Source: Candidatus Saccharibacteria bacterium CPR2
Lineage (GTDB): Bacteria > Patescibacteriota > Saccharimonadia > Saccharimonadales > QWHN01
Length of the DNA: 64,000 bases
Direction: 5' to 3'
NCBI GenBank assembly: GCA_021404905.1
Contig: QWHN01000001.1
Location: 2,162 to 66,161, forward strand
The position numbers and the translations under genes are program-made. Position 1 is the stretch's first letter. Each line of letters begins with the position of its first letter. Under the pieces are notes generated by a model. That model did not search any database. It had not been told where the DNA came from and saw nothing but the letters and a program-made list of their open reading frames with translations. Shown in pieces: positions 1-64,000 of the stretch.

Positions 1-323
1 ACACAGTTCAAAATTTTTTCTGTTTGATCTTCGTGAACTAATGGGAGTTGAACAATAATTCCATGAACTGCTTTATTGCCATTAAGCTGCTTGACAATGC
101 TTAGAGTGGTTTCTGGTGTTGTCTTGTAAATTTCCACCTCCACGCCGATATCTTCGCCATAGCTTTGCTTGAGCTTTACATAGGTGTTGATTACCGGATC
201 GTCTTTTTCCTGCACAATCGCAAGTTTTGGTGTGATTTTTAAAGATTGCCTTAAAAAACGCGCCTGTTTTGCTTGGCGCTCTTTGATAAATCCGGCTAGT
301 TCGTTGCCGTTCAACAACTTCAT
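1..323 (-). CDS. folD: Bifunctional methylenetetrahydrofolate dehydrogenase/cyclohydrolase FolD, N-terminal part (runs off window edge)
   Basis: Own translation of the minus strand from ATG at 323: MKLLNGNELAGFIKERQAKQARFLRQSLKITPKLAIVQEKDDPVINTYVKLKQSYGEDIGVEVEIYK...AVHGIIVQLPLVHED. The HGIIVQLPL motif is typical of FolD. Not in the supplied ORF track; the listed 82..342 ORF is a different frame. Confidence 0.75.
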   Translation of the reverse strand, partial: MKLLNGNELAGFIKERQAKQARFLRQSLKITPKLAIVQEKDDPVINTYVKLKQSYGEDIGVEVEIYKTTPETTLSIVKQLNGNKAVHGIIVQLPLVHEDQTEKILNC

Positions 324-366
324 AACAGTAGTAGCATAGCATAAGATTGCCGAGTATTGTTAAAAC

Positions 367-1113
367 TCATTTTTTGTTTTTTGATAATAATTGCTTGATT
401 TCATCTAATGATTCATTCATTTCTTTGATCTGTTTTTCATATTTTTCTATTTGTTTGCCCTTGGGCACAAATTTATTAGCCAAAAAACCCGTCAATACAC
501 CAAAGAGCCCAACGCCAGTTGACATCACCAAGACTCCAACAACTCTGCCACCGAGAGTTATTGGGTATTTATCTCCATATCCCACTGTTGTAATGGTCAC
601 ATATACCCACCATATCGCGTCACTGGCCGTATCAATATTCGCTTGAGGGTTTTTCATTTCCACATATAAAATTGCGATGCTTGCAAATTCAAGCAGTAAA
701 ATTATTAGAAAAATAATAGTAAATAGCGCGCTACTGGCTTGATTTTTTATTAATTCCCTCGCAACGTTCCTCAAACCTGTATCTTGAAAAGTTCTATATG
801 CTTTGATTATCCTGAAAATTCTAAAAATTTTAAATTGAGGCATAGGAAAGCTAGCAAGTAAATCCGCCCAACCGTATTCTCTTGCGAAATATTGTGGTTT
901 TGATTTTGCCCTAATCCATTTCCTTAAAAAATCAATAAAAAAGAAAATGCTCAGTAACAGATCAATGATGCCGATAACGTACAAAACGGCTTTGTCAGAG
1001 AAAGCAACATAAAGCACAATGTTTATGATGGAAAGTATTGACAGCAACGCAATAAATAGATCATATGGTTCAACCAGATTCTTATTAATCTGTTTTCTTT
1101 TTAACTCACTCAT
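367..1113 (-). CDS. Voltage-gated-type potassium channel (6TM, Ion_trans family)
   Basis: K+ selectivity filter TITTVGYGD. S4-like segment KIFRIFRIIKAYR with a basic residue every third position. Multiple hydrophobic helices. Confidence 0.85.
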   Translation of the reverse strand: MSELKRKQINKNLVEPYDLFIALLSILSIINIVLYVAFSDKAVLYVIGIIDLLLSIFFFIDFLRKWIRAKSKPQYFAREYGWADLLASFPMPQFKIFRIFRIIKAYRTFQDTGLRNVARELIKNQASSALFTIIFLIILLLEFASIAILYVEMKNPQANIDTASDAIWWVYVTITTVGYGDKYPITLGGRVVGVLVMSTGVGLFGVLTGFLANKFVPKGKQIEKYEKQIKEMNESLDEIKQLLSKNKK

Positions 1114-1563
1114 CTAAAGTATGCCGAGTTTAGTCAATACTACTCTGGAGGGTGAAGAGAGGGTTAGTTTATTTAGATCTGTGACTAAATGCCACTTTGC
1201 GTCAACAAAATCATCATCGCATTTTATAACAAGCTCATCTGCTGGCTGACCAACATGAACTAAGAAGTTATAGAACGTCATTTTAACCAGAACCTGTTCA
1301 TTTGTGCTCCTTAAGACCTTATTGCTCTCGCCCGTTAAAACTGTATCGAGAAGTTTCACATCAAAATTGGAAATATCAATTCCAACCTCTTCCAAAACCT
1401 CTCTTTGAACAGCTTCAAGTTTAGTTTCGCCCTTTTCAATTCCGCCACCCGGCACGAGCCAGGCACCTTTATAAACACCGCCTTCCCTGCTTTTTCCAAG
1501 CAAAAGATGGTTATCATTTGAAAATATAAATGCTCCAACTACTTTTCGATAAATTGTTCTCAT
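1114..1563 (-). CDS. NUDIX hydrolase
   Basis: Nudix box GGGIEKGETKLEAVQREVLEEVGI (GX5EX7REUXEEXGU). Confidence 0.85.
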   Translation of the reverse strand: MRTIYRKVVGAFIFSNDNHLLLGKSREGGVYKGAWLVPGGGIEKGETKLEAVQREVLEEVGIDISNFDVKLLDTVLTGESNKVLRSTNEQVLVKMTFYNFLVHVGQPADELVIKCDDDFVDAKWHLVTDLNKLTLSSPSRVVLTKLGIL

Positions 1564-2190
1564 CTATTTTTTAACTGGATGCCTTAGGATTGTGCGGAGT
1601 TTTTCGGGTGCAGTTCGCCGAGGGTCCCCAAAATATAATTCATGATGCTTGCCAACTGCCTCATAGCCCTGCTCCTTAGCATAGGCATGCATGCGCTCTA
1701 TATTAGGCTGCTCCTGATCGTAAGGGCCTATGTGCATTATTTGCACACAAGTTCCTTCGGTAAATTCTTGTAGTCTGGCCTTTTTGTAAACCTGGCTTTG
1801 TTTTTTAGCTATAAGTTCGTCTACAACCTCTTTAAAATATTTCGGAGTAACAAATTCTGGCAAGCGGATCATTACTGTCCATTTCCAGTCATCTGGATTT
1901 TTAGAGTCAAACATTTTGCCGCTTTTTGTCCACCACAGACCTTCTAGTGGTGCCATTGTAAATTTGGCATATCCTGGGGGTGTGGAGTGTTTTTTATCCC
2001 AAAATTTTATTGTATACACTACACCAAACAACGCTTGCATGGCCTGTTGAAACTCAGTTTCGCCTTTACCGGTAGTTTCTGGAGCTCCTTCGCCGTCTAC
2101 CATTACAAAAAGCATTTTGGGAACATCAATAATTTCTGGCGAGGGTTTGGCTTTATAGGTAGCGTCCTTTTTGAAATCTATAACTCGCAT
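1564..2190 (-). CDS. GyrI-like small-molecule-binding domain protein
   Basis: 208 aa. Overall resemblance to the GyrI-like/YdhF family (VMVDGEGAP...FQQAMQALFGVVYTIKF...HHELYFGDPRR). Abuts the upstream gene with no gap. Confidence 0.6.
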   Translation of the reverse strand: MRVIDFKKDATYKAKPSPEIIDVPKMLFVMVDGEGAPETTGKGETEFQQAMQALFGVVYTIKFWDKKHSTPPGYAKFTMAPLEGLWWTKSGKMFDSKNPDDWKWTVMIRLPEFVTPKYFKEVVDELIAKKQSQVYKKARLQEFTEGTCVQIMHIGPYDQEQPNIERMHAYAKEQGYEAVGKHHELYFGDPRRTAPEKLRTILRHPVKK

Positions 2191-2330
2191 ACTCTAAACT
2201 ATATTCCTTCCCTCTAATTTTTTCTATATAAGTTGTGGCAAAATTTTATATATTCGCGGTGGTATAGGTGCTCGATCGGTGGCGTGAAGGGCCACCGTGT
2301 ATGTTGTTGCAACTATCATCAGGCAAATGT

Positions 2331-2765
2331 CTAACGATTTGGTTTGATGAACTCTTCCCAAGATTTCATTTTCGACTTTGCAATGCTCTTTGGCTTAAAT
2401 CGAGCTTTTTTGTTATCAAAAATAAAGCGAAGTCGTTGATAGCTAATATAGCTCAAAATAATACCTGTGCTCGTACCAAGATTTAGACTTTCAACAATGC
2501 CACCCATAGGAATTTGAATGCATATATCAGCTTCTTCTGCTGCTTCTTTGGAAATGCCTCGTGATTCATTACCAAACCAGACCGCTAAACGCTTTTGAGT
2601 AAACGATTGTTCATAAAGATTTACATTGTTTTTGCTTTTAAAATGGGACGAGGTTACAGCAATCGTATAGCGATTCTCTCTGAGATGGGCTATACATTTT
2701 GAAGCAGTGTCGAATTGTTTTACAAAAACCCACTTATTAGCACCAACGCTGACACCAGTTTTCAA
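2331..2765 (-). CDS. SpoU/TrmH-family RNA 2'-O-methyltransferase, C-terminal two thirds (N-terminal motif 1 lies upstream of an in-frame TGA; possible pseudogene)
   Basis: SpoU motifs 2/3: VWFGNESRGISKEA and IQIPMGGIVESLNLGTSTGIILSYI. The ORF starts at a TTG and lacks motif 1. See the finding on the TGA at 2787-2789. Confidence 0.7.
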   Translation of the reverse strand: MKTGVSVGANKWVFVKQFDTASKCIAHLRENRYTIAVTSSHFKSKNNVNLYEQSFTQKRLAVWFGNESRGISKEAAEEADICIQIPMGGIVESLNLGTSTGIILSYISYQRLRFIFDNKKARFKPKSIAKSKMKSWEEFIKPNR

Positions 2766-2838
2766 TTTACTAATGATGGTGTATTGTCAACAATTTGGAG
2801 GAGCATGCTGCAAATTGTTGCAACTAAAATCCAGACGA

Positions 2839-3135
2839 CTACCTATATAGCAACAATCCAGTAACAATTAAGAAATCTATAACGAACCAAATTATCTGAG
2901 TGATAATAAATGGTTTAATTTTATGCAGGATTCCATATGCCAAAAATATTAGACCAAGCATCATAAAACCAAACCATGTCCACAATGAGACGCCACTTAC
3001 GTCATGAGTGGTGTAGATTGAATAGACCTGCGGCAGAGCCGTGAGGGGATGAATAATCGCAGCTCCACTCATTAAGTGGTCTACAATTGTAATTTCTTGT
3101 TTTCTTGTTAAGTGTTTGTATAGATGTAAAGACAT
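2839..3135 (-). CDS. SemiSWEET/PQ-loop family 3-TM sugar transporter-like protein
   Basis: 98 aa with three hydrophobic helices. PQ motif in TM1 followed by the conserved pattern (LTALPQVYSIYTTHDVSGVSLWTW). Confidence 0.7.
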   Translation of the reverse strand: MSLHLYKHLTRKQEITIVDHLMSGAAIIHPLTALPQVYSIYTTHDVSGVSLWTWFGFMMLGLIFLAYGILHKIKPFIITQIIWFVIDFLIVTGLLLYR

Positions 3136-3162
3136 TAAAGTAATTATATCAAACGCTTATGC

Positions 3163-3181
3163 TTGGAGGGCCATGTGGGAT
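3163..3181. repeat. Second copy of the tRNA-Lys(CTT) 3' end (19-bp perfect direct repeat of 3334-3352)
   Basis: TTGGAGGGCCATGTGGGAT occurs at 3163-3181 and again at 3334-3352, which is inside and just past the tRNA gene. Confidence 0.9.
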
Positions 3182-3299
3182 GACGCGCCTTCGCGCTATT
3201 CCGTCGATCCAGTGCTCGAAATAAATTTCTGCGCGCTTCACTCCTTACGAACCCATCGCTATGCGATATTGGGTTAGAATATACTCAACAAATACTCCA

Positions 3300-3327
3300 A
3301 TTTCAAAATCCCTCCTTCAGAGGGATT
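3300..3327 (-). terminator. Intrinsic terminator-like hairpin after tRNA-Lys(CTT)
   Basis: Minus-strand sense AATCCCTC-tgaag-GAGGGATT followed by a T-run, 7 nt after the tRNA CCA end. Confidence 0.5.
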
Positions 3328-3334
3328 CAGAAAT

Positions 3335-3411
3335 TGGAGGGCCATGTGGGATTCGAACCCACGACACGCGGCTTAAGAGGCCGCTGCTCTAACCAACTGA
3401 GCTAATGGCCC
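3335..3411 (-). tRNA. tRNA-Lys (anticodon CTT), CCA encoded
   Basis: Reverse complement GGGCCATTAGCTCAGTTGGTTAGAGCAGCGGCCTCTTAAGCCGCGTGTCGTGGGTTCGAATCCCACATGGCCCTCCA. It has a 7-bp acceptor stem, anticodon loop CTCTTAA and T-loop TTCGAAT. Confidence 0.9.
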
Positions 3412-3516
3412 ACACTTCGCTCCGGTTTTACACCGGAGCTACGAGGGGCTATTTGTGCGAGGTTGGTTCTACCAACTGCTAAGCCCATCGAAGCTCGAGC
3501 GCAAGCGAGTGCGAAG
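3412..3516 (-). repeat. tRNA-Lys-associated 'U' element, copy 1 (directly upstream of tRNA-Lys(CTT))
   Basis: It shares ordered blocks CTTCGCA, AGCTTCG, GCCCCTCGTAG and CGAAGTG with 48148-48234. It contains the hairpin CTCCGG-tgtaaaa-CCGGAG. Confidence 0.6.
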
Positions 3517-3534
3517 TTGGGAGCTAATGGCCCT

Positions 3535-3648
3535 CGTCGGAATTCACTATCAGCCTCCGTTTGATCGAATATACTCACAAACTTCAGCTTCTCGTTATTC
3601 CTCCTCTCAATTAATCAAACAGCTTTGCTTGGTTTGATTAATTGTTTT
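3535..3648 (+). repeat. Modular ~110-nt tRNA-trailer element, copy 1 (homologous to 21576-21686, minus strand)
   Basis: Perfect 20-mer CGTCGGAATTCACTATCAGC (3535-3554), then a 30-nt variable block. Next comes a perfect 21-mer CAGCTTCTCGTTATTCCTCCT (3585-3605). A 13-bp hairpin CAATTAATCAAAC/GTTTGATTAATTG (3608-3644) plus TTTT follows. Confidence 0.8.
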
Positions 3649-3951
3649 AAAACTACCAGACCTCTTCCACTTATTTAAGAATCTGGTATTCCGGGAAGGG
3701 TAGCGGACTCTGTCATTTTCCGCTCTGAAACTTTATCACGTTACCCCTGTTTACGCAATAATTTCAGACTGGCTTATTTATGCAAAATTACGACCAATAA
3801 CAAGGAATTCAATGCTAGCCTCCACCCCTCTCATAACTATGTTCTAATGCGACATTATTACAAAAAATAGAAAATACCCGAGAATATTTAAGCATTATCT
3901 ACTTGCCTAATATTATAATTTTGTTATAATTTTGCAGAGAAAGGCACTAAT

Positions 3952-4164
3952 ATGGCACAAAAAGTAATTAAGATTGGTAGCTCTTTGGGCGTTACTATAC
4001 CCAAAAAGGAAGTCAGCGATCTTAATATTATAGCTGGCGATGAAGTGGAAGTAATAATTCGAAAAAAATTTAGCCGAGTTGCAAAACACGAAAAGCTACT
4101 TAAACAGCTGGAAGATTTTATGCACGTATACGATAAAGACTTAAAGAACTTGGCTAAAAGATAG
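3952..4164 (+). CDS. AbrB/MazE/SpoVT-type antitoxin (Phd-like partner of Doc)
   Basis: 70 aa with the swapped-hairpin motif IKIGSSLGVTIPKKEV. The stop overlaps the toxin GTG start (TAGTG). Confidence 0.8.
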   Translation: MAQKVIKIGSSLGVTIPKKEVSDLNIIAGDEVEVIIRKKFSRVAKHEKLLKQLEDFMHVYDKDLKNLAKR

Positions 4165-4547
4165 TGAAATATCTTGATGCAGAAGAAATTTTACTCATCC
4201 ATCATCAGCTAATTAAGCGCTTTGGTGGTTTACACGGCACGCGAAATTTAGAACAAATAAGATCTGTAGCTATAGCCCCAGCGCAACATGTTTTTGACAA
4301 TAAACAATATAAAAGTATTTTTGACAAAGCGTCGGTGTATGCTCGAAATATTATTCTAGATCACCCATTTTATGATGGGAATAAGCGAACCGGCATTACA
4401 ACCGCCATCATGTTTCTTATGAAAAATGACTACAAATTTAGCGCCCAACCCGGGGAAATTGAAGAATTCGCATTCAAAATTGCAGTCAACAAACTGGGTA
4501 TTAAAGAAATATCAACTTGGCTTGAGAAACACGTGTCCTCAGTTTAG
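4164..4547 (+). CDS. doc: Doc (death-on-curing) / Fic-family toxin
   Basis: Doc/Fic motif HPFYDGNKRTG. Size of 127 aa and position downstream of a small AbrB-type antitoxin fit the family. Confidence 0.9.
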   Translation: MKYLDAEEILLIHHQLIKRFGGLHGTRNLEQIRSVAIAPAQHVFDNKQYKSIFDKASVYARNIILDHPFYDGNKRTGITTAIMFLMKNDYKFSAQPGEIEEFAFKIAVNKLGIKEISTWLEKHVSSV

Positions 4548-4669
4548 GATATAAACAATTTTGATACCCGGAGATGACCAGGCTTTATCTTCTTCCGCTC
4601 GACGTGAGTTCTTCAGCAAGCGCCAGCATATTCTACATCTGTACACTAGAGGTAGCCGCCTGAGTTTTA

Positions 4670-6211
4670 TTATGGCGTGTTAGCTGTAGATTTCGAAAAT
4701 CGCTTCAAAAACCACAGCTTTATATCATTGCGCCATTCCCAAATTCCGTATCCAGTTGCCACTAATGCGGCGATTCCAACAATCCACCACGCGCTGTTGC
4801 TTCCGCTCGGAACTGACTCAACATCGTTTGTACTAGCGGCATTTGCGACATTGGCACCGGCAACTTTTCGACACCTGTTTGTTTCCGGATTGCGTTCCTG
4901 TCCCGCCGGGCATGATTTTTGAGACGAACTTGCAGAAGCTACCGATTTACATCTGTTTGTCTCGGGGTTTCTCTCCTGGCCAGGTTTACACGGCTTTAGA
5001 GAATCGTCACTTTCAGAAGATTTTTTGCGGCAACGATTTGTTTCCGGATTGCGTTCTTGGTCGGGTTTGCAGGGGGTTAATCCGTCCTCTTCAGTACTAG
5101 AGCTGCTGCTGACAGATTGGCAATAACCAGTTTCTTCATTTCTTACTTGATCGGGCGAAGAACAAGGCTTGGTAGTTTGAGCTATATTTGCACTAGCAGG
5201 CGTAGGAGAATAAGTTTTTTGCCAATCATTCCCACCAAACCACGCCCAGGACACATCATCTTCAAGATCGCCGGGATAAGTAACTTCGCTAAGTTCATCA
5301 TCCTGCGCGCTCAATAAATAAACTGTTCCTCCAGAGGAATTCGGTAAAACAATTCCGGTTTGGGCGTCTGAGAAAGCACTATAGCCACCAGGGTTTACGG
5401 TGATATCTCCAAAACGGTAAATGTTGGTTTTGCCGGAAAGTTGCAAGCCACAGCTCGTTAGACTTATGTAGTCGCCTGTTGGGTTGTGGAGTTCTATAAA
5501 CTCATTGCCTGTATCAGAGCCTGCTGAGTTGGGCAGAATTTCGGAAATAACAATGCCCTCGCATGAAAAGCTGTTTATATTGTCGTTGTTAACCTGCTCA
5601 GTTTCATTAGAACATTCAGCCAAACTTCCCGGATTAATTTCATCATAAAGTTTAAAATCCGAAGAATTATTGTTACTGTCTGTTATCACACCGTCCTGAG
5701 AACAACGCTGTAATGATTTTCCTCTTGCTAAAGGTTCTGCTGGACTTTCCTCTGGACTATTAGCATTACCCCACCCTACTAAATCAACCGTCACCCCATC
5801 ATCACAATTACTTTCCACTGGTTGAGTTAAACGAACATGGCCACCTGAATCAGCCAGCCCGCTCGTCAAAACGCCATCTGAATTTTCCAGATATCCGGAT
5901 GTCGAGACTACAAAAAATTCATCGGCTTTTATGGTACCGGATAGCTGCGATTTTACCGTCCAGTTCGTGCCGGTCGCGGATTTATAAGACAAACACCAGT
6001 TATTAAACTCGACGTCCTCGCCCGAATTATTATAAAGCTCTACGAATTCCTGGCCTGAACTTTCGACACTTCCAGATTGGACTTCGCTAATCAAGATTTC
6101 TGGAACAGCGTCTGCATTTTCTTTTTCAATAGTTTGAGCCGCTATGCTCGCTGGAAAAACAAAAGCCACCACCACGGAAATTATTACCGATCTAAGCAGG
6201 CTCAACCCCAT
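4670..6211 (-). CDS. Secreted, C-terminally membrane-anchored protein with two lamin-tail domains and four Cys-bounded loop repeats
   Basis: Signal peptide MGLSLLRSVIISVVVAFVFPASIAAQ. Two LTD signatures (ISEVQSG...EFVELYNNSG and ISEILPNSAGSDTGNEFIELHNPTG). Repeats of the form C-x3-(Q/D)Q-x-RN-x-ET-x2-C, e.g. CKPGQERNPETNRC. C-terminal TM WWIVGIAALVATGYGIW. Confidence 0.8.
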   Translation of the reverse strand: MGLSLLRSVIISVVVAFVFPASIAAQTIEKENADAVPEILISEVQSGSVESSGQEFVELYNNSGEDVEFNNWCLSYKSATGTNWTVKSQLSGTIKADEFFVVSTSGYLENSDGVLTSGLADSGGHVRLTQPVESNCDDGVTVDLVGWGNANSPEESPAEPLARGKSLQRCSQDGVITDSNNNSSDFKLYDEINPGSLAECSNETEQVNNDNINSFSCEGIVISEILPNSAGSDTGNEFIELHNPTGDYISLTSCGLQLSGKTNIYRFGDITVNPGGYSAFSDAQTGIVLPNSSGGTVYLLSAQDDELSEVTYPGDLEDDVSWAWFGGNDWQKTYSPTPASANIAQTTKPCSSPDQVRNEETGYCQSVSSSSSTEEDGLTPCKPDQERNPETNRCRKKSSESDDSLKPCKPGQERNPETNRCKSVASASSSQKSCPAGQERNPETNRCRKVAGANVANAASTNDVESVPSGSNSAWWIVGIAALVATGYGIWEWRNDIKLWFLKRFSKSTANTP

Positions 6212-6283
6212 ATTGATTTAAATACTAAGATTATTTTGACGATTGGTCAATATTATTTTATTTGGCTTATGCTTAGCTATAGA

Positions 6284-7738
6284 TTAATCTAAGACATTCT
6301 CTCTTTTAAAACCAAGTTTGGTCTTTTTCCATAAAAATACATTTAAACTCAAGATTACAACGCAGCTTAAAATTAGGTACGAAGCATTGAATTTTAATTC
6401 TCCCTCTGCCCAAGGCAAACCAGCTAGCCAATCGGCAACTCGAATCATATATGTTAGCAACGCGTTAGCTGGCCAGCCAGCAAAATGTGCTAGCGGCGGA
6501 AAGATAGCCGCCACAATTCCGCCAATGAAGGTTAAAAGCATAGCCAAGGGAACAAAGGGTTGAATCAAAATATTTGAAATTAACGCCAGTGGCGAGTACT
6601 CACCGAATGTAAACGCGATAATCGGTAAAGTTAAAATTTGGGCTGAAATTGTTCCGATAAGCAAATGCCTTAGGAAGCCCGGTTCTTTTTCACCCCAAAA
6701 ATAATTATGGATTAAAGGCGCTAGAATTATAACGCCTCCGAAGGCCGCGAATGACAGATACCAACCAACATCGCCCCACACATAAGCCGGACTTAATAAA
6801 ACCGTCATAGCAGCTACAAAAACAATTAACACAACAGGGTTAATTTTTCGGCCGTAATACCAGGCAAGTAAACTTAAAACTGTCATGATTGAAGCGCGAA
6901 TCATGGATGTTCCAAAACCGCTAATTGATAAAAACGCGCCAATAAAGAATAGACTGGCAATAAGCGCTAAATATTTTGACACTTTCGACAGTGGACGCTT
7001 AATGTAACTAACTATCAATGACAGATGATAACCACTAGCAACAACCAAATGAATAAGCCCCAGCATTTTCAGCTCGTTACTAAAATCTTCAGATAAAAGT
7101 TGCTGCTGACCAACCAGATAACTCAGGCCCAATCCTGCTTGCTCTTTGGGTATAATCATTAATACTTTTCGCGAGAACCAATCTCTGATTTCTCTGCCAA
7201 TGTCACCATGCTTTATGTTTTCAACTTTGAGTAACTTAGCTCTGGAAATTGTCGCTGGAAAATTACCGAAACCGTTCCGAATTTCGCCTTCAATTTGCAA
7301 ATTATCACCACGCTTTATCTGATCTCGGGTGGACAAACTAACCCAGACATTGCCGCTCATTGGCATGTTATTAATTTTAATTTTGCTTAGATTAACACCT
7401 GTGGTTCCATTATTTTTCTCAGTGACATCGCTTGCTACTCGCCCCGTAAGGATTACCGTTTGGCCATAATATTGCCCGTACTGAGAAAAGGCGATTTGCG
7501 CGTTCGCGCCCCGCCAAAGACCAAGTAATATTCCACAGATTAATGCGACAGTCAACATCCATTTGTAACGCCAGATGGCAACTAAAATAAATAAAATGGC
7601 GGCAAGCAACAACCAAGGCAATGCGGCGAAATAAGTGGTTTTTGGATTTAGCGCTAGTGCCGTGCCAGTCAAAACTCCAGCCGATGTAACTGAGATGAAA
7701 TAAACTATATGTAAGCGCTGCTTCATGCTACGCGCCAC
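6284..7738 (-). CDS. comEC: ComEC/Rec2 DNA internalisation channel (competence domain; no beta-lactamase domain)
   Basis: 484-aa polytopic membrane protein with an N-terminal OB-like region (VILTGRVASDV...GDNLQIEGEI). Competence-domain pattern LSYLVGQQ...GLIHLVVASGYHLSLI. Confidence 0.85.
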   Translation of the reverse strand: MARSMKQRLHIVYFISVTSAGVLTGTALALNPKTTYFAALPWLLLAAILFILVAIWRYKWMLTVALICGILLGLWRGANAQIAFSQYGQYYGQTVILTGRVASDVTEKNNGTTGVNLSKIKINNMPMSGNVWVSLSTRDQIKRGDNLQIEGEIRNGFGNFPATISRAKLLKVENIKHGDIGREIRDWFSRKVLMIIPKEQAGLGLSYLVGQQQLLSEDFSNELKMLGLIHLVVASGYHLSLIVSYIKRPLSKVSKYLALIASLFFIGAFLSISGFGTSMIRASIMTVLSLLAWYYGRKINPVVLIVFVAAMTVLLSPAYVWGDVGWYLSFAAFGGVIILAPLIHNYFWGEKEPGFLRHLLIGTISAQILTLPIIAFTFGEYSPLALISNILIQPFVPLAMLLTFIGGIVAAIFPPLAHFAGWPANALLTYMIRVADWLAGLPWAEGELKFNASYLILSCVVILSLNVFLWKKTKLGFKRENVLD

Positions 7739-8462
7739 TTTCTTGTTTAGGCAGCTCTTGGTTCGGACAAGAGTAAAGAACCCGCTTCATCGCGTTAAAC
7801 TCCGAGCGCGTTACCCAAAGATAATATTTAACTTTCACGGCGATCTGCCGAGCGACATAACGGCAACGGTAGCTTTCCTCTGGCAACCATTCGGACGCGT
7901 CCGCGTCGCTCTTGTCCATATTTGTCGGTCCGTCAACTGCAAGCAAATTTAGAGGATCGTTAGCTAAATCAAACCTTTCATCAGGACTTAGGGCCTGAGC
8001 GCCTTTTTGCCAAGCGTCAGATAGCGCGACCACGTGATCTATTTGAATGTCATCGCTCGTATCTTTTCCTCTTGTGAAGAAAATTGTTTTGTTGGTGTAT
8101 GGGTCTTTTTGTAAAGTTCCAGATAGAACTACGCATAGATCTTCACCTAAAACTTTATCGCTTAAGTCTCTTTGTAAAATCCTGTTTCTGGTGTCGCAGC
8201 CATCAACCATTGCCCAACCATCACTGAAATTTGATCTTTTATAACCTTCTCGGCTGCCTCTTTCTTTTATTTCCAACTTATTCAACGCGTTGAGCGCGAG
8301 ATTTTCCGGATTAATTTGCGCCGATTGATTTTGATCCAGAGATTGCGAGGAAGATTTTTGCGTTTGATACTGCGCGTAAAATGCAAAGCCGACAATTACA
8401 CAAAGGGTTAGTATGACAAGTATGAATCGGCGCCGACGATATGTAATTATCTGATTATTCAT
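7728..8462 (-). CDS. Membrane-anchored DUF1524/HNH-type extracellular nuclease
   Basis: N-terminal TM segment (FILVILTLCVIVGFAFYA). C-terminal motif IQIDHVVALSDAWQKGA...NLLAVDGPTNMDKSD typical of DUF1524 (GmrSD C-terminal His-Me finger). Overlaps comEC by 11 nt. Confidence 0.7.
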   Translation of the reverse strand: MNNQIITYRRRRFILVILTLCVIVGFAFYAQYQTQKSSSQSLDQNQSAQINPENLALNALNKLEIKERGSREGYKRSNFSDGWAMVDGCDTRNRILQRDLSDKVLGEDLCVVLSGTLQKDPYTNKTIFFTRGKDTSDDIQIDHVVALSDAWQKGAQALSPDERFDLANDPLNLLAVDGPTNMDKSDADASEWLPEESYRCRYVARQIAVKVKYYLWVTRSEFNAMKRVLYSCPNQELPKQESGA

Positions 8463-8581
8463 TTCGATTCTTTATAATGGAATTTAGCCCAATGTTACTA
8501 CATACATCCCTCAGGAATCACAAGCAGAATCCTGGGAAAATGTCATGTTATACTGGCTTGGCGAAGTTGCGTAGGGTAAAA

Positions 8582-9316
8582 ATGGGGGTATTGAGCATGT
8601 CAGAGTTATCGGCGAATGAACGCATTATTTTAGCAATTGACACTTCGGGCATAGAAGAGGCTGAAAGATTGATGAGTTTGGCCAAAGATATCGGATCAAA
8701 ATTTGTCAAATGTGGCCTCGAGCTCTCAAGTACTATTGGTTGGCAGGGTTGTTCTGAATTGGCAGCTGAGAAAAACTTAGAATGGGTTGCTGATGCAAAG
8801 TTGGATGATATCCCAAACACGGTAGCTAAAACGGTGAGAAATATTGGATCTCTCGACCATGCGCCATTTGGAATCACCATACACACAACGTCAGGCATAG
8901 AGGCAATGAGAGTTGCTCAGGAAGAAGCAGATTCTATCAAAATGCTTGGTGTTACCGTTTTGACGTCTATCACGGATGAAGAGGCGCGCAGGCTGTATCG
9001 AGTGCCGGTAAGACAAAAGGTGATAGAGCTGGCTTATGATGCTGTAGATGCTGGGATTAAAGGTATAGTTTCGTCCCCGCTTGAGGTGGGCTTGATCAAG
9101 AACAAACCAAAAACCTCAAACCTGTTTGCTATGATCCCTGGAACACGTTCGAGCAGTGCTGACGTTCAAGATCAGGCGCGGGTTGGTACGCCAAGCGCGG
9201 CAATTAGAGATGGTGCAGATCTTTTAGTGGTCGGGCGGCAAATTACGCAAGCAGAAAATCCCACTGAGGCTTTTGAGGAGCTAATAGAAGAAATTAAAAG
9301 CTCCATCCATGAATAA
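8582..9316 (+). CDS. pyrF: Orotidine 5'-phosphate decarboxylase
   Basis: IILAIDT...KCGLEL...DAKLDDIPNTV and C-terminal LVVGRQIT motifs. The start is moved to the internal ATG at 8582, which follows a TGTTATACT -10-like box and an AGGG; the track ORF begins at 8477. Confidence 0.85.
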   Translation: MGVLSMSELSANERIILAIDTSGIEEAERLMSLAKDIGSKFVKCGLELSSTIGWQGCSELAAEKNLEWVADAKLDDIPNTVAKTVRNIGSLDHAPFGITIHTTSGIEAMRVAQEEADSIKMLGVTVLTSITDEEARRLYRVPVRQKVIELAYDAVDAGIKGIVSSPLEVGLIKNKPKTSNLFAMIPGTRSSSADVQDQARVGTPSAAIRDGADLLVVGRQITQAENPTEAFEELIEEIKSSIHE

Positions 9317-9944
9317 TAGAGACGCAAATCATGAGAATTTAATTCGAGAAATGCTCGATAATGACATTGTTAAATTTGGCAATTTTACTTTAAAAAATGG
9401 TAGACAGTCCGTGGCTTACGTAAACTTGCGAGACATGATTTCTATCCCGAGTTTATTTAGGCAAGCAACTTCTGCCTATGCAGACACTTTGGGGAAATCT
9501 GGCTTAATGAATAAACCCGATGGATCGATGAGATTCCTTGCCGGTATCCCTGAAGCTGTTGTTTATTATGCAGGTGCTGTGGCTGAAAAAATTAATGCGC
9601 CCCTGCTGCAACGTAGAGTAAAAGCAAAGGAACACGGTCAACCAAGAGCCGTTGAGGGTCGTTTCAAAAGAGGCGATGAAGTAGTGCTCCTTGACGATGT
9701 AATAACAACTGCGAGCTCTAAATTGGAAGAAGTGTCTGCTCTTGGCGAATTTGGGCTTAGAGTAACGGGAGTTACCGTTTTAGTGGATCGCCAGCAAGGC
9801 GGCAGCAAAGAATTGAAAGCGCATGACCTGGATTTCGCGACAGTTTTAACTCTTGGAGAGATCGCAAGCTACGCGTATGAAAATAATTTGGCTAACATGA
9901 CTCAAACTTTGTACGATGATCTGCTCGGTGAACTTAATACTTAA
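9309..9944 (+). CDS. pyrE: Orotate phosphoribosyltransferase
   Basis: PRPP-binding loop VVLLDDVITTASS. Overlaps pyrF by 8 nt. Confidence 0.85.
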   Translation: MNNRDANHENLIREMLDNDIVKFGNFTLKNGRQSVAYVNLRDMISIPSLFRQATSAYADTLGKSGLMNKPDGSMRFLAGIPEAVVYYAGAVAEKINAPLLQRRVKAKEHGQPRAVEGRFKRGDEVVLLDDVITTASSKLEEVSALGEFGLRVTGVTVLVDRQQGGSKELKAHDLDFATVLTLGEIASYAYENNLANMTQTLYDDLLGELNT

Positions 9945-9954
9945 CTAAGTTCAT

Positions 9955-10443
9955 CTATAAATTAAAGTTACGTGCATGATCTAATGCTTCTTGGCAATAG
10001 AATTTTATCGATTCTGTTAATCCGTATTCTGGTTTATTGAAATCCGATGCACTAAGCCAGTGGATATCGGAATGCTCATTTGAGATTATGTGTTTGTTAT
10101 TTTTTGAACGAGCAAAATATATTAATGCAATATGCTTGTGTGGCGGATTAGCAAAATGTACGTCTACAAAATTTGGTGTGTACATAAATTTTGTGTCATC
10201 GATTTTCAATTTTGGCTTGTCGCTTAAAATTTCAACGTCGAGGCCAGTTTCCTCTTGAATTTCTCTAAATAACGCGGAATCTGTATCTTCATTTAACTCA
10301 ATATGTCCACCCATTGGAATCCATTTATTGTATTTTGGATGATTAACCAACAAAACTTTGTCATTATGAACAATAAAAACACTAACAACAAAATCATACA
10401 GTTCATGGATATGTGGCATAAATGTATAATAACATGCTCTCAC
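9955..10443 (-). CDS. NUDIX hydrolase
   Basis: Nudix box GGHIELNEDTDSALFREIQEETGL. Confidence 0.8.
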   Translation of the reverse strand: MRACYYTFMPHIHELYDFVVSVFIVHNDKVLLVNHPKYNKWIPMGGHIELNEDTDSALFREIQEETGLDVEILSDKPKLKIDDTKFMYTPNFVDVHFANPPHKHIALIYFARSKNNKHIISNEHSDIHWLSASDFNKPEYGLTESIKFYCQEALDHARNFNL

Positions 10444-10493
10444 GAACCATAATCTACTCTCTACAGCTCGTCAAAAAGGTGAACGATGGAGGA

Positions 10494-10570
10494 TGGCGCC
10501 CGAGGAGGGATTCGAACCCCCGACACCTGGTTCCGAAGACCAGTGCTCTAATCCGCTGAGCTACTCGGGC
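10494..10570 (-). tRNA. tRNA-Arg (anticodon TCG), CCA encoded
   Basis: Reverse complement GCCCGAGTAGCTCAGCGGATTAGAGCACTGGTCTTCGGAACCAGGTGTCGGGGGTTCGAATCCCTCCTCGGGCGCCA. Anticodon loop CTTCGGA. Confidence 0.9.
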
Positions 10571-10639
10571 ATATGCTGAAAACTCTAGTAGTGTAGCATA
10601 AACATTCCATAGACTACAGGGGTGAAAAATTTTTTGATA

Positions 10640-11065
10640 TTAATTATCGCTATGTTTTTCTTCTTTTGCGGCTGAAGATGATTCGTGTTCAGTTGAGCCA
10701 ACGCTTTGCACGACATCTAGTGGTGAGGTTGGGACTTCAGCGGCTTCCGTGCCATCCTGAGGTTTCGCTTCAAATTTAACCGGCACGGAGATTTCCTTTT
10801 CCACTTTTTTAATCAAAAAGTAATAAACTATGCCGCCAATTCCAAAACTCACGGCAATTATTATCATCCACAGCTTTCTGTCTGGATTGTCACTTTTAAG
10901 CGCGTGTAAAAACATCAATACCGAAAAGCCAATAGCGGCAATCATCAACAATAGTAAAACACCAAATAAAATTTGCATTGGCAAACCAAGCGGCTGATTA
11001 ATTTCATCGCACGGCACGACTTTGCCGTCTAACTTACAGTTTGTCTGTGCTATAACATCGAGCAT
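10640..11065 (-). CDS. Small membrane protein (PLDc_N-like motif), function unknown
   Basis: Two TM helices; acidic, serine-rich tail. Confidence 0.5.
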   Translation of the reverse strand: MLDVIAQTNCKLDGKVVPCDEINQPLGLPMQILFGVLLLLMIAAIGFSVLMFLHALKSDNPDRKLWMIIIAVSFGIGGIVYYFLIKKVEKEISVPVKFEAKPQDGTEAAEVPTSPLDVVQSVGSTEHESSSAAKEEKHSDN

Positions 11066-11157
11066 TGTGGCAATTTATTGCTTATGGTTGATTCAATATT
11101 AACAAGATAAGCATCAAACAACAAACCATTCTTTTGGCGTTGATATATACTTACAAT

Positions 11158-12225
11158 ATGGAAATTATTAGAAATCAACCGCTCGCGCCGCTTACAACTT
11201 TTGGCACAGGGGGACAGGCACAGTTTTTTTATAACCCAAACTCTAAAGAAGAACTTGTAGATAAAATCTCTGAACTTAAGAAGCCGTTATGGTTTCTTGG
11301 GTATGGGTCCAATGTATTAATTTCTGACAAAGGTCTGCCAGGCACAGTCTTAAAGTTAGCGTTTAATAAAATAGAAATGACCGAGGAAAATGACAGTTGG
11401 ATATTTACAGCCGATGCTGGCGCATCCTGGGATAGTCTGGTACGCCAAAGCCTGAACCACAATGCCTGGGGTATTGAATTAATGAGCGGCATACCTGGAG
11501 GAATTGGCGGAGCTGTCGCGGGCAATATCGCTGCTTATGGACAAGCTGTGTCAGATACCTTGCTTTGGGTGGAAGTCATAGATACCAATGCTGCTCCTGC
11601 TAAAATTATACGCTTGAATAAAGAGCAACTAGGTTTAACTTACCGAAATTCAGATTTTCAAAACAATAAACTCGCGGGATGTGTAATTTTAAACGCATGT
11701 TTTAAGCTCAGTAAATCAAACAAGAAAAATTTGGAATATTCTTCCGCTCTTAAAGTTGCCGATGAACTGTGTCTAGATCCGCAAAGTCTGCACGACAGGC
11801 GCAAGATAATAATGGAATCAAGAAGGCGCGCAGGATCATTACTTGAAGATAATGGAAAAATCATCAAGACTGCTGGTTCGTTCTTTAAAAATCCGATCGT
11901 TGAAGAAGCAGTTGCCAAAGAGATCATCAAGCAAGAGGAAAACAACAAAGATTTAGCTAAAGTTATCGCTCAAAACAAAATCCACGGCGGGAATAGCACC
12001 AGAGTATCTGCGGCTCACGTGCTTTTAGCAGCCGGGTTTAAGCGTGGTCAATCCTGGGGACCGGTTCGACTCCATCCGGAGCATGTACTAAAAATAGAAA
12101 ATACCGGCGGCGCTTCATCTCAACAAATCTACGACGTAGCTCAGGAAATAATGCAAAGAGTTAAAGAAATATTGAATATTTCTCTAGAGCCTGAGGTGAA
12201 GTTCTTAGGTGAATTTATAAAATAA
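11158..12225 (+). CDS. murB: UDP-N-acetylenolpyruvoylglucosamine reductase
   Basis: N-terminal FAD-binding pattern LAPLTTFGTGGQAQFF...GYGSNVLISDKG. Start set at the ATG at 11158; the track uses an upstream alternative start. Confidence 0.85.
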   Translation: MEIIRNQPLAPLTTFGTGGQAQFFYNPNSKEELVDKISELKKPLWFLGYGSNVLISDKGLPGTVLKLAFNKIEMTEENDSWIFTADAGASWDSLVRQSLNHNAWGIELMSGIPGGIGGAVAGNIAAYGQAVSDTLLWVEVIDTNAAPAKIIRLNKEQLGLTYRNSDFQNNKLAGCVILNACFKLSKSNKKNLEYSSALKVADELCLDPQSLHDRRKIIMESRRRAGSLLEDNGKIIKTAGSFFKNPIVEEAVAKEIIKQEENNKDLAKVIAQNKIHGGNSTRVSAAHVLLAAGFKRGQSWGPVRLHPEHVLKIENTGGASSQQIYDVAQEIMQRVKEILNISLEPEVKFLGEFIK

Positions 12226-12261
12226 TTTGTAATATAACTAGTTTTATTGTATTGTATTTTG

Positions 12262-12807
12262 ATGGAAAAAGGTGGCAACCCTGAACAATCTCAATATTAT
12301 GAGGAAATTAAATCTGCAAGAGAAAAATATATTCGTGCAGTAATCACTCCTAGAGTATCAAGGGCTCATGAAATTGAACCCAAGTTTGTTGAACGTATTG
12401 AGGAAAATTATGCTCGAATAATACTAGGTGGAATTCCAAAAAACTTAACTGATTTTCCAAAAGAAGAACGTAATAAAATGCTAGAAGATCTTGCAAAAAT
12501 AATTGTATCTGAAAAAGTTGAGAGGTTTTCTGCGTATGATTATGAGTTAGTGCATAATGGATTTGAGCCAGAATTTTTGGAACCCACCGACGAAGATTTG
12601 CCCGACGATTTATATGAAGCATTGGGATTTGCTTCAGACAATCCGTTGAGTGTAGACGTGTATTTTAAAACTTTAAAGAAACTTTGCAATCAATCTATAG
12701 CTCAATATTTAAGCTTTTCAGAACTTGCTACTGAACGAATAGTCGCGGAATTAAAAGATGAAGTAACTCAAATAGATGAAGCCATTGGATTCCAAATCAA
12801 TGAATAG
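12262..12807 (+). CDS. Hypothetical acidic protein
   Basis: Long ORF with no family recognised. Start set at the first ATG. Confidence 0.5.
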   Translation: MEKGGNPEQSQYYEEIKSAREKYIRAVITPRVSRAHEIEPKFVERIEENYARIILGGIPKNLTDFPKEERNKMLEDLAKIIVSEKVERFSAYDYELVHNGFEPEFLEPTDEDLPDDLYEALGFASDNPLSVDVYFKTLKKLCNQSIAQYLSFSELATERIVAELKDEVTQIDEAIGFQINE

Positions 12808-12810
12808 CTT

Positions 12811-14088
12811 TTATTGATCTGAAGGCAAAGGGTAATTAACGCAAAACTGTTTTACTTCTTCACTTAAAGTTTTGATCACAGATTCATCGTTTCTATTCAG
12901 CACAGCTTTATGTATCCACTCGGCAACTTGAACCATTTCTTTTTCTTTCATGCCTCGGGTAGTAACCGCCGGAGTACCAAGCCGAATACCGCTGGGTGAA
13001 AATGGCGGCAATGTGTCATCAGGAATAGCATTTTTATTAACGGTTAAACCTATCTTGTCTAGTACTTCCTCGGCTTGCTTACCGTTGATGCCAAAAGATT
13101 TATTAACATCAATAAGCATTAAGTGGTTATCCGTGCCGTTGGTTATAAGCTTAAAACCTTTTTTCATGAGTTCATCAGCGAGACATTTCGCGTTATCGAC
13201 GACTTGTTTTGCGTAAACTCTAAACTCCGGAGTCATTGCTTCACCTAACGCTACAGCTTTCGCGGCGACATTATTCATGTGAGGTCCGCCCTGAAAACCC
13301 GGAAAGACTTCTCTGTCTATTAAAGTTGCTAGGTTATCTTTTGTTTTCTGAGGTTTTTTAAGAGGATTACCGGCAGCAGCACTCGACATAATCATGCCGC
13401 CCCGCGGCCCCCTCAAAGTTTTATGAGTTGTGGTGGTAACTACATCAAAGCCAAATTCAAATGGATTTTTTAAGATACCGCCAGCGATCAGCCCGGCAAT
13501 ATGAGCGATATCCGCCATCAGCACTGCATCAACAGCATCAGCAATTTCTCGGAATTTGCTGTAGTCTAATTCTCTTGGATAGGCAGAGAACCCAGCTAAA
13601 ATTATTTTTGGTTTTTCCTTCTTTGCAACTTCAAGCATTTTGTCATAATCAATTTCTCCGGTCTCAATATCTTTCATACCGTATCTTACAAACCTATAAA
13701 GTTTTGCCATGGTCGTCACTGGGTGGCCATGCGTAAGATGGCCGCCGTGCGATAAATCCATACCCAATACCGTATCGCCCGGCTCAAGCCATGCATGGTA
13801 AACCGCGATATTTGCCGGTGCGCCGGAATGAGGTTGAACATTAGCATGCTTACAGCCAAATATCTGTTTGGCTCTATCGATAGCCAACTGTTCTAGGGGG
13901 TCGGTAAAATCTTGACCACCATAATATCTTTTCCCGGGATACCCTTCGGAATACTTATTCGTAAATACTGATCCAAGAGCAGTTAAAACGTCACGGCTGA
14001 CGTAATTTTCTGATGGAATAAGTTCCATCCCTTCACGTTGGCGCTTGGTCTCTGCAACTATAAGTTGGTGGACTTTTTTATCTCTCAT
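12811..14088 (-). CDS. glyA: Serine hydroxymethyltransferase
   Basis: ELIPSENY, and the PLP-lysine region TTTTHKTLRGPRGG. Confidence 0.95.
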   Translation of the reverse strand: MRDKKVHQLIVAETKRQREGMELIPSENYVSRDVLTALGSVFTNKYSEGYPGKRYYGGQDFTDPLEQLAIDRAKQIFGCKHANVQPHSGAPANIAVYHAWLEPGDTVLGMDLSHGGHLTHGHPVTTMAKLYRFVRYGMKDIETGEIDYDKMLEVAKKEKPKIILAGFSAYPRELDYSKFREIADAVDAVLMADIAHIAGLIAGGILKNPFEFGFDVVTTTTHKTLRGPRGGMIMSSAAAGNPLKKPQKTKDNLATLIDREVFPGFQGGPHMNNVAAKAVALGEAMTPEFRVYAKQVVDNAKCLADELMKKGFKLITNGTDNHLMLIDVNKSFGINGKQAEEVLDKIGLTVNKNAIPDDTLPPFSPSGIRLGTPAVTTRGMKEKEMVQVAEWIHKAVLNRNDESVIKTLSEEVKQFCVNYPLPSDQ

Positions 14089-14162
14089 TTAGACTCAAGT
14101 ATAGCAAAACTTAATTAACAGTATCACTAGTATTGTTGTATTTAATCTTATATTATTCAAAT

Positions 14163-14669
14163 ATGGCTGAGATTATTAATCCAGATTCTGTCGATGCCAG
14201 CAAAATTATGGACACGCAACCTACGTCCATAGATATAATAACTACCCATCTTTCCGACCCAAGAAAAGAATTATTAGAAGATTATGATTATTTAGTTAAA
14301 TCAAGGGCTTTGCCGCCTGAACATTGCTTCGAAATGTCGGGTAATTTAACAATTAATACAAGTGAAAATCGATTCGATATAGAAAAAGGATGTTCTCTTT
14401 TGGTGGCTCTTTCCAGACGATTTTTTAGAGGATATTATCTTAGAGTGGATGATGACAGCTATTTTCTTCGCAAAAGAGAGCCTTCTAAGTATAACTCCGA
14501 GAAGGTTGTTGCCATCCACGATGGGATAGACAGTACACCTCACATAGAGGTTCTTAAACAATGTAGTGATGATTCATCAAAGCTTGTTGATCAAGGTAGT
14601 TATGAATACTTAAAAGTCGCAACGGTTTTTCATGTACTTTCAGATGCCCTTAGAAACATTGAACAATAA
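14163..14669 (+). CDS. Hypothetical protein
   Basis: ORF with no recognisable family. Start set at the ATG at 14163. Confidence 0.45.
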   Translation: MAEIINPDSVDASKIMDTQPTSIDIITTHLSDPRKELLEDYDYLVKSRALPPEHCFEMSGNLTINTSENRFDIEKGCSLLVALSRRFFRGYYLRVDDDSYFLRKREPSKYNSEKVVAIHDGIDSTPHIEVLKQCSDDSSKLVDQGSYEYLKVATVFHVLSDALRNIEQ

Positions 14670-14704
14670 TTTATTTATTACAATCATGATATACTATCCA
14701 AATC

Positions 14705-16219
14705 ATGACACTGGAAAAGCAAAAGATTGGCAATTTTATACGTCGTATACGTAATGAAAGAGGTTTGACACAACAGCAACTTGCCAGCAAATTAAATACC
14801 AGCCAAAGCGCCATAAATCGAATCGAAAAAGGCCGGCAAAATTTAAGTATGGAGATGCTGGCACGGTTAAGCGACGTTTTGGACGCCTCGATAATTACTT
14901 TTTCCGGAGGCAGCACTAATTACAAAATCGAAGGAGGGCACTCTCTTAGCGGCGAGATTGAAACAAAAGTTTCAAAAAACGCATCGGTTGGGCTGCTTTG
15001 CGCATCACTATTAAATCAGGGGACAACCGTCTTAAGAAAAATCCCAAAAATTGAGGAAGTTTTTCGCATAATTGAAGTGCTGGAGAGTATTGGTGTAAAT
15101 GTTAAGTGGCTAAAAAATAATGATCTTGAGCTTAAACCGCCTAAAAAACTTAGGCTGGACAAAATGAATTTGGAAGCCGGTAGAAGAACGCGCTCGGTTA
15201 TTATGCTTATGGGGCCGCTGGTGCACCTATTTAACAATTTTAAAATTCCGTATGCCGGCGGGTGTAGGCTGGGCAAACGTTCAGTTGCTCCCCATCTATA
15301 TGCCTTGGAAGAATTTGGCGTTAACGTAAAAACCACTGGAGGATATTACCATACTAGCGTGAGGAAAAAACAACCAGAACGATTGGTTTTATACGAAAGC
15401 GGCGACACTGTTACAGAAAATGTGTTGATGACAGCCGCAAAAATGACAGGCACCACAGAAATCCGCATGGCATCAGCAAATTATATGGTACAGGAAATGT
15501 GCCTTTTTCTTCGCAAACTTGGAGTAAAGATAGAAGGACTGGGGACAACCACTCTTAAGATAACAGGCGCACCGGTAATTAATAAGCGAGTCGTATACTC
15601 GCCTAGCGAAGACCCTATTGAATCAATGCTTTTTCTTAGCATCGCTGCCATAACTAATTCGCGCCTGACAATCAAGAGATGTCCATTTGAATTCCTAGAG
15701 CTTGAGCTATTAAAGCTAAAACATATGGGTTACAACTTTAAAATAATTAAAAAATACAAAGCTGATAACGGCTACACTGATTTAGTCGACATAAAAACCG
15801 AGCCAAGCGTGCTTGTGGCGTTAACGGAAAAAATAGAAGCTCGCCCATTTCCTGGGCTTAACATAGACAATCTTCCATTTTTTGTACCGATCTCAGCAAT
15901 AGCTAAAGGCAGAACTCTAATTCATGACTGGGTTTATGAAGATAGGGCAATTTATTACACAGAATTAAATAAGCTTGGAGCAAGTATTTCGCTAGTAGAT
16001 CCGCATCGAGTTTATATAGATGGCCCGAGTAAATTTCGCCCAGCTGAAATAGTTGCGCCCCCAGCTCTAAGACCCGCTGTAATAATTTTAATCGCAATGC
16101 TTGGCGCGAATGGGGTGTCAGTACTTAGAAATGTTTATTCTATTTCAAGAGGATATGAGAATTTACCGCAAAGACTAAACTCCATCGGCGCAAAAATTGA
16201 AGTCATGCGCGATATTTAA
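14705..16219 (+). CDS. murA: XRE-family HTH domain fused to UDP-N-acetylglucosamine 1-carboxyvinyltransferase
   Basis: Residues ~1-65 form an HTH_3 domain (IRRIRNERGLTQQQLASKLNTSQSAINRIEKGRQNLSMEML). The remainder is MurA/EPSP-synthase fold (KIEGGHSLSGEIETKVSKNASVGLLCASLL) with the catalytic-loop Cys in PYAGGCRLGKRSV. Confidence 0.85.
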   Translation: MTLEKQKIGNFIRRIRNERGLTQQQLASKLNTSQSAINRIEKGRQNLSMEMLARLSDVLDASIITFSGGSTNYKIEGGHSLSGEIETKVSKNASVGLLCASLLNQGTTVLRKIPKIEEVFRIIEVLESIGVNVKWLKNNDLELKPPKKLRLDKMNLEAGRRTRSVIMLMGPLVHLFNNFKIPYAGGCRLGKRSVAPHLYALEEFGVNVKTTGGYYHTSVRKKQPERLVLYESGDTVTENVLMTAAKMTGTTEIRMASANYMVQEMCLFLRKLGVKIEGLGTTTLKITGAPVINKRVVYSPSEDPIESMLFLSIAAITNSRLTIKRCPFEFLELELLKLKHMGYNFKIIKKYKADNGYTDLVDIKTEPSVLVALTEKIEARPFPGLNIDNLPFFVPISAIAKGRTLIHDWVYEDRAIYYTELNKLGASISLVDPHRVYIDGPSKFRPAEIVAPPALRPAVIILIAMLGANGVSVLRNVYSISRGYENLPQRLNSIGAKIEVMRDI

Positions 16220-16231
16220 TTTAGTAGACTA

Positions 16232-16609
16232 TCAGGACAACCTAAGCCTAACGTTATCAACAAGACTTTCGAGCGGGGTGTCGCTTTTTATCAAATAATC
16301 TATGGCCTCAAGCGAGAGCGCTTTGTTTATTACATCTTGATTGTCGATATTTGTCAGAAATATAACTGGCAGTCCTTTTCCCCATTTTTTCTTACGGATT
16401 TCTTCGAGTACTTCAATGCCGCCCTTTTTGGGCATTCGCTCGTCCAGAAGAATTAAATCAGGAGATAAATCCTCAGCTTGTTTTAACGCTTCCTCGCCAT
16501 TAGCAGCCAGTGCTACAGCGAACCCTGCCTCGCGAAGAGCCAATGCAGCAGCATGGCTAAAACCAGGGTCATCATCAGCTAAAAGAATTGTTAATTGTTG
16601 TTCGTCCAT
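16232..16609 (-). CDS. Stand-alone response-regulator receiver domain (CheY-like)
   Basis: ILLADDDP...DLILLDERMPKKGG...PVIFLT. No output domain. Confidence 0.85.
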   Translation of the reverse strand: MDEQQLTILLADDDPGFSHAAALALREAGFAVALAANGEEALKQAEDLSPDLILLDERMPKKGGIEVLEEIRKKKWGKGLPVIFLTNIDNQDVINKALSLEAIDYLIKSDTPLESLVDNVRLRLS

Positions 16610-16664
16610 ATTCTGCCTGCTAGCATATCACTGGGTTACTTTGCAACGCAACTTAATCCAAACC

Positions 16665-17132
16665 TCACTCAGTATCGATCTTGTCATGATAAATAAAGTG
16701 AAATTCCAACCTGCCGATAATTCTACTTATCACAACTATTAGTAATGCCAGCATAATAGCTAGCTTAATGAGTCCAAGCGCAACCACTATGCCAACGCCG
16801 GCAGAAAATAGAATAGAAGCCGCGGTTGTTAAAAAATATACCCTATGAGTCTCAGAACTTTTCAGTACCGTACCCGCTCCGATAAAGCTAACACCCACAA
16901 TAACAGCCTCTAAAATACGGGTTGGGTCCGCGGATACTATAGAACTAACTTGGCTAAATTGCTCTATCAACACCTTGCTAACGGACACAACCAAAGCGGC
17001 TGAACCGGAAACAAACATATTAGTACGGATCCCAGCAGGTTTGCCAATTGTTCCTCGTTCAAATCCGATCAAACCGCCTAGTGCCATGCTTATCAGTACA
17101 TAAGAAAATATTTCCCACTCGTTGGAACCCAT
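16665..17132 (-). CDS. MgtC/SapB-family membrane protein
   Basis: LGGLIGFERGTIGKPAGIRTNMFV motif and 4-5 TM helices. Confidence 0.8.
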   Translation of the reverse strand: MGSNEWEIFSYVLISMALGGLIGFERGTIGKPAGIRTNMFVSGSAALVVSVSKVLIEQFSQVSSIVSADPTRILEAVIVGVSFIGAGTVLKSSETHRVYFLTTAASILFSAGVGIVVALGLIKLAIMLALLIVVISRIIGRLEFHFIYHDKIDTE

Positions 17133-17187
17133 AAGCAGGAGTATATCAAAATGCTAACGTTAATGTAAGGACTGCTTAGCGAAAGAG

Positions 17188-17430
17188 TTATCTTATCTCT
17201 CTCCAAATACTGTCTCCAGATCTTTCAAATTTTTGCTTTACGGCCGACCATGCCTTAACATGAGCAAACTTGTACCGGCTATAGCCACAGTCGTCAGCTT
17301 CTTTTTTAGAACAATTTTCCCAAGTATCGTTAAAAACGCCCATGTATAACTTTTGAGCTTTCTTTGGTAAATTAGCCTTAATTCCTTCCGGAAGATCTTT
17401 AAATGAGCTATACATAAATCCACTTTTCAC
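17188..17430 (-). CDS. ChaB-like small protein
   Basis: LPEGIKANLPKKAQKLYMGVFNDTWE...AHVKAWSAVKQKF resembles the ChaB domain pattern. Confidence 0.6.
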   Translation of the reverse strand: MKSGFMYSSFKDLPEGIKANLPKKAQKLYMGVFNDTWENCSKKEADDCGYSRYKFAHVKAWSAVKQKFERSGDSIWREIR

Positions 17431-17585
17431 ATATATTAATTAACAACATTAATTTAAGAATAAAAAAACTCTAACATCAATCGAGATCGTTGATCGTATA
17501 TTGTTTAATAACATAAAAACCGAGCAACGATCTCGTAGTCGTCAAGCTTGTCATCAATAGTGATGTTGGTGAGATTTACTTTATA

Positions 17586-17849
17586 TTAAGGAGGCAACAT
17601 CCTATAGTAAGTGCTAAACCAGCGATCACTATTCTTAGCCCACGCCAGCCTAGCACTTTGTTCACCGAACTCGATCCCATTGCATATATGTCGCATGGAT
17701 TGTTGACCGGCGTGGTATGTGCCCCTATTAAATAATTTATTGGCACACCACGACGCGGTACCTCGCAATACCCACACAACTTTTTGCAATGTGTCGCCCG
17801 CTATCCTTTGAACCGCGTACTTTGTTTCGACTAACAACTCTTTTTTCAT
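17586..17849 (-). CDS. Hypothetical small basic Trp/Cys-containing protein
   Basis: 87-aa ORF from the ATG at 17849 (MKKELLVETKYAVQRIAGDTLQKVVWVLRG...). No family recognised. Locally GC-richer than its flanks. Coding status uncertain. Confidence 0.35.
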   Translation of the reverse strand: MKKELLVETKYAVQRIAGDTLQKVVWVLRGTASWCANKLFNRGTYHAGQQSMRHICNGIEFGEQSARLAWAKNSDRWFSTYYRMLPP

Positions 17850-17968
17850 TATTGTTGCCCCCAAATTACGGCAAAGGTAGTGTCTCATAGTTATAATTTT
17901 TTTTCCGTTTCAATAATTACTTAACACCTGTTATAATGTAGGCGTGAAGTTAGTAAGATTCCTTACAA

Positions 17969-18619
17969 ATGAAGAAGGAATATCCAGTTTTTTTTAGAGA
18001 GGGTCAAGTCAGACGATATGGCAAAGGTCAAATCTTACTTTATCAAGGCGAAAAAACAAACGATATATTTTTGATCAAAAAAGGCTACGTAAAAGTATAT
18101 GACATTACCAAAAGTGGTAATGAAAAGCTGTTGATGTTACTCGGAGAATGCGATATCCTCCCTCAAATAATGACCTTTGGCAAAAATGAACCGCTGCTTT
18201 ATTTCTACGAAAGTCATAGTGACGTTGAATTACTGGCATTAAAACAAAGTGCTTTAATAGACGAAATTAACAAAAATCACGAGACGGCTAAAATTTATCT
18301 GAGGTACTACATCAATCAAGCACGAATACTCATGTCACGCATAGAATGCCTGGAAGCTTCGGTTACGAAAGTTAAAATTGGATTAGTTCTTATGTATTTG
18401 GTGAAGGCCCACGGCAAAAAAAAGCTTATGGCAAAAAGTAATATTTCTACAATCTTGCCCCAAATCACCCATCAAACAATAGCCAACATGGCTGGCGTAA
18501 CAAGAGAGACCGCTAGTTTGCAGATGAAAAAACTCGAAAAAGAAAAAATTATCAGAAACAATAAAAACAAAAACTTAGAAGTAAATTGCTCAAAGTTAAA
18601 GAAATTGCTAAACAAGTAA
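17969..18619 (+). CDS. Crp/Fnr-family transcriptional regulator
   Basis: N-terminal cNMP-binding beta-barrel pattern (LYQGEKTNDIFLIKKGYVKVY). C-terminal HTH THQTIANMAGVTRETASLQMKKLEKEKII. Confidence 0.85.
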   Translation: MKKEYPVFFREGQVRRYGKGQILLYQGEKTNDIFLIKKGYVKVYDITKSGNEKLLMLLGECDILPQIMTFGKNEPLLYFYESHSDVELLALKQSALIDEINKNHETAKIYLRYYINQARILMSRIECLEASVTKVKIGLVLMYLVKAHGKKKLMAKSNISTILPQITHQTIANMAGVTRETASLQMKKLEKEKIIRNNKNKNLEVNCSKLKKLLNK

Positions 18620-18629
18620 ACTCGAATTT

Positions 18630-18707
18630 TGGGGCGAACGATGGGGATCGAACCCACGACCTCCGGGACCACAACCCGGCGCTCTAACCGACTGAGCTAC
18701 GTTCGCC
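18630..18707 (-). tRNA. tRNA-His (anticodon GTG) with encoded G-1 and CCA
   Basis: Reverse complement GGCGAACGTAGCTCAGTCGGTTAGAGCGCCGGGTTGTGGTCCCGGAGGTCGTGGGTTCGATCCCCATCGTTCGCCCCA. The extra 5' G pairs with C73. Confidence 0.9.
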
Positions 18708-18771
18708 ACAAATGTTTAACAGAGAAACAGTAGCACATTTTTATCCATCGAGCCAGAGAGTAGGTGTATGT

Positions 18772-19869
18772 TTATAACGCTGCAAATTGCTTGAAATATT
18801 TATAAGCGCCGATCGACCAAAGCTGAGGATTGTTTCCTACAGGCATGTGGTCATCCGCTCCGACAAGTTCAGCAAAACTATTTTTAAGAAATCCTGCGAC
18901 CTGTAAAGCTCTTTCCTCAACACGTTCAAGCCCATAATTTAACGCTCCCATGTGAATAAACGCTTGTTCAAAAACCCACACATAATCAGTATGATAACGA
19001 TCAACAGTGTGTCCATTAGGCAACCCAGCTCTGTATCCAAATGCGGTTTCAAGATTTTGGCTATATAGCCCAATGGCCTCTGCTTTCTCTTCGGGCATAA
19101 TTTCAGGGGGAATATAAGCCAGGCAATGAAGCGAGTCAGAGCTGGGAGGATCACAAACGTAACCTTCCCCATCAATAGAGCTCACGAAATGATCATCTTT
19201 CCAAAACGCATCAATCCCGCGTTGAAACATTTTATTACCTTGCGATATAACCCCACTATCGCCTATTGCTTCACCGACTCCCAACAGCGCGGCAGCATTT
19301 TGAAAGTGCGGCAAGGCATATGCCACGGGATATGTCGCTTCCGGCTTAAATCCATTTTGCGCCGAATCTTTCCAGTAAGTCACTTTCAACGCAAAATTTT
19401 TACCGCCGCACCACCTGGGAGTTTCAAAAAATATACCATCGATTACGTGTTTATTGATGTACTCACAGGCTCTGTCTATATTAGTAATGTACGCGGCTAG
19501 TAGCTCGGGTTTGGTTTCGCTTAGTTTTGATAACCCCAACAGAAATAATGCAGTAGTGTCACAGGCATTATACGTAGTAAGTTTCCCATTTATCCTCACA
19601 CCTGGTAATTCGTGATGAATTTTCCCTCGTTCTTCTCCCGTAAAAGAGTCTACTTTACTGCCTTGATGATAAGCGCTAAATTTTATTTGATTCTCTAAAG
19701 CTGTTAAATCTTGGGCAAGCAACGCATAAATAATGCTATCTCGAGAAAAATTTGACTCGTAGTCAGGTTTTCCAGCACAGTACAATCCATCGCCAATCTC
19801 CAGTTCTCTGAGCGAATCTTCAACTAACGACACTTCGACTTCTGGATTCATTCTATAACCATCATACAC
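18772..19869 (-). CDS. Amylo-alpha-1,6-glucosidase/glycogen-debranching-like (alpha/alpha)6-barrel glycosidase
   Basis: Resembles the GDE_C family: FSRDSIIYALL, GKIHHELPG, NACDTTALFLLGL. Confidence 0.7.
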   Translation of the reverse strand: MYDGYRMNPEVEVSLVEDSLRELEIGDGLYCAGKPDYESNFSRDSIIYALLAQDLTALENQIKFSAYHQGSKVDSFTGEERGKIHHELPGVRINGKLTTYNACDTTALFLLGLSKLSETKPELLAAYITNIDRACEYINKHVIDGIFFETPRWCGGKNFALKVTYWKDSAQNGFKPEATYPVAYALPHFQNAAALLGVGEAIGDSGVISQGNKMFQRGIDAFWKDDHFVSSIDGEGYVCDPPSSDSLHCLAYIPPEIMPEEKAEAIGLYSQNLETAFGYRAGLPNGHTVDRYHTDYVWVFEQAFIHMGALNYGLERVEERALQVAGFLKNSFAELVGADDHMPVGNNPQLWSIGAYKYFKQFAAL

Positions 19870-19897
19870 CAGTATTTACTGTCATGGTTGAGTAAAA

Positions 19898-19973
19898 TGG
19901 CACCCCGGGAGGGACTCGAACCCCCAACCTTGACGTTAGAACCGTCTTGCTCTATCCATTGAGCTACCGGGGC
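19898..19973 (-). tRNA. tRNA-Arg (anticodon TCT), CCA encoded
   Basis: Reverse complement GCCCCGGTAGCTCAATGGATAGAGCAAGACGGTTCTAACGTCAAGGTTGGGGGTTCGAGTCCCTCCCGGGGTGCCA. Anticodon loop GTTCTAA. Confidence 0.85.
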
Positions 19974-20092
19974 ATGACAAATACACTATATCATCTGTTA
20001 CTATAAATCAATAAACGGTCGATTGGATGCTTTTTGGCTGAACATTAGCAAATGTGCTACACTTTCGAGTATAAAACATAAGAATTTTGCTT

Positions 20093-21562
20093 ATGGAAAA
20101 AGAAGAAAATAGCAACAACGGCGGTTCTAAAATTACAGTAAAAAGCTCCAGTGATGAGAAAACTGCGTCCAGTGACAATAATAAACCAACGCCCGTAGAT
20201 GACGAGTTGCTTGGTACTATAAATCTGAAAGATTTACCCCAAGACGAAAAAACTGATAGCGAAAATACTCCTGAAAACGAACCGATAAAAATCACTAATA
20301 GTAATAGTAAGCCTCCAAAATCCAAATCCGGCAAGGGTAAAAAATTTTTAATTTTGTTTTTAATTTTGTTGCTACTGGGGGGCGGGGCAGCTGCGGCGTG
20401 GTGGTTCTATTTTAAGAAACAAAATACAGGCCAAAACGCTCAAACATCAACAGACACTACAAGCCAGCAACAACAGGCTGAAAATGCCTACAAAATGCAA
20501 AAAGCGGTTCAAATTATCTACGCTCATGGCGGTGAAATTGACGCGCCTGGCTTAATTTATTCACGACCTGCAACTGGAGGCGAGCGCAAAGAAATCGCTT
20601 CTGTTGAGAAGCTCGGTGGTGTTGCCGCGCAATATCGAACGGGGTCTTCTTATGTTTATTTAGACGGCAAGAATAGTGAGCCAACCCAAATATGGCTTTC
20701 TAAAGGAGAAGAGGTCCCCAAAAAAGTGCATGAACTTTCAGGGTCTTCATCAATAATTTTGAGTGTGGTTTTAAGTAAAAACGAAAAAACCATTTACTAT
20801 TCAAAAATTCCAAACCCCTATTCAACTGGTGTAGGAGGAGTTGGAACAAGTAAACTCTACAAGCTCGGCGTTGATGGCGGCAAGGAAGAAGAACTTGGCA
20901 CAGTTGAATCTAGCGCAGCATTTCTTTATGCGGTGTCAAAAGACGAATCAAAATTGCTGGTGGCTAAAGGCTGTTATGCATGTGATGGCGCTCCAGGTGC
21001 TCCCGAAATTTTTACAATCGCGGATAAAAAGCTTAGCAAAACATTTGAAATGGAAGCCAATAGTTTTGGGGCATTTTCAATTAAGCCGGATTTTTCTAAA
21101 ATCGTTTATGTTGAAAATACCGTAGACAAAAGCAAAACCGAAGACGGTTTGCTGGGATATTACGCTGGTCCGCCCCACAAAATTCATCTGCTGGATTTAG
21201 GCAACAAGGAAGATAAAGTCATCGCAACTGTTGGTGAAAAGTTAGGCAGTAGTTTGGATAGCACCTTTACGCCACAAGTGGGCTGGGGGCAAACCGAATC
21301 AAGTTTTGAACCATATTTCACTAGTGAGAAAAAGGTCTCACTTTATGACACCAGCTCACAAAAAGAATCTGTCTTATTCGAGTCAACTACAAAAGCCGTT
21401 GAGAAAGTTTATTGGGTAAGCACAAAAGAAGTGATTGTTGGCATAAAGGCTGATGAAGTTGGCGGAATGACGATAGATCACTATGACGTCAGTGCCAAAA
21501 AAGCCGATAACATAATGGAAACAACAGACTTGACCAAAATCCTTGGGTTGATAGTTGAATAG
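20093..21562 (+). CDS. Membrane-anchored extracytoplasmic protein, function unknown
   Basis: Disordered S/N/K/E-rich N-terminus, one TM (FLILFLILLLLGGGAAAAWWFYF), then a ~370-aa beta-rich ectodomain. No family recognised. Confidence 0.6.
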   Translation: MEKEENSNNGGSKITVKSSSDEKTASSDNNKPTPVDDELLGTINLKDLPQDEKTDSENTPENEPIKITNSNSKPPKSKSGKGKKFLILFLILLLLGGGAAAAWWFYFKKQNTGQNAQTSTDTTSQQQQAENAYKMQKAVQIIYAHGGEIDAPGLIYSRPATGGERKEIASVEKLGGVAAQYRTGSSYVYLDGKNSEPTQIWLSKGEEVPKKVHELSGSSSIILSVVLSKNEKTIYYSKIPNPYSTGVGGVGTSKLYKLGVDGGKEEELGTVESSAAFLYAVSKDESKLLVAKGCYACDGAPGAPEIFTIADKKLSKTFEMEANSFGAFSIKPDFSKIVYVENTVDKSKTEDGLLGYYAGPPHKIHLLDLGNKEDKVIATVGEKLGSSLDSTFTPQVGWGQTESSFEPYFTSEKKVSLYDTSSQKESVLFESTTKAVEKVYWVSTKEVIVGIKADEVGGMTIDHYDVSAKKADNIMETTDLTKILGLIVE

Positions 21563-21575
21563 CTAATATTTCTAA

Positions 21576-21686
21576 CAAAGTTACAAACCAAGCGTTAGCT
21601 GTTTGTAACTTTGAAAGGAGGAATAACGAGAAGCTGGAGCAATAAAAAACATTTTTTATTGCAAAAGCTGATAGTGAATTCCGACG
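21576..21686 (-). repeat. Modular ~110-nt tRNA-trailer element, copy 2 (directly abuts the CCA end of tRNA-Gly)
   Basis: In minus-strand sense: CGTCGGAATTCACTATCAGC, then a 30-nt perfect hairpin GCAATAAAAAA/TTTTTTATTGC. CAGCTTCTCGTTATTCCTCCT follows, then the 13-bp hairpin CAAAGTTACAAAC/GTTTGTAACTTTG. Confidence 0.8.
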
Positions 21687-21761
21687 TGGTGCGAGTGGCG
21701 GGAATCGAACCCGCATCTCTTGCTTGGAAGGCAAGTATAATAGCCTTTATACAACACTCGC
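21687..21761 (-). tRNA. tRNA-Gly (anticodon TCC), CCA encoded
   Basis: Reverse complement GCGAGTGTTGTATAAAGGCTATTATACTTGCCTTCCAAGCAAGAGATGCGGGTTCGATTCCCGCCACTCGCACCA. Confidence 0.9.
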
Positions 21762-21800
21762 TTTTAGCTATGCGGTATTATATCAAAGGGGTAATTAATT

Positions 21801-22250
21801 ATGAAACTAGCAAGCCCAATATTTAACCATAACGAGACAATACCGGCTAAATATACGTGTAAGGGAGAGGACATAAATCCGGAACTTCATATAGAAGATA
21901 TACCGGAAAATACGCAGAGCCTTGTTTTAATCGTTGACGATCCGGATGCTCCAGCCGGCACTGCTAATCCAGGGTGGGTGCATTGGGTCGTATTTAATAT
22001 TTTGCCAGATACGAAAATAATTCAAGAAAATTCATTACCGCCGTCCTCGACTCAAGGGCAAAATGATTTTGGTAGAACTGCGTGGGGCGGGCCCTGTCCT
22101 CCATCAGGAACGCATCGATACTTATTTAAAATTTACGCACTTGATTCAAAGCTAAATTTAAATAAAAATGCTACAAAATCCGACGTTGAAATGGCAATGC
22201 AGAATCACATTATAGATTCAACTCATTTAGTGGGGTTGTTTTCTCGTTGA
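21801..22250 (+). CDS. YbhB/YbcL (PEBP/Raf-kinase-inhibitor-like) family protein
   Basis: DDPDAPAG...WVHWVVFNI...GPCPPSGTHRYLFKIYALD. Confidence 0.85.
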   Translation: MKLASPIFNHNETIPAKYTCKGEDINPELHIEDIPENTQSLVLIVDDPDAPAGTANPGWVHWVVFNILPDTKIIQENSLPPSSTQGQNDFGRTAWGGPCPPSGTHRYLFKIYALDSKLNLNKNATKSDVEMAMQNHIIDSTHLVGLFSR

Positions 22251-24658
22251 ACGGATTCGGCTGATATATCCTGAACATCTAAATGCAGCATCGCACCGGC
22301 TTGAGCTTCGCCGCTTAAAATTCTTTTGGCAACAACATTTTCTACGGAACGTTGAACCATCCGGCGCATCGGCCTGGCACCAAGCCGCGCATCATAACCG
22401 TTATCAACCAGCCATTGCTTAGCAGCCTGAGTTACGTCCACTTTTATTTTTTGCTTATCGAGAACTTTATTTACCTCTGTGATTAGCAAATCAACCACCT
22501 GTAAAAGTTCATTTTTATTAAGTGGGCGAAACAATACTATTTCATCAAAGCGGTTTAGAAATTCGGGCTTAAACTGACCGCTGCTAATAAGTTGGTCAAT
22601 AAAAGATTGCTCGAAAGACTCCAGGTCCTCACCTGCCTCAATATGTTTACGAACCTCATCCGCGCCGGCGTTCGACGTGGCAATAACAATAGCATCTTTA
22701 AACGAAACTGATCTGTTACTAGTGTCTTTTATTTGGCCTTCATCAAGAAGTTGAAGTAACACGTTCACGACATCCGGATGAGCTTTTTCAATTTCATCAA
22801 ATAGCACGACACTAAAAGGTTGGCGGCGGACTTGGCTTAAAAAACTCATACCGGTTTCGCTTGATGAAGCCGAGAGCAAACGTTCTACATCCTTGCTTTG
22901 AACGTATTCATTCATATCAACCCTGATCATGCGATCGCTTCCCCCAAAATATACATCAGCAAGAGCTTTGGTTAATTCCGTTTTTCCCACTCCAGTAGGC
23001 CCAAGAAACATAAACGTACCTACGGGTTTATTAGGGCTACCTACACCGCTGCGAGAACGTCGCAGAGCATCAGAAACTACTTTGACTGCTCGCGTTTGAT
23101 TTATCATACGGTTATGAATCTGGTCTTCAAGATTCAAAAGTTGTTGTTTTTCGGTTTGCGAGGCTACTTGAACTTTAACGCCAAGAGTTGCCTCAATGCT
23201 TTGTTGCACAGATTCTGGAGTCACAAGTCCGTTTTGCGCATTTGAAACTGCCATTTCTAAAACTTTGATCGCTTTGCCCGGAAACGCCTGATCTTGCAAA
23301 TATCTATCAGCCAAACGATATGCTTCTCTTAAAGCCTGGTACATAAAAGTTACGTGATTTTTATATTCTATTAACAAAACCTGGTCTTCCATAATACGCA
23401 TGGTGCCAAACTCATCCGGTTCTGGAACCGCTAGATAATTCATTACGCCAGCAAGTGAGGGATTGTTTGCCGAGAGTTCCTGCCATTGCTTAGGGGTTGT
23501 AGCTAAGATAATTCTTACTTTGCCGGCTTGGAGAATTGGTAATAAAACATTACTCAGATCAACCGATCCGGTACCTTCATGTAAAAATACCTGTGCTTCA
23601 TCAAAAAACAATATTATATTTTTTGCATGATAAGCTTCATTGATTATTCTTAAAACCAGATTTTCTAAAGAACCTCTGTCTTGAACTTGAGAGAGTATGG
23701 TTGATGCATCCAAAGAAAATATTTGACTGTATCGCAAGCCTGAAGGAACAGAATTGTCCATTAAAAGTCTCTCAGCAAATGAAAGAACAGATGTAGTTTT
23801 GCCAGCTCCAACGTCTCCGACTAAAATCACGTTGTTGCGTGTTCCGTTTTTCATGATGTTGATCATTTGATCTACAGTTTTTACGTGAATTTCAACGTCT
23901 CGGGTCAATAAACCACCCGTTGCCTGAATGTCGTTGCTTATGTTATAACCAAGGCGACTCAGCAAAGGTGTATAACCCGCCGTCCAGTCTCTGGCAATGC
24001 CACCAAAACTGCGGCGTTGTTTCAGTCTCTCCGCTACGATTTCTATCCTGTGCTGCCACGTAATACCTGCTATTAAATCAGCTGGCTCAAGTTGAAGCTG
24101 TTTTAAATAGGCGTCGTGCCCGGGAATCGTAAATAATAGAGCCGTGGTAAGGGTAGCACTCGTGATACTGGTTTGATGTTCAACTTTTGCGAGTTCGGCA
24201 GCTGCAGCTAACACTATAGGGGTGTGCCCGGGGTCTTTGCTGAGTGATTGCTCAAATATGGCTGTACCGATTCCATATCTCACAGTAAAAAATCTTTGAC
24301 GCCATAAGCCATTTACAGCTTGCCATAGGTCATAAGGAGAAGGATTTTTGGCTCGAAGACGCCCCAGAACTCTAGAATCCAGAGCTAAATGCAAGGCAAT
24401 TGTACCTGAGTTTGGATTAAATTCACCTTGAGAATTTCCAAGATCTCCTAGATACCATAAATATATTATTAAATCTGCTAGAGCAAGTGCGCCCACCAAA
24501 TAACCTACCCTTAGCCCAACATACACCATAAGAGCTGCAACAATTACTAACAAAAATGCGAATATTCTCAGTAGAGTTCTTTGATATCTTCGGCTTAACA
24601 AACGTGCAAATCTAGCTTTTCGTGCCCTAATATGATTGAAGTCAAAATTTAAATTCAT
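22223..24658 (-). CDS. Membrane-anchored two-ring Clp/Hsp100-family AAA+ ATPase
   Basis: D1 Walker A GDVGAGKTT and Walker B ILFFDEAQ. D2 Walker A GPTGVGKTEL and Walker B VVLFDEIEKAH; sensor ARPMRR. N-terminal TM helices (LLRIFAFLLVIVAALMVYVGL...). Start set at the ATG at 24658, which forms an ATGA overlap with the upstream ORF. Confidence 0.85.
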   Translation of the reverse strand: MNLNFDFNHIRARKARFARLLSRRYQRTLLRIFAFLLVIVAALMVYVGLRVGYLVGALALADLIIYLWYLGDLGNSQGEFNPNSGTIALHLALDSRVLGRLRAKNPSPYDLWQAVNGLWRQRFFTVRYGIGTAIFEQSLSKDPGHTPIVLAAAAELAKVEHQTSITSATLTTALLFTIPGHDAYLKQLQLEPADLIAGITWQHRIEIVAERLKQRRSFGGIARDWTAGYTPLLSRLGYNISNDIQATGGLLTRDVEIHVKTVDQMINIMKNGTRNNVILVGDVGAGKTTSVLSFAERLLMDNSVPSGLRYSQIFSLDASTILSQVQDRGSLENLVLRIINEAYHAKNIILFFDEAQVFLHEGTGSVDLSNVLLPILQAGKVRIILATTPKQWQELSANNPSLAGVMNYLAVPEPDEFGTMRIMEDQVLLIEYKNHVTFMYQALREAYRLADRYLQDQAFPGKAIKVLEMAVSNAQNGLVTPESVQQSIEATLGVKVQVASQTEKQQLLNLEDQIHNRMINQTRAVKVVSDALRRSRSGVGSPNKPVGTFMFLGPTGVGKTELTKALADVYFGGSDRMIRVDMNEYVQSKDVERLLSASSSETGMSFLSQVRRQPFSVVLFDEIEKAHPDVVNVLLQLLDEGQIKDTSNRSVSFKDAIVIATSNAGADEVRKHIEAGEDLESFEQSFIDQLISSGQFKPEFLNRFDEIVLFRPLNKNELLQVVDLLITEVNKVLDKQKIKVDVTQAAKQWLVDNGYDARLGARPMRRMVQRSVENVVAKRILSGEAQAGAMLHLDVQDISAESVQRENNPTK

Positions 24659-25032
24659 AAGCCCGCTACCCCAACACCCGCCAGCGCTAAAACAATAACC
24701 AATATCGGTAATAGTGGCCACAGTACTACGATCAAGATACCGGCTACAGTAGCCAATACCAGACTGAAACCAGCTGCGATTAGTACAAACGTACGCACCA
24801 TGAACCCAACAAGCCGAGAAACCATATTATCAACAAGAGCCCTGAGTTTTATACCAATCGCGGATTGCGTGCCAGTATAAAAAACGATCTGCTTCCAAGG
24901 TGCAAATAGGGTGCGAAGCAGAATGCCAACAGAGAAATTGTCAGCAAGATTTTGAATCTTATTTATTGATCTCTTTGCAATCCAAACCCATCCCTGGCCA
25001 TACCACCAGTTAAAAAATGCAATCAAAAGCAT
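24655..25032 (-). CDS. Small polytopic membrane protein, translationally coupled to the Clp-like ATPase
   Basis: 125 aa with 3-4 TM helices. Its stop overlaps the downstream ATG (ATGA). Confidence 0.55.
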   Translation of the reverse strand: MLLIAFFNWWYGQGWVWIAKRSINKIQNLADNFSVGILLRTLFAPWKQIVFYTGTQSAIGIKLRALVDNMVSRLVGFMVRTFVLIAAGFSLVLATVAGILIVVLWPLLPILVIVLALAGVGVAGL

Positions 25033-25072
25033 GATGCTATTGTAACTCGACTCGGTTAGTTTTTCACTCTGT

Positions 25073-25438
25073 TTATGTTGACCTTAGAGTGTAGCTAATC
25101 ACAGAAATCGCAACCATTGAAATTGTCCAGCCCCAATCTATCATCCAGGCAGTCTTTTTTTCTATTTCTATATTTAAAAACCGCTTAAAAACTGTTTGCC
25201 AAAACCCCTTATCTTTATCAATTCCACCGGTAGCTTTATTAATATTTGTTAAAACACAACCTCTAAAAATTTTTAAATGGGTTTTTTGCAAGATACCGAT
25301 AAGTAAAATAACAAAGGGATGCAAAAACCAACTTAGGATCAAACCTCCAATAATTACGACAAAGTGAAGCAGCATTTGAGCGTCATTAACAATACGTTTA
25401 CTAAATGATGGTTTAGCTGACACAACGCTTTGGCTCAT
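25073..25438 (-). CDS. Small membrane protein (possibly DUF2784-like)
   Basis: 121 aa with 3 TM segments. Weak resemblance around FRGCVLTNIN. Confidence 0.5.
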   Translation of the reverse strand: MSQSVVSAKPSFSKRIVNDAQMLLHFVVIIGGLILSWFLHPFVILLIGILQKTHLKIFRGCVLTNINKATGGIDKDKGFWQTVFKRFLNIEIEKKTAWMIDWGWTISMVAISVISYTLRST

Positions 25439-25445
25439 AAATAAA

Positions 25446-26117
25446 CTAAAAAATAAACTGCTGAAGGATTAAACCGGTTGCAACCGGCACAACTATATTA
25501 TCCCAACCCTTATTCATGGCACCTTCTGTAACTGTCAGAAAAGTTGCAATTACCAGTGCAGTTATTGCTGTAGATGAATTTATTAAACCAATTGCCTGGA
25601 AGAAACCAAACAACAAAATCATGGCAACAACAAAGAAAGTTGCGCTGCCAAATATTGTTTTTTCCGCACCGAATATTTTATAGTGAGCGCTTTTCACCCA
25701 GGTACCCGCAATGCTGGCAAGACCGTCCGCCAATGCAAGCATGAGAACCGCAACGGAGTAAACCAGCGGGTTTTTGAACATAAGCGCCGAAACTGCTACA
25801 CCAAGAGGAAATAAGAACTCGCCAAATGTTGATCTCTTTATTTTTCTATCTTTAACGGAGGAAAATACATCCAAAGATCTGGAGAGTACGACAATTACAA
25901 AAAACAATACATTTAAGACTACTATTTCACGCCAAGACATAAAATGGGGCAAAGTTGCTAAAATCAACCCGGCGCCAATGTGAATTGATTTTCTGGCATA
26001 CTCACCGTGCATAAAACCATTTCGACTTAAGATTTCGACTATGACAAGTATTGTTGCGATGGAGAGGAGTGTGACAATAACTGCTAGCATATGCGTTTTG
26101 ATGAGCAAAACTGCCAA
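25446..26117 (-). CDS. Polyprenol/dolichol-kinase or CDP-alcohol cytidylyltransferase-family membrane protein
   Basis: 7 TM helices. The RKSIHIGAGLI motif resembles the CTP_transf_1/DolK family. Confidence 0.55.
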   Translation of the reverse strand: MAVLLIKTHMLAVIVTLLSIATILVIVEILSRNGFMHGEYARKSIHIGAGLILATLPHFMSWREIVVLNVLFFVIVVLSRSLDVFSSVKDRKIKRSTFGEFLFPLGVAVSALMFKNPLVYSVAVLMLALADGLASIAGTWVKSAHYKIFGAEKTIFGSATFFVVAMILLFGFFQAIGLINSSTAITALVIATFLTVTEGAMNKGWDNIVVPVATGLILQQFIF

Positions 26118-26156
26118 TTATTATAACGCACTATGCAAGACATTTGCAGGCTTAGA

Positions 26157-26429
26157 TTAATTTTTATTAAAAAGAGTGCGCAGTTCTATTTTGGCTTGTT
26201 CTAAAATTTTCTTTTGTTGTTCTGGTAAAGATTTACCAGCTCTGTTTATATAAAAACTTAGCATAGACATTGATGACTGATAGGACCCTGCTTTTCGCCG
26301 TTTACTATTCTCGGCCGATTTCTTCAAAGATAATGCGATTTTTTTAGGGTCTTTCCGGGTAAAAACGCCTTTTTCTAGATCAAGAGCATTACTTTTTTCA
26401 GTAACCTCTTGTGCCCATTTTTTTGCCAT
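26157..26429 (-). CDS. DUF3175-like small basic protein
   Basis: 90 aa; pattern ALDLEKGVFT...KKIALSLKKSAE...SMLSFYINRAGK. Confidence 0.6.
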   Translation of the reverse strand: MAKKWAQEVTEKSNALDLEKGVFTRKDPKKIALSLKKSAENSKRRKAGSYQSSMSMLSFYINRAGKSLPEQQKKILEQAKIELRTLFNKN

Positions 26430-26439
26430 GACTTAAGGT

Positions 26440-26661
26440 TTAATCAACTGGTACTTGAGAATGCTCTTTTTGAGACTGCTTTGAAAAATAAAAAATATAG
26501 AAAACTTCTAGTATTCCAATGGTATTTACAATTAGTAAAGCGATAAACCAAACTTTATCTTTTTGCCCTGCTGCCCGCCAAAGCGCCCAACCCTTCCAAG
26601 TTAAAGACCACAAGTAAATCACAAGCATCCACGTCCAATTATTTTCAATGAATGATTCCAT
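26440..26661 (-). CDS. DUF5652-like two-TM protein
   Basis: WKGWALWRAAGQKDKVWFIALLIVNTIGILEVFYIFYF. Confidence 0.55.
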   Translation of the reverse strand: MESFIENNWTWMLVIYLWSLTWKGWALWRAAGQKDKVWFIALLIVNTIGILEVFYIFYFSKQSQKEHSQVPVD

Positions 26662-26877
26662 TTATTTTTCCTTTTGATTATTAGATTCTTCTTTAGAAGG
26701 AATAATTATGGCAACTATTATATAGGCAATTACTCCGGGAAAAATTCCGGTAAATAAGGTAGCAAGCACCCAGGCAACTCTTATTAAAGTCGAATCAACT
26801 TCAAAATACTGGGCAATTCCACCACAAACCCCTGCGATTTTCTTGTCTTTATCTGATAGGTATAACTTTTTCATCAT
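26662..26877 (-). CDS. PspC-domain membrane protein
   Basis: [34 protein letters not shown]. Confidence 0.75.
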
Positions 26878-26923
26878 TTAAATTATAACTCAGATGTAGA
26901 ATATTTATAAAACTCGTCTAACT

Positions 26924-27000
26924 TGGTCGGGGTGCCGGGACTTGAACCCGGGACCTCCGGCTCCCAAAGCCGGCGCGCTAGCCAACTGCGCCACACCCCG
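26924..27000 (-). tRNA. tRNA-Pro (anticodon TGG), CCA encoded
   Basis: Reverse complement CGGGGTGTGGCGCAGTTGGCTAGCGCGCCGGCTTTGGGAGCCGGAGGTCCCGGGTTCAAGTCCCGGCACCCCGACCA. Confidence 0.9.
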
Positions 27001-27023
27001 TAACGCATTAATTATCAGACATT

Positions 27024-27058
27024 AATTGGCAATTGGCAATTGGAAATTAGGATTAGAC
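27024..27058. repeat. Degenerating 7-bp tandem repeat (AATTGGC x2, AATTGGA, AATTAGG, ATTAGAC)
   Basis: Read directly from the sequence between tRNA-Pro and the ORF at 27133. Confidence 0.6.
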
Positions 27059-27132
27059 AAAAGTTCATAAAGTTGAAAGTAGGCATTTGAAATAGCATTT
27101 AACAAAAAGTGGCGAGCATAGAAGATGCTTTG

Positions 27133-27774
27133 CTAGATTGGATAGTCTTCATCAAAAAGCATTGCAACTTGCTGGAGATTATTTATCTCAACTTCTGATA
27201 AATTTATGATATCCGGAAATGTAGCTAGATCTTGTTCAGCCAACTTATTGAAAACACCGTATTTGTTGGTGATACTAATATCCCCTGTTTCCATATCTTG
27301 ATCAATCCAAACACTATCGGGGCTGAATTTAAGTCTTGATATATGGGCGTTATTAAAATTACTTAACTTATGCATTAATTTACCTTCATTATTGAGCTGG
27401 GCTAAAAGAAACGTATAATTTACTTTGTTGAATTCTTCTGTGCTAGACATCTGAGTTTTTATTGCCATAACATAATCTTTACCAGTCTCAAAAAAACATA
27501 GCTTTTCAATATATACACTAGGCCATTGATTTGTATCTGGTGAAATATATCGCCTTTGATGTTCTTCAAAATAAGCAACTTGGGTAGACACCATACTTGC
27601 TCCATTTTTCCCCACATATGTTAGTCTGCAATCTAAACCCTCTTGTTGGATGCACTCTGTAATAGAGTCAAATAGATCACTTGCATAGCCTAAATAATTC
27701 AAATGAGCGCCAATTTCTTTCTCATACCCCGCTAGTATTTGCATGCTTCTTTTGTCTAAACCATCCTGCTCCAT
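27133..27774 (-). CDS. Hypothetical protein
   Basis: 213-aa ORF, 4 nt from the ymdB-like gene. No family recognised. Confidence 0.5.
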   Translation of the reverse strand: MEQDGLDKRSMQILAGYEKEIGAHLNYLGYASDLFDSITECIQQEGLDCRLTYVGKNGASMVSTQVAYFEEHQRRYISPDTNQWPSVYIEKLCFFETGKDYVMAIKTQMSSTEEFNKVNYTFLLAQLNNEGKLMHKLSNFNNAHISRLKFSPDSVWIDQDMETGDISITNKYGVFNKLAEQDLATFPDIINLSEVEINNLQQVAMLFDEDYPI

Positions 27775-27778
27775 AAAT

Positions 27779-28570
27779 CTATATAAATCTCCTAATAGTC
27801 GAGATTGACTTAGCCAGATGAGTTGTATTGTCTGTTTCTACCAATACTGCATTAAATTGCAAGCTTCCATCCTCTTCTAATTCATTTTTTGATTGAATCT
27901 GATTTTGCCAGCGTTTTATAGTAATGTCTAGCTTTACCCCTAAAGAAGAATGAATTGTTCCACACATGCCCACATCTGTTATATGAGCAGTTCGCTTGGG
28001 TAAAATCATTTCATCAGCTGTGGGTACATGCCAATGGTCGCCGATTACGGCGGTAACTCGACCATCCAAATAATAACCAATCATGCGCTTTTCGCTAGAA
28101 TAGTCTCCATGAAAATTAACTATAGTCGCTGATAGATGCCTACCTTCATGTTCTTCCAAAATTTTATCAACACAATCTAGCGGGTGGTCGACACTTAAAC
28201 CACCAGGAACTGTTGAGCCAAGTAAACTAATTACTAGCACCTCACCGTGAGCTGTATTTATAATTTTATGCCCTCTGCCAGGTGAAGATTTTGGAAAGTT
28301 TGCTGGGCGAATTATTGGTTGATTATTATCATCTAGATATTTGTGAATAGATGGGCGATGTAAGCTGTGGTTACCACCTGTAAAAAAATCTACGCCTAAA
28401 TTTTGCAACTCATGCATGTGCTTGGGCTCAATCCCCTTTCCATGCGTAATATTCTCAGACTGTGCGATTATCACATCTGGTATAAGCTCATTTTTTATTT
28501 CGGGCAGTACACGAGCAACAACCTCTCTACCCGGTTTACCCATAATATCGCCAATGTAGAGAATGTTCAT
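27779..28570 (-). CDS. ymdB: YmdB-family metallophosphoesterase (2',3'-cyclic-nucleotide phosphodiesterase)
   Basis: MNILYIGDIMGKPGR...GNH...HGD motifs. Located downstream of rny, as in Firmicutes. Confidence 0.85.
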   Translation of the reverse strand: MNILYIGDIMGKPGREVVARVLPEIKNELIPDVIIAQSENITHGKGIEPKHMHELQNLGVDFFTGGNHSLHRPSIHKYLDDNNQPIIRPANFPKSSPGRGHKIINTAHGEVLVISLLGSTVPGGLSVDHPLDCVDKILEEHEGRHLSATIVNFHGDYSSEKRMIGYYLDGRVTAVIGDHWHVPTADEMILPKRTAHITDVGMCGTIHSSLGVKLDITIKRWQNQIQSKNELEEDGSLQFNAVLVETDNTTHLAKSISTIRRFI

Positions 28571-29178
28571 AGTATTATTTTATTCTTTATTTCTAATATT
28601 TTCTTAACATCTGCGGAAATTTGTTCTGCATTAACAGCTAAAATAAAATGGATACCAAGTTTGGTTGCAGGTAATTGATTCTTTTCCTGATCATCAATCA
28701 AAACAACTTGAGTCGGTTTACAATTTAATTTTTTCAATAAAATTTTAAAGAAATCAGAATCGGGCTTTTCTAAACCCTCTTCGTGAGAAAGAACCACAGG
28801 ATCAAAACCATGATAATACCCTTTTTCACGAAGTAACTTTGAACTGGGTTGAAAAACATTTGAAAATATTGCGGTTTTTATGCCCAATTTCCTTAATAAT
28901 TTTGCAAGCTTATACACTTTTTCGTTGCGGTTAAAAATGTTTTGGTTCCTCCAAAAATGTTCATGATCTACATCTTTTTGTATATCGTGCCGAGATTTAA
29001 CAAATTCTAGAAATTTTTTCGAAGATATTTTACCTTTTCTAAGTTCAGCATATAAATCATCGGTATTGAGTTTCTCAAATGGAATATCAAAATATTCGCT
29101 AATATATTTCTTACCAGAGCCTAGCGTACCTCCAGTAGATAAAACTCCACCAAAGTCAAAAACTACCGCTTTTATCAT
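28567..29178 (-). CDS. HAD-superfamily hydrolase
   Basis: Motif I VVFDFGGVL; motif IV LIDDQEKN. Confidence 0.8.
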   Translation of the reverse strand: MIKAVVFDFGGVLSTGGTLGSGKKYISEYFDIPFEKLNTDDLYAELRKGKISSKKFLEFVKSRHDIQKDVDHEHFWRNQNIFNRNEKVYKLAKLLRKLGIKTAIFSNVFQPSSKLLREKGYYHGFDPVVLSHEEGLEKPDSDFFKILLKKLNCKPTQVVLIDDQEKNQLPATKLGIHFILAVNAEQISADVKKILEIKNKIIL

Positions 29179-29204
29179 AATTTTATACTTAAATTTTAAA
29201 CATA

Positions 29205-30719
29205 TTATTTAGCATATTCGACTGCGCGAGTCTCGCGAATCACGTTTATCTTAATGGTGCCAGGATATTGCATAGTTGATTCGATCTTATTGGCGATATC
29301 ACGAGCCAGTTTTATGGCAGAAAGATCATCTATTTGTTTTGGCTCTACAATCACGCGAACTTCACGGCCGGCAGAAATTGCATAAGCTTTGTCTATTCCA
29401 TCAAAACCAGTAGCAATGTTCTCGAGTTCTTTCATGCGTTCTGCAAAGTTCTCGGCACTGATATTTCTCGCGCCGGGTCGAGCAGCACTAATGGCATCCA
29501 CGACTCTAACTACCAACGCTTCTGGCGTGGTTGCTTCTACGTCATCATGATGAGCTTCTATAGCGTGAGCGATTTCTTCAGGAACTCCATATTTCCGAGC
29601 TAGATCACCGCCGATATGATGATGCTTTCCTTCAATTTTATGTGTGACGGCCTTGCCCATGTCATGAAGCAAGGCGGCATATTTACATGTTCGGACGTCA
29701 GCTCCAATTTCTTCGGCAATATTGCCGGCAATATGAGCCATCTCAACCGAATGTTTCAACACGTTTTGTCCGTATGAAGTTCTAAACTTTAGCTCGCCCA
29801 AATAGCGCATAAGTTCTTTTGGAATGCCGACAATGCCGACTTCACGAGCAGCATCTTCGGCTGCGCGGTCAATTTCTTTATCGACCTGTTTTCTGGCTTT
29901 TTCAACGACTTCTTCAATGCGGCCAGGATGCACGCGCCCATCCTTAAGCAATGTTTCCATAGCAACGCGTGCAACTTCGCGCCTGACTGGATCAAAGCTG
30001 GAAAGTATTACCATTCCCGGCGTGTCATCAACCAATATGTCCACACCCGTCTCGCGCTGCAAAGCCTGAATATTGCGGCCTTCTTTGCCGATAATGCGCC
30101 CTTTCATTTCTTCATCTTCAAGCTTGATTGCTGTAATGGTTCTTTCAGCAGTAACTTCTGACGCCATTCTTTCCATGGCTGTCAAAATAACGGTTTGAGC
30201 CTTTTCTTCAGCATCTTCCTTAGCAGAATTTTGCAGTTTTGATACAAGGCCTTTTAGATCTTCCTTGATATCACGCTCCGTCATTTGCATAAGTTTTTCA
30301 GCGGCTTCTTTCTTGGTAAGCTTTGCGATTTTCTCTAACTTTTCCTGTTGTTTCTCACGAATTTTTCTAATCTCGCCTTTTAGATCTTCGATTTCATCTT
30401 CATCCTTGCGGATTTTTTCTCCACGCTTATCAAGCTCATCGAGTTTTTTATCCAAAGTTTCCTCGCGATTTAAAACGCGCTTTTCAGCGTCGCTAATTTC
30501 TTTGCGACGATTTCTCTCTTCTTTTTTGGCTTCTTCGGCTATGCGAACAGCTTCTTCTTTTGCTTCAAGAATAATTTCTTTGGCTTTTTCTTCTGCTCTC
30601 TTTGATTCTTTTTTAGCCTTTTCTTGAATGTTGCCCAAGCGCTTTTGTGTCGCTATGGTACTGGCGCCAAATCCGGCAACTAAAGCAATAGCACCAATAA
30701 CTATTGTAATTGGATCCAT
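29205..30719 (-). CDS. rny: Ribonuclease Y
   Basis: N-terminal TM, long K/E-rich coiled coil, KH domain (GRIIGKEGRNI) and HD domain (LLHDMGKA). Confidence 0.95.
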   Translation of the reverse strand: MDPITIVIGAIALVAGFGASTIATQKRLGNIQEKAKKESKRAEEKAKEIILEAKEEAVRIAEEAKKEERNRRKEISDAEKRVLNREETLDKKLDELDKRGEKIRKDEDEIEDLKGEIRKIREKQQEKLEKIAKLTKKEAAEKLMQMTERDIKEDLKGLVSKLQNSAKEDAEEKAQTVILTAMERMASEVTAERTITAIKLEDEEMKGRIIGKEGRNIQALQRETGVDILVDDTPGMVILSSFDPVRREVARVAMETLLKDGRVHPGRIEEVVEKARKQVDKEIDRAAEDAAREVGIVGIPKELMRYLGELKFRTSYGQNVLKHSVEMAHIAGNIAEEIGADVRTCKYAALLHDMGKAVTHKIEGKHHHIGGDLARKYGVPEEIAHAIEAHHDDVEATTPEALVVRVVDAISAARPGARNISAENFAERMKELENIATGFDGIDKAYAISAGREVRVIVEPKQIDDLSAIKLARDIANKIESTMQYPGTIKINVIRETRAVEYAK

Positions 30720-30954
30720 AGGTTTTCCTTTCTTCTATTCCAGGTTTGGGTCAATACATTCAAAAGCCGCAGATAACGGTTAGAGGGATTATTTTAATTA
30801 TAAAATTGTTATTTTTGACATTAAAAATCCTGAAAAATTGAACTCAATAAACCCGGAATGAAATATTATTAACTTATAACTTTTTTTCAATCATGGATGC
30901 TACCATCCAACGCGCATATTCTACTGAAAAACAGTAGAAATTACAATCGCATTT

Positions 30955-31350
30955 TTACTTACGAGGCTTGGTAATATTTGCTTCACCGCCATAAAAAGGG
31001 ACAACGATTTTGTCGTCTTGGCTACTACGTAATTTTTCCATTCCAGAGAGCTGCCAATCCTCACCAGTTTCGCCTATTATCGGAATATTTAATGAGTACG
31101 CAAAGGTATTAGCAACTGTTATGCCTATTCTCAATCCCGTAAAAGAACCCGGACCTTTGTAAACTACAATACCGCTCAAATCCTGAAGTTTGTTGCCCGA
31201 TTTTGTGATGATATTTGATATTTCTCTAAGAATATCAACCGAAAGTTGCTTATGCGCATACCAGATTTTCTCAGCGATTAATTTGTCCCTTTGCCACAAT
31301 CTTATTTCAGCTTTCGGTTTATCCGTTCTTATTGTTAAAACTAAACTCAT
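30955..31350 (-). CDS. tsaB: tRNA t6A37 biosynthesis protein TsaB (short form)
   Basis: KGPGSFTGLRIGITVANTFAYSLNIPIIG. 131 aa, lacking the C-terminal half of canonical TsaB. Confidence 0.75.
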   Translation of the reverse strand: MSLVLTIRTDKPKAEIRLWQRDKLIAEKIWYAHKQLSVDILREISNIITKSGNKLQDLSGIVVYKGPGSFTGLRIGITVANTFAYSLNIPIIGETGEDWQLSGMEKLRSSQDDKIVVPFYGGEANITKPRK

Positions 31351-31802
31351 AGATTTTCGATTAATTTTTTATGTTTTTCATCATGTGCTTCCATTACAAA
31401 AGTACGCGAATTTTCACCTGTCGAACGTATAGTAATTTTTAGCCGGTGCGCAGGAAGAACGCCTTGCACAATTTTTCCCCATTCCACTGCGACAACCACG
31501 TGATTTTCGTTGACCGATTCCGCAAGCTGAGCCGCTACGACTCCTGCATGATGAAGACGATAAAAGTCATAGTGATGCAACTCTAAATTTCCAGCCTTAT
31601 AAACTCTGGATATAGTAAAAGTTGGACTTGAGACTTCATCATCTGAACCCATACCTTTTGCTAAGCCTTTAACAAATGCGGTTTTGCCTCCGCCGAGGTC
31701 ACTGATAAGCTCAATGATTTCTCCGCCTTTTAAAAGCTTGCCGATGTTAAATGCAAGGTTTGTCGTTTCAACTAAAGAATTAACTTTAATTATTTTTCGC
31801 AT
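31347..31802 (-). CDS. tsaE: tRNA t6A37 biosynthesis ATPase TsaE
   Basis: P-loop SDLGGGKTAFVKG; SPTFTI and HHYDFYRL motifs. Start set at the internal ATG (MRKIIKV); overlaps tsaB by 4 nt. Confidence 0.8.
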   Translation of the reverse strand: MRKIIKVNSLVETTNLAFNIGKLLKGGEIIELISDLGGGKTAFVKGLAKGMGSDDEVSSPTFTISRVYKAGNLELHHYDFYRLHHAGVVAAQLAESVNENHVVVAVEWGKIVQGVLPAHRLKITIRSTGENSRTFVMEAHDEKHKKLIENL

Positions 31803-31993
31803 AATATTAACCAGTATAGGGTTAACTACCTCTGTTTGCAAAGAAGCGTAAGCAAACATTATTTTGATTTTGACCTATGGTTATTTGACTCTGCCAACAC
31901 ACACCCCCTGGATAACGTAGAGTTATTGTACCTTTCAAGCCAGGATCTACAAAGCATTAGACTAAAGTATTTACCTGTTTAGCCAATTCGGTT

Positions 31994-32608
31994 ATGCTTA
32001 AACTGATGAAACTGCGAAGTAAAAATACCGGGTTTACTATCATTGAAATGCTTGTCGTCATAGTAGTCATCGGGATACTGGCTGCTATAGTTATGGTGCG
32101 CTACGTGCCAGACTATAAAGACAGAACTTACAAAAACAGAGGATTCGCGGAACTACAAACGTTTGCTAACGCTACCCGCTTATATGTTCAGAAATACAAT
32201 GAATATCCCGACGATGTAAACAGAGACGTGCCAGCAGAAATAAAAGAATTTATTGCTGGAGACGAGGAAAATGATGATTGGCCTAATGCCCCTTGGCCCG
32301 GCAGCGTGTTTGACTACGACAATTGGCAAAAAGATGACAATAACAACGGCCAAATAGAAGAAGATCTAGGGGAGCACATTGTTCAGCTTAGTATAAGATT
32401 TTGCCCTCTCGGAGGAGAGATTGAGACTTGCCAGTTTCCAAACGAAGTATGGGCAGAAAATTTCGACCAGTATAGCTCAGTCTATTACTGCCTTAAAGGA
32501 AAATGCAGGGCACATGTTAGCAAACCCATCGACCACCCCGGATACTGCGTTAATTGTGGCGTTCAACCTTCAGGCATGACGAATCAAACTTTCTTTACAA
32601 AACTGTAG
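31994..32608 (+). CDS. Type IV pilin-like protein (orphan, Cys-rich C-terminal domain)
   Basis: Class III signal peptide and processing site KNTG/FTIIEMLVVIVVIGILAAI with Glu5. Six Cys in the globular part. Confidence 0.75.
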   Translation: MLKLMKLRSKNTGFTIIEMLVVIVVIGILAAIVMVRYVPDYKDRTYKNRGFAELQTFANATRLYVQKYNEYPDDVNRDVPAEIKEFIAGDEENDDWPNAPWPGSVFDYDNWQKDDNNNGQIEEDLGEHIVQLSIRFCPLGGEIETCQFPNEVWAENFDQYSSVYYCLKGKCRAHVSKPIDHPGYCVNCGVQPSGMTNQTFFTKL

Positions 32609-32623
32609 TACAATACAGTTATT

Positions 32624-33205
32624 ATGCTTTTCTTGAGTAACAAATTTTTAAACGTAGCAGTTGTTAGCATAAATGCCGGTGCTAAAGTTGGCACTGTAAC
32701 TGAAATGATAATTAACCCCCACAAGCTGCGTGTTGATGCTTTTTATGTAATCTCAAGAGCCACAGGCAAATCGGTGTTGCACGTCGAAGATATACGCGGC
32801 TATGGGCCCCGAGGGTTACTTATAGATCACGAAGAGCAATTAATGGATCTTGCAGACTTAGTCAGGCTACAGGAAATCGCGAAAATACGTTATACGCCAA
32901 TTGATAAAAAAGTTGTTACAGAAGACAAACAAAAGCTTGGAAAAGTAACCGATTTTGTTATAGATTCTGAAACTTTTAAGATAATGAAAATTCATGTTAG
33001 ACAATCGGTTTTAAAAAATCTTCAAAGCTCAGCGCTTGTAATCGACAGAAGCCAGATAGTCGAGCTTACTAATGACAAAATAATCGTAAAAAGTACAGCC
33101 ATAAAAGAGCAGGAAGGAAGTGTTTTGAAAGCAAACATGCCACTTCCGTCAATCAAACCTCAGCTTAATCCTGATCCAGCGCCTTCAAAATTGTCTCGTA
33201 GTTAA
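32624..33205 (+). CDS. PRC-barrel domain protein (two repeats)
   Basis: Two similar ~80-aa segments (VVSINAGAKVGTVTEMIINPHKLRVDAFYV and VVTEDKQKLGKVTDFVIDSETFKIMKIHV), resembling YlmC/YmxH-type PRC barrels. Confidence 0.55.
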   Translation: MLFLSNKFLNVAVVSINAGAKVGTVTEMIINPHKLRVDAFYVISRATGKSVLHVEDIRGYGPRGLLIDHEEQLMDLADLVRLQEIAKIRYTPIDKKVVTEDKQKLGKVTDFVIDSETFKIMKIHVRQSVLKNLQSSALVIDRSQIVELTNDKIIVKSTAIKEQEGSVLKANMPLPSIKPQLNPDPAPSKLSRS

Positions 33206-33764
33206 AACCTTTTCTGGCAAGATATTGTTTTAGTTTTAATTCGTCTTGATAACGAGAGTTTTTTCTTTTTTTAATTATCAGTTCACGAATTGCACCCAAA
33301 TCAGACTGTAAGCAATTATTAATCGCTTCAATGATAATCTCATTTTCTATACTTTTGCGTTTTAGTTCGAATTCTATTTGCCTTTGGCTGGCATTTTTTA
33401 GTTCCCTGCGATTTTTGACCCACATTTTGGCAAACTCAAGATCGTTTAGATAATTTTGTTTGGTTAATTTTTTAATAATTTCTTCTGTTTGATCTTGATC
33501 CGCTCCAATTCGATCCAAATAATCTAAAATTTCTTTTTTTGAACGCAGGCGCAGTGATAAGTATTTCAAAACTCTATCGTAGTATTTGCCAATAGATGAT
33601 GCTTTTTTAAACCGCTCAAGTTCCGCGCCTGTAATATCCTGATTAATTTTGAGCTGCAAATCTATCACTTGAATTTGACTTAAAGAAAACTCGTATTTTT
33701 CATCAACAAAAATAGAGTAGCGGTCTTTCCGCTTTTGCTGTTTCTCAATAGCGGTAATTTTCAT
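33165..33764 (-). CDS. recX: RecA regulator RecX
   Basis: Three-repeat helical pattern. Located immediately downstream of recA. Confidence 0.8.
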   Translation of the reverse strand: MKITAIEKQQKRKDRYSIFVDEKYEFSLSQIQVIDLQLKINQDITGAELERFKKASSIGKYYDRVLKYLSLRLRSKKEILDYLDRIGADQDQTEEIIKKLTKQNYLNDLEFAKMWVKNRRELKNASQRQIEFELKRKSIENEIIIEAINNCLQSDLGAIRELIIKKRKNSRYQDELKLKQYLARKGFNYETILKALDQD

Positions 33765-33773
33765 GTAACCAAT

Positions 33774-34820
33774 TTAAACTTCTTTAGCAGCAGCTTCCCG
33801 GACTTTTTTATCTATTTCTTTAGTAACTTTAGCGTTTTCTGCCAAATATTTTTTGGCGGATTCACGACCCTGACCAATTTTTTGCCCATTATACTCAAAC
33901 CACGCGCCCGACTTGCCGACTATTTCGTATTTTACGCCGAGATCAAGTACATCGCCTTCATAGGAAATTCCTTGGTTGTACATAATGTCAAACTCCGCGT
34001 TTCTAAATGGCGGAGCGATTTTGTTTTTTACCACTTTTACTCGATGTCTACCCCCAATAATTTCTTCCCCGCTTTTGAGCTGACCGATTCGGCGAATGTC
34101 CATTCGAACCGAAGCGTAAAATTTCAAAGCATTTCCACCGGTGGTGGTTTCGGGATTCCCAAACATAACTCCGATTTTCATGCGAATTTGGTTAATAAAA
34201 ATAACCGTTGCTTTTGATTTATGGACTATTCCGGCAAGTTTACGTAACGCCTGGCTCATCAAACGAGCCTGAAGGCCAACGTGAGCATCACCCATATCAC
34301 CTTCGATCTCTGCTTGCGGCACCAAAGCCGCAACCGAGTCAACCACGACCAGATCAACTGCATTTGAGCGAACCAGAGTTTCAGTTATTTCAAGTGCTTG
34401 CTCTCCGTTATCCGGCTGAGAAATTAGCAATTCCTCAATGTTAACTCCGAGCCTTTTAGCATATTGAGGATCAAGCGCATGTTCGGCATCCACAAACGCC
34501 GCGGTACCGCCATTTTTTTGAATCGAAGCGATAGCGTGCAATGTAAGCGTAGTTTTTCCGCTCGACTCCGGCCCATAGATTTCAATGATTCTGCCCTTTG
34601 GCAAACCTCCACCAAGTGCAATATCAAGCGACAAACTGCCGATTGAAAAGGTTTCGACATCTATTTTATGAGCGTCTCCCAAGCGCATAATTGACCCGCT
34701 GCCAAACTGTTTTTCAATTTGCTCAACCGCCAAGCCCAATGCCCTTGATTTGCCATTATCTGGTTTTTCTTTTAGTTCAGTTTTTTTTACTGACACAACT
34801 CCTCCTTTACTCCAACCCAT
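33774..34820 (-). CDS. recA: Recombinase RecA
   Basis: [10 protein letters not shown] Walker A, and the [14 protein letters not shown] signature. Confidence 0.97.
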
Positions 34821-34894
34821 AATTTCAATAGATAGTATAGCTGGCTTTGAGTCATTCCAAAAGCGTAAGCGATTATATATAATAGCTAGTTGAG

Positions 34895-36643
34895 ATGATG
34901 ATTCCCGATTCCATGGTCCAGCAAATGTTGCTGGAGGCTGGCAAAATCAAAGAAGATCAAGCTAAAGAACTGCTGGAACAGGTCAAACAAGCAAAAAGGC
35001 CGCTCCAGGAAGTTGTAGTTAAGAATAACATTATTTCCGAAAAGGAACTTACTCAACTTTACTCTAAAGAAATTGAAGTTCCCTTTATAGAAATCGACAC
35101 AAAGGAAATTGATAAAGAGACTTTAAAGCTCGTTCCCGAAAGAGTTGCCAGAAAATATAACGTCGCCCTCATAGGTGTCAAGAAAGACGGATCCAATATG
35201 CTTGCCATGGAGGATCCTGACGATGTTCAGGCGCTCGATTTCTTAAAGAAATTGCTCGGCAAAAAGCTGGAAGTCTACATCGCGCCAAAGCAGGATATTT
35301 TGGCTGCTTTAGACCAATACCGAGGCAACATCAGCAGCGAGATAACCAAAGTCATTACAGAAGACGATGAAGAAGTTGATGAAGAAGTTGATGAATCGGA
35401 TTTGGCTGAGGACTCCCCTATTGCTCAAACAGTGAATTTGCTAATTGAGTATGCTGTTAAATCTGAAGCTTCCGACATACACATAGAGCCAAGAGATAAA
35501 TTCGTACAAGTACGTTATAGGATTGATGGAGTTCTAAAAGAAGCCAATAAACTTCCAAAGAAAATACTTGCCTCACTAGTTTCGCGCATCAAAATTTTGT
35601 CAAATTTAAAAATCGATGAACGCCGTGTACCCCAAGATGGTAGATTTAAAATTAACTTAAATGGCAGAATTTTTGCTTTCCGTGTTTCAACTTTACCGGT
35701 TGTCGATGGCGAAAAAGTAGTGATGAGAGTGCTTGATGAATCAAGCGATGCCCTGTCTCTAGAAAAACTGGGTTTTTGGGGCAAGTCTCTAGATGTTATC
35801 AATAACGCCATAGTTCAGCCTCATGGCATGATCTTAGTCACCGGACCAACCGGTTCGGGCAAGTCTACTACTCTACATAGCGTTCTAAACATACTTAATA
35901 AGCCTAATATTAATATTTCAACTATAGAAGATCCCGTTGAATATAAATTAGAGGGAACCAATCAAACCCAAGTAAACCCAAAAGCCGGAATGACCTTCGC
36001 CAACGGACTTAGAGCACTCCTGAGACAAGACCCGAATGTAATAATGGTCGGAGAAATTCGAGACAAAGAAACCGCTGGACTGGCAGTTCAGGCAGCTTTA
36101 ACCGGCCACTTGGTGTTTTCAACTCTGCATACAAACAATGCCGCTACTTGCCTGCCGCGTTTACTGGACATGGGCATCGAGCCTTTTCTGATTGCTTCTA
36201 CCGTCCGTGCGGTAGTTGGCCAGAGATTGGTGCGTAAGATCAATCAAGAAGGTTGCGAACAATACCAGCTAACAGAAAATGAAAAAAATCAAATAGAAAA
36301 TATATTTAACATTAAAACCAAACAGGACTGGGATAGAGTATATACCTTGGCGAACCAATACCGCGAGGCTATGGGAGAGAAAAAAAGCGATACCTTTACA
36401 CTTTGGCGCCCTAAGCAGGGTGATAGCTCAAAAGCTCCCGGATATAAAGGGCGGATGGGGATTTATGAAGTATTGGGCATCTCACCTGCAATTCAACAGC
36501 TAATTGTCAGCAATGCCACAAGCAGCCAAATTCAAGATCAGGCTGTTAAAGAAGGTATGAACGTTATGCAGCTAGACGGCCTGATAAAAGCTATGGTTGG
36601 GCTAACTTCTATAGAAGAGATTCTAAGAGTCACGAGAGAATAA
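34895..36643 (+). CDS. pilB: Type IV pilus assembly ATPase PilB (GspE family)
   Basis: Walker [10 protein letters not shown], Asp box, Walker [10 protein letters not shown] and His box [12 protein letters not shown]. Confidence 0.93.
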
Positions 36644-36645
36644 TC

Positions 36646-37875
36646 ATGCCCAAATTTACTTATAATGCTGTTAATAAAAAAGGTGAAAACGTAAACGGTA
36701 CTATTGAGGCATCAACAAAAGAAGCCGTGGCGGATACTTTGACGAAGCAGGGATTAAAACCATTACTTATAAAATTACAGAAAACCGGATTTGATCCGAA
36801 TAATATAAACATTAATCTCAGCTTTTTGGACCGCGTTAGGACCAAAGATCTAGTAATTTTTACGCGACAACTGTCGACTATGGTCAACGCTGGCGTCCCA
36901 TTGGTGAGGTCTTTGGCTACCCTTCAAAATCAAACGCAGAGTAAAAAATTGAAGACTGTTTTAGCAGCTGTTACTAAAGACGTTGAAGCGGGCATTCAAC
37001 TGGCAGATGCTCTCGAAAAACACCCTTCAGTATTTTCAGAGGTTTACGTAAATATGGTTAGAGCTGGTGAGGCCGGGGGAATACTTGACGATATCCTTAA
37101 AAAGCTGGCTTTCCAACAGGAAAAAGACGCAAGTATTAAGAAAAAACTGAAGGGAGCGATGACTTACCCTGCGGTACTAATGTTTATTACTATAATCGCG
37201 TTTTTTGCCTTAACGATATTTGTGGTGCCAAAAATTGGCGCCATGGTGAAATCGTTAGCCGGCGAAGACGCCACGTTACCTATTCAAACCACAATCATGC
37301 TCGGAATCAGTGACTTCTTAAGAGGCTATTGGTTCATATGGATACCCGCTATAGTGGGAACGATTATCGCCCTTAGAGCCTATATAAAAACTAAGAGCGG
37401 TAAGCGTAATTTTCATTTGTTTTTACTTAAGGCACCGATAGTTAAAACTATTGTTACTAAAGTAGCTGTAGCACGATTTTCACGCACATTTGCTTCATTA
37501 ATGTCCGCGGGCGTGACAGTTCTTGAAGCAATTCATACTACCAGTGGAGCAATAGGAAATATAATTATCGCAGAAGAACTTAACAAAGCGGCGGAGGCTG
37601 TAAAAAACGGCAAGCAGCTTTCCGAGCCACTATCAGAGAGTAAGATTTTTCCTGCCATAGTCAGCCAGATGCTGGCAGTAGGCGAAGAAACTGGCCAGAC
37701 TGATACCATTCTTATTAAAGTAGCTGATTTTTACGAAGAGGAAGTTGATACATTAGTTGATAGTATGAGCTCCATCATAGAACCGATCATGATAGTTATT
37801 ATGGGAGCTATGGTCGGGTTGATTGCGGCCAGTGTCATAGGGCCAATTAGTAGCCTCACTAAACAGATTAAATAA
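36646..37875 (+). CDS. pilC: Type IV pilus platform protein PilC (GspF family)
   Basis: Two T2SSF repeats (FTRQLSTMVNAGVPL and FSRTFASLMSAGVTVLEA) and 3 TM segments. Confidence 0.93.
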   Translation: MPKFTYNAVNKKGENVNGTIEASTKEAVADTLTKQGLKPLLIKLQKTGFDPNNININLSFLDRVRTKDLVIFTRQLSTMVNAGVPLVRSLATLQNQTQSKKLKTVLAAVTKDVEAGIQLADALEKHPSVFSEVYVNMVRAGEAGGILDDILKKLAFQQEKDASIKKKLKGAMTYPAVLMFITIIAFFALTIFVVPKIGAMVKSLAGEDATLPIQTTIMLGISDFLRGYWFIWIPAIVGTIIALRAYIKTKSGKRNFHLFLLKAPIVKTIVTKVAVARFSRTFASLMSAGVTVLEAIHTTSGAIGNIIIAEELNKAAEAVKNGKQLSEPLSESKIFPAIVSQMLAVGEETGQTDTILIKVADFYEEEVDTLVDSMSSIIEPIMIVIMGAMVGLIAASVIGPISSLTKQIK

Positions 37876-37898
37876 TTTATATCGCTACTTATTAAGTG

Positions 37899-37926
37899 TT
37901 GACACAGATATGCTAATGCTTATAAT
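37899..37926 (+). promoter_or_regulatory. Sigma-70-type promoter upstream of the major pilin
   Basis: TTGACA (37899-37904), a 16-nt spacer, then TATAAT (37921-37926). A strong AGGAGG Shine-Dalgarno lies 8-9 nt before the pilA ATG. Confidence 0.45.
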
Positions 37927-38005
37927 AGTTCTCAGATGCTTGACTCTGCATTAGATGCAGGGTAAGTAGAATAAAAAGAACATAATTAAAGGAGGGTGGG
38001 CTAAA

Positions 38006-38422
38006 ATGTTCACGAAACTAAAAAAATCTCAAGAGGGTTTCACAATTGTTGAACTCTTAATCGTAATTGTCGTTATAGGTATCTTGGCGGCACTAGTATT
38101 AACAACATTCCAGGGAGTTCAGGCACGGGCTAGAGACACTGAACGCAAAACTGACGTAAACGCTTTGCACACGCATTTGGAAGTTTACTACAACGATAAT
38201 GGAAGGTATCCTACATTAGCTCAGGTTACCACAGCAAACCTTCCAGGTCTTGATCCTGAAGCATTGAATGATCCAAATGGGAACGCGCTAAGCGCAAACG
38301 CTCCTTTCGCATATGTACCTGCGCCAACAAACTGTGACAACACCAACAACGACTGTACCAGCTATACTCTTACAGCTACCATGGAAGAGGAAGCAAACTA
38401 TGTCAAGGGCAGCTTGAATTAA
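38006..38422 (+). CDS. pilA: Major type IV pilin (PilA-like)
   Basis: Prepilin leader MFTKLKKSQEG/FTIVELLIVIVVIGILAAL. 138 aa with a C-terminal Cys pair. Has its own promoter, SD and terminator. Confidence 0.85.
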   Translation: MFTKLKKSQEGFTIVELLIVIVVIGILAALVLTTFQGVQARARDTERKTDVNALHTHLEVYYNDNGRYPTLAQVTTANLPGLDPEALNDPNGNALSANAPFAYVPAPTNCDNTNNDCTSYTLTATMEEEANYVKGSLN

Positions 38423-38444
38423 AACAGCAAGTTGAATTTAGAAC

Positions 38445-38476
38445 AAGGCGCTTTTCATGTGAGCGCCTTTTTCTTT
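38445..38476 (+). terminator. Rho-independent terminator after pilA
   Basis: AAGGCGCT-tttcatgtg-AGCGCCTT followed by TTTTCTTT. Confidence 0.6.
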
Positions 38477-38545
38477 GCCTATTTTTATCATAAGCATTTA
38501 CGCCGCCTTAATTATTAAGTAGGATATAAGATAGATGAGTATGCC

Positions 38546-38968
38546 ATGAGGTATAAAGAGTTTGGATTTACCATACCCGAGTTATTAGTGACATTATTTG
38601 TTCTGGTCACTGCTTTTATTAGTTTTACTACGTTATTCGTAGCCATTGATAGTGTTAGTACCAAAAATAAATTACTGCTTGACGCGAACGGGGCGGCTTA
38701 TGCCAAAATTCAGGAATACGAGAATATGGAATTTACAAATATTCCCACTGGCAGTACATGTGATGACGGTTCAAAAACAAACGAAGTCGAAGATTTTTCC
38801 GGTAGCCTTCCTTCCTCTTTATTCGCGCCTAAAACAGGAAAGGTATATGTAGTATCTGTAACTCAAAGCCTGAAATTAATTTGCGTAGAAGTGTCCTATA
38901 GAGATAACAATGGCAATAAACTCATAGAATATGCCGACTTTATTCATGAAAGCGGGTACGGTAGATGA
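38546..38968 (+). CDS. Minor (pseudo)pilin
   Basis: Leader MRYKEFG/FTIPELLVTLFVLV with Glu5. Confidence 0.7.
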   Translation: MRYKEFGFTIPELLVTLFVLVTAFISFTTLFVAIDSVSTKNKLLLDANGAAYAKIQEYENMEFTNIPTGSTCDDGSKTNEVEDFSGSLPSSLFAPKTGKVYVVSVTQSLKLICVEVSYRDNNGNKLIEYADFIHESGYGR

Positions 38969-39699
38969 AAATATTCAACCAAAAAGGCTTTACACTCGTA
39001 GAAATACTGGTTGTCGCGCCGATTTTCATATTAGTAGCAATGGGTATGCTTGGATATTTAATAGAAAGATATGGTCAAACTCTTATTAAGTCAGCCGAGG
39101 TTAATTTAATGGTTGACGCGCAAACAATTACTTTAAATCTAGAAGACGAACTTGCGTTCGCCACAAACTTTGGCGATACGCTTGGGGCAAATTTAAGCGA
39201 TCCAAACGAACCAAATGGAGGCTGGACCTTCAACACAACTCCAAATACGTTAATAATCTACGAACAGTCAAGAACGGGAGACATACGCGACCCTAATAGC
39301 GATGTAATTTTTGCTCAGCCATGCGATGGAACGTCTATAGCACTAAATAATCTTATCTATTTTTCTGAAGATAACAATAATAACGATTATAAAAGCCTTT
39401 ATAAAAGAACTGTCGTGCCAGATAGCGCGGATATCTGTGCCACAAATTTCCGGCAATTAACTTGCCCAAGCGAAACCGTGGGTACAAATGGTTGCAATCA
39501 AGCAGACGCGTTGGTAACAGATAAATTAATTGACTTTCAGGTTACTTATTATGACGAAGATAATGCCGTAATCGACATGGGCAACGGAGGGAACCCGCTT
39601 GACGCGGAAAAAGTAGCAATAGCAATTACTTTGGGAGATATTGCCTATGGAGAAGAAGTCCAGGCGTCGTCATCATTAACAGTAAAGAAGTTTAATTAA
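38965..39699 (+). CDS. Minor (pseudo)pilin, PilW-like
   Basis: Leader MKIFNQKG/FTLVEILVVAPIFIL. Start overlaps the upstream stop (ATGA). Confidence 0.7.
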   Translation: MKIFNQKGFTLVEILVVAPIFILVAMGMLGYLIERYGQTLIKSAEVNLMVDAQTITLNLEDELAFATNFGDTLGANLSDPNEPNGGWTFNTTPNTLIIYEQSRTGDIRDPNSDVIFAQPCDGTSIALNNLIYFSEDNNNNDYKSLYKRTVVPDSADICATNFRQLTCPSETVGTNGCNQADALVTDKLIDFQVTYYDEDNAVIDMGNGGNPLDAEKVAIAITLGDIAYGEEVQASSSLTVKKFN

Positions 39700-39700
39700 T

Positions 39701-41584
39701 ATGAAATTGATTAGTCGACACAGCAATAAAGGATTCCTGATACCGTCAATCATGATAATTATTGCTCTTATTGGCATTGTGGCAATCTCTACTCTTAGTA
39801 TGGTCAACACAAGCCAATATGCCGCTTCAAAACAAAGTTACCAGCAAATGGCTCATATAGCCTCAAAGGCGGCGCTTGATTTCGCAAAAGAACAGTTTGA
39901 AGATAATCAAAATTTCGGGGGCATTAACGCAGCTAATCCCTATATAGATCCTGATGACGGTCAAAGTTATACAGAAATTGAGATTATTAAAAATGATAAA
40001 TATCGCGTAACTTTTCAAATTGATGTGCTCTCCACTGCTATATGCACAAGCCAGGGCCAAAATTACCTTTGCAAGGAAATGCGAGGCACCGGATATGTAT
40101 ACTTGCCTGAAACTTCAGTAACAGCCCATTATGTGCGCGATATCAAAAATACTATCATTCGAGAATCAGTTGAGCTGGGAAATCCAGCAGATTATGGCCC
40201 AATTTTGTGGCTTGATGCAAGCGTAGCTGGCTCCATGATAACAGGATCACTAGCTGGCAACGAGCAATACATTACCGCCCAATACGGTTCTTCAAATGGC
40301 AGTATTGTTGAGGAAAGAGGCTCTGATGCAGGAAGTAACCCGGGAAGACTCATTTGGACTAATGACGATTTGGAAATGTCGTGGGACGGAGTCACAAACG
40401 GCCATCAGATTACAGGACTAAGGTTCACGGGCCTTAACATCCCACAAGGCAAGACAATCGAACAAGCCTATATACAATTTCAAACTGATGAAACAAAAGC
40501 CGCTGGTAATGTAAGCTTGCGTGTAAAGGGAATTTTAAGTCCAAACGCACCGGCATGGAATGGTAATGGCGCTGTTTCTAGTGCTGTAAAGACTGCAGCA
40601 AATGTAAATTGGAACCCGGTGGATTGGAATGTAGTAGGTGCTAATGGCCAAAACGAACGAACTGCTGATTTGGCACCAATTGTGCAAGAAATTATCAACC
40701 AAGGATCCTGGAACAGTGGCAATGCGATCGCGTTTTCAGTAGAATACGTTTCTGGCTCCGGAATCAGAACCGCAGAAAAAGGAATGGATGATATTGGTAA
40801 CCCGATACTTTATATCAAATGGCAGGATGCGGGTATTAGTGTTGCGGGGAACAACGACCCCATAAGCCAATGGCAGGATATATCAGGCAACGGTAATCAT
40901 GCCAATCTAGCATACGGGGCTGCGCCTGTAAAACAAGACGGTTTATTTAACAATGGCTCGATGCCATCCGTTGTATTTAGTGGAAATGGCGTACTTGGAT
41001 CTAATCTGACTTCTACTTTTATAAATCAGGAATCCACAGCATTTATTGTTATGAGAGCTAGAAGCAGTAGCAGTAGTGAGGCACGATATGTAACCATGAT
41101 GAGAAGTAATTTTGCATCCGACGACCCCGTTGGTTGGAGCGGAAGCCCGTCGCTGCAGCATTTTAGAAGACAAGGGTCAACATCCACAATAAAAAATAAA
41201 GCCTTTTTACTTGGCTTCCTGGAAGTAAGTTCCAGCTTTACCCCGGCCATAGATAACCAGCAACGAGTATACTCAAGTCGAATGGGATCGGGATTATGCA
41301 TCTTTGGTTGGTGTTGGGGTAATAAAGTTTACATGCGCGGGAATGGAGCGATGGGAACAGAAAATTCCTGGAATCTTGCGACTCACATGGCTGATCAAAT
41401 CTATGTTGGCGGCAGAAGAAACGGCACGGGTGGCTCAGCACAAGGAGCAGATTATGCTGATGCGGACATTGCAGAAGTGCTGGTCTATGCTGGCGCCTTA
41501 AATTGCTCTCAGGTTCAGGAAGTTGAAACATATCTGTCAGCTAAATGGGGAATTTCATTCACTCCAAGTTCCTGCCCCAATTAA
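39701..41584 (+). CDS. Large pilin-like protein with C-terminal LamG/concanavalin-A-like lectin domain (candidate pilus tip adhesin)
   Basis: N-terminus SNKG/FLIPSIMIIIALIGIVAIS is pilin-like but lacks Glu5, as in PilX/GspK-type pilins. The C-terminal ~230 aa resemble LamG_3 (WQDISGNGNHA...FIVMRARSS...IYVGGRRNG...IAEVLVYAGALN...ETYLSAKWGI). Confidence 0.7.
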   Translation: MKLISRHSNKGFLIPSIMIIIALIGIVAISTLSMVNTSQYAASKQSYQQMAHIASKAALDFAKEQFEDNQNFGGINAANPYIDPDDGQSYTEIEIIKNDKYRVTFQIDVLSTAICTSQGQNYLCKEMRGTGYVYLPETSVTAHYVRDIKNTIIRESVELGNPADYGPILWLDASVAGSMITGSLAGNEQYITAQYGSSNGSIVEERGSDAGSNPGRLIWTNDDLEMSWDGVTNGHQITGLRFTGLNIPQGKTIEQAYIQFQTDETKAAGNVSLRVKGILSPNAPAWNGNGAVSSAVKTAANVNWNPVDWNVVGANGQNERTADLAPIVQEIINQGSWNSGNAIAFSVEYVSGSGIRTAEKGMDDIGNPILYIKWQDAGISVAGNNDPISQWQDISGNGNHANLAYGAAPVKQDGLFNNGSMPSVVFSGNGVLGSNLTSTFINQESTAFIVMRARSSSSSEARYVTMMRSNFASDDPVGWSGSPSLQHFRRQGSTSTIKNKAFLLGFLEVSSSFTPAIDNQQRVYSSRMGSGLCIFGWCWGNKVYMRGNGAMGTENSWNLATHMADQIYVGGRRNGTGGSAQGADYADADIAEVLVYAGALNCSQVQEVETYLSAKWGISFTPSSCPN

Positions 41585-41653
41585 ATTAAGCTATATGTCA
41601 AAATGTTAAACTGTTATACTTATGAATAGCGCTAATGTTTTAAAAATAAATTT

Positions 41654-42718
41654 ATGAATAACACTCCGCTATTTTTTGTTGATAAGCCGGTTTTTGGAAT
41701 CGACATATCCCAGACATCCGTAAAAGTAATGCAAATAGATACTGCGTCAAAAATGCATACCGTAAGAGGATACGGCCATATAAATTTTGACGATAGAGCT
41801 ATTAAACAAGGTGTTGTGGTTGACCCTGAAACAATTGCTAAAGCAGTATACACGTTATTTTCCAAGCATTTAGTAGGAGCAATTGACACAAAAAGAGTTA
41901 TTAGTTCAGTTCCATCAGCCAGCACGTTTAATCGCATTCTCTCCCTGCCGCATATGGAAAAGAAAGATCTTGATGAGGCAGTTAGGTTGGAAGCTGAGCA
42001 ATATATACCTGTTCCCTTGGAAGATTTATATCTAGATTACGAAATTGTAAAAAAAGATGACAATAACATCAGTGTTTTAATGGTAGGGGCTCCAAAAAAA
42101 GTTATAGATTCTTTTATGGTGCTCTTGGACTTGCTTGGGCTGGAGGTCGTTGGATTACAACCAAGTATAGATGCTGTGACAAAAATCATCATGCATGCTG
42201 AAGGGACATCAGTTCCCACGCTCATTATTGATTTTGGTTCATATAATTCAAACATGGCAATATATGACAGTACGGTTAGTGTTGCGGGAAGTATATCAAG
42301 CGGCGGCGAGAATATTTCAGAACTAATCTCAAAATCTCTTAATGTAACATCCCGCCAAGCATATACCATCAAAACAAGATATGGTTTAGATCCAAGTAAA
42401 CGCCAAAAAGAAATTATTGGGGCCTTAAGCCCATACTTGAAAAAACTAATATCCGAGATTAAAAAAATAATTAGATTTTACGAAGAAAGATCCGTTAAGG
42501 GAGAAAAGGTTGGCCAGGTTATAACCGTAGGCGGAGGAGCAAATCTTCCTGGTTTAAGCACATATTTAACGGACCAGCTTAGGCTTCCGGCGCGCCGATG
42601 CGATCCTTGGCAAAATTTAAATTTTGGCACTATTCAACCTCCCCACCCGCTTGAGACCACACTTTATACGACAGCAGCGGGTTTAAGTTTGGCGGGTCCG
42701 CGAGGAATATTATCATGA
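41654..42718 (+). CDS. pilM: Type IV pilus assembly protein PilM (actin-like ATPase fold)
   Basis: FGIDISQTSVKVMQID...QYIPVPLEDLYLDYEI...GGGANLPGLSTYL. Confidence 0.9.
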   Translation: MNNTPLFFVDKPVFGIDISQTSVKVMQIDTASKMHTVRGYGHINFDDRAIKQGVVVDPETIAKAVYTLFSKHLVGAIDTKRVISSVPSASTFNRILSLPHMEKKDLDEAVRLEAEQYIPVPLEDLYLDYEIVKKDDNNISVLMVGAPKKVIDSFMVLLDLLGLEVVGLQPSIDAVTKIIMHAEGTSVPTLIIDFGSYNSNMAIYDSTVSVAGSISSGGENISELISKSLNVTSRQAYTIKTRYGLDPSKRQKEIIGALSPYLKKLISEIKKIIRFYEERSVKGEKVGQVITVGGGANLPGLSTYLTDQLRLPARRCDPWQNLNFGTIQPPHPLETTLYTTAAGLSLAGPRGILS

Positions 42719-43290
42719 TAAATCTAATGCCCCCAAATCTTAAAAAAGATATTCTTTACGCCAGAAGGAATGTCACGCTCGCGCAGTATTGTGTTTTAGT
42801 TGCCATTACGGCGGTTGCACTGACAGGTGTAATGGTCTACGGAATAATGTTAATTAATTCAGATCAAAATGCGCTTGAAGAATCAATATCATCAAAAAAA
42901 TCAACTCTCGAGCTGTTGAAAAAAGATGAAACGGAGGCAAATAATTTGTCTAAAACCATAGACACCATCAACGCTTTGCTTAACAGAGAAGTATCATTTT
43001 CTAAGCTTCTGCAAGATATTGGTGCCCTCATGCCAGAGGGCACGAAACTCACAGGGCTTTCACTCGCATCATCTAAAGACCAGCCTCTCACGATTACAGC
43101 AGCCCTAAACGAACAGAAAAAGGCCGCTATTTTACAACAGAATTTATTAAAATCCGGACTTTTCTCAGCTGTTGATATCCAGGCGGTTAATACCTCCGCA
43201 ACAGCTGAGGATGGCACTCCGACCGAATTCAGCGCTCAGCTTTCGGCCAAATTTGCAGACGAATCTAGCAAGACGGAGAAAAAACAATGA
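42715..43290 (+). CDS. pilN: PilN-like fimbrial assembly protein
   Basis: INLMPPN start, single TM, coiled coil. ATGA overlap with pilM. Confidence 0.75.
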   Translation: MINLMPPNLKKDILYARRNVTLAQYCVLVAITAVALTGVMVYGIMLINSDQNALEESISSKKSTLELLKKDETEANNLSKTIDTINALLNREVSFSKLLQDIGALMPEGTKLTGLSLASSKDQPLTITAALNEQKKAAILQQNLLKSGLFSAVDIQAVNTSATAEDGTPTEFSAQLSAKFADESSKTEKKQ

Positions 43291-43865
43291 CCCCGAAAAA
43301 AGCATATATTCTCATGCTAATTGTTTTGCTGGCAACAATAGCTGGCAGCTTTGGGGTTCTTTATATATCAGATAAGCTGCTAGCAGGCAGAGCCAGTGAC
43401 ATATCGCGGCTCAAAGCTGAAGATCAAGCATTGGATACAAACATCTTAACGGCTAACAAAAATCAACAGACTTTGCAGGAGCTCGCTTATGTCAACGAAC
43501 TGGCAAAAGAGGTATTGCCGCCCGAAAAAATACAATCAAACTTACTTGGAGAAGTCCTTGCCAACGCGGAAGATGCCGGAATATTTTTAAGCAGTATTGC
43601 TTTTTCTGGAAGCATCGATGAAAAAAATCCGCAGTTATCCCAAACTGTCGAGCTTAAAGACGTGCCAGGCGTAAGAGCATTGCAATTTACGGTTGATATG
43701 AGTTCAATTTCATACTCCCAGCTCTTGGATTTTTTGGAAAACCTAGAAAAAAACCGCAGGAAAATGCAAGTTGAAAGCCTAACGATTACGCCAGAATTAG
43801 AGGACGATCAACAATCAGATAAAGTAAGTGCTAATATAACTGTAAACGTTTACATAAAACCATGA
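43287..43865 (+). CDS. pilO: PilO-like pilus assembly protein
   Basis: N-terminal TM plus coiled coil. Position after pilN, with an ATGA overlap. Confidence 0.65.
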   Translation: MTPKKAYILMLIVLLATIAGSFGVLYISDKLLAGRASDISRLKAEDQALDTNILTANKNQQTLQELAYVNELAKEVLPPEKIQSNLLGEVLANAEDAGIFLSSIAFSGSIDEKNPQLSQTVELKDVPGVRALQFTVDMSSISYSQLLDFLENLEKNRRKMQVESLTITPELEDDQQSDKVSANITVNVYIKP

Positions 43866-44161
43866 ATAAACTAAAAGAGAAATTATTCAATAATCTACAG
43901 ATAGTTATAAGAAATTTGAGCCGATGGCGGCTTGTGATATTGGCGCTTAGTGTTATTGGCCTATTCGCATTTTCTGTATTTAGGATCGAGCAATCATCAT
44001 CCGCTAAAGCTGATGAAAATGTGTATAACGAAAAAATAGGCGAGGTTAAAAAAGTAAAGTTTAATTTAGACGCAGTGGAACGAATAAAACAATTGCGTGA
44101 TCGAGAGATAAATATTCAGCCTGAGTACGAAGAATCTAGGAACAATCCATTCGCCGACTAA
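43862..44161 (+). CDS. Small single-TM protein, last gene of the pilus operon
   Basis: 99 aa, one TM. ATGA overlap with the pilO-like gene. No family recognised. Confidence 0.45.
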   Translation: MNKLKEKLFNNLQIVIRNLSRWRLVILALSVIGLFAFSVFRIEQSSSAKADENVYNEKIGEVKKVKFNLDAVERIKQLRDREINIQPEYEESRNNPFAD

Positions 44162-44724
44162 CTTGAATCGTGTCCAGAACCAGTTGCGCTTGTTCCTGAA
44201 TTACGAATAAATTGCTCGTTGGCTTCAATAATTTGTTTAGCCGTAATGTTTGGGCTTGGAGCGTAGGGAAAAACAAAGTTCGACATTTCTCCCGCGGTTT
44301 CAATCGTTATCGTTCCATAATTAAACATGTGAGGCAAAATGCCAGTTTGTTGAGACGTAACATCCTCTATTTTTTCGAGTCCGAGCTGAGATATTTTTCG
44401 ATTAAACAACCCTGCTTGGTAGATCAAAATAATACTTTCGTTAGTTACAATTAGCTCATTTACTTTGTAGATCATAGCCGCGATGGTTGTTGCAAGAACA
44501 GTCAAAATAGCAAAGATCGACGCGATAACAACAATAATTGCGGAACTGTTTTCTAAATTAAGCCCAATTGCCTCCTGATTTCTCGCCATTAGAAACAGCA
44601 CGATCAGATCAAATAAGAATATAAAAGCGCCAGCAAAATATATTCCAAGTAGGCCTATAGGATGTCTCTTGACATCATGTAGCACAATTTCATTTGGATC
44701 AAGATCTAGAAGCCGTTGTCTCAT
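44158..44724 (-). CDS. Bacterial PH-domain (bPH_2/YdbT-like) membrane protein
   Basis: E-x-(V/I)-L pattern NEIVLHDVKRHPIGL, two TM helices, then a PH-like domain. Confidence 0.7.
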   Translation of the reverse strand: MRQRLLDLDPNEIVLHDVKRHPIGLLGIYFAGAFIFLFDLIVLFLMARNQEAIGLNLENSSAIIVVIASIFAILTVLATTIAAMIYKVNELIVTNESIILIYQAGLFNRKISQLGLEKIEDVTSQQTGILPHMFNYGTITIETAGEMSNFVFPYAPSPNITAKQIIEANEQFIRNSGTSATGSGHDSS

Positions 44725-44764
44725 GTATTTTTTAGCGCCTCCGAAACAATTAATACTCTGGTAA

Positions 44765-45805
44765 TTATAACAGATTTGATTGCGGAGAACTTATTTTTAA
44801 CTGCTTGTTTGGATCGTGCTTTAGGTGTTTATATGCCTTATGAGTAACTTTTCTTCCTCTCGGAGTACGCTCTAAAAACCCAATTTGCATAAGATACGGC
44901 TCATAAAAATCTTCAATTGTTGACCTCTCCTCCGCCATTAATGCTGCCAATGTCTCAACGCCAACCGGCCCGCCTTTATGATTAACTATTATTGCCTCAA
45001 TTAATTGTCTATCGGCAGGATCAAGACCCAAGTTATCAATTTCGAGCAATTCAAGTGCTTTTTCGGAGATATTCATGTCTATAATACCGTCGCCATTTAC
45101 ATCAGCATAATCTCTTACTCTTTTGAGTAAGCGATTAGCAACTCTAGGCGTAAGACGTGCTCGTTTGGCAATATTTTCTGTTGCACCAGAATCTATGCTT
45201 ATTCCTAGAATCTTAGCGGAACGATTAATAATTTTTTCGATTTCACTTAAATTATAAAACTCCAGTCGATGCATTATGCCAAATCTATCCCGTAACGGCG
45301 CCGCTAGGGCGCCAGTTCTGGTAGTAGCGCCGATTATTGTAAATTTCGGTAAATCAAGCCGCAGGCTTTTTGCGCTTGGCCCCTTGCCAAGTATGATGTC
45401 GAGTTTATAGTCTTCCATCGCACTGTAAAGCACTTCTTCAACACTTCTGCTTAATCGGTGGATTTCATCAATAAAAAGGATGTCCCCGTCTTGTAAATTT
45501 GTTAGCAGACTCGCTAAATCCGCGGCACGACCCACTGCCGGACCACTTGTTATTCTAATATTTGCTCCCATTTCATGCGCGATTACACTGGCCATCGTAG
45601 TCTTGCCCAATCCTGGCGGGCCGTAAAGCAATACGTGATCTACTGGCTCTTTTCTTTTTTTTGCTGCCTCTATAGCAAGTTTTATATTTTTCTTTAATCT
45701 TTCCTGGCCAATATAGTTTGTAAAATCTTTAGGTCGAAGGCTGTTTTCCAGTCTTTGCTCCTCTTGGTCCTCGTTTGTAGTATTTACAATTCTTTCTACC
45801 GCCAT
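44765..45805 (-). CDS. ruvB: Holliday junction helicase RuvB
   Basis: [21 protein letters not shown], and the arginine-finger region. Confidence 0.97.
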
Positions 45806-46383
45806 TATTTACCGCCTTTTAAAGCTACCCGTACGCGTTCCTCGGTTGATAAAGATTTGTCCACGCTTTGCAAAGCAAGATGCGCGTCAGACTCGCTAAA
45901 CCCGAGCGCGATCAATGCTTGCATTGCTTCGTCATTTTGATCAATTCCTCCTCTAAAGACAATCTCCTCGGCCCCTTCAGTTGAAAACGCGCCAATTTTA
46001 TCGCGAAGCTCAACAATCATTTGCTCAGCCGCTCGTTTTCCTACGCCCTTGGCGGTTTGCAATATCTTTACTTCACCGCCAGCAATAGCAGCTTTGACTC
46101 TACCGGCGCCAATATCCATTACGGCTAAAGCCACTTTTGGGCCAATATTCTTCACACTAAGCAGTTGTTCAAACAGATATTTGTTCTCTTTTTTAGCAAA
46201 GCCATATAAATCATGAGTGTTTTCCCTGAGATAATCATATATATAAAGAGCGATTTCTTGGCCTAGTGTCGCCAGCTCAATTTCCGACGCGCTCACGAAA
46301 ACCTCATACCCGACTCCGCCAACATCGACAACGAGCGAGTTATTAAATTTTTCCAACACCTCTCCCCTAATCATCGCTATCAT
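45805..46383 (-). CDS. ruvA: Holliday junction DNA-binding protein RuvA
   Basis: [12 protein letters not shown]...[12 protein letters not shown] aligns with canonical RuvA N-termini. Start set at the ATG at 46383; the stop overlaps the ruvB ATG. Confidence 0.9.
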
Positions 46384-46432
46384 ACCAAGAAGTATATCGT
46401 ATAGAGTATGGAGTATGAAGCGCACCCCTGGC

Positions 46433-46466
46433 TAGAAACTGGAAATTAGAAACTGGAAATTAGAAC
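46433..46466. repeat. 14-bp tandem repeat TAGAAACTGGAAAT x2.4 between ruvC and ruvA
   Basis: Read directly from the sequence. Confidence 0.7.
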
Positions 46467-46474
46467 ATTTTTAA

Positions 46475-46969
46475 CTAATTCCTATTTTCTATTTTCCGAT
46501 TGCTATTCATGGTGTGGCAAATCGCAGCAGCCAAGGCATCGGCGCAATCATCTGGTTTTGGCACATCTTTAAGGCCCAATATAACTCTTACCATTTCTTG
46601 GATTTGCTTTTTGTCAGCATGCCCATATCCCGTCAACGCTTGCTTTATTTGCAAAGGAGTGTATTCATATAACTTTAGTTTGTGCTGTTTACCGCAAAGC
46701 AATACTACGCCCCTTGCTTGAGAGACGCTCATGGCAGTAGTAACATTTTGAGAGAAAAACAACTTCTCTACTACCATAATTTGTGGTTTTTGAAATTTAA
46801 TAATTTCGTGCAGTTCGTCGTATATTGTAGCAAGTCTGTCGCTATCACTTTTATCGGAATCCGTGCGAATCACTCCGCCATCTATAAGTTTTAATTTTCC
46901 GGAATTAATTGCATCAATAACGCCAAATCCAAGAATGCCAACTCCTGGATCAATGCCTAAAATTCGCAT
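46475..46969 (-). CDS. ruvC: Crossover junction endodeoxyribonuclease RuvC
   Basis: MRILGIDPG...VEKLFF...DCADALAAAICH. Confidence 0.93.
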   Translation of the reverse strand: MRILGIDPGVGILGFGVIDAINSGKLKLIDGGVIRTDSDKSDSDRLATIYDELHEIIKFQKPQIMVVEKLFFSQNVTTAMSVSQARGVVLLCGKQHKLKLYEYTPLQIKQALTGYGHADKKQIQEMVRVILGLKDVPKPDDCADALAAAICHTMNSNRKIENRN

Positions 46970-46974
46970 ATAAA

Positions 46975-47700
46975 TTAGCCGTCAATAATATCAAAATTAC
47001 TATATACCTCTGTTACATCATCCAGGTCATCAAGGGCATTCATTAGCCTCATAACTTTCTCGGCAATCCCCTTATCGTTAATTGTAACAATATTTTTTGG
47101 CACATACGACAGTGATGCTTCCAAAACTTCAAGCCCAGTTGCTTTAAGACCATCCCGAACTTTAGCAAGTGCTTTGCCTTCTGTATAGACTATTAATTCT
47201 CCATCTTCTTCGTTTGCATCATCAGCACCAGAATCAAGCGCGCTTAAAATAGCTTCGTCCATACCATTCGTCACCTTTATGCGCACAACTCCCTTGCGTT
47301 CAAATTGGAAAGCCACCGCGCCAGTTTCTGCGATATTACCTCCGTTTTTACTAAACACGGTACGCACATCGGAATATGTTCTATTCTTGTTGTCGCTGGC
47401 ACACTGAACAATTACGGCTATACCGCCCGGCCCATAACCTTCATATGTCATTTCCTGAATCTGGGCGCCACCTAACTCTCCAGTTCCGCGCTTTATTGAC
47501 CGCTCAATATTGACATTTGGCATATTAGCCGTTTTTGCTTTTTCTATTGCCAACGCGAGGGTAGGGTTAAGATCTGGGTTGCCACCGCTCTTTGCGGCAA
47601 TTGCAATCGCATTGCCAAGCTTAGTGAAAAGCTGCCCACGCTTGGCGTCTGTAACGCCTTTTTTACGCTTGATTGTTGCCCATTTTGAATGCCCTGACAT
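46975..47700 (-). CDS. yebC: YebC/PmpR-family transcriptional regulator
   Basis: MSGHSKWATIKRKKG...NMPNVNIERSIKRG. Confidence 0.93.
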   Translation of the reverse strand: MSGHSKWATIKRKKGVTDAKRGQLFTKLGNAIAIAAKSGGNPDLNPTLALAIEKAKTANMPNVNIERSIKRGTGELGGAQIQEMTYEGYGPGGIAVIVQCASDNKNRTYSDVRTVFSKNGGNIAETGAVAFQFERKGVVRIKVTNGMDEAILSALDSGADDANEEDGELIVYTEGKALAKVRDGLKATGLEVLEASLSYVPKNIVTINDKGIAEKVMRLMNALDDLDDVTEVYSNFDIIDG

Positions 47701-47890
47701 AGAAACTCTCCTCGTAACTTCTGTTCTTATAACTGAAGTTTAGTATAGCAAAATATAAATAACTTCAATTGAAGCAATTAACAATAATCGGATTGACTTA
47801 TCTGTTAAACTAGTGTTAATTTATACAAGCAAATGCCTCTCAAAGACATAATGCCCATGGAGGCCTCAACGTAAACCAAAACCTGTTTAC

Positions 47891-47967
47891 GGGCCTGTAG
47901 CTCAGTTGGTTAGAGCAGCGGCCTTTTAAGCCGCGTGTCGTGGGTTCGAATCCCACCAGGCCCTCCA
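47891..47967 (+). tRNA. tRNA-Lys (anticodon TTT), CCA encoded
   Basis: GGGCCTGTAGCTCAGTTGGTTAGAGCAGCGGCCTTTTAAGCCGCGTGTCGTGGGTTCGAATCCCACCAGGCCCTCCA. Confidence 0.9.
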
Positions 47968-47975
47968 CGCCAAGA

Positions 47976-47999
47976 CCCGACCCTTGTGGTCGGGTTTTT
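47976..47999 (+). terminator. Rho-independent terminator after tRNA-Lys(TTT)
   Basis: CCCGACC-cttgt-GGTCGGG followed by TTTTT. Confidence 0.6.
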
Positions 48000-48127
48000 G
48001 CGTGGTATGTTTTGCGTGATTTGGTTCCACGACGCAGATTTTCCGCGAGAAAAATATGCAAGTCGTGGGTCGGTCATGACGAACTCTCGCAGGAGTTCAC
48101 TCCGAGAAAGTGAGGAAATGTGCGTTT

Positions 48128-48148
48128 ATCCCACCAGGCCCTCCACGC
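48128..48148. repeat. Second copy of the tRNA-Lys(TTT) 3' end (21-bp perfect direct repeat of 47950-47970)
   Basis: ATCCCACCAGGCCCTCCACGC is present at both positions. Confidence 0.9.
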
Positions 48149-48234
48149 TTCGCATAAAGCTTCGTGTGGCAGGCCATTTGGTCTGTCACATTTTTTATCG
48201 AAGTGTGCCCCTCGTAGTTTTAACGAAGTGGGGC
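48148..48234 (+). repeat. tRNA-Lys-associated 'U' element, copy 2
   Basis: Ordered blocks CTTCGCA, AGCTTCG, GCCCCTCGTAG and CGAAGTG are shared with 3412-3516 (minus strand). Confidence 0.6.
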
Positions 48235-48303
48235 TAAAATGATTGAATGTATTATGTATATCTTTTGAAACTTTGTGATAATACTATAGGTTACCCCTAT
48301 AAT

Positions 48304-48816
48304 TCACCCTCTGCCACGTTTTTTGGAATGCTTGTCTAACTTTCGTTGACGTTCGTGTTCATGCATTAAAATATCAAATACCGCGATTGTGATGGTAATA
48401 GCGATTATCAAGACCTCAAAATATCTCAGTTGGCCATAAACATAAGATTGGGATTTGATATTTTCCGTAATATTAAGAGGTAAGTTTTGCAAAACAAGCA
48501 ATCCTGAAAGCAAGGCAAAGGCTATTGAAGGCACTATATGTTGCAAAAATCTTGAAGACTGATACCCTCTAAATCTTATTAAAATCACCAGAGCAGGCAG
48601 CAGAATAATTGCTATTGTCACTATAGTTGTAAGTGGAACGCTGGAGTCATCCAAACCCCTTGCTCTTAGAAAGTTAACGACTTCGTCCGTTAATAGATCG
48701 CTCAATACATAACCGGCTGTGAGTCCCAATATAGCCAAGGATATGTTCGTTCTCAGTAATAGACAAAGCAGAGCAATGCCGCCTAGTGAAATTGCCATTA
48801 TGACATCAGCATTCAT
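48304..48816 (-). CDS. Polytopic membrane protein, function unknown
   Basis: 170 aa, 5 TM helices, basic C-terminal tail. Confidence 0.5.
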   Translation of the reverse strand: MNADVIMAISLGGIALLCLLLRTNISLAILGLTAGYVLSDLLTDEVVNFLRARGLDDSSVPLTTIVTIAIILLPALVILIRFRGYQSSRFLQHIVPSIAFALLSGLLVLQNLPLNITENIKSQSYVYGQLRYFEVLIIAITITIAVFDILMHEHERQRKLDKHSKKRGRG

Positions 48817-48837
48817 AGTGCTTATGATAGCGCTAAT

Positions 48838-49335
48838 TTATAGAGAGTCCAATACAATTTGAGCTGTTTGGCCATTTTGCAAACCATATTTATCACTCAG
48901 CCCGGAATTAATCTCTAGAACGTACTTGCCACTATTACAAAACGTAACGGGATAAGTCCCAGGGGTAACATTTTTTTGTATGTGTGTAATCTTCTGATCT
49001 TCACCAATCCAAATCATATCGATCGCGAAATTCATGTCTTTCATCCAAAAACAATATTCATCGACAGATTCAAAAGTAAATAACATTCCCGAATCACTAG
49101 ACAAAGAATTTCTGTTTGAAAGCCCTCTGATCCGTTCCTCGCCACTGTCGGCAACTTCAATATTGAGTTCTAACGCATCGATTTTAATCACGTTATTTTG
49201 GCTTTCAGCCTTGTGGTTTTTGCTGAAAAAAAGATAAAGAGTAACTACTATAAATACTGCGGCTACACATGCGACCTTAGGCGCCAATGCGGTCTTTTTT
49301 CTTTTGTCTTTTTGCATGAAGCTCAACGTATTCAA
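48838..49335 (-). CDS. DUF192-family protein with N-terminal membrane anchor
   Basis: GLSNRNSL...GMLFTFE...FWMKDMNFAIDMIWI pattern. Confidence 0.7.
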   Translation of the reverse strand: MNTLSFMQKDKRKKTALAPKVACVAAVFIVVTLYLFFSKNHKAESQNNVIKIDALELNIEVADSGEERIRGLSNRNSLSSDSGMLFTFESVDEYCFWMKDMNFAIDMIWIGEDQKITHIQKNVTPGTYPVTFCNSGKYVLEINSGLSDKYGLQNGQTAQIVLDSL

Positions 49336-50179
49336 TTATTTTTGAAGCGATATCCTTGCCTGTAGCTTTTTCTATGCCCTCTAGGCCGGGAGAAGAATTT
49401 ACCTCAATCACAAGTGGGCCCCTTTTTGAACGCAACATATCAACTCCACACATAGACAGTCCTAAAGCTTTGGCAGCTTTAATAGCAGTTCGACGTTCTT
49501 CTTGAGTAAGTTTTATTGCAGCCCCAACTCCACCTTGATGAATATTTGATCGAAAATCATCGTCTAAGCTCTGACGCTCCATACTCGCAACCACTCTACC
49601 TCCAATAATAAACACACGCACGTCTTTACCTTCTGATTCGGCAATATATTCCTGCAATAAAATGTTTACTCCCTCCACGTAAAATGCTTGTATTACGGAT
49701 TTTGCCGCTTTTTGAGTCTCCGCAAGTACAACTCCGTTGCCGTGAGTACCTCGAGCTACTTTAATAATCATTGGAACTCCAATTTGGCCCACGAGATCAT
49801 TAACCGAACGCGTTTCTCTAGAAAAAATTGTTCTTGGGATACCTACGCCAGCTTTTGAAAGTACCTGAAGCGATCTTAGTTTATCACGCGTACGGACAAT
49901 GGCAATTGATTTTGCGGTTGTAAATACATCCATCATTTCAAATTGCCGAACTATAGCCGAACCATATTTAGTAATGTTTGATCCTATCCTCGGAATCACA
50001 GCATCAAGATTACTAATATCTTCACCCTCGTATCTCACAGTCGGGTTGTCTTGCTCTATTTCAACGTAACATCTAGCGTGATTTACTAAAATTGCGTTAT
50101 GCCCACGATTGTGAGCAACCTCCATAAGCCTTTTTGTAGAATAATTCGACGGTTCTCGCGATAATATTGCGATTTTCAT
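49277..50179 (-). CDS. rimK: RimK-family ATP-grasp alpha-L-glutamate ligase
   Basis: MKIAILSREPSNYSTKRL...EVNSSPGLEGIE. Confidence 0.9.
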   Translation of the reverse strand: MKIAILSREPSNYSTKRLMEVAHNRGHNAILVNHARCYVEIEQDNPTVRYEGEDISNLDAVIPRIGSNITKYGSAIVRQFEMMDVFTTAKSIAIVRTRDKLRSLQVLSKAGVGIPRTIFSRETRSVNDLVGQIGVPMIIKVARGTHGNGVVLAETQKAAKSVIQAFYVEGVNILLQEYIAESEGKDVRVFIIGGRVVASMERQSLDDDFRSNIHQGGVGAAIKLTQEERRTAIKAAKALGLSMCGVDMLRSKRGPLVIEVNSSPGLEGIEKATGKDIASKIIEYVELHAKRQKKKDRIGA

Positions 50180-50204
50180 ACTAGGCCCCTTATTTATGCT
50201 TAAA

Positions 50205-50615
50205 TTACCCGTTTTCTATAGAAACATCAACAAGAAAGTTGTTCTCTTTTAAAAATTCTTTACCGATTAATACTTCAAATTTCATTTCGGTTCTATCGGT
50301 TAAACTCAAAATTATAGGATAAATTTTGTCTCCAACTTTTATATTCGTATTAAAGAAAAACCTGTTTTCAGTCTGTCCGTTAGAGCTTTTTACGATTTTT
50401 GTGAAAAAATTGTGTGTTTTTACTCTTTTCTGAGAATGATCAAAGGGAGTAAACGACAATACACCCTGCCCTTTGGAATCTCGAACGACTCTAACTCTAG
50501 TGCAATGAATCGCGCCAGTACTTGCGCCAGTATCAATTTTAGCTACAGCCGATAGCCCGAAATCAGGAAAAGTTATTTTTTCAACCGCGCCGATTATATT
50601 TTTTGGAGTTGTCAT
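50205..50615 (-). CDS. RimK-associated retropepsin-like 'ATP-dependent zinc protease' (PF05618-like)
   Basis: AKIDTGASTGAIHC...LIGKEFL. Located directly upstream of rimK. Confidence 0.75.
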   Translation of the reverse strand: MTTPKNIIGAVEKITFPDFGLSAVAKIDTGASTGAIHCTRVRVVRDSKGQGVLSFTPFDHSQKRVKTHNFFTKIVKSSNGQTENRFFFNTNIKVGDKIYPIILSLTDRTEMKFEVLIGKEFLKENNFLVDVSIENG

Positions 50616-50658
50616 ACCCTGTCTCTTAATTATAACATATTATTAGTTATCGAGCAAT

Positions 50659-51789
50659 TCATAAATTCCAAAATTTCTTGCCTTTCTCATCCGCGAATTC
50701 TTCAATTAGCTCTTTTTGCTTTTTTGATAGTCGCTTTGGTATTTCAACCTGCACCTGGATGATGTGATCTCCTCTTTTTGTGTTATTTATATGCGGCACG
50801 CCCAAACCTCTTAGTCTAAAATCTGTCCCTGGCTGGGTACCGGCAGGAATTTTAAGAGTTCTCACCCCATCAACTGTGTCAACTTTAACTTCAGCGCCTA
50901 AAATCGCGTCAATCATTGATATGGATTCTTTAGAAAGGATCAAATCCCCCTCGCGAGTAAACTTCTTGTGAGGTTTTACTTTAATATTTACAAACAGATC
51001 ACCTTTTGAGCCTTGTCCCCCATCTGTTGGAGCTTCGCCCATATTACGCAACCTTATCGCCACACCATCATCAATTCCACTTGGAATTTTGATTTTGATC
51101 TCTTTTTGTTTACGAACCGCTCCGCTGCCACGACATACAGTGCAAACCTTTTCCGGCTCCTTGCCTCTTCCTTTGCAAGTAGGACAGATGCTTGCCTGAC
51201 GAATTTGCCCAAACATTGTATTGTGAGTTTGAGTCACTTGGCCGCTGCCATGGCACGTTTTGCACGTAACCAGTTCATAGCCCGGCTCGACGGTTTTGCC
51301 TTTACAATGGTCACAAATATCTTTTAGTTCAAGATTAAGTTTTTTCTCAGTACCAAAAATTGCTTCCTCGAATTCAAGAGTTATATTGATTTCTAAATCA
51401 TTACCTCTAGCAGCACGTCTTGTGCGGCTACTAGCCCCAAAGGCATCACCAAAGAAGCTGGAAAATATATCACCAAAACCCATATCGCCAAAGTCAAAAT
51501 TAACTCTTTGGCCTCCTGCTTGGCCAAAATCAAATCCTTCAAATCCGCTAAATCCCCCGCCGGCCGAGGCTCCGCCAACACCGGCATGTCCAAATTGATC
51601 ATACCTTTGACGTTTTGAAGGATCTTTAAGCACCTCGTATGCTTCGTTAATCTCCTTAAATTTAGCCTCGTCACCACCTTCTTTGTCGGGGTGATATTTT
51701 ACAGCCAGCCGTCTAAAAGCTTTTTTGATTTCATCATCAGAGGCGCTTTTGGAGACTCCCAATACTTCATAGTAGTCGCGTTTAGTCAT
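50659..51789 (-). CDS. dnaJ: Chaperone DnaJ
   Basis: J domain with HPD (KYHPDKE), G/F region and four CxxCxGxG zinc motifs. Confidence 0.97.
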
Positions 51790-51918
51790 AATCTAATTAG
51801 AAATAATAGTCCTTAAATCTCAATAAATACATCGTAATCATCAGCACATAAATAACCACAAGAGTATTTAAATAGTACCTCGCAAGAAAGCTTTTGTTTT
51901 ATTGTTTGGGCATTTGCT

Positions 51919-53838
51919 TTACTTTTTGTCGCCATCCACCACCTCGCCCTCTATTGGTTCGTCTTTATCTTTTTTATCGGATTTTTCATCTTCCTTTCCT
52001 GAAGCCTCGGAGGATTTCGCGTCTTCTTTTGAAGCTGCTTCATACAGCTTTGCTCCGACTGGCTGAACTTTGTCGCCAAGATCTTTAACGGCTTTTTCTA
52101 TTGCATCCTTGTCTTCAGATTCTTCAGCCTTCTTTGCTTCTTTGAGGGCTTCTTCAATTGTTTTTTGGTCTTCTTCAGAGATTTTATCTTTATTATCGCT
52201 TAACATTTTTTCCGCAGAATAAATTGTGCTGGAAAGGACATTTTTAGACTCTGCTACCTCTCGCTTTTTCTTATCTTCCTCGGCATGAGCTTCGGCTTCT
52301 TTTTGGGCTTTTTCGATATCGTCTTTACTCAAATTGCCGCTGTTTTGGATGGTGATCGACTGTTCTTTGCTTGTGCCTTTATCTTTAGCGGTAACATTCA
52401 AAATCCCGTTTGCATCAAGGTTAAATGTAACTTCAATTTGAGGAATACCGCGTGGAGCTGGAGCTATTCCATCAAGAACAAAACGCCCTAAAGACTTATT
52501 GTCTGCTGACATTTCACGCTCACCTTGCAAAACATGAATCTCCACTTGAGGCTGATTATCCGCAGCGGTTGAGAATACTTCACTTTTACTTGTTGGGATT
52601 GTGGTATTTCGTTCTATAAGTTTGGTTGTGACTCCTCCCAGGGTTTCTATACCTAACGAAAGAGGGGTAACATCAAGAAGTAGAACATCCTTTACGTCAC
52701 CAGCAAGCACGCCGCCTTGGATAGCCGCACCAACCGCGACAACTTCATCCGGGTTCACGCCCTTTTTAGGCTCTTTGCCGAAAAGCTCTTTAACTTTTTC
52801 CTGGACCGCAGGCATTCGAGTCATGCCACCAACCAAGATGACTTCATCAATGTCTTTAGCCGTAAGCTTGGCATCTTTTAATGCGGACTTTACAGGGCCT
52901 TCAACTTTTGCCACGAGGTCAGCAACTAGAGACTCAAGCCTAGCTTTGGTAAGTTTATATTCAAAGTGCTTCGGACCTTCGGCATCAGCCGTCAAAAATG
53001 GCAAGTTAATGTCTGTTTCCTGCGCGGTTGAAAGTTCTTTCTTGGCTTTTTCGGCCTCATCTTTTAGGCGCTGCATCGCGGCTTTGTCGCTGTGAAGATC
53101 TACCCCATGTTCTTTTTTAAATTCATCCAGAAAATGGTTGACTATTACCATATCGAAGTCTTCACCGCCAAGATGGGTGTCGCCGTTGGTTGATTTGACT
53201 TCAAATACGCCATCACCAAGTTCCAGAATAGAAACGTCAAACGTACCGCCGCCAAGGTCAAATACAGCAATTTTCTCGTCTTTTTTACCCTCTTTATCTA
53301 TACCATATGCAAGAGCTGCCGCAGTTGGTTCGTTAATGATTCGCTTGACCTCAAGACCCGCAATTTTTCCCGCGTCTTTAGTGGCTTGGCGCTGGGAATC
53401 ATCAAAATAAGCAGGCACGGTGATAACAGCCTCCGTTACCGGCTGGCCCAAGTAGCTTTCCGCATCGGCTTTGAGTTTTGAGAGAATCATAGCCGAAATT
53501 TCCTCAGGGCTGTATTCTTTTTCAGCCATTTTAACCTTTACGCCTCCGTCGCTTTTAACGATTTCATATGGCATAAGCTTAAGGTCTTTCTGCACTTCCT
53601 TGTCTTCAAATCTGCGCCCAATTAACCGTTTAACGCCAAAGATCGTATTTTTTGGGTTTGTAACACGTTGGCGATTAGCAACTTGCCCCACCAACCGCTG
53701 ATTGTTTTTGCCCATAGCAACTACACTTGGCGTGGTTCTGTTGCCTTCAGTATTGGCAATAATTTCCGGCTTTCCGCCCTCCATTACAGCCATGGCGCTG
53801 TTAGTTGTCCCAAGATCTATTCCTATAACTTTTCCCAT
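51919..53838 (-). CDS. dnaK: Chaperone DnaK (Hsp70)
   Basis: [18 protein letters not shown], and the canonical Hsp70 sequence throughout. Confidence 0.98.
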
Positions 53839-53864
53839 TATTGTCTCCTCTTGTTTTAATTAAA

Positions 53865-54371
53865 TTAACGTTCTTTCTTGCTTAGATTATTCGCTCTTCC
53901 TACTTTTACCATTGCATGCCTAATAACTTCGTCATCTAATTTATAACCAGATTGAAGTTCTTCCGTTACTATCTCGTGTTTTCCATCTCCACCTTCTACG
54001 TGAACGGCTTCGTGCAAATTAGGGTCAAATACTTTGCCGACTGACTCAATTTTCTGGACGCCGAGTTCATGCAATGCCCTGTCCAACTGCTTAGCCACGC
54101 CTGTAATGCCCTGTGCCCATTTATCGTTTATCAGTTCTTTAGGTTGATGATTGAGCGCAAGACGCAAATTGTCGATGGTCGGCAACAACTTCAAAATAAC
54201 ACCTCTCCTGCCTTGCTGCTTGATATTCGCTGCTTGCTCCTCTGCTCTTCTCCGAAAGTTAATAAAGTCTGCTTGCACACGCTTTAAATCAGCAATTAAT
54301 TCTTGAACCATAACTTCAGGTTCATGAACATGTTTTGCATCCTTATCTTTTTGCTGCTTTTTCACACCCAC
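53865..54371 (-). CDS. grpE: Nucleotide exchange factor GrpE
   Basis: DFINFRRR...FDPNLHEAV pattern. Position between hrcA and dnaK. Confidence 0.93.
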   Translation of the reverse strand: MGVKKQQKDKDAKHVHEPEVMVQELIADLKRVQADFINFRRRAEEQAANIKQQGRRGVILKLLPTIDNLRLALNHQPKELINDKWAQGITGVAKQLDRALHELGVQKIESVGKVFDPNLHEAVHVEGGDGKHEIVTEELQSGYKLDDEVIRHAMVKVGRANNLSKKER

Positions 54372-55069
54372 AATTCCTCCTCCAAAATTTTACCCGCATG
54401 TCTAACAAGGTTCATGACAGAGCGATAACTTTGTCTTGTTGGCCCAAGTACGCCTACATAACTTCTGCTGCTAAAAGGCGATTGAAACCTGGAAATTATC
54501 AGACTACACCCGCTGCTTTTACCAATCGGGTTTTCCCGGCCAATATACACGCTTAGAGGTTTATTTGGCGCGGTTTCTCTTAACCAAGGTTCTAGGTTAT
54601 CCAACAATGCCGCAACTGCTTTAACGGAACTCGTTCTGTTAAACTCCGGCTGAGTAAATAAATAGGCAAGCCCGCTCATATAAAGCTGGGAACCAATGGT
54701 TGCAAAACCCAAATTTCTAGTAATTTCTGAGAGTGAACTCACTGCGGATTGGATTGCCTGCCTTGGCTCACCGGCACTTGTGATGCGAACATCAATCGCC
54801 CTAGCACCGCGATCGATAGTTGCATCTTCCTCATTTGCTGATTGCAATTGATTCACGTAATATCTATAGCCTTTGTCTGTAGGGATACGGCCAGCAGATG
54901 TGTGGGGGTGGGTAACATAGCCCATAGCCTCAAGTTGCGCCATTTCAGCCCGAATAGTTGCCGAGGATACGTTAAAGAGCTTAGCCAGAGTCACCGACCC
55001 TACAGGGCTTGCGACTTCAGCATACTGCTCCACAATTGCAGCCAGTATTTTTGCCTGTCTTTCAGTCAT
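54362..55069 (-). CDS. hrcA: Heat-inducible repressor HrcA (short form)
   Basis: N-terminal winged helix RQAKILAAIVEQYAEVASPVGS...SSATIRAEMAQLEAMGY. 235 aa, with a 10-nt overlap with grpE. Confidence 0.85.
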   Translation of the reverse strand: MTERQAKILAAIVEQYAEVASPVGSVTLAKLFNVSSATIRAEMAQLEAMGYVTHPHTSAGRIPTDKGYRYYVNQLQSANEEDATIDRGARAIDVRITSAGEPRQAIQSAVSSLSEITRNLGFATIGSQLYMSGLAYLFTQPEFNRTSSVKAVAALLDNLEPWLRETAPNKPLSVYIGRENPIGKSSGCSLIISRFQSPFSSRSYVGVLGPTRQSYRSVMNLVRHAGKILEEELWV

Positions 55070-55081
55070 ATATATTGCATC

Positions 55082-55108
55082 TTAGCAGTCTGGTTGACTT
55101 CGTGCTAA
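55082..55108. promoter_or_regulatory. Degenerate CIRCE-like inverted repeat
   Basis: TTAGCAGTC-N9-TCGTGCTAA, compared with the consensus TTAGCACTC-N9-GAGTGCTAA. Confidence 0.45.
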
Positions 55109-55127
55109 TGAAATAATTTTATCTAAT

Positions 55128-55154
55128 TTGGCACTCGTACGTCAAGAGTGCTAG
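55128..55154. promoter_or_regulatory. CIRCE operator (HrcA binding site) upstream of hrcA
   Basis: TTGGCACTC-gtacgtcaa-GAGTGCTAG matches 16 of 18 consensus positions with the exact N9 spacing. Confidence 0.75.
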
Positions 55155-55186
55155 TGCATTGTGTTAGTTGAACTTGCTGGAGTGGT

Positions 55187-55981
55187 TTAGCTTGGCGATT
55201 CTCTTTGAAGATCTGAACGATGCGTATCCGTAGTAATGATTTTTTCTTTTATTTTACCGACAAGACGTGACGCTGCTTCCTCGCCATCGATAAAATCAAG
55301 GCTTTCCCAGTCACTGTCAACCAATTCGTTAATATCTTCGATAGTTTTATCGATATCATCATTAACGACAAATGCAAAATTTTTCTTATCTTTTAGAGCG
55401 GTTTCTATTTCCCATACAGCTGTGCGCATCCGATTATTTATTTCAAGTACAGTATGGTCGCCGCTACCTTGATATCTTGTTACCAACCTACTGTGCCACA
55501 AGTCAAAATCCGCTGGCACGAGAAAAATAGTTTTTATATTACCCTTATTAAATTTCACAAATTCTTGGGCTCCCTGTATGTCTATATCTGTTACAGCTAC
55601 CATATTATTGTTTTTTGCAATTTGAAAATCCAGGTAACCTGTAGCGTATAAATTATTTTCATGAACAATCTTTGCCTCGACAAATTCCTGCCCGTCAATC
55701 ATTGCTTCTGCTTGCTCCCAGGAAATAAAGTTGTAATGTTCTTTGTTTTTTTCCATAACTCCATGGTTCATTCGCGGCTCGCGAGTAGTGTAGGAAATAG
55801 CATAGTGATATTTGCCACTCTCAAGTAATTTTTGAATAACATAATTCTTGCCCGCACCTGAGATGCCCACAACTAACAATACCCTCGCGCTACCGAGCAA
55901 TTTATAGACAAATTCCGAAGGGCTGTATTGTGAAATCTTTTTTATAACTCTTAACCTAGTAACTTCTTGTGATTGACTCAT
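55187..55981 (-). CDS. Guanylate-kinase-like P-loop kinase with extended C-terminus
   Basis: P-loop GISGAGKN and SYTTREPR, followed by ...YNFISWEQ...IDIQGA. Start set at the ATG at 55981 to avoid overlapping lepA. Confidence 0.7.
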   Translation of the reverse strand: MSQSQEVTRLRVIKKISQYSPSEFVYKLLGSARVLLVVGISGAGKNYVIQKLLESGKYHYAISYTTREPRMNHGVMEKNKEHYNFISWEQAEAMIDGQEFVEAKIVHENNLYATGYLDFQIAKNNNMVAVTDIDIQGAQEFVKFNKGNIKTIFLVPADFDLWHSRLVTRYQGSGDHTVLEINNRMRTAVWEIETALKDKKNFAFVVNDDIDKTIEDINELVDSDWESLDFIDGEEAASRLVGKIKEKIITTDTHRSDLQRESPS

Positions 55982-56003
55982 ATTTTTAGAACTATAACAC
56001 AAT

Positions 56004-57791
56004 TTACTTGTCGCGATTAAGAAGCACCGTGAAAGCTTCGTTTGGAATTTCGACTTTACCAAATTTTTTCATGCGCGCTTTGCCTCTTTTTTGCTTTGCC
56101 CAAAGTTTTTTCTTTCTACTAACATCACCGCCATATAAATGCCCTGTGACATTCTTTTTTAATGCTTGGATGTTTTCTCGCGCGATTATTTTTCCGTTGA
56201 TTGCGGCTTGCAAACTGACCTGGAATAATTGCTTGGGGATGACTTCTCTTAGTTTTTCAACCGTTTCACGGCCCATACGCATAGACTGGTTCCGGTGCGT
56301 TATTATGCTTAAAGCGTCAACTCGCTCTCCGGCAACGAGAAAATCCAACCTCACTAAATCACCGGCACGATAATCGTCCAGATCATAATTAAATGATCCA
56401 TAACCGCTGGTAATGCTTTTTAATTGATCATAAAAATCAGTCAAAACATTGGCAAGCGGCGCTTCAAATTCAATTAATGACAAATGATTATCAACATAAT
56501 CAATATGTTTTTGGTGACCACGAGAGTTGATTATGTGTTGTAAAACGCCGCCCAAATATTCTTTTGGAGAAACTATTTCTCCTTTTATCCAAGGCTCCCG
56601 TATTTCAAGCACTTTACTGGCATCGGGTAAATCAGCAGCGTTTTTTATAGTAATCTCTGATTGATTCTGCAAGACAATTTCATATTCCGTCGATGGATTA
56701 GTAATAATAAGTTCAAGATTGTATTCCCGCTCTAACCGTTCTTTGACAATGTCCATATGCAACAAACCCAGGAACCCAATTCTAAAACCAAACCCTAAAA
56801 CCTGTGAGTTCTCAGGTTCATAGACAAGCGCGCAGTCATTTAGCGCGAGCTTTTCCAAAGCATCTTTAAGTTCATGATAATCTTCATTGGAACTTGGAAA
56901 TATACCGGCATATACAAATGGCTGGACTTCCTTATAGCCCGGCAGTGCTTGATTTGGGAGGTTGTCTACGCTGGCTATGGTATCGCCAACTTTAGCTTCA
57001 TGGACAGATTTAAGGTTGGTCACGATATAACCTATTTCACCAGTATCTAGCAAGGGGCGCTCTGACATATCAGGAGTTAACGCGCCAATCTCGAGCGCAA
57101 TGCCATTACTATTTGCTGCCATGAGTTTTATTTTTTGATTTTTATTAATGGACCCGTCCACAACACGTACAAATAGGATCACTCCCCGATAATCATCATA
57201 CATCGAATCAAACACAAGAGCCCTTAAGGGTTTTTGTTTGTCGCCCTTTGGCTCAGGTATATCTAAAACAATACGCTCTAAGACCTTTTCAACACCCTCG
57301 CCAGTTTTGGCGGAAATTTGTAAAATATCTGATTCTTTGCAGCCAAGAAGAGATATTATCTCCTTGCTAACCTTGCCGATATCCGCCGCCGGCAAATCTA
57401 TTTTGTTAAGAACGGGAACTATATGTAAATCCGCCGCCATAGCCAGATAGACGTTCGCCAGAGTTTGCGCCTGAATTCCCTGAGTCGCATCAACTACAAG
57501 CAAAGCCCCCTCGCAAGCCTCTAGGCTTCGGGATACTTCATAACTAAAATCAACATGCCCAGGAGTATCAATAAGATTTAATTCATATTTTTGATAATTC
57601 ATTCTTACCGGTTGCAGTTTTATGGTAATGCCTTTTTCACGCTCCAGGTCCATACGATCAAGCAGTTGCTCGCGCATTTGGCGTTTTTCAACAGTGCCAG
57701 TTAACTCAAGCAAACGGTCGGCCAAAGTTGACTTGCCGTGATCAATATGAGCAATGATGCAGAAATTTCGAATGTTAGATTGGCTAGACAT
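56004..57791 (-). CDS. lepA: Translation elongation factor 4 (LepA)
   Basis: IRNFCIIAHIDHGKSTLADR, DTPGHVDF, and the LepA C-terminal domain. Confidence 0.97.
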   Translation of the reverse strand: MSSQSNIRNFCIIAHIDHGKSTLADRLLELTGTVEKRQMREQLLDRMDLEREKGITIKLQPVRMNYQKYELNLIDTPGHVDFSYEVSRSLEACEGALLVVDATQGIQAQTLANVYLAMAADLHIVPVLNKIDLPAADIGKVSKEIISLLGCKESDILQISAKTGEGVEKVLERIVLDIPEPKGDKQKPLRALVFDSMYDDYRGVILFVRVVDGSINKNQKIKLMAANSNGIALEIGALTPDMSERPLLDTGEIGYIVTNLKSVHEAKVGDTIASVDNLPNQALPGYKEVQPFVYAGIFPSSNEDYHELKDALEKLALNDCALVYEPENSQVLGFGFRIGFLGLLHMDIVKERLEREYNLELIITNPSTEYEIVLQNQSEITIKNAADLPDASKVLEIREPWIKGEIVSPKEYLGGVLQHIINSRGHQKHIDYVDNHLSLIEFEAPLANVLTDFYDQLKSITSGYGSFNYDLDDYRAGDLVRLDFLVAGERVDALSIITHRNQSMRMGRETVEKLREVIPKQLFQVSLQAAINGKIIARENIQALKKNVTGHLYGGDVSRKKKLWAKQKRGKARMKKFGKVEIPNEAFTVLLNRDK

Positions 57792-57861
57792 AAGCTATTG
57801 ACATTAATGACACTTAAAAATCCTTATAACACTAATTAAATCAGATTATTCTGCCACAAAC

Positions 57862-59448
57862 CTAGCTTAGTTTCAATGTTTTGAACATTGTTTGCTTTAG
57901 CTGATTAACTATAGGTTTGGCTTCTTCCAGTTTAAACAAAGAGCTAACAAACACATATGTCATAAGACTCAAAACAATAATGAGTAAAAACTTCGGGGCA
58001 AGCGCGAAAAATCCAACATCAGTGGCTTGAAGCGGGAAAATGTATGCAATCAGCATATAAATCACAAATGACGTTATGCCCGTTGCCGAGACCATTTTAA
58101 CCAGTGCGTTTATATAGGATTTAGTGAATAGTCCGCCGAGCTGTCTGGAGAGGATTGAAAGTAACATAGTAACTTCAAACACCGCTACCGCGCTTTGAGC
58201 TATAGCTAAACCGTAAACTCCATATCTTTCAGGAGATGATAGATAGGCAGCTACAAAAATTATTACCGGAATCCCAATAGCAGAAACATAAAGCGGTGTT
58301 AAAGTATTTTGCTGTGCATAAAATGCGCGTGTAACTAAGTGAAATATCGCTCTAAAAAATATTGCTACAGATAATAATCCAAGTAATGTCGCGATGGTCG
58401 GGTTGCCTTCGGCTACCAGCAAACGAACAAGATATCCTCTGGCAAAATACGCTATGACAACGGTTGGCAGCGCCAGCCAGATTATAGCTCTGAGCATTTT
58501 TAAGAAATCTTTTTTAAACAAATCCGGTCTGTTATTACTGATTCGTTCAGATAATTTTGGAAAACTCGCAGTTGAGATCGCAACTCCAATTAAAGTAATT
58601 GGCACCCAGTGTAATGTAAATGCGGTTTGATAAGCAGTTACCATGCCAGCTGATAGTCTGGATGCTAAGTTGACTTCCACTAAAGTATGGAAATAATCTA
58701 TGCCTTGATCAAACGATCTTGGAGGTAAAAGTTCCAGCACTTTGCGAAAGCCTTTATGTTTCCAAAAAATTTTACCGGTATATTTAAAACCGATCCCCGA
58801 CATACCAACAATACTTGCGATAAGCTGCACCACTGAGCCAATCGCAACCCCGTAGGCAACTCCCTGAATTCCAAAATGTGGAGACAAAAACAAAATACCA
58901 AATATAATTCCTATGCTATAAAGAGATGGCGCCAATGAATAGAAAAAAAATCTACCATAAGCTTGCTGGATACTGGTTAGAACGCTGGAAATAGCAAAGA
59001 GAAACGGGTTTATCGCGATAATTCTCATCATGTCGACAGCCAATTGGGTTGTATATTGATCAAATCCGGGAGCGATTAGATATTTTATTAATGGTTCCGC
59101 GAATATAACTATAAGGATGCTCGCAATAGCAGTAACAATTGCTAAAAAATTCAGAACGCTTGACGTAAGTTTCCATGCTGATTTTTTATTTCCCGCTACG
59201 ATTCTCTGAGTAAACACCGGAATAAATGTAACGCTAAATGCTCCCGAGACAAGGATAAAAAACATAAAATCCGGCACCGTGAAAGCTGCTTTATACGCGT
59301 CAACTTCAGAACCCACACCGAAATTTGCCAGTATCAAACGTTCGCGAAAAAGCCCCAAAAGACTTGAGATAAGTCCCGCCCCCGCAAGTAAACCGGCCGC
59401 CCATGCGACAGTAACTCTGGAGTTTGCTTTTGTTAGAATATTTTTCAT
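57862..59448 (-). CDS. murJ: Lipid II flippase MurJ (MviN)
   Basis: 528 aa, 14 TM helices. N-terminal pattern SRVLGLFRERLILANFG-like (SSLLGLFRERLILANFGVG). Confidence 0.9.
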   Translation of the reverse strand: MKNILTKANSRVTVAWAAGLLAGAGLISSLLGLFRERLILANFGVGSEVDAYKAAFTVPDFMFFILVSGAFSVTFIPVFTQRIVAGNKKSAWKLTSSVLNFLAIVTAIASILIVIFAEPLIKYLIAPGFDQYTTQLAVDMMRIIAINPFLFAISSVLTSIQQAYGRFFFYSLAPSLYSIGIIFGILFLSPHFGIQGVAYGVAIGSVVQLIASIVGMSGIGFKYTGKIFWKHKGFRKVLELLPPRSFDQGIDYFHTLVEVNLASRLSAGMVTAYQTAFTLHWVPITLIGVAISTASFPKLSERISNNRPDLFKKDFLKMLRAIIWLALPTVVIAYFARGYLVRLLVAEGNPTIATLLGLLSVAIFFRAIFHLVTRAFYAQQNTLTPLYVSAIGIPVIIFVAAYLSSPERYGVYGLAIAQSAVAVFEVTMLLSILSRQLGGLFTKSYINALVKMVSATGITSFVIYMLIAYIFPLQATDVGFFALAPKFLLIIVLSLMTYVFVSSLFKLEEAKPIVNQLKQTMFKTLKLS

Positions 59449-59504
59449 TTGTTTTATGAATTATCTAAATCTAGTATACGTGAGCAACCATGCTCAGAGA
59501 AGAT

Positions 59505-60722
59505 CTATTGTTCGTAATCTTTGATTAGCCGATATGTAACAGCGTTAGTCCAGGCAAACCCGGATTGATGCGGATAAACTCCTTCTGCCGCATCAATATC
59601 AGAATTCAAAAGATTATATTTTTCATAAATTTTTCCGGTAGTCTCAAATTTCGTTGATACGGTTTTCACCCAACCTCGAGCAATTTCTTTAGCTTTGCTA
59701 TGATAACCATATTTCTCCAAACCTTTAACAACAATGTATTGAAGAGGAGCCCACCCGTTTGGTGTCGCCCACTGGAACAAAGGGCTGGGGTGTAAATGGT
59801 GCGGTGTGGCAGTTAATCCGTTTCCAGTTTGAAATAATTTCAGTTTTTTAACCATGCTCGCACTCTGATCTTCCGACGCCAACCCCGCAAACATAGCATA
59901 ATACGCGGCAAGCGAGTAATGCGCGCTCAACGCGTTCTTTTTATAGTTGTACTCAAAATAAAAGCCTTCTTCTTCATTCCAAAGATATTCATGAACATTT
60001 CGTCGACGCTGGTTGGCACATTCTTCCCAGAAGGTTTTAGTATTTGGCTTTTCCAAAATTGAAGCTATATGGCTAAAATCAACTTCATATTTATAGAGCA
60101 GGGAATTTAGGTCGATTGGGATATAGTCCAAAGAGCGATGGTTAAATCTTGTCGTATAATCCCAACCGCTTTCTGCTTCAGCCAAACTGTGCAAAACATT
60201 GACATCATAATATCTAGACAAGCCTTTGAAGACCTGTCTTACGTGTGGTTGTTGCTGGCCCATCCACACCTTATGATATTCTTTCTGAGCGCTATTAAAC
60301 GCGTTTTCCAACCAGGATTTGTCTTTTGTTATAGAATACACGTCTAAAATCATTGATGATAGCAGTGGAGGTTGAGAACGACTCAGCATATAAAATCTGT
60401 TCGCGTTCGGTATCATACCGAATCTATCCAACATGTGAAGCAGATTATTAACCATACCAATAGCAAGATCCTGATATTGCGTGCCGATTAAGCCTTGAAT
60501 AACAAAGTAAGTGTCCCAGTAATATTGCTCGCGAAAGACAAATCCATCTACTGGTTCCGTAGAGGGTACTATGTAAGGATGGGGAAGACCTATTAAAGTT
60601 TCGTGATCCTCAGGATTGCTAACAACTAATCCTCCCCAATAAGCGTCGATATAATCAACTAACTTTTGCAAGCGTTCTTTTTTACCAGTACCTAGTGCTA
60701 AACTTATGCCTTTCACCATCAC
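59505..60722 (-). CDS. GH37-family alpha,alpha-trehalase
   Basis: Trehalase signatures FREQYYWDTYF and QWATPNGWAPLQ. Confidence 0.85.
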   Translation of the reverse strand: MMVKGISLALGTGKKERLQKLVDYIDAYWGGLVVSNPEDHETLIGLPHPYIVPSTEPVDGFVFREQYYWDTYFVIQGLIGTQYQDLAIGMVNNLLHMLDRFGMIPNANRFYMLSRSQPPLLSSMILDVYSITKDKSWLENAFNSAQKEYHKVWMGQQQPHVRQVFKGLSRYYDVNVLHSLAEAESGWDYTTRFNHRSLDYIPIDLNSLLYKYEVDFSHIASILEKPNTKTFWEECANQRRRNVHEYLWNEEEGFYFEYNYKKNALSAHYSLAAYYAMFAGLASEDQSASMVKKLKLFQTGNGLTATPHHLHPSPLFQWATPNGWAPLQYIVVKGLEKYGYHSKAKEIARGWVKTVSTKFETTGKIYEKYNLLNSDIDAAEGVYPHQSGFAWTNAVTYRLIKDYEQ

Positions 60723-60848
60723 GTATTACATATGATGGTAACAAAATGCTTATTCTAATTCTATAGATTAGAACTTATTTACCAGTTCTCTTATGATTTC
60801 AAGAGACAGATACACGGGTAATTTTAGGATTAGTGTGTAAGTTCTAAG

Positions 60849-62711
60849 TTAGTAAAGAGATGCTGATTTCGGCATCTTACAACCAACCAGAATTTTTTTC
60901 ACTTCCTCTGCTTCCAGAGTCTCTTTTTTAAGTAATGCGTCTTTTAATTTATTAAGAAAAGTCTTATTTGCCCTAAGAACCTCTTCAGCACGATGGGCTG
61001 CTTCATCAATAAGCTCTCTGACTTCTTGGTCGATCTCTTGAGCAGTTGATTCAGAATAAGGCCTTTCATGCACGATTTTGTCAAAAACAAGTCCACCTGG
61101 TTGGGTTTCGTGAAATACCTGATTTCGAAGTTTTTTACCCATTCCTTGCTCTATTATCATTTCCCGAGCTAGCTCAGTGGCTTTTTGCAGATCACTGCCA
61201 GCCCCGGTGGTGACACTTTCAGAACCATAAATCAATTTTTCAGCGATGCGCCCGCCCAACATTCGCGCCAAAACATCTTTAAACTCAATTATTGAGTGGT
61301 AGCTCTTGTCCTCGGGTGGGATAAACCAGGTTACCCCGCCAGTCCCCCCGCGGGGAATTATGGTAACTTTATGAACTAAATCAGAATCGGGAAGAACATG
61401 CCCGACAATCGCATGTCCAGCTTCATGATACGCGGTAATTTCTTTTTCTTTGTCGTTCATAATTTTACTTTTTCTTTCCGGACCAATCGCAACACGTTCA
61501 AATGCTTCTGTTACATCTTTATTGGTAATAGTTTTTCTGTTATTGCGTGCTGCTATTATGGCTGACTCATTGGTAATATTTGCCAAATCTGCGCCTGAGG
61601 AACCAGCGGTCTTAGCTGCGAGGGCATCTATGTTAACGTCATTTGCAACTGGTTTTTGTTCAAAATGGACTTTCAAAATCGCCTCGCGTTCTTTTCTGTC
61701 CGGTAAGTTTAAGCTAACGCGGCGGTCAAAGCGACCCGGTCTGAGCAAAGCTGGATCCAAAACATCAGCACGGTTTGTCGCTGCAAGCACGATTACGTTT
61801 GTGCCTTGCTCAAATCCATCCATTTCAACCAGGATTTGATTTAGAGTTTGTTCTCTTTCGTCGTGACCCCCACCCATACCACTACCGCGGCGTCTTCCAA
61901 CCGCGTCAATTTCATCTATAAAGATTATGCATGGAGCATTTTTCTTGGCTTTGGCAAACAAATCTCGAACTCTACTCGCGCCGACACCAACGAACATCTC
62001 AACAAACTCAGAGCCAGATATGCTAAAAAAAGGCACCCCCGCTTCGCCCGCTACAGCACGCGCCATCATAGTTTTACCCGTACCCGGAGGGCCAACCAGC
62101 AAAGCTCCCTTTGGAATTTTTGCTCCAAGGGATCGGAATTTTTTAGGGAATTTCAAAAATTCAACTACTTCTTGCAAATCTTCTTTTGCTTCTTCGGAGC
62201 CAGCAACTTCTTTAAAGCTCATTTTTTGCTTGTCGCCGCCAAATAACCGAGCCCGAGATTTACCAAAACTAAGAGCTTGATTCCCTTGGCCTTGCGCCTG
62301 GCGCATCATAAAGTAAAAGAACCCGATTATTAATAGAACCGGCAAAAAGGCTGTACCAATTTGCCACCATATCTCGCTACTGGATGATGCTTCTTCAACC
62401 TTATACTCAACCCTGGACAAGTCCAAACCTTGCTCTACCAGGCTTGCGCCTTGACTCTTTCGCGATTTCTCAGTTGGTTCGTCTTTACCTGCTGGAGTAA
62501 CAAGCAGCTCATCACCCTTCTCAACAATTCGAGTAATTTCCCCTTTGTTTGCTCGCTCGATTACACTTGATAATGGAACCTCTTGCAGATTTTGTGTCGG
62601 CCGCGACAGGGCGACAACAATAAGGACCAAAACTAAAACAATAGCAATAAAGCCAAAGTTCTTGAAACTCCGCCTGCCATCTCCAGGTACCTGTGCTTTT
62701 TTATTGTCCAT
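60849..62711 (-). CDS. ftsH: ATP-dependent zinc metalloprotease FtsH
   Basis: [20 protein letters not shown], and the zinc site HEAGHA. Confidence 0.97.
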
Positions 62712-62754
62712 ACTTTTACCTATTATATCCTAAACAATGCCCCATTTTAGAACA

Positions 62755-63690
62755 TTAATCTACCTTTGCCAAACATACTTTATCTTTGTTGATCGTTACG
62801 TAAGTATTTTTACTGGCAATCATTCTTTTGCCTGACTTTGCAGTCTTTGCAAAATTAACGGTTCTTTCTATTTGCTTTTCATCAAAATGTAGATTCCCGG
62901 ACAGTTCTTTTAAATACAAATAAACCAATTCTTTGGCCACAGAAACAGGCAACATGACAAGAGAATAGCGACTTAATATTACTTGATTATTCTTAACACT
63001 ACCTAATTGCTTTGCAATTTCATCTAGTTCCATGTCTATTTTTTTATTTACCTCTATCATATTTTTGTGAATAAGAAACAGCTTATTTACAACATCTTTA
63101 TCTCGGTTTACCATTTTCGGAATTAATTCATGCCGTATGTAATTCCGAAGGATTTTTGTATTTTCATTTGTAGGATCTTCACGCCACTCTAAATTATTCA
63201 TTTGTGCGTAAGAAACAAGTTGTTTTTTTGAGATATCTAGAAATGGACGCAAAATACTTTTCGTGTCTTTTAGGCTGGTTAAGCCTCGCCTGCCCGTGCC
63301 GCGAAGTATATTTATAATCATGGTTTCAATGACGTCGTCCTTATGGTGAGCAGTAATAATTTTCGCGGAATATTTTTTACTCAAATTATGTAAAAACTCA
63401 TAGCGTTTTGCGCGCGCGGTTTCCTCGCTCGCATAGGCTCCTAATTTTCCTTCTTTATGCTCAAATTTAAGTTCGTAGTATTCAGCTAACTTTTGAACAA
63501 ATTCCCTATCTAAATGAGAATCTTTTCTAATTCCGTGGTCAAAATGGGCCACTATTAAATCCAAGTTTTTATTTTTAGCCAGTAAATTCAGTAACACGAC
63601 AGAGTCTACGCCACCAGACACAGCCACAATATATCTGCCTTTTGCAATATTTGGTACATATTTCATCAAATTATTCATTAGTATTATCAT
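62755..63690 (-). CDS. tilS: tRNA(Ile)-lysidine synthase TilS
   Basis: PP-loop VAVSGGVDSVVL. Upstream of ftsH, as in many bacteria. Confidence 0.9.
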   Translation of the reverse strand: MIILMNNLMKYVPNIAKGRYIVAVSGGVDSVVLLNLLAKNKNLDLIVAHFDHGIRKDSHLDREFVQKLAEYYELKFEHKEGKLGAYASEETARAKRYEFLHNLSKKYSAKIITAHHKDDVIETMIINILRGTGRRGLTSLKDTKSILRPFLDISKKQLVSYAQMNNLEWREDPTNENTKILRNYIRHELIPKMVNRDKDVVNKLFLIHKNMIEVNKKIDMELDEIAKQLGSVKNNQVILSRYSLVMLPVSVAKELVYLYLKELSGNLHFDEKQIERTVNFAKTAKSGKRMIASKNTYVTINKDKVCLAKVD

Positions 63691-63744
63691 TTCAATAAGC
63701 GTTGAGATTGTACACCTCTACAAAACAATTTATTGTCATTAAAA

Positions 63745-64000
63745 TTATTTTTTTCTAGGAGTGAGTGATGTCAAGCTTATCCTTGCTAGTGATTTTTCCA
63801 GCCCTTCTCGCTGTTTTTTAAGGTAAGTTTCGTTAATTTCAATTTTTACAACGTAGTCATCACAAACTCTTGGGATATTTACAACTCTATCTATTGTTTT
63901 AGGTATTTCATCCGGGTTACTAAGTCGTTGAAGTTCATCGTCAATATCTTTAATGCTGTCTAAAGTTCGTTGTCTGCTGGCAAATGCTTTGTTGATATCA
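63745..64000 (-). CDS. C-terminal end of an unidentified protein (runs off window edge)
   Basis: Own translation: ...DINKAFASRQRTLDSIKDIDDELQRLSNPDEIPKTIDRVVNIPRVCDDYVVKIEINETYLKKQREGLEKSLARISLTSLTPRKK*. Open to the window edge. No family recognised. Confidence 0.4.
   Translation of the reverse strand, partial: DINKAFASRQRTLDSIKDIDDELQRLSNPDEIPKTIDRVVNIPRVCDDYVVKIEINETYLKKQREGLEKSLARISLTSLTPRKK

Follow-up and report, generated by a model that had tools for sequence, protein, structure and literature searches.

The window analysed here is a 64-kb stretch of DNA from Candidatus Saccharibacteria bacterium CPR2; the pilus genes and signals described below lie on its forward strand. Positions 34895-44161 are occupied by a genuine, intact, secretin-less T4aP-type operon of an environmental Saccharibacterium. 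This agrees with the preliminary description of the locus, whose gene order and ORF coordinates, from pilB to the gene of a 99-aa TM protein, were reproduced exactly. The operon begins with the assembly ATPase PilB (582 aa, MshEN N-domain, 34895-36643; T2SSE 3.1e-130, MshEN 2.7e-17), which matches NCBIfam TIGR02538 at 1.8e-168, under the equivalog cut-off, and continues with the platform protein PilC (409 aa, 36646-37875; T2SSF 2e-61, in two stretches). Beyond the pilin genes follow actin-like PilM (354 aa, 41654-42718; PilM_2 1e-33, TIGR01175 155 bits against a cut-off of 133), PilN (191 aa, 42715-43290; PilN 1.4e-5, above cut-off), a PilO/GspM-like protein (192 aa, 43287-43865; sub-threshold matches to T2SSM_b, 0.003, and GspM, 5.5e-4) and a 99-aa single-TM protein (43862-44161), which keeps its position in relatives and matches no family in Pfam or NCBIfam. 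The ATGA overlaps described earlier are present (n = 4), together with gaps of 1 and 2 nt. Searches found no PilB/PilT paralogue, Peptidase_A24 or secretin within the 64-kb window. The operon does lack pilQ, pilT and pilD, as had been claimed, and the absence of all three extends to the whole 64 kb; the proposed check for pilT and pilD, run over the window, recovered neither. A prepilin peptidase is obligatory for a type IV pilus. Because this enzyme is missing from both the operon and the window, the operon cannot be called complete, as it had been.

An additional 204-aa type IV pilin (31994-32608; TG|FTIIE, Glu5; N_methyl 1.3e-7) is encoded upstream of PRC-recX-recA, just outside the coordinates of the preliminary description. 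Its homologues are found directly 5' of pilB in two related loci (L020 and L022). Class III signal peptides (G-1, F+1, E+5) are carried by four pilins, namely this one, PilA and the 140-aa and 244-aa minor pilins. PilA, the candidate major pilin (138 aa, 38006-38422), has the leader MFTKLKKSQEG|FTIVE with Glu5 and two C-terminal Cys; among the best 120 of 7,450 matches its homologues are 55-88% identical. The promoter, Shine-Dalgarno sequence and terminator attributed to pilA were all recovered. A perfect sigma-70-type promoter, TTGACA-16-TATAAT (37899-37926), occurs once in 64 kb versus 0.04 matches expected by chance. The predicted pilA leader has a stem-loop at its 5' end (37937-37968; -17.5 kcal/mol, z -3.6), and the Shine-Dalgarno sequence AAAGGAGGG lies 3' of it, at about 37990. 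The intrinsic terminator (38445-38479) consists of a 9-bp stem with 5 GC pairs (38445-38469) followed by a T-run.

Three minor-pilin genes form a cassette between pilA and pilM. They encode proteins of 140 aa (38546-38968; G|FTIPE, Glu5), 244 aa (38965-39699; G|FTLVE, Glu5) and 627 aa (39701-41584; G|FLIPS, Ser5, Pro4), and these cleavage motifs agree with the earlier assignment of two Glu5 minor pilins and a large Glu5-less one. The 627-aa ORF is intact rather than disrupted: 56 homologues align with it end to end, and one that is 82% identical is likewise 627 aa long. The NCBI annotation begins this gene 17 codons further 3', giving 610 aa. The structure prediction that the preliminary description suggested for the 627-aa protein was carried out. 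In the full-length AF2 model (pLDDT 85.3) two beta-sandwich domains come after the helix and head of the pilin part, which makes the protein a modular pilin with a C-terminal ConA-like jelly roll. The pilin module (aa 1-160, 39701-40180) comprises the leader MKLISRHSNKG|FLIPS, an alpha1 helix at residues 13-68 and a beta-sheet head. The GF motif and Ser5/Pro4 are conserved in homologues, and P15 is nearly invariant. With a pilin N-terminus lacking Glu5, encoded by the final gene of a minor-pilin operon, the protein resembles the GspK/PilX type; its GspK score in NCBIfam is sub-threshold (15.7 bits, E 0.008; cut-off 130), and a relative with the same N-module (L003) matches PilX_N at 1.4e-4. 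No significant domain was found in the 627-aa protein in Pfam or NCBIfam.

The C-terminal domain (aa 381-627, 40841-41584) had been described as a LamG domain, with the proviso that profile searches should support it. Those in Pfam and NCBIfam did not: none of Laminin_G_1, _2 and _3 matched the 627-aa protein in Pfam at E<=0.1, and an HMM search with the C-domain did not recover verified LamG_3 domains. Among 57 homologues, Laminin_G_3 was touched weakly by two (best 1.1e-4) and Sialidase_N, also weakly, by four. A faint signal came from hhalign, in which the C-domain profile aligned with Pfam-verified LamG_3 at a probability of 56.7% (P 1.1e-4) over the last 60 columns only; control alignments with the other two domains of the large pilin gave P 0.45-0.7. 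What stands is the fold. The domain model (pLDDT 89.6) is a curved beta-sandwich, a jelly roll of ConA-like (LamG-like) type; it has a helix at its C-terminus, and Cys602 and Cys625 form a conserved pair. Structural matches to this fold reach a probability of 1.00. This predicted structure and the weak hhalign signal may rescue the LamG call, at superfamily level only. Clostridial neurotoxins and phage tail fibres/tailspikes contain the ConA-like receptor-binding modules that resemble aa 381-627 most closely in structure. Neurotoxin receptor-binding domains, NTNH and calreticulin are matched at E 3e-7 to 2e-5 (TMq 0.5-0.6), the matched part of the receptor-binding domains presumably being the ConA-like Hc N-subdomain. 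Phage ConA-like tail/fibre proteins are matched at E down to 2.7e-12, with RMSD of 3.5-4.5 A for several of them. The likeness to both groups is at the level of fold alone (10-22% identity) and supports a binding module, nothing beyond. The ConA-like fold is also present in non-lectin proteins. A C-terminal jelly roll of this kind on a modular Glu5-less pilin makes a sensible adhesin candidate, as had been proposed.

The middle domain (aa 165-375, core 205-375; 40193-40825) is a beta-sandwich with a sub-threshold likeness to DNRLRE/CBM96. The preliminary description had recognised nothing in this region; we found it to belong to a very widespread domain family of ~170 aa with ~8,900 cluster representatives, which no Pfam model covers. 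Members are often found in tandem, within large multidomain proteins that seem to be secreted or located at the surface, and are frequently fused to hydrolases and phosphoesterases. The domain scores 18.8 bits with NF033679 (DNRLRE; cut-off 34) over model positions 20-154 of 164; of 20 family members, six give sub-threshold DNRLRE matches and one matches Pfam CBM96 (PF24517) at 1.1e-4. The domain itself matched neither NF033679 nor PF24517 over the cut-off. The CBM96/DNRLRE family, to which alginate-binding TM6-N4 belongs (PMC9971899), resembles the middle domain in being a ~165-aa beta-sandwich that is present, frequently in several copies, in multidomain secreted proteins and in S-layer or lyase proteins; the conserved motifs (DDAEE...SSDLEL...GxRF...IQF...W.P..W...IVQEIVNR.GW) differ. 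A search with the whole large-pilin model also matched a chondroitin-sulfate-binding CBM (8wab) and CBM40s, the aligned region not being reported.

The pilus locus is flanked by recX-recA and ruvB-ruvA, and the majority of the 80 related genomes compared show this arrangement too. The recurring order in GTDB Saccharibacteria is PRC-recX-recA-pilB-pilC-pilA-[0-6 kb slot]-pilMNO-TM protein-bPH-ruvB-ruvA. In an oral-type variant (pilBCMNO-PRC-recX-recA-pilin-bPH-ruvB) PilB has 592 aa, and the layout agrees with the published T4P locus two of Nanosynbacter lyticus TM7x, which comprises pilB2 (592 aa), pilC2, pilM2N2O2, recAX and pilJ (Grossman et al. 2025, PMC12206443). A tblastn search of the 80 related loci gave, among those listed, no second PilB/PilT-like match within +/-10 kb. 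The CPR2 genome may hold this pilus machinery alone. TM7x T4P-2 is a thin, pilT-less, host-binding pilus with no part in motility or competence: deletion of pilB2 or pilA2 abolishes thin pili, and deletion of pilA2, pilX2, pilB2 or pilC2 cuts host binding by half (PMC12206443). Both systems belong to the same phylum and link a pilT-less pilB-pilC-pilMNO set to recA-recX; both have a small major pilin and a large Glu5-less minor pilin with an extra C-terminal module; and host tethering is the proposed role of both. They differ in the location of the pilins, which in the window are encoded within the machinery operon itself, in the interval from pilC to pilM, and in TM7x at a separate locus (locus three), and in the head of the large pilin, which is DNRLRE-like plus ConA-like here and a seven-bladed RCC1 beta-propeller in TM7x PilX2. 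Judging by synteny, the published description and the oral-type PilB length, the operon is probably the counterpart of TM7x T4P-2. Since the TM7x pilin after recA is PilJ, not PilA2 (PMC12206443), the counterpart of the window's PilA may be either PilA2 or PilJ. The concept of a T4P-2 with a large Glu5-less PilX2 as adhesin candidate is already known, having been shown genetically in TM7x.

A lectin-bearing pilin is also known from Streptococcus sanguinis, whose ConA-like lectin pilin PilC is solved (PDB 7oa8) and belongs to the PilABC tip complex (PMC9934059). Foldseek matched the whole large-pilin model to this structure, whereas sequence homology between the two proteins is not detectable. 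Both systems are secretin-less T4P of monoderm type in which a ConA-like lectin module is grafted on a pilin module, and both have a three-gene minor-pilin operon with one Glu5-less, Pro4-containing member. In S. sanguinis, however, Glu5 is present in the lectin pilin PilC and missing from the small PilA, while in the window the lectin-bearing subunit itself lacks Glu5; moreover, PilC combines Ig-like and lectin modules instead of DNRLRE-like and ConA-like ones. The large pilin further resembles the 'K' subunit (GspK/PilX-PilK) of the HIJK tip complex of T2SS and T4aP: it is the largest, Glu5-less, encoded by the final minor-pilin gene and a predicted cap. The GspK alpha-domain is unrelated to its head domains, and the H subunit has no obvious equivalent in the cassette, a part that the upstream 204-aa pilin might serve.

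Overall, we suggest, with a probability of roughly 0.7, that the operon encodes a Saccharibacterial T4P-2-type pilus whose minor-pilin cassette forms a tip complex with a two-module glycan-binding head that tethers the episymbiont to its host. Gene content, synteny, domain architecture and fold are as reported above; from them we infer the tip location, the glycan binding and the host specificity. PilB, PilC, PilM, PilN and PilO would assemble a non-retractile PilA filament across a monoderm-like envelope, which would therefore need no secretin. The prepilin peptidase would have to come from another part of the genome, and a retraction ATPase, if any, would likewise be encoded outside this locus. 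The co-translated 140-, 244- and 627-aa minor pilins most likely assemble into the priming complex, which then comes to sit at the tip of the pilus; the Glu5-less 627-aa subunit would cap it, as GspK/PilX do. On its pilin module this subunit would bear in series the DNRLRE/CBM96-like domain (aa ~205-375) and the ConA/LamG-like jelly roll (aa 381-627), both of which may attach to surface glycans of the host bacterium and thereby tether the episymbiont. The cassette would be exchangeable between genomes, both in where it sits and in the head it carries, and such exchange would adjust the choice of host surface.

DNA binding, which the preliminary description had offered as another option, would make this a competence pilus that takes up DNA for ComEC import and RecA recombination, with the large pilin binding DNA or lysed-cell debris. 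The linkage of the pilus genes to recX-recA and ruvB-ruvA is tight and widespread, and extends to ruvC in the window and three relatives. ComEC is encoded in the window (6284-7738) beside a lamin-tail-domain protein and is adjacent in one relative (L084), and the failure to find pilT in the 64-kb window points the same way. PilA matches ComGC and ComP_DUS weakly, but far below the cut-offs, and the head domains look like carbohydrate-binding modules, not known DNA receptors. In TM7x, transformation proceeds normally, at wild-type rates, in the pilin mutants assayed, pilA2 and pilX2 of T4P-2 among them, while T4P-2 mutants lose host binding (PMC12206443); we therefore disfavour DNA uptake and consider it improbable.

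We regard it as similarly unlikely that the 627-aa protein is a non-pilus surface lectin on an uncleaved pilin-like helix, or a short pseudopilus stalk, acting at close range after contact. Its lack of Glu5, the later NCBI gene start and the persistence of thin filaments after pilX2 deletion in TM7x (PMC12206443) would fit such a role. However, the G|F motif, Pro4, the long alpha1 helix and the pilin beta-head are conserved over 57 homologues, its translation is coupled to that of two canonical Glu5 minor pilins, and in the majority of genomes surveyed the cassette remains linked to the pilus genes; absence of Glu5 is, moreover, a hallmark of tip-capping GspK/PilX-type subunits. The head could also be an enzyme, a GH16-like glucanase or a lyase-associated module, that cuts host cell-wall polymers. 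The ConA-like superfamily takes in GH16 glucanases, two of which (1gbg and 4xdq) are among the weaker Foldseek matches, and the fusions of the middle-domain family to hydrolases and phosphoesterases lean in this direction. Yet the structures most similar to the C-terminal domain are those of binding domains without catalytic activity, no catalytic family was matched in Pfam or NCBIfam, and reading aa 381-627 by eye revealed no ExDxxE-type catalytic motif, so that an enzymatic head appears very improbable.

A host-tethering pilus of the kind we favour bears on how ultrasmall episymbionts select and hold their bacterial hosts, which has so far been tested on oral strains alone. Environmental Saccharibacteria are predicted to retain the same second pilus, fitted with a different lectin-like tip subunit. 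Residues 165-627 or 381-627 are concrete candidates for expression, with which host receptors could be sought and host range could be predicted from genome data, and the middle domain draws attention to a very common surface-protein domain that Pfam does not model. The 140/244/627-type trio is conserved and, in the majority of genomes surveyed, tied to this locus, with a 139-149-aa pilin partner kept beside large-pilin homologues in the relatives' loci. The cassette differs between genomes in its position and head domains, and distinct head types sit on a common N-terminal pilin module. A bolder and rather doubtful extension, which we offer tentatively, is that the slot between pilC/pilA and pilM is an exchange hot spot for tip cassettes with a constant Glu5-less base and swappable heads (at least three unrelated types plus the TM7x beta-propeller). 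The head pair of this genome might then read host cell-wall glycans and set host range, its middle module representing a large carbohydrate-binding-module family that is distant kin of CBM96. Among the homologues compared, the C-domain is the part that diverges most from the window protein (34% identity versus 53% for the middle domain).

The operon runs from pilB (34895-36643; T2SSE, E = 3e-130, plus an MshEN N-domain) and pilC (36646-37875; T2SSF, E = 2e-61) through pilA (38006-38422), minor pilins of 140 aa (38546-38968) and 244 aa (38965-39699) and the 627-aa large pilin (39701-41584) to pilM (41654-42718; TIGR01175), pilN (42715-43290; Pfam PilN), a PilO/GspM-like gene (43287-43865) and a single-TM protein of 99 aa (43862-44161). 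PilA and both minor pilins carry a G↓F...E5 signature. The PilM and PilN matches lie above cut-off; the PilO/GspM-like gene has sub-threshold matches only. We found the ORF positions of the preliminary description to be exact to the base, and the ATGA overlaps that it reported are present at four junctions, with two further junctions having gaps of 1-2 nt. The promoter, Shine-Dalgarno (AAAGGAGGG) and terminator that it had claimed for pilA were all located as well. The promoter (TTGACA-N16-TATAAT, 37899-37926) is the sole perfect match in the 64-kb window (0.04 expected), and the 9-bp, GC-rich terminator lies at 38445-38469. The predicted pilA 5' leader begins with a stable hairpin (37937-37968; -17.5 kcal/mol, z = -3.6), which may be an mRNA-stabilising stem-loop for a highly expressed pilin.

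A window-wide search (64 kb) returned no PilB/PilT paralogue, Peptidase_A24 or secretin. The 491-aa ORF at 20087-21562 (+) has no Pfam match at E ≤ 1e-5 and is not a PilD; nor is either of the multi-TM ORFs at 25446-26117 (-; 223 aa) and 48304-48816 (-; 170 aa), both Pfam-negative at E ≤ 0.01. The 99-aa TM protein, translationally coupled to pilO and without a family match, may be a lineage-specific additional component of the alignment complex. Proteins of 95-111 aa occupy the same position in the related loci L083, L084 and L085, and tblastn matches fall there in L001, L004 and L063.

We compared the operon with 80 GTDB Saccharibacteria loci (PilB 56-67% identical; the CPR2 genome itself is not among the matches). 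Their order, conserved to a striking degree, is PRC-barrel, recX, recA, pilB, pilC, pilA, a variable slot, pilM, pilN, pilO, small-TM, bPH, ruvB, ruvA. A second order, which we call oral-type, is pilB(592 aa)-pilC-pilM-pilN-pilO, PRC, recX, recA, small pilin, bPH, ruvB. It exactly matches T4P locus two of TM7x (Nanosynbacter lyticus), which holds pilB2 (592 aa), pilC2, pilM2N2O2, recAX and a single pilin, pilJ, and lacks pilT (Grossman et al., ISME J 2025, PMC12206443). Because of this synteny, we assign the window operon to the T4P-2 type, a placement that depends on gene order. The T4P-2 machinery of TM7x makes a thin, non-essential pilus, and host binding falls by half when pilA2, pilX2, pilB2 or pilC2 is deleted; twitching is ascribed to T4P-1 (PMC12206443). 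This phenotype was shown by others in TM7x. The TM7x pilT and pilD reside in locus one (PMC12206443), and we would expect them at another CPR2 locus likewise. No second PilB/PilT-like match occurs within ±10 kb among the loci listed. A PilA homologue search on the question of TM7x PilA2 versus PilJ yielded metagenome proteins only.

The neighbourhood could instead point to a competence pilus, as the linkage to recA, ruv and ComEC is genuine and widespread. However, those TM7x pilin mutants that were tested, pilA2 and pilX2 among them, transform at wild-type rates (PMC12206443), and this full competence argues against such a role. The linkage between pilus and recombination genes is unusually stable, which is puzzling given the competence of these mutants. 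In most related Saccharibacteria, as in the window, recX-recA (33165-34820) flanks the pilus genes on one side and ruvB-ruvA (44765-46969) on the other; ruvC follows ruvA in the window, L083, L084 and L085. The window also encodes ComEC (6284-7738, -; Competence, 1.8e-42), adjoining a 513-aa protein with two lamin-tail domains (4670-6211, -), and in L084 the same pilus-rec-ruv block is flanked by ComEC and an LTD protein.

The slot between pilC and pilM is polymorphic. The 140/244/627-type trio occupies it in L083 (large pilin 82% identical), L084, L015, L020 and L022. In L085 the trio sits between bPH and ruvB; in L001 it is found beyond ruvA, inverted and accompanied by another small partner, and in L081 at an unrelated site. 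Across L001-L080 the slot is empty, holds pilA alone, or combines pilA with a minor-pilin cassette, of which there are at least three unrelated kinds. In the other cassettes, the large Glu5-less pilins have the N-terminal pilin module in common (HMM E 1e-8 to 1e-19) and bear unrelated heads: a 465-506-aa pilin occurs in 12 loci and a 521-599-aa pilin in 7, the latter partnered in at least 5 loci by a Glu5 pilin of 512-550 aa. Both of the partner pilins scanned (2/2) contain CarboxypepD_reg-like domains. No recombination-site repeats were found flanking the cassette. In L026, one cassette type is present in two tandem copies.

The large pilin begins MKLISRHSNKG↓FLIPS, with Pro at +4 and Ser at +5. 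It is 100% identical to the 'hypothetical' CPR2 protein DYH10_00295 (610 aa), whose NCBI start lies 17 codons 3' of the ATG used here (39701-39751 omitted); the prepilin leader and G↓F site are therefore lost from the record. The longer ORF is supported by conservation of GF..P in 57 homologues. Apart from the window protein, 56 full-length homologues (37-82% identity, 566-627 aa) were collected, all unnamed or 'hypothetical' and none (0/56) with a precomputed Pfam domain. Pfam and NCBIfam gave nothing usable on the 627-aa protein, and the full family, run as a profile against PDB sequences, gave only a chance match (E = 0.23). The AlphaFold2 model from the family alignment (pLDDT 85.3) has a pilin module, with helix alpha1 at aa 13-68 and a four-stranded head to aa ~155, then a beta-sandwich at aa ~165-375 and a second at aa 381-627 with a terminal helix. 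The two sandwiches show no detectable relatedness (hhalign P = 0.34). Divergence from the window protein is greatest in the C-domain (34% identity; middle domain, 53%). Across the 57 homologues Cys625 never varies and Cys602 hardly does (window ~41573 and ~41504); a Cys602/Cys625 disulfide probably staples the C-terminal helix, which fits an extracellular protein.

The LamG domain that the preliminary description placed in the C-domain holds at the level of fold and not in profile searches, in which Pfam and NCBIfam return nothing at E ≤ 0.1. Only 2/57 homologues match Laminin_G_3 (best 1.1e-4), and 4/57 match the ConA-like Sialidase N-domain. Structural matches to the isolated C-domain model (pLDDT 89.6) include the receptor-binding domains of clostridial neurotoxins as well as NTNH and calreticulin (E 3e-7 to 2e-5, TMq 0.5-0.6), the target regions not being given by the search. 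The neurotoxin matches presumably fall in the ConA-like Hc N-subdomain. The whole model matches phage ConA-like or LamG-like jelly-roll proteins (E down to 2.7e-12), several with RMSD 3.5-4.5 Å over ~250 columns, as well as neurexin LNS, CBM40 and the S. sanguinis lectin pilin PilC (7oa8). As modelled, the C-domain is a jelly roll of the ConA-like superfamily. Aligned by hhalign with Pfam-verified LamG_3 (P = 1.1e-4, over the last 60 columns only), it pairs ...IYVGGRR...ADIAEVLVYAGAL.CSQVQ with ...LYIGGR...IDDVRIYCRAL..DEI; the other two large-pilin domains, as controls, gave P 0.45-0.7. The C-domain is probably a divergent LamG_3-type domain and a putative lectin. LamG_3 homology by way of a BLAST alignment with the protein P0085 was rejected: the C-domain HMM misses the LamG_3 domains of P0078, P0083 and P0085.

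The middle region, earlier said to match nothing, belongs to a widespread domain family. In the window it spans 40298-40840 (aa 200-380; ~170 aa), with motifs DDAEE / SSDLEL / GxRF / IQF / W.P..W / IVQEIVNR.GW. With an HMM of aa ~205-375, matches at E 1e-30 to 1e-50 fall in varied large multidomain proteins, mostly with 2-3 copies in each; there the domain is combined with, among others, metallophosphoesterases, CehA/McbA-type metallohydrolase domains, PKD/Ig arrays, FG-GAP, beta-helix and T9SS sorting tails. Phmmer against 1.84 billion 50%-identity cluster representatives returned 8,909 proteins at E ≤ 1e-3, 4,776 at ≤ 1e-10 and 872 at ≤ 1e-30, often with 2-6 copies and at most six per protein. 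In none of the proteins examined is the domain covered by a Pfam or NCBIfam model. Among described families, DNRLRE (NF033679) comes closest: the window segment scores 18.8 bits (cut-off 34) but aligns with model positions 20-154 of 164; 6/20 family members show a weak DNRLRE match and 1/20 a Pfam CBM96 match. CBM96, to which DNRLRE is related, has an alginate-binding protein as its founding member (PMC9971899). We take distant kinship to the CBM96/DNRLRE superfamily as a lead rather than as membership. Assigning the 8wab and CBM40 matches by elimination with respect to the middle domain is weakened by E-value scaling. Matches to designed 'Pizza' propellers in the PDB profile search (E down to 1e-19) are artefactual, since seven ~10-bit stretches (individual E 3-7) of one 40-aa segment were summed over identical repeats. 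The 530-aa metagenome protein P0088, a pilin with N_methyl and a PilV/HpsB-like N-terminus, bears the middle domain at aa 278-478 behind an F5/8-type-C-like region; hence the module was grafted onto pilins more than once.

Building on the gene content, synteny and folds observed here, we suggest that PilB, PilC and PilMNO would polymerise PilA made from its own strong promoter, the pilA terminator reducing read-through to the minor pilins, and that assembly would be nucleated by the three minor pilins, whose translation is coupled. In line with the HIJK and S. sanguinis PilABC models, the 627-aa Glu5-less subunit would cap their complex and would therefore sit at the pilus tip; there, its pair of beta-sandwich modules would hold the episymbiont to its host by binding glycans on the host surface. 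Rival readings make the 627-aa protein a membrane-anchored surface lectin outside pili, or its head enzymatic. In the pilus-tip reading, the position of the large pilin, its ligand and its part in host range are inferred. Earlier publications already describe a second Saccharibacterial pilus that lacks pilT and has a large PilX without Glu5 as its candidate adhesin, as well as a ConA-like lectin grafted onto a monoderm minor pilin, S. sanguinis PilC; that paper also points to the minor-pilin complement as the chief difference among Saccharibacteria. New here are the pilin + DNRLRE-like + ConA-like architecture, in an uncharacterised family of ~57 members, the consolidated operon layout with its documented slot polymorphism, and the place of the middle module in a large domain family without a Pfam model.

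A fifth pilin, with Glu5 (204 aa; 31994-32608, +), lies outside the preliminary description, a short way upstream of PRC-recX-recA; the fourth, H-like minor pilin is otherwise missing, and this gene could supply it. Its homologues lie directly upstream of pilB in L020 and L022, and in most related genomes the PRC-barrel protein (32624-33205, +) keeps its synteny with the pilus locus.

Follow-up and report, generated by a model that had tools for sequence, protein, structure and literature searches.

Each of the two tRNA-Lys genes in the window (the whole stretch of 64,000 nucleotides that was analysed) is followed by a direct copy of its own 3' end. We hypothesize, giving the idea about an even chance, that both genes adjoin cargo-less, non-autonomous modules which target the 3' end of tRNA-Lys and which are of the attL/attR displaced-fragment kind, similar to CIMEs. 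The membership of both loci in one family, the empty sites, the replacement of one module type by another, the cargo found at the same boundaries and a terminator that is linked to the module argue for such an integration module. tRNA insertion hotspots of this kind are known; what is unusual here is how strongly the non-coding part is conserved.

tRNA genes are classic landing sites for genomic islands. Little is known of gene flux in CPR/Saccharibacteria, whose genomes are tiny and poor in mobile elements, and the locus offers a concrete handle on it: at the site marked by the module, strains of a single species differ in a 10-kb island of biosynthesis/resistance type, and related genera carry other small cassettes.

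The repeats at the two tRNA-Lys genes

The features of both loci are collected in Table 1. At tRNA-Lys(TTT) the 21-nt ATCCCACCAGGCCCTCCACGC is present in two identical copies with a start-to-start spacing of 178, as originally predicted, and comprises the last two bases of the T-loop, the 3' strands of the T-stem and of the acceptor stem, the discriminator, CCA and three further bases. At tRNA-Lys(CTT) the 19-nt repeat has a spacing of 171 and begins at the identical T-loop position, and the distal copies follow their own tRNAs (CACCAGG at TTT vs CACATGG at CTT); both features had been claimed before and both hold. When up to three mismatches to ATCCCACCAGGCCCTCCACGC were allowed, the only extra match in the window was the CTT distal copy (3161-3181, minus strand) and none of 100 shuffled sequences gave a match, so the repeat is unexpected by chance. 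Copies of 12 nt or more of their own sequence were found for none of the other five tRNAs of the window. This layout, in which an exact 3' part of the tRNA is repeated directly, downstream and from a start in the T-loop, argues for a regenerated tRNA with a displaced fragment. The T-loop is reportedly one of the sublocations used by integrases (Williams, 2002).

Table 1. Positions of the features at the two tRNA-Lys loci of the window
Feature	Position	Strand	Basis
tRNA-Lys(CTT), intact	3335-3411	-	ARAGORN; Rfam
CTT proximal core, last 18 nt of the tRNA + 1	3352-3334	-	exact 19-nt repeat
CTT two-tier terminator, outer stem CTCCAATTTC/GAAATTGGAG including CCA	3295-3339	-	fold
CTT-type structured module, H0 ATCGC/GCGAT, H1 GAAAT/ATTTC, H2 GCGC/GCGC	3161-3273	-	alignment A5 + RNAalifold; R1 133.8 bits
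CTT distal core, end of the module	3181-3163	-	exact 19-nt repeat
5' tRNA fragments upstream of tRNA-Lys(CTT), tRNA positions 1-13 and 13-20	3533-3521 and 3478-3471	-	
tRNA-Lys(TTT), intact, CCA encoded	47891-47967	+	ARAGORN; Rfam RF00005 76.2 bits
TTT proximal 21-nt core, attL-type, tRNA positions 60-77 + CGC	47950-47970	+	exact repeat
TTT two-tier terminator hairpin	47965-48005	+	fold; outer stem CCACGC/GCGTGG, inner GC-rich, then T run
Two 14-nt direct repeats in tandem, TTTTGCGTGRTWTG	47996-48023	+	repeat search, family D3
Long hairpin TCCACGAC...GTCGTGGG with small hairpin ATTTTC/GAAAAT inside	48026-48069	+	RNAalifold, window + L158
TTT structured body + distal core	48050-48148	+	covariance model R1, 30.5 bits, E 8e-6
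Hairpin H1 GGAG/CTCC of the TTT body	48092-48103	+	within the 48050-48148 module
TTT distal 21-nt core, displaced-fragment/attR-type copy	48128-48148	+	exact repeat
TTCGCATAAAG, flank duplicated with the core in island-bearing strains	48149-48159	+	strain contigs
Terminator-like hairpin + T run directly 3' of the TTT distal copy	48164-48201	+	terminator scan

The 157 bp between the TTT cores are gene-less, and the locus is flanked by YebC and by a membrane protein of 170 aa, with no ORF in or adjoining the module. ORFs called mechanically over the appendix all run through the tRNA and, judged by eye, the comparable ORF of a relative (L158) lies in another frame relative to the tRNA than the ORF of the window, which bears out the description of the appendix as ORF-less. 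The TTT unit is wider than first given, comprising 47963-48159 and the terminator (to 48191). According to the predicted fold, the outer stem of the two-tier terminator takes in the CCA of tRNA-Lys(TTT) itself. The 9-mer GTCGTGGGT (48062-48070), which is part of a conserved helix-forming segment, is separated by 57 nt from the TTT distal copy, and its counterpart TGGGTTCG (3255-3248) lies 66 nt ahead of the CTT copy, so the mirrored arrangement noticed earlier is real.

L158 keeps the long hairpin of the TTT locus (RNAalifold, window and L158), with ATTCGC/GCGAAT as inner stem and two compensatory pairs. Its repeat C2 and the CTT distal copy are both followed on the 3' side by GCATAAGC, a relative of the flank TTCGCATAAAG. 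By eye, a tandem resembling the 14-nt repeats of the TTT locus can also be seen in L158, and a terminator-like hairpin after the distal copy, as in the TTT locus, in L134 and L002. It is uncertain whether the 5' fragments upstream of tRNA-Lys(CTT) are module components.

The two tRNA-Lys genes of the window share a 31-mer, and short-read graphs break at these genes on account of it, which would speak for an assembly artefact. All Logan contigs from the YebC side end inside the tRNA, and those spanning the TTT appendix were reached from the opposite flank. Nevertheless, the whole TTT appendix is reproduced base for base in the Logan assemblies of three other sequencing runs (L086, L090 and L095) and the CTT appendix in six Logan contigs (L099-L104). 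With nine independent contigs from other runs showing 100% identity across the appendices, an artefact is scarcely conceivable and was rejected.

One module family with a conserved fold

When the TTT and CTT loci were aligned pairwise with MAFFT, similarity was confined to the tRNA parts. This result is misleading, since the covariance model R1, for which CTT-type modules from three genomes were used and the TTT appendix was left out, matches the TTT appendix (Table 1) as well as L158 (E 3.5e-4). The two appendices are therefore homologous and, as judged from this match, the two loci are diverged copies of one module and not convergent, which refines the original proposal of two parallel events. 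R1 gave no further match in the window, nor in about 20 other Saccharibacteria loci. At least four further Saccharibacteria genomes (L158, L134, L146 and L241) have members 3' of tRNA-Lys, which provides the homologues that a search among relatives had been expected to show. In the core, positions 66-67 (CA, AT or TG), which lie outside the module's own helices, follow the adjacent tRNA, as would be expected if the copies exchange with the tRNA or must complete it. Moreover, the CCA-pairing two-tier terminator is present in every module-bearing locus and missing from the empty-site tRNA of L245, and this restriction speaks for an integration module.

Old integrations often leave partial tRNAs in tRNA-seeded islands, according to the tycheposon study (bioRxiv 10.1101/2020.12.28.424599). 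Since such leftovers are common there and the layout here is that of a displaced fragment, the two appendices might be functionless scars, the remnants of two independent and neutrally decaying islands or prophages. We disfavour this reading as very unlikely: the two appendices are homologous to each other and to modules of other genera, they are near-equal in size with their parts in the same order, and their stems are maintained by compensatory changes. In addition, the module is kept between Saccharibacteria genera at 59-64% protein identity, a distance at which neutral DNA would be unrecognisable, and this similarity across genera argues that the module is not neutral.

Degenerate pieces resembling tRNA-Lys make up the module body and follow one another as in the tRNA (a D-loop-like ATTTGGTT, GCAG with a mini stem, and GTCGTGGGT). 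Together with the 5' fragments upstream of tRNA-Lys(CTT), the psi-5' and psi-3' halves that flank the intact tRNA in L002 and the empty search for a recombinase, this order would suit local tandem partial duplications of tRNA-Lys by slippage or unequal crossing-over, with gene conversion keeping the 3' copy identical and ordinary recombination at a conserved gene producing the variability nearby. We consider this origin quite unlikely, because members of the family adjoin more than one tRNA-Lys gene and turn up in distant genera while intermediate relatives have none, CTT-type modules stand at TTT tRNAs, the module is found twice around a 10-kb island and the distinctive terminator comes with it.

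In genome contigs, a YebC-based scan gave best relatives of 57% identity, mostly from unrelated phyla and with tRNA-Lys seldom adjacent, and L002 alone was informative; the YebC relatives P0003-P0005 have ComEC upstream within 2.5 kb and not tRNA-Lys. A metagenome scan for orphan cores returned 80 loci, 77 of which were chance matches.

Seven helices are predicted for the module. In six sequences, 93.4% of their cells are paired (36-52% in slid controls) and 16 of the 30 pairs are changed on both sides, values that were reached in none of 500 shuffles, these pair counts being made on an alignment that was fitted to the model; the H0 and H1 hairpins are supported on MAFFT alignments too. Compensatory changes in a secondary structure, for which a test had been suggested at the outset, were found. 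Helix 2 (GGGUY with RGCCC) is 93% paired without a single pair changed on both sides, and it competes with a T-stem-like GUGGG/CCCAC. Read in tRNA sense, the module helices hold 22 G·U cells vs no A·C cells, which suggests that the fold is formed on the tRNA-sense strand. Covariation and G·U bias together point to a constraint at the level of RNA or of a single strand. Hairpins which covary with such a strand bias are foreign to ordinary att arms and argue against a plain att module.

We have therefore to consider that the module may primarily be the gene for a structured small RNA derived from tRNA-Lys, its association with variable DNA being secondary. Such an RNA would either carry N-CCA after an acceptor-like helix (GGGUY/RGCCC) or be a scaffold whose 18-nt 3' segment matches the tRNA end exactly. 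The pairing values, the one-sided G·U bias and the conservation between genera all fit this, as do the terminator-like hairpin after the TTT distal copy and a promoter-like site (3306-3278, minus strand, consensus scan) ahead of the CTT module. By eye, the module also resembles a degenerate full-length tRNA-Lys, with TA 8-9, A26, a 5-bp 'anticodon' stem, the 3' strands of T-stem and acceptor, and CCA. However, a strong terminator lies between the tRNA and the module, and the consensus scan found no promoter conserved across modules. Cloverleaf detection with ARAGORN and the Rfam tRNA model recognised the intact tRNAs only and missed the module, and Rfam searches at gathering and permissive thresholds gave tRNAs and noise only. 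The fitted alignment behind the pair counts and the acceptor-like helix without two-sided changes weigh on the same side. In L241 the acceptor/CCA part is swapped for unrelated sequence while the body is intact, which counts against an RNA gene of this form. Taking also into account the comparative evidence given below, we regard a primary small-RNA gene as rather unlikely.

Empty sites, exchanged modules and cargo

In five relatives (L245-L249) with the same RimK-DUF192-membrane-protein neighbourhood, tRNA-Lys(TTT) is located 4-60 nt from the next gene and the module is absent, so the synteny comparison proposed at the outset did reveal empty sites. In total, at least nine of the other Saccharibacteria tRNA-Lys(TTT) loci examined are without the module, five of them orthologous in position and four of them in L001, L004, L007 and L008. 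Judged by RimK identity, the module-bearing L158 (64%) is more distant than the empty-site genomes (74-75%). Moreover, the sister species L241 (RimK 94%) has a CTT-type module at the tRNA-Lys(TTT) where the window has the TTT type, and a CTT-type module is likewise placed at a TTT tRNA in L134. The empty sites at the orthologous position and at the four further loci, as well as the exchange of module type between sister species, count against a primary small-RNA gene.

The two copies in the window are cargo-less. Elsewhere, cargo of 0.9 to 10 kb stands beside or between module copies. In at least 20 samples, conspecific strains carry some 10 kb of cargo (contig L105, 10.2 kb). On one side (L089) this cargo is bordered by CTCCACGC followed by terminator, body, core and the 170-aa gene, and on the other side by the body end, core' and TTCGCATAAAG, core' being a variant copy (…CCACAC) at the border of the island. 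The junctions J1, J2 and J3 imply the order tRNA-module-core'-cargo-module-core, an order deduced from where contigs end in a k=31 graph, without a spanning read. In L134 an ORF of 0.9 kb is inserted between the tRNA and CCTCCACG with terminator, body and core; L158 has an array of small ORFs with degenerate cores between them, and L241 has a gene inserted within the distal core. The cargo junctions are thus at several positions (CTCCA|, core + 11 nt, and inside the core in L241), and this scatter fits imprecise or homology-driven events better than a single precise crossover.

The island ends have inverted repeats of 39 nt (34/39), which suggested a transposon, but both a transposase and a target duplication are absent. 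The aaRS-like genes adjoining some modules are far under the family cut-offs, and no link is claimed for them. A family, a compensatory fold and insertion behaviour were each found, so that both forms of the original suggestion, a mini-element family and a conserved tRNA-linked RNA, received support.

Proposed mechanism and comparison with known systems

We infer the recombination mechanism, its enzyme, the order of events and the transcription as follows. In the integration module that we favour, the proximal copy of the tRNA's final ~18 nt would now complete the working gene, and it would be followed by the module's own two-tier terminator and by a body of ~110-140 nt of degenerate tRNA-Lys-like segments that form conserved hairpins. 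At its distal end the module would be bounded by the 18 nt that originally closed the tRNA and were displaced, the 18-21-nt copies representing attL and attR. These cores may be recombined by a recombinase acting in trans, or by RecA using the ~200-bp module as portable homology. Accretion would take place when units of cargo plus module are taken up at the tRNA or at a distal core already in place, and later loss of cargo through the repeated cores or modules would leave the ~180-bp module, as may have occurred twice in the window. The predicted junction of the empty site is GGGTTCGAATCCCACCAGGCCCTCCACGCTTCGCATAAAGCTTCG, and that of a circle or tandem GTGCGTTTATCCCACCAGGCCCTCCACGCCAAGACCCGACC. 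The body would be kept because it is required in cis, with a folded transcript or a single strand in tRNA sense as the most probable form. The bare module is probably immobile on its own, a circle of 136-197 bp being implausible as a substrate for recombination.

No recombinase was found in the 157-bp module interior or in the 10-kb island of the other strains, and a crude regex found no tyrosine-recombinase motif in window ORFs of at least 120 aa. An autonomous parent (ICE, IME, prophage or a phage or plasmid relative) was not detected among viral contigs, phages and plasmids: scanning viral contigs with both cores gave a single chance match (L109, a high-GC coding region) and with two module motifs 11 chance matches in coding regions and no tRNA, while neither appendix gave a BLAST match to phages or plasmids. 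The failure to find the recombinase and the parent element counts against an integration module. Since, by eye, the GCATAA flank has no inverted TTATG arm, we discarded the idea of a dif/Xer-like site. Readings of the 18 nt as a site like a retroviral PBS, or of the module as an omega-RNA, are of low probability, with no RT or nuclease gene present.

The fold also leaves room for a further, unlikely view, in which the module is more than a scar or an att arm and gives a tRNA-sense structured RNA of ~110-180 nt (or the same strand as folded ssDNA) whose last 18 nt are the tRNA-Lys 3' end, serving as a mimic of the tRNA-Lys acceptor or marking the tRNA-Lys gene as the landing site of gene cassettes. 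As a specifier it would direct a structure- or RNA-specified capture of cassettes, by a logic akin to attC or to bridge/omega guide RNAs, in naturally competent CPR bacteria that are poor in integrases. If the fold does reflect an RNA or a single-strand recombination site, the module would add a new non-coding part to the gene capture that targets tRNAs. If the integration module is only an att remnant, it would pinpoint a lysine-tRNA-specific integration system in the phylum and serve as a marker for its islands.

Integrons hold short cassettes, some of them non-coding, that end in a fold-defined attC whose core is shared with the primary attI. The module arrays resemble them in having a fold-defined candidate recombination site per cassette and a core as in the primary site. 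They differ in that no IntI lies by the tRNA (the neighbour is YebC), R''/R' GTTRRRY cores are lacking, and the module as a whole does not form an imperfect palindrome, its ends being direct and not inverted.

Small RNAs of the tRNA-like or guide type include the tRNA-like domain of tmRNA, YrlA, tRNA-Other of Bacillus cereus, the omega-RNA of TnpB/IscB and the bridge RNA of IS110. A structured scaffold followed by a short segment identical to target or acceptor is common to these and to the module, for which an acceptor-like helix with NCCA is possible. Unlike them, the module has no Rfam match and no linked nuclease or recombinase gene (no TnpB/IscB nuclease or IS110 recombinase gene lies in or adjoining it), and the acceptor/CCA part is absent in L241.

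The tycheposons of Prochlorococcus (bioRxiv 10.1101/2020.12.28.424599) are defined by integrases and replication modules, none of which was found at the present loci, and their description does not appear to include a structured non-coding module that is conserved. In both systems partial tRNAs mark the ends of insertions, and in tycheposons newer units push older ones outward and many units are without an integrase; the hosts are alike in their small genomes with few classical mobile elements.

The tDNA islands are defined in Islander/TIGER by a regenerated tRNA gene and a displaced fragment (PMC4383910). The 'island' of the window is unlike them in its 157 bp without gene or integrase and in a non-coding body that is conserved across genera with covarying hairpins. 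It is like them in the direct repeat of the 3' part downstream of an intact tRNA, the start in the T-loop, the empty sites and the cargo between repeats in other strains.

CIMEs and tandem accretion at att sites are known, among others, from Streptococcus agalactiae, where the site is a tRNA-Lys gene (PMC5704250). The known CIMEs have arisen by decay from ICEs or IMEs, are kilobases long and have recognisable parents, whereas the module of the window is ~180 bp long, has a conserved structure and belongs to a CPR host; no CIME-type parent, integrase or conjugation gene was found for it. Both have kept attL and attR while the genes for integration and transfer are missing, both show the module-cargo-module arrangement, and both have the 3' end of tRNA-Lys as target.

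Repeats at the two lysine tRNA genes

The original prediction placed a 21-nt copy of the 3' end of tRNA-Lys(TTT) downstream of the gene, and both copies were found to be exact, with no match in any of 100 dinucleotide-preserving shuffles when three mismatches were permitted. At this same tolerance the window holds just one additional match, the distal copy belonging to tRNA-Lys(CTT). The repeat is composed of the final 18 nt of the tRNA (two T-loop bases, the T-stem 3' strand, the acceptor 3' strand, the discriminator and CCA) and three bases beyond. As had also been noticed, the 19-nt repeat of the CTT locus begins at the identical T-loop base, and a T-arm word lies near the distal copy at both loci. 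No self-copies were found for the remaining tRNAs of the window. Independent assemblies of other sequencing runs contain both appendices base for base, which shows that the duplication is real and largely excludes an assembly artefact as its source.

Coordinates of features at and near the two lysine tRNA loci of the window
Feature	Position	Strand	Called by
tRNA-Lys(TTT)	47891-47967	+	ARAGORN, Rfam
21-mer ATCCCACCAGGCCCTCCACGC, TTT locus, two exact copies	47950-47970 and 48128-48148	+	
T-arm word GTCGTGGGT, TTT locus	48062-48070		
tRNA-Lys(CTT)	3411-3335	-	
19-nt repeat, CTT locus	3352-3334 and 3181-3163	-	
T-arm word TGGGTTCG, CTT locus	3255-3248		
tRNA-Lys(CTT) positions 1-13, GGGCCATTAGCTC	3521-3533	-	
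tRNA-Lys(CTT) positions 13-20, CAGTTGGT	3471-3478	-	
112-nt motif, copy one	3532-3636	-	
112-nt motif, copy two	21584-21689	+	
ORF-less stretch of ~300 nt	~3640-3950	-	
Antitoxin and 127-aa ORF	3954-4547	+	
ComEC	6284-7738		
YebC	46975-47700		

Relatives and fold of the appendices

A plain alignment of the TTT and CTT loci gave no similarity outside the tRNA parts. Metagenomes were scanned for orphan cores, that is, copies of the repeated tRNA end without the invariant A58 ahead, and three genuine relatives were obtained (L158, L134 and L146), most of the matches being due to chance. Behind tRNA-Lys(TTT) in L158 come a terminator and a body, and at 180 nt downstream an exact 18-nt copy; in L134 this distal part lies ~1 kb downstream, and L146 has a core copy with one mismatch. 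The module, as proposed, is found near tRNA-Lys in related genomes, including L241, which by RimK identity is the closest genome found (94%; the rest do not exceed 75%, strains of the same species aside). The window itself is assigned by its flanking proteins to 'Candidatus Saccharibacteria bacterium CPR2'. The L158 body resembles the TTT appendix (TTGGTTCYACGACGCAG, a hairpin, then ATGC..AGTCGTGGGT), and those of L134 and L241 resemble the CTT appendix (GGGTTCGTAAGGARTGA...GCAGAA, a hairpin, TTCGAG...GCGTC followed by ATCCCAC).

A covariance model (R1) built from three CTT-type modules only (alignment A5) matches the TTT appendix at 48050-48148 (30.5 bits, E 8e-6) and the L158 module (E 3.5e-4), with no further match over the 64-kb window and ~20 other Saccharibacteria loci. 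This match refines the earlier suggestion of two parallel events or structures rather than one dispersed repeat; as judged from the model, the two appendices are homologous and belong to one module family. YebC and RimK identity among the genomes with modules is only 59-64%, a distance at which intergenic sequence evolving neutrally could no longer be recognised, and the view of the appendices as neutral scars is largely excluded. The full 21-mer also occurs once in a GC-rich viral contig (L109, IMGVR_UViG_3300031772_008011, 971-991), where it lies within an ORF away from any tRNA, and was judged a chance match.

In the body hairpins the stem sequences vary and pairing is kept: H0 (ATCGC/GCGAT, ACCGC/GCGGT, ACCAC/GTGGT), H1 (GAAAT/ATTTC, GAAATC/GATTTC, GAAGC/GCTTC, GGAG/CTCC, GATG/CATC), H2 (GCGC/GCGC versus GCAC/GTGC) and the inner hairpin of the TTT type (ATTTTC/GAAAAT versus ATTCGC/GCGAAT). 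The compensatory changes proposed as a test are present, 16 of 30 pairs being altered on both sides and 93.4% of cells paired, in an alignment of only six sequences that was fitted to the model and has a doubtful L146 row. None of 500 shuffles reached these values, and a control with slid partners gave 36-52% pairing. Among the cells of the helices 22 are G·U and none is A·C, and therefore the tRNA-sense strand suits the fold better (93%, versus 80% for the opposite strand). Such upkeep of hairpins with a G·U strand bias is not expected of att arms and speaks for a function primarily at the RNA level, which we regard as rather doubtful as the main explanation.

The long-range helix can be drawn as T-stem-like (GUGGG/CCCAC) or as acceptor-like (GGGUY/RGCCC then N-CCA), and no covariation among the six sequences favours either drawing. 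By eye the module looks like a degenerate full-length copy of tRNA-Lys: it has the TA of positions 8-9, A26 and a 5-bp 'anticodon' stem whose loop is 2-4 nt, and beyond a long variable region it ends in a tail of T-stem 3' strand, acceptor 3' strand and CCA. A landing-site system specified by RNA or structure, or a tRNA-like acceptor mimic, is in our opinion unlikely.

Empty sites, cargo and neighbouring sequence

The proposed comparison yielded empty sites. Five genomes (L245-L249) keep the neighbourhood of the window (RimK, DUF192 and a ~170-aa membrane protein) and have tRNA-Lys(TTT) with an ordinary terminator, the next gene at 4-60 nt and no module, which is also missing at four other Saccharibacteria loci. 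RimK identity to the window is 74-75% for these empty-site genomes versus 64% for the module-bearing L158. The sister species L241 carries a CTT-type module at exactly the tRNA that holds the TTT type in the window, and a gene inserted there has shortened its distal core to ATCCCACCAG. Wherever a module is present the terminator is two-tiered, with an outer stem that involves pairing to the tRNA CCA. The empty-site tRNA of L245 lacks this arrangement; therefore the terminator comes with the module. In its distribution the module acts like an insertion into a variable site.

Contig L089, from the same species, is identical to the window over a stretch that starts at the 170-aa gene and goes back across distal core, body and terminator to CTCCACGC; it then enters a methyltransferase gene absent from the window. 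This gene begins a ~10-kb cargo, present in at least 20 samples and recovered on L105 (10.2 kb), which encodes SAM methyltransferases, a class-I LysRS-like protein, glycosyltransferases, a DegT-type aminotransferase, an ABC-F ATPase, an APH-type kinase and an HMGL-like protein, with no recombinase gene among them. The far end of the cargo consists of the body end, ATCCCACCAGGCCCTCCACAC and TTCGCATAAAG, and several contigs end exactly at shared k-mers. The simplest order for the island strains would be tRNA, module, core', cargo, module, core and flank, with a 197-nt unit (window 47963-48159) on either side of the cargo; RecA-mediated insertion of a one-unit circle would produce it too. In L134 a 250-aa ORF separates the tRNA from CCTCCACG, terminator, body and core, and in L158 there are small ORFs with three degenerate cores between, one of which has a 20-mer (ATGGCCCTCCAAGCATAAGC) in common with the distal copy plus flank at the CTT locus of the window.

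The L105 island ends (~31-85 and ~10103-10152) carry 39-nt imperfect inverted repeats (GCCCTYGARATAGGTTCRAGCTTYGTCRTAAAATYGCTC, 34/39), a score attained in none of 300 shuffles; one runs into the CTCCA junction, and no transposase was found for the island. The LysRS-like ORF (334 aa) of the island (L105, 1-10228) and a class-II AsnA/AspRS/EpmA-like ORF of 286 aa (L241, 8187-9047) that abuts the module in L241 are very divergent, with scores far under family cut-offs; their position beside modules may be coincidence or a tie to the tRNA-Lys-like module. In its other genes (DegT, GT4, APH, ABC-F) the island resembles a small biosynthesis and resistance cluster of the sugar/aminoglycoside type.

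Fragments of the tRNA-Lys(CTT) 5' part lie ~60-110 nt upstream of the intact gene with their order retained, so that the gene is bracketed by 5' fragments upstream and 3' fragments downstream; at the TTT locus 5' fragments of this kind are absent. A 112-nt non-coding motif with two copies (74% identity) comprises a hairpin with conserved loop AAACCAAGCnnAGCTGTTT, GAGGAGGAATAACGAGAAGCTG, a variable hairpin and GCTGATAGTGAATTCCGACG. Copy one stops exactly at the psi-5' tRNA-Lys fragment (3533), and copy two stops just as exactly at 21687, the CCA end of tRNA-Gly(TCC), which lies on the other strand. Neither this motif nor the ~300-nt stretch between it and the antitoxin gene has an Rfam match. 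Directly upstream of the CTT locus are a Phd/MazE-like antitoxin and an ORF that reads by eye as Doc/Fic-like, and no sigma-70-like promoter was found for tRNA-Lys(CTT) on its own strand. In another Saccharibacteria contig (L002, CAYNWV010000001.1, 1934-2424, minus strand) psi-5' and psi-3' halves bracket an intact tRNA-Lys(TTT), the latter half with a terminator copy. An 88-nt hairpin-rich element (copies 94% identical) interrupts each half, one being split after position 25 and the other within the T loop, and R1 did not recognise this locus.

Related genomes have the order membrane protein, tRNA-Lys(TTT), ComEC, YebC and RuvC. In the window 39 kb separate ComEC, which is close to the other tRNA-Lys, from YebC, and in L241 the place of ComEC is held by a 349-aa ORF and PrsW, which suggests rearrangements with breakpoints at both tRNA-Lys loci.

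Origin of the module and known systems

Elements that integrate into tRNA genes regenerate the 3' end of the gene and displace the original fragment (PMC4383910), and successive units pile up at such sites (PMC5704250; bioRxiv 10.1101/2020.12.28.424599). The layout, empty sites, type replacement and cargo variants agree with this scheme. Under it both lysine loci of the window would be in a cargo-less state and the module would be a non-autonomous remainder of the type of cis-mobilizable elements (CIMEs), which may additionally serve as portable homology. No recombinase was found among the window ORFs or in the 10-kb island, nor any parent element, phage or plasmid relative in viral contigs, phages and plasmids. 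The cargo junctions occupy three different positions, and recombination is unlikely to use a circle of just 136-197 bp as its substrate. For these reasons, and given the hairpin covariation, we give an integration module targeting tRNA-Lys only about an even chance. It can be reconciled with an RNA-level role, for example as a mobile module that encodes, or acts through, a folded strand. Core positions 66-67 follow the adjacent tRNA, though outside the module's own helices, as predicted if the copies are exchanged with the tRNA or complete it. An origin by local duplication and gene conversion seems to us quite improbable.

The deduced order of module, cargo and module in the island strains shares the tandem accretion pattern known for CIMEs (PMC5704250). 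Integration into tRNA genes with displaced fragments, accretion and integrase-less remnants are already known. What is new is a module without any linked recombinase, its occurrence in CPR bacteria and at both isoacceptors of one genome, and a conserved, structured, ORF-less unit of ~180 bp tied specifically to lysine tRNAs.
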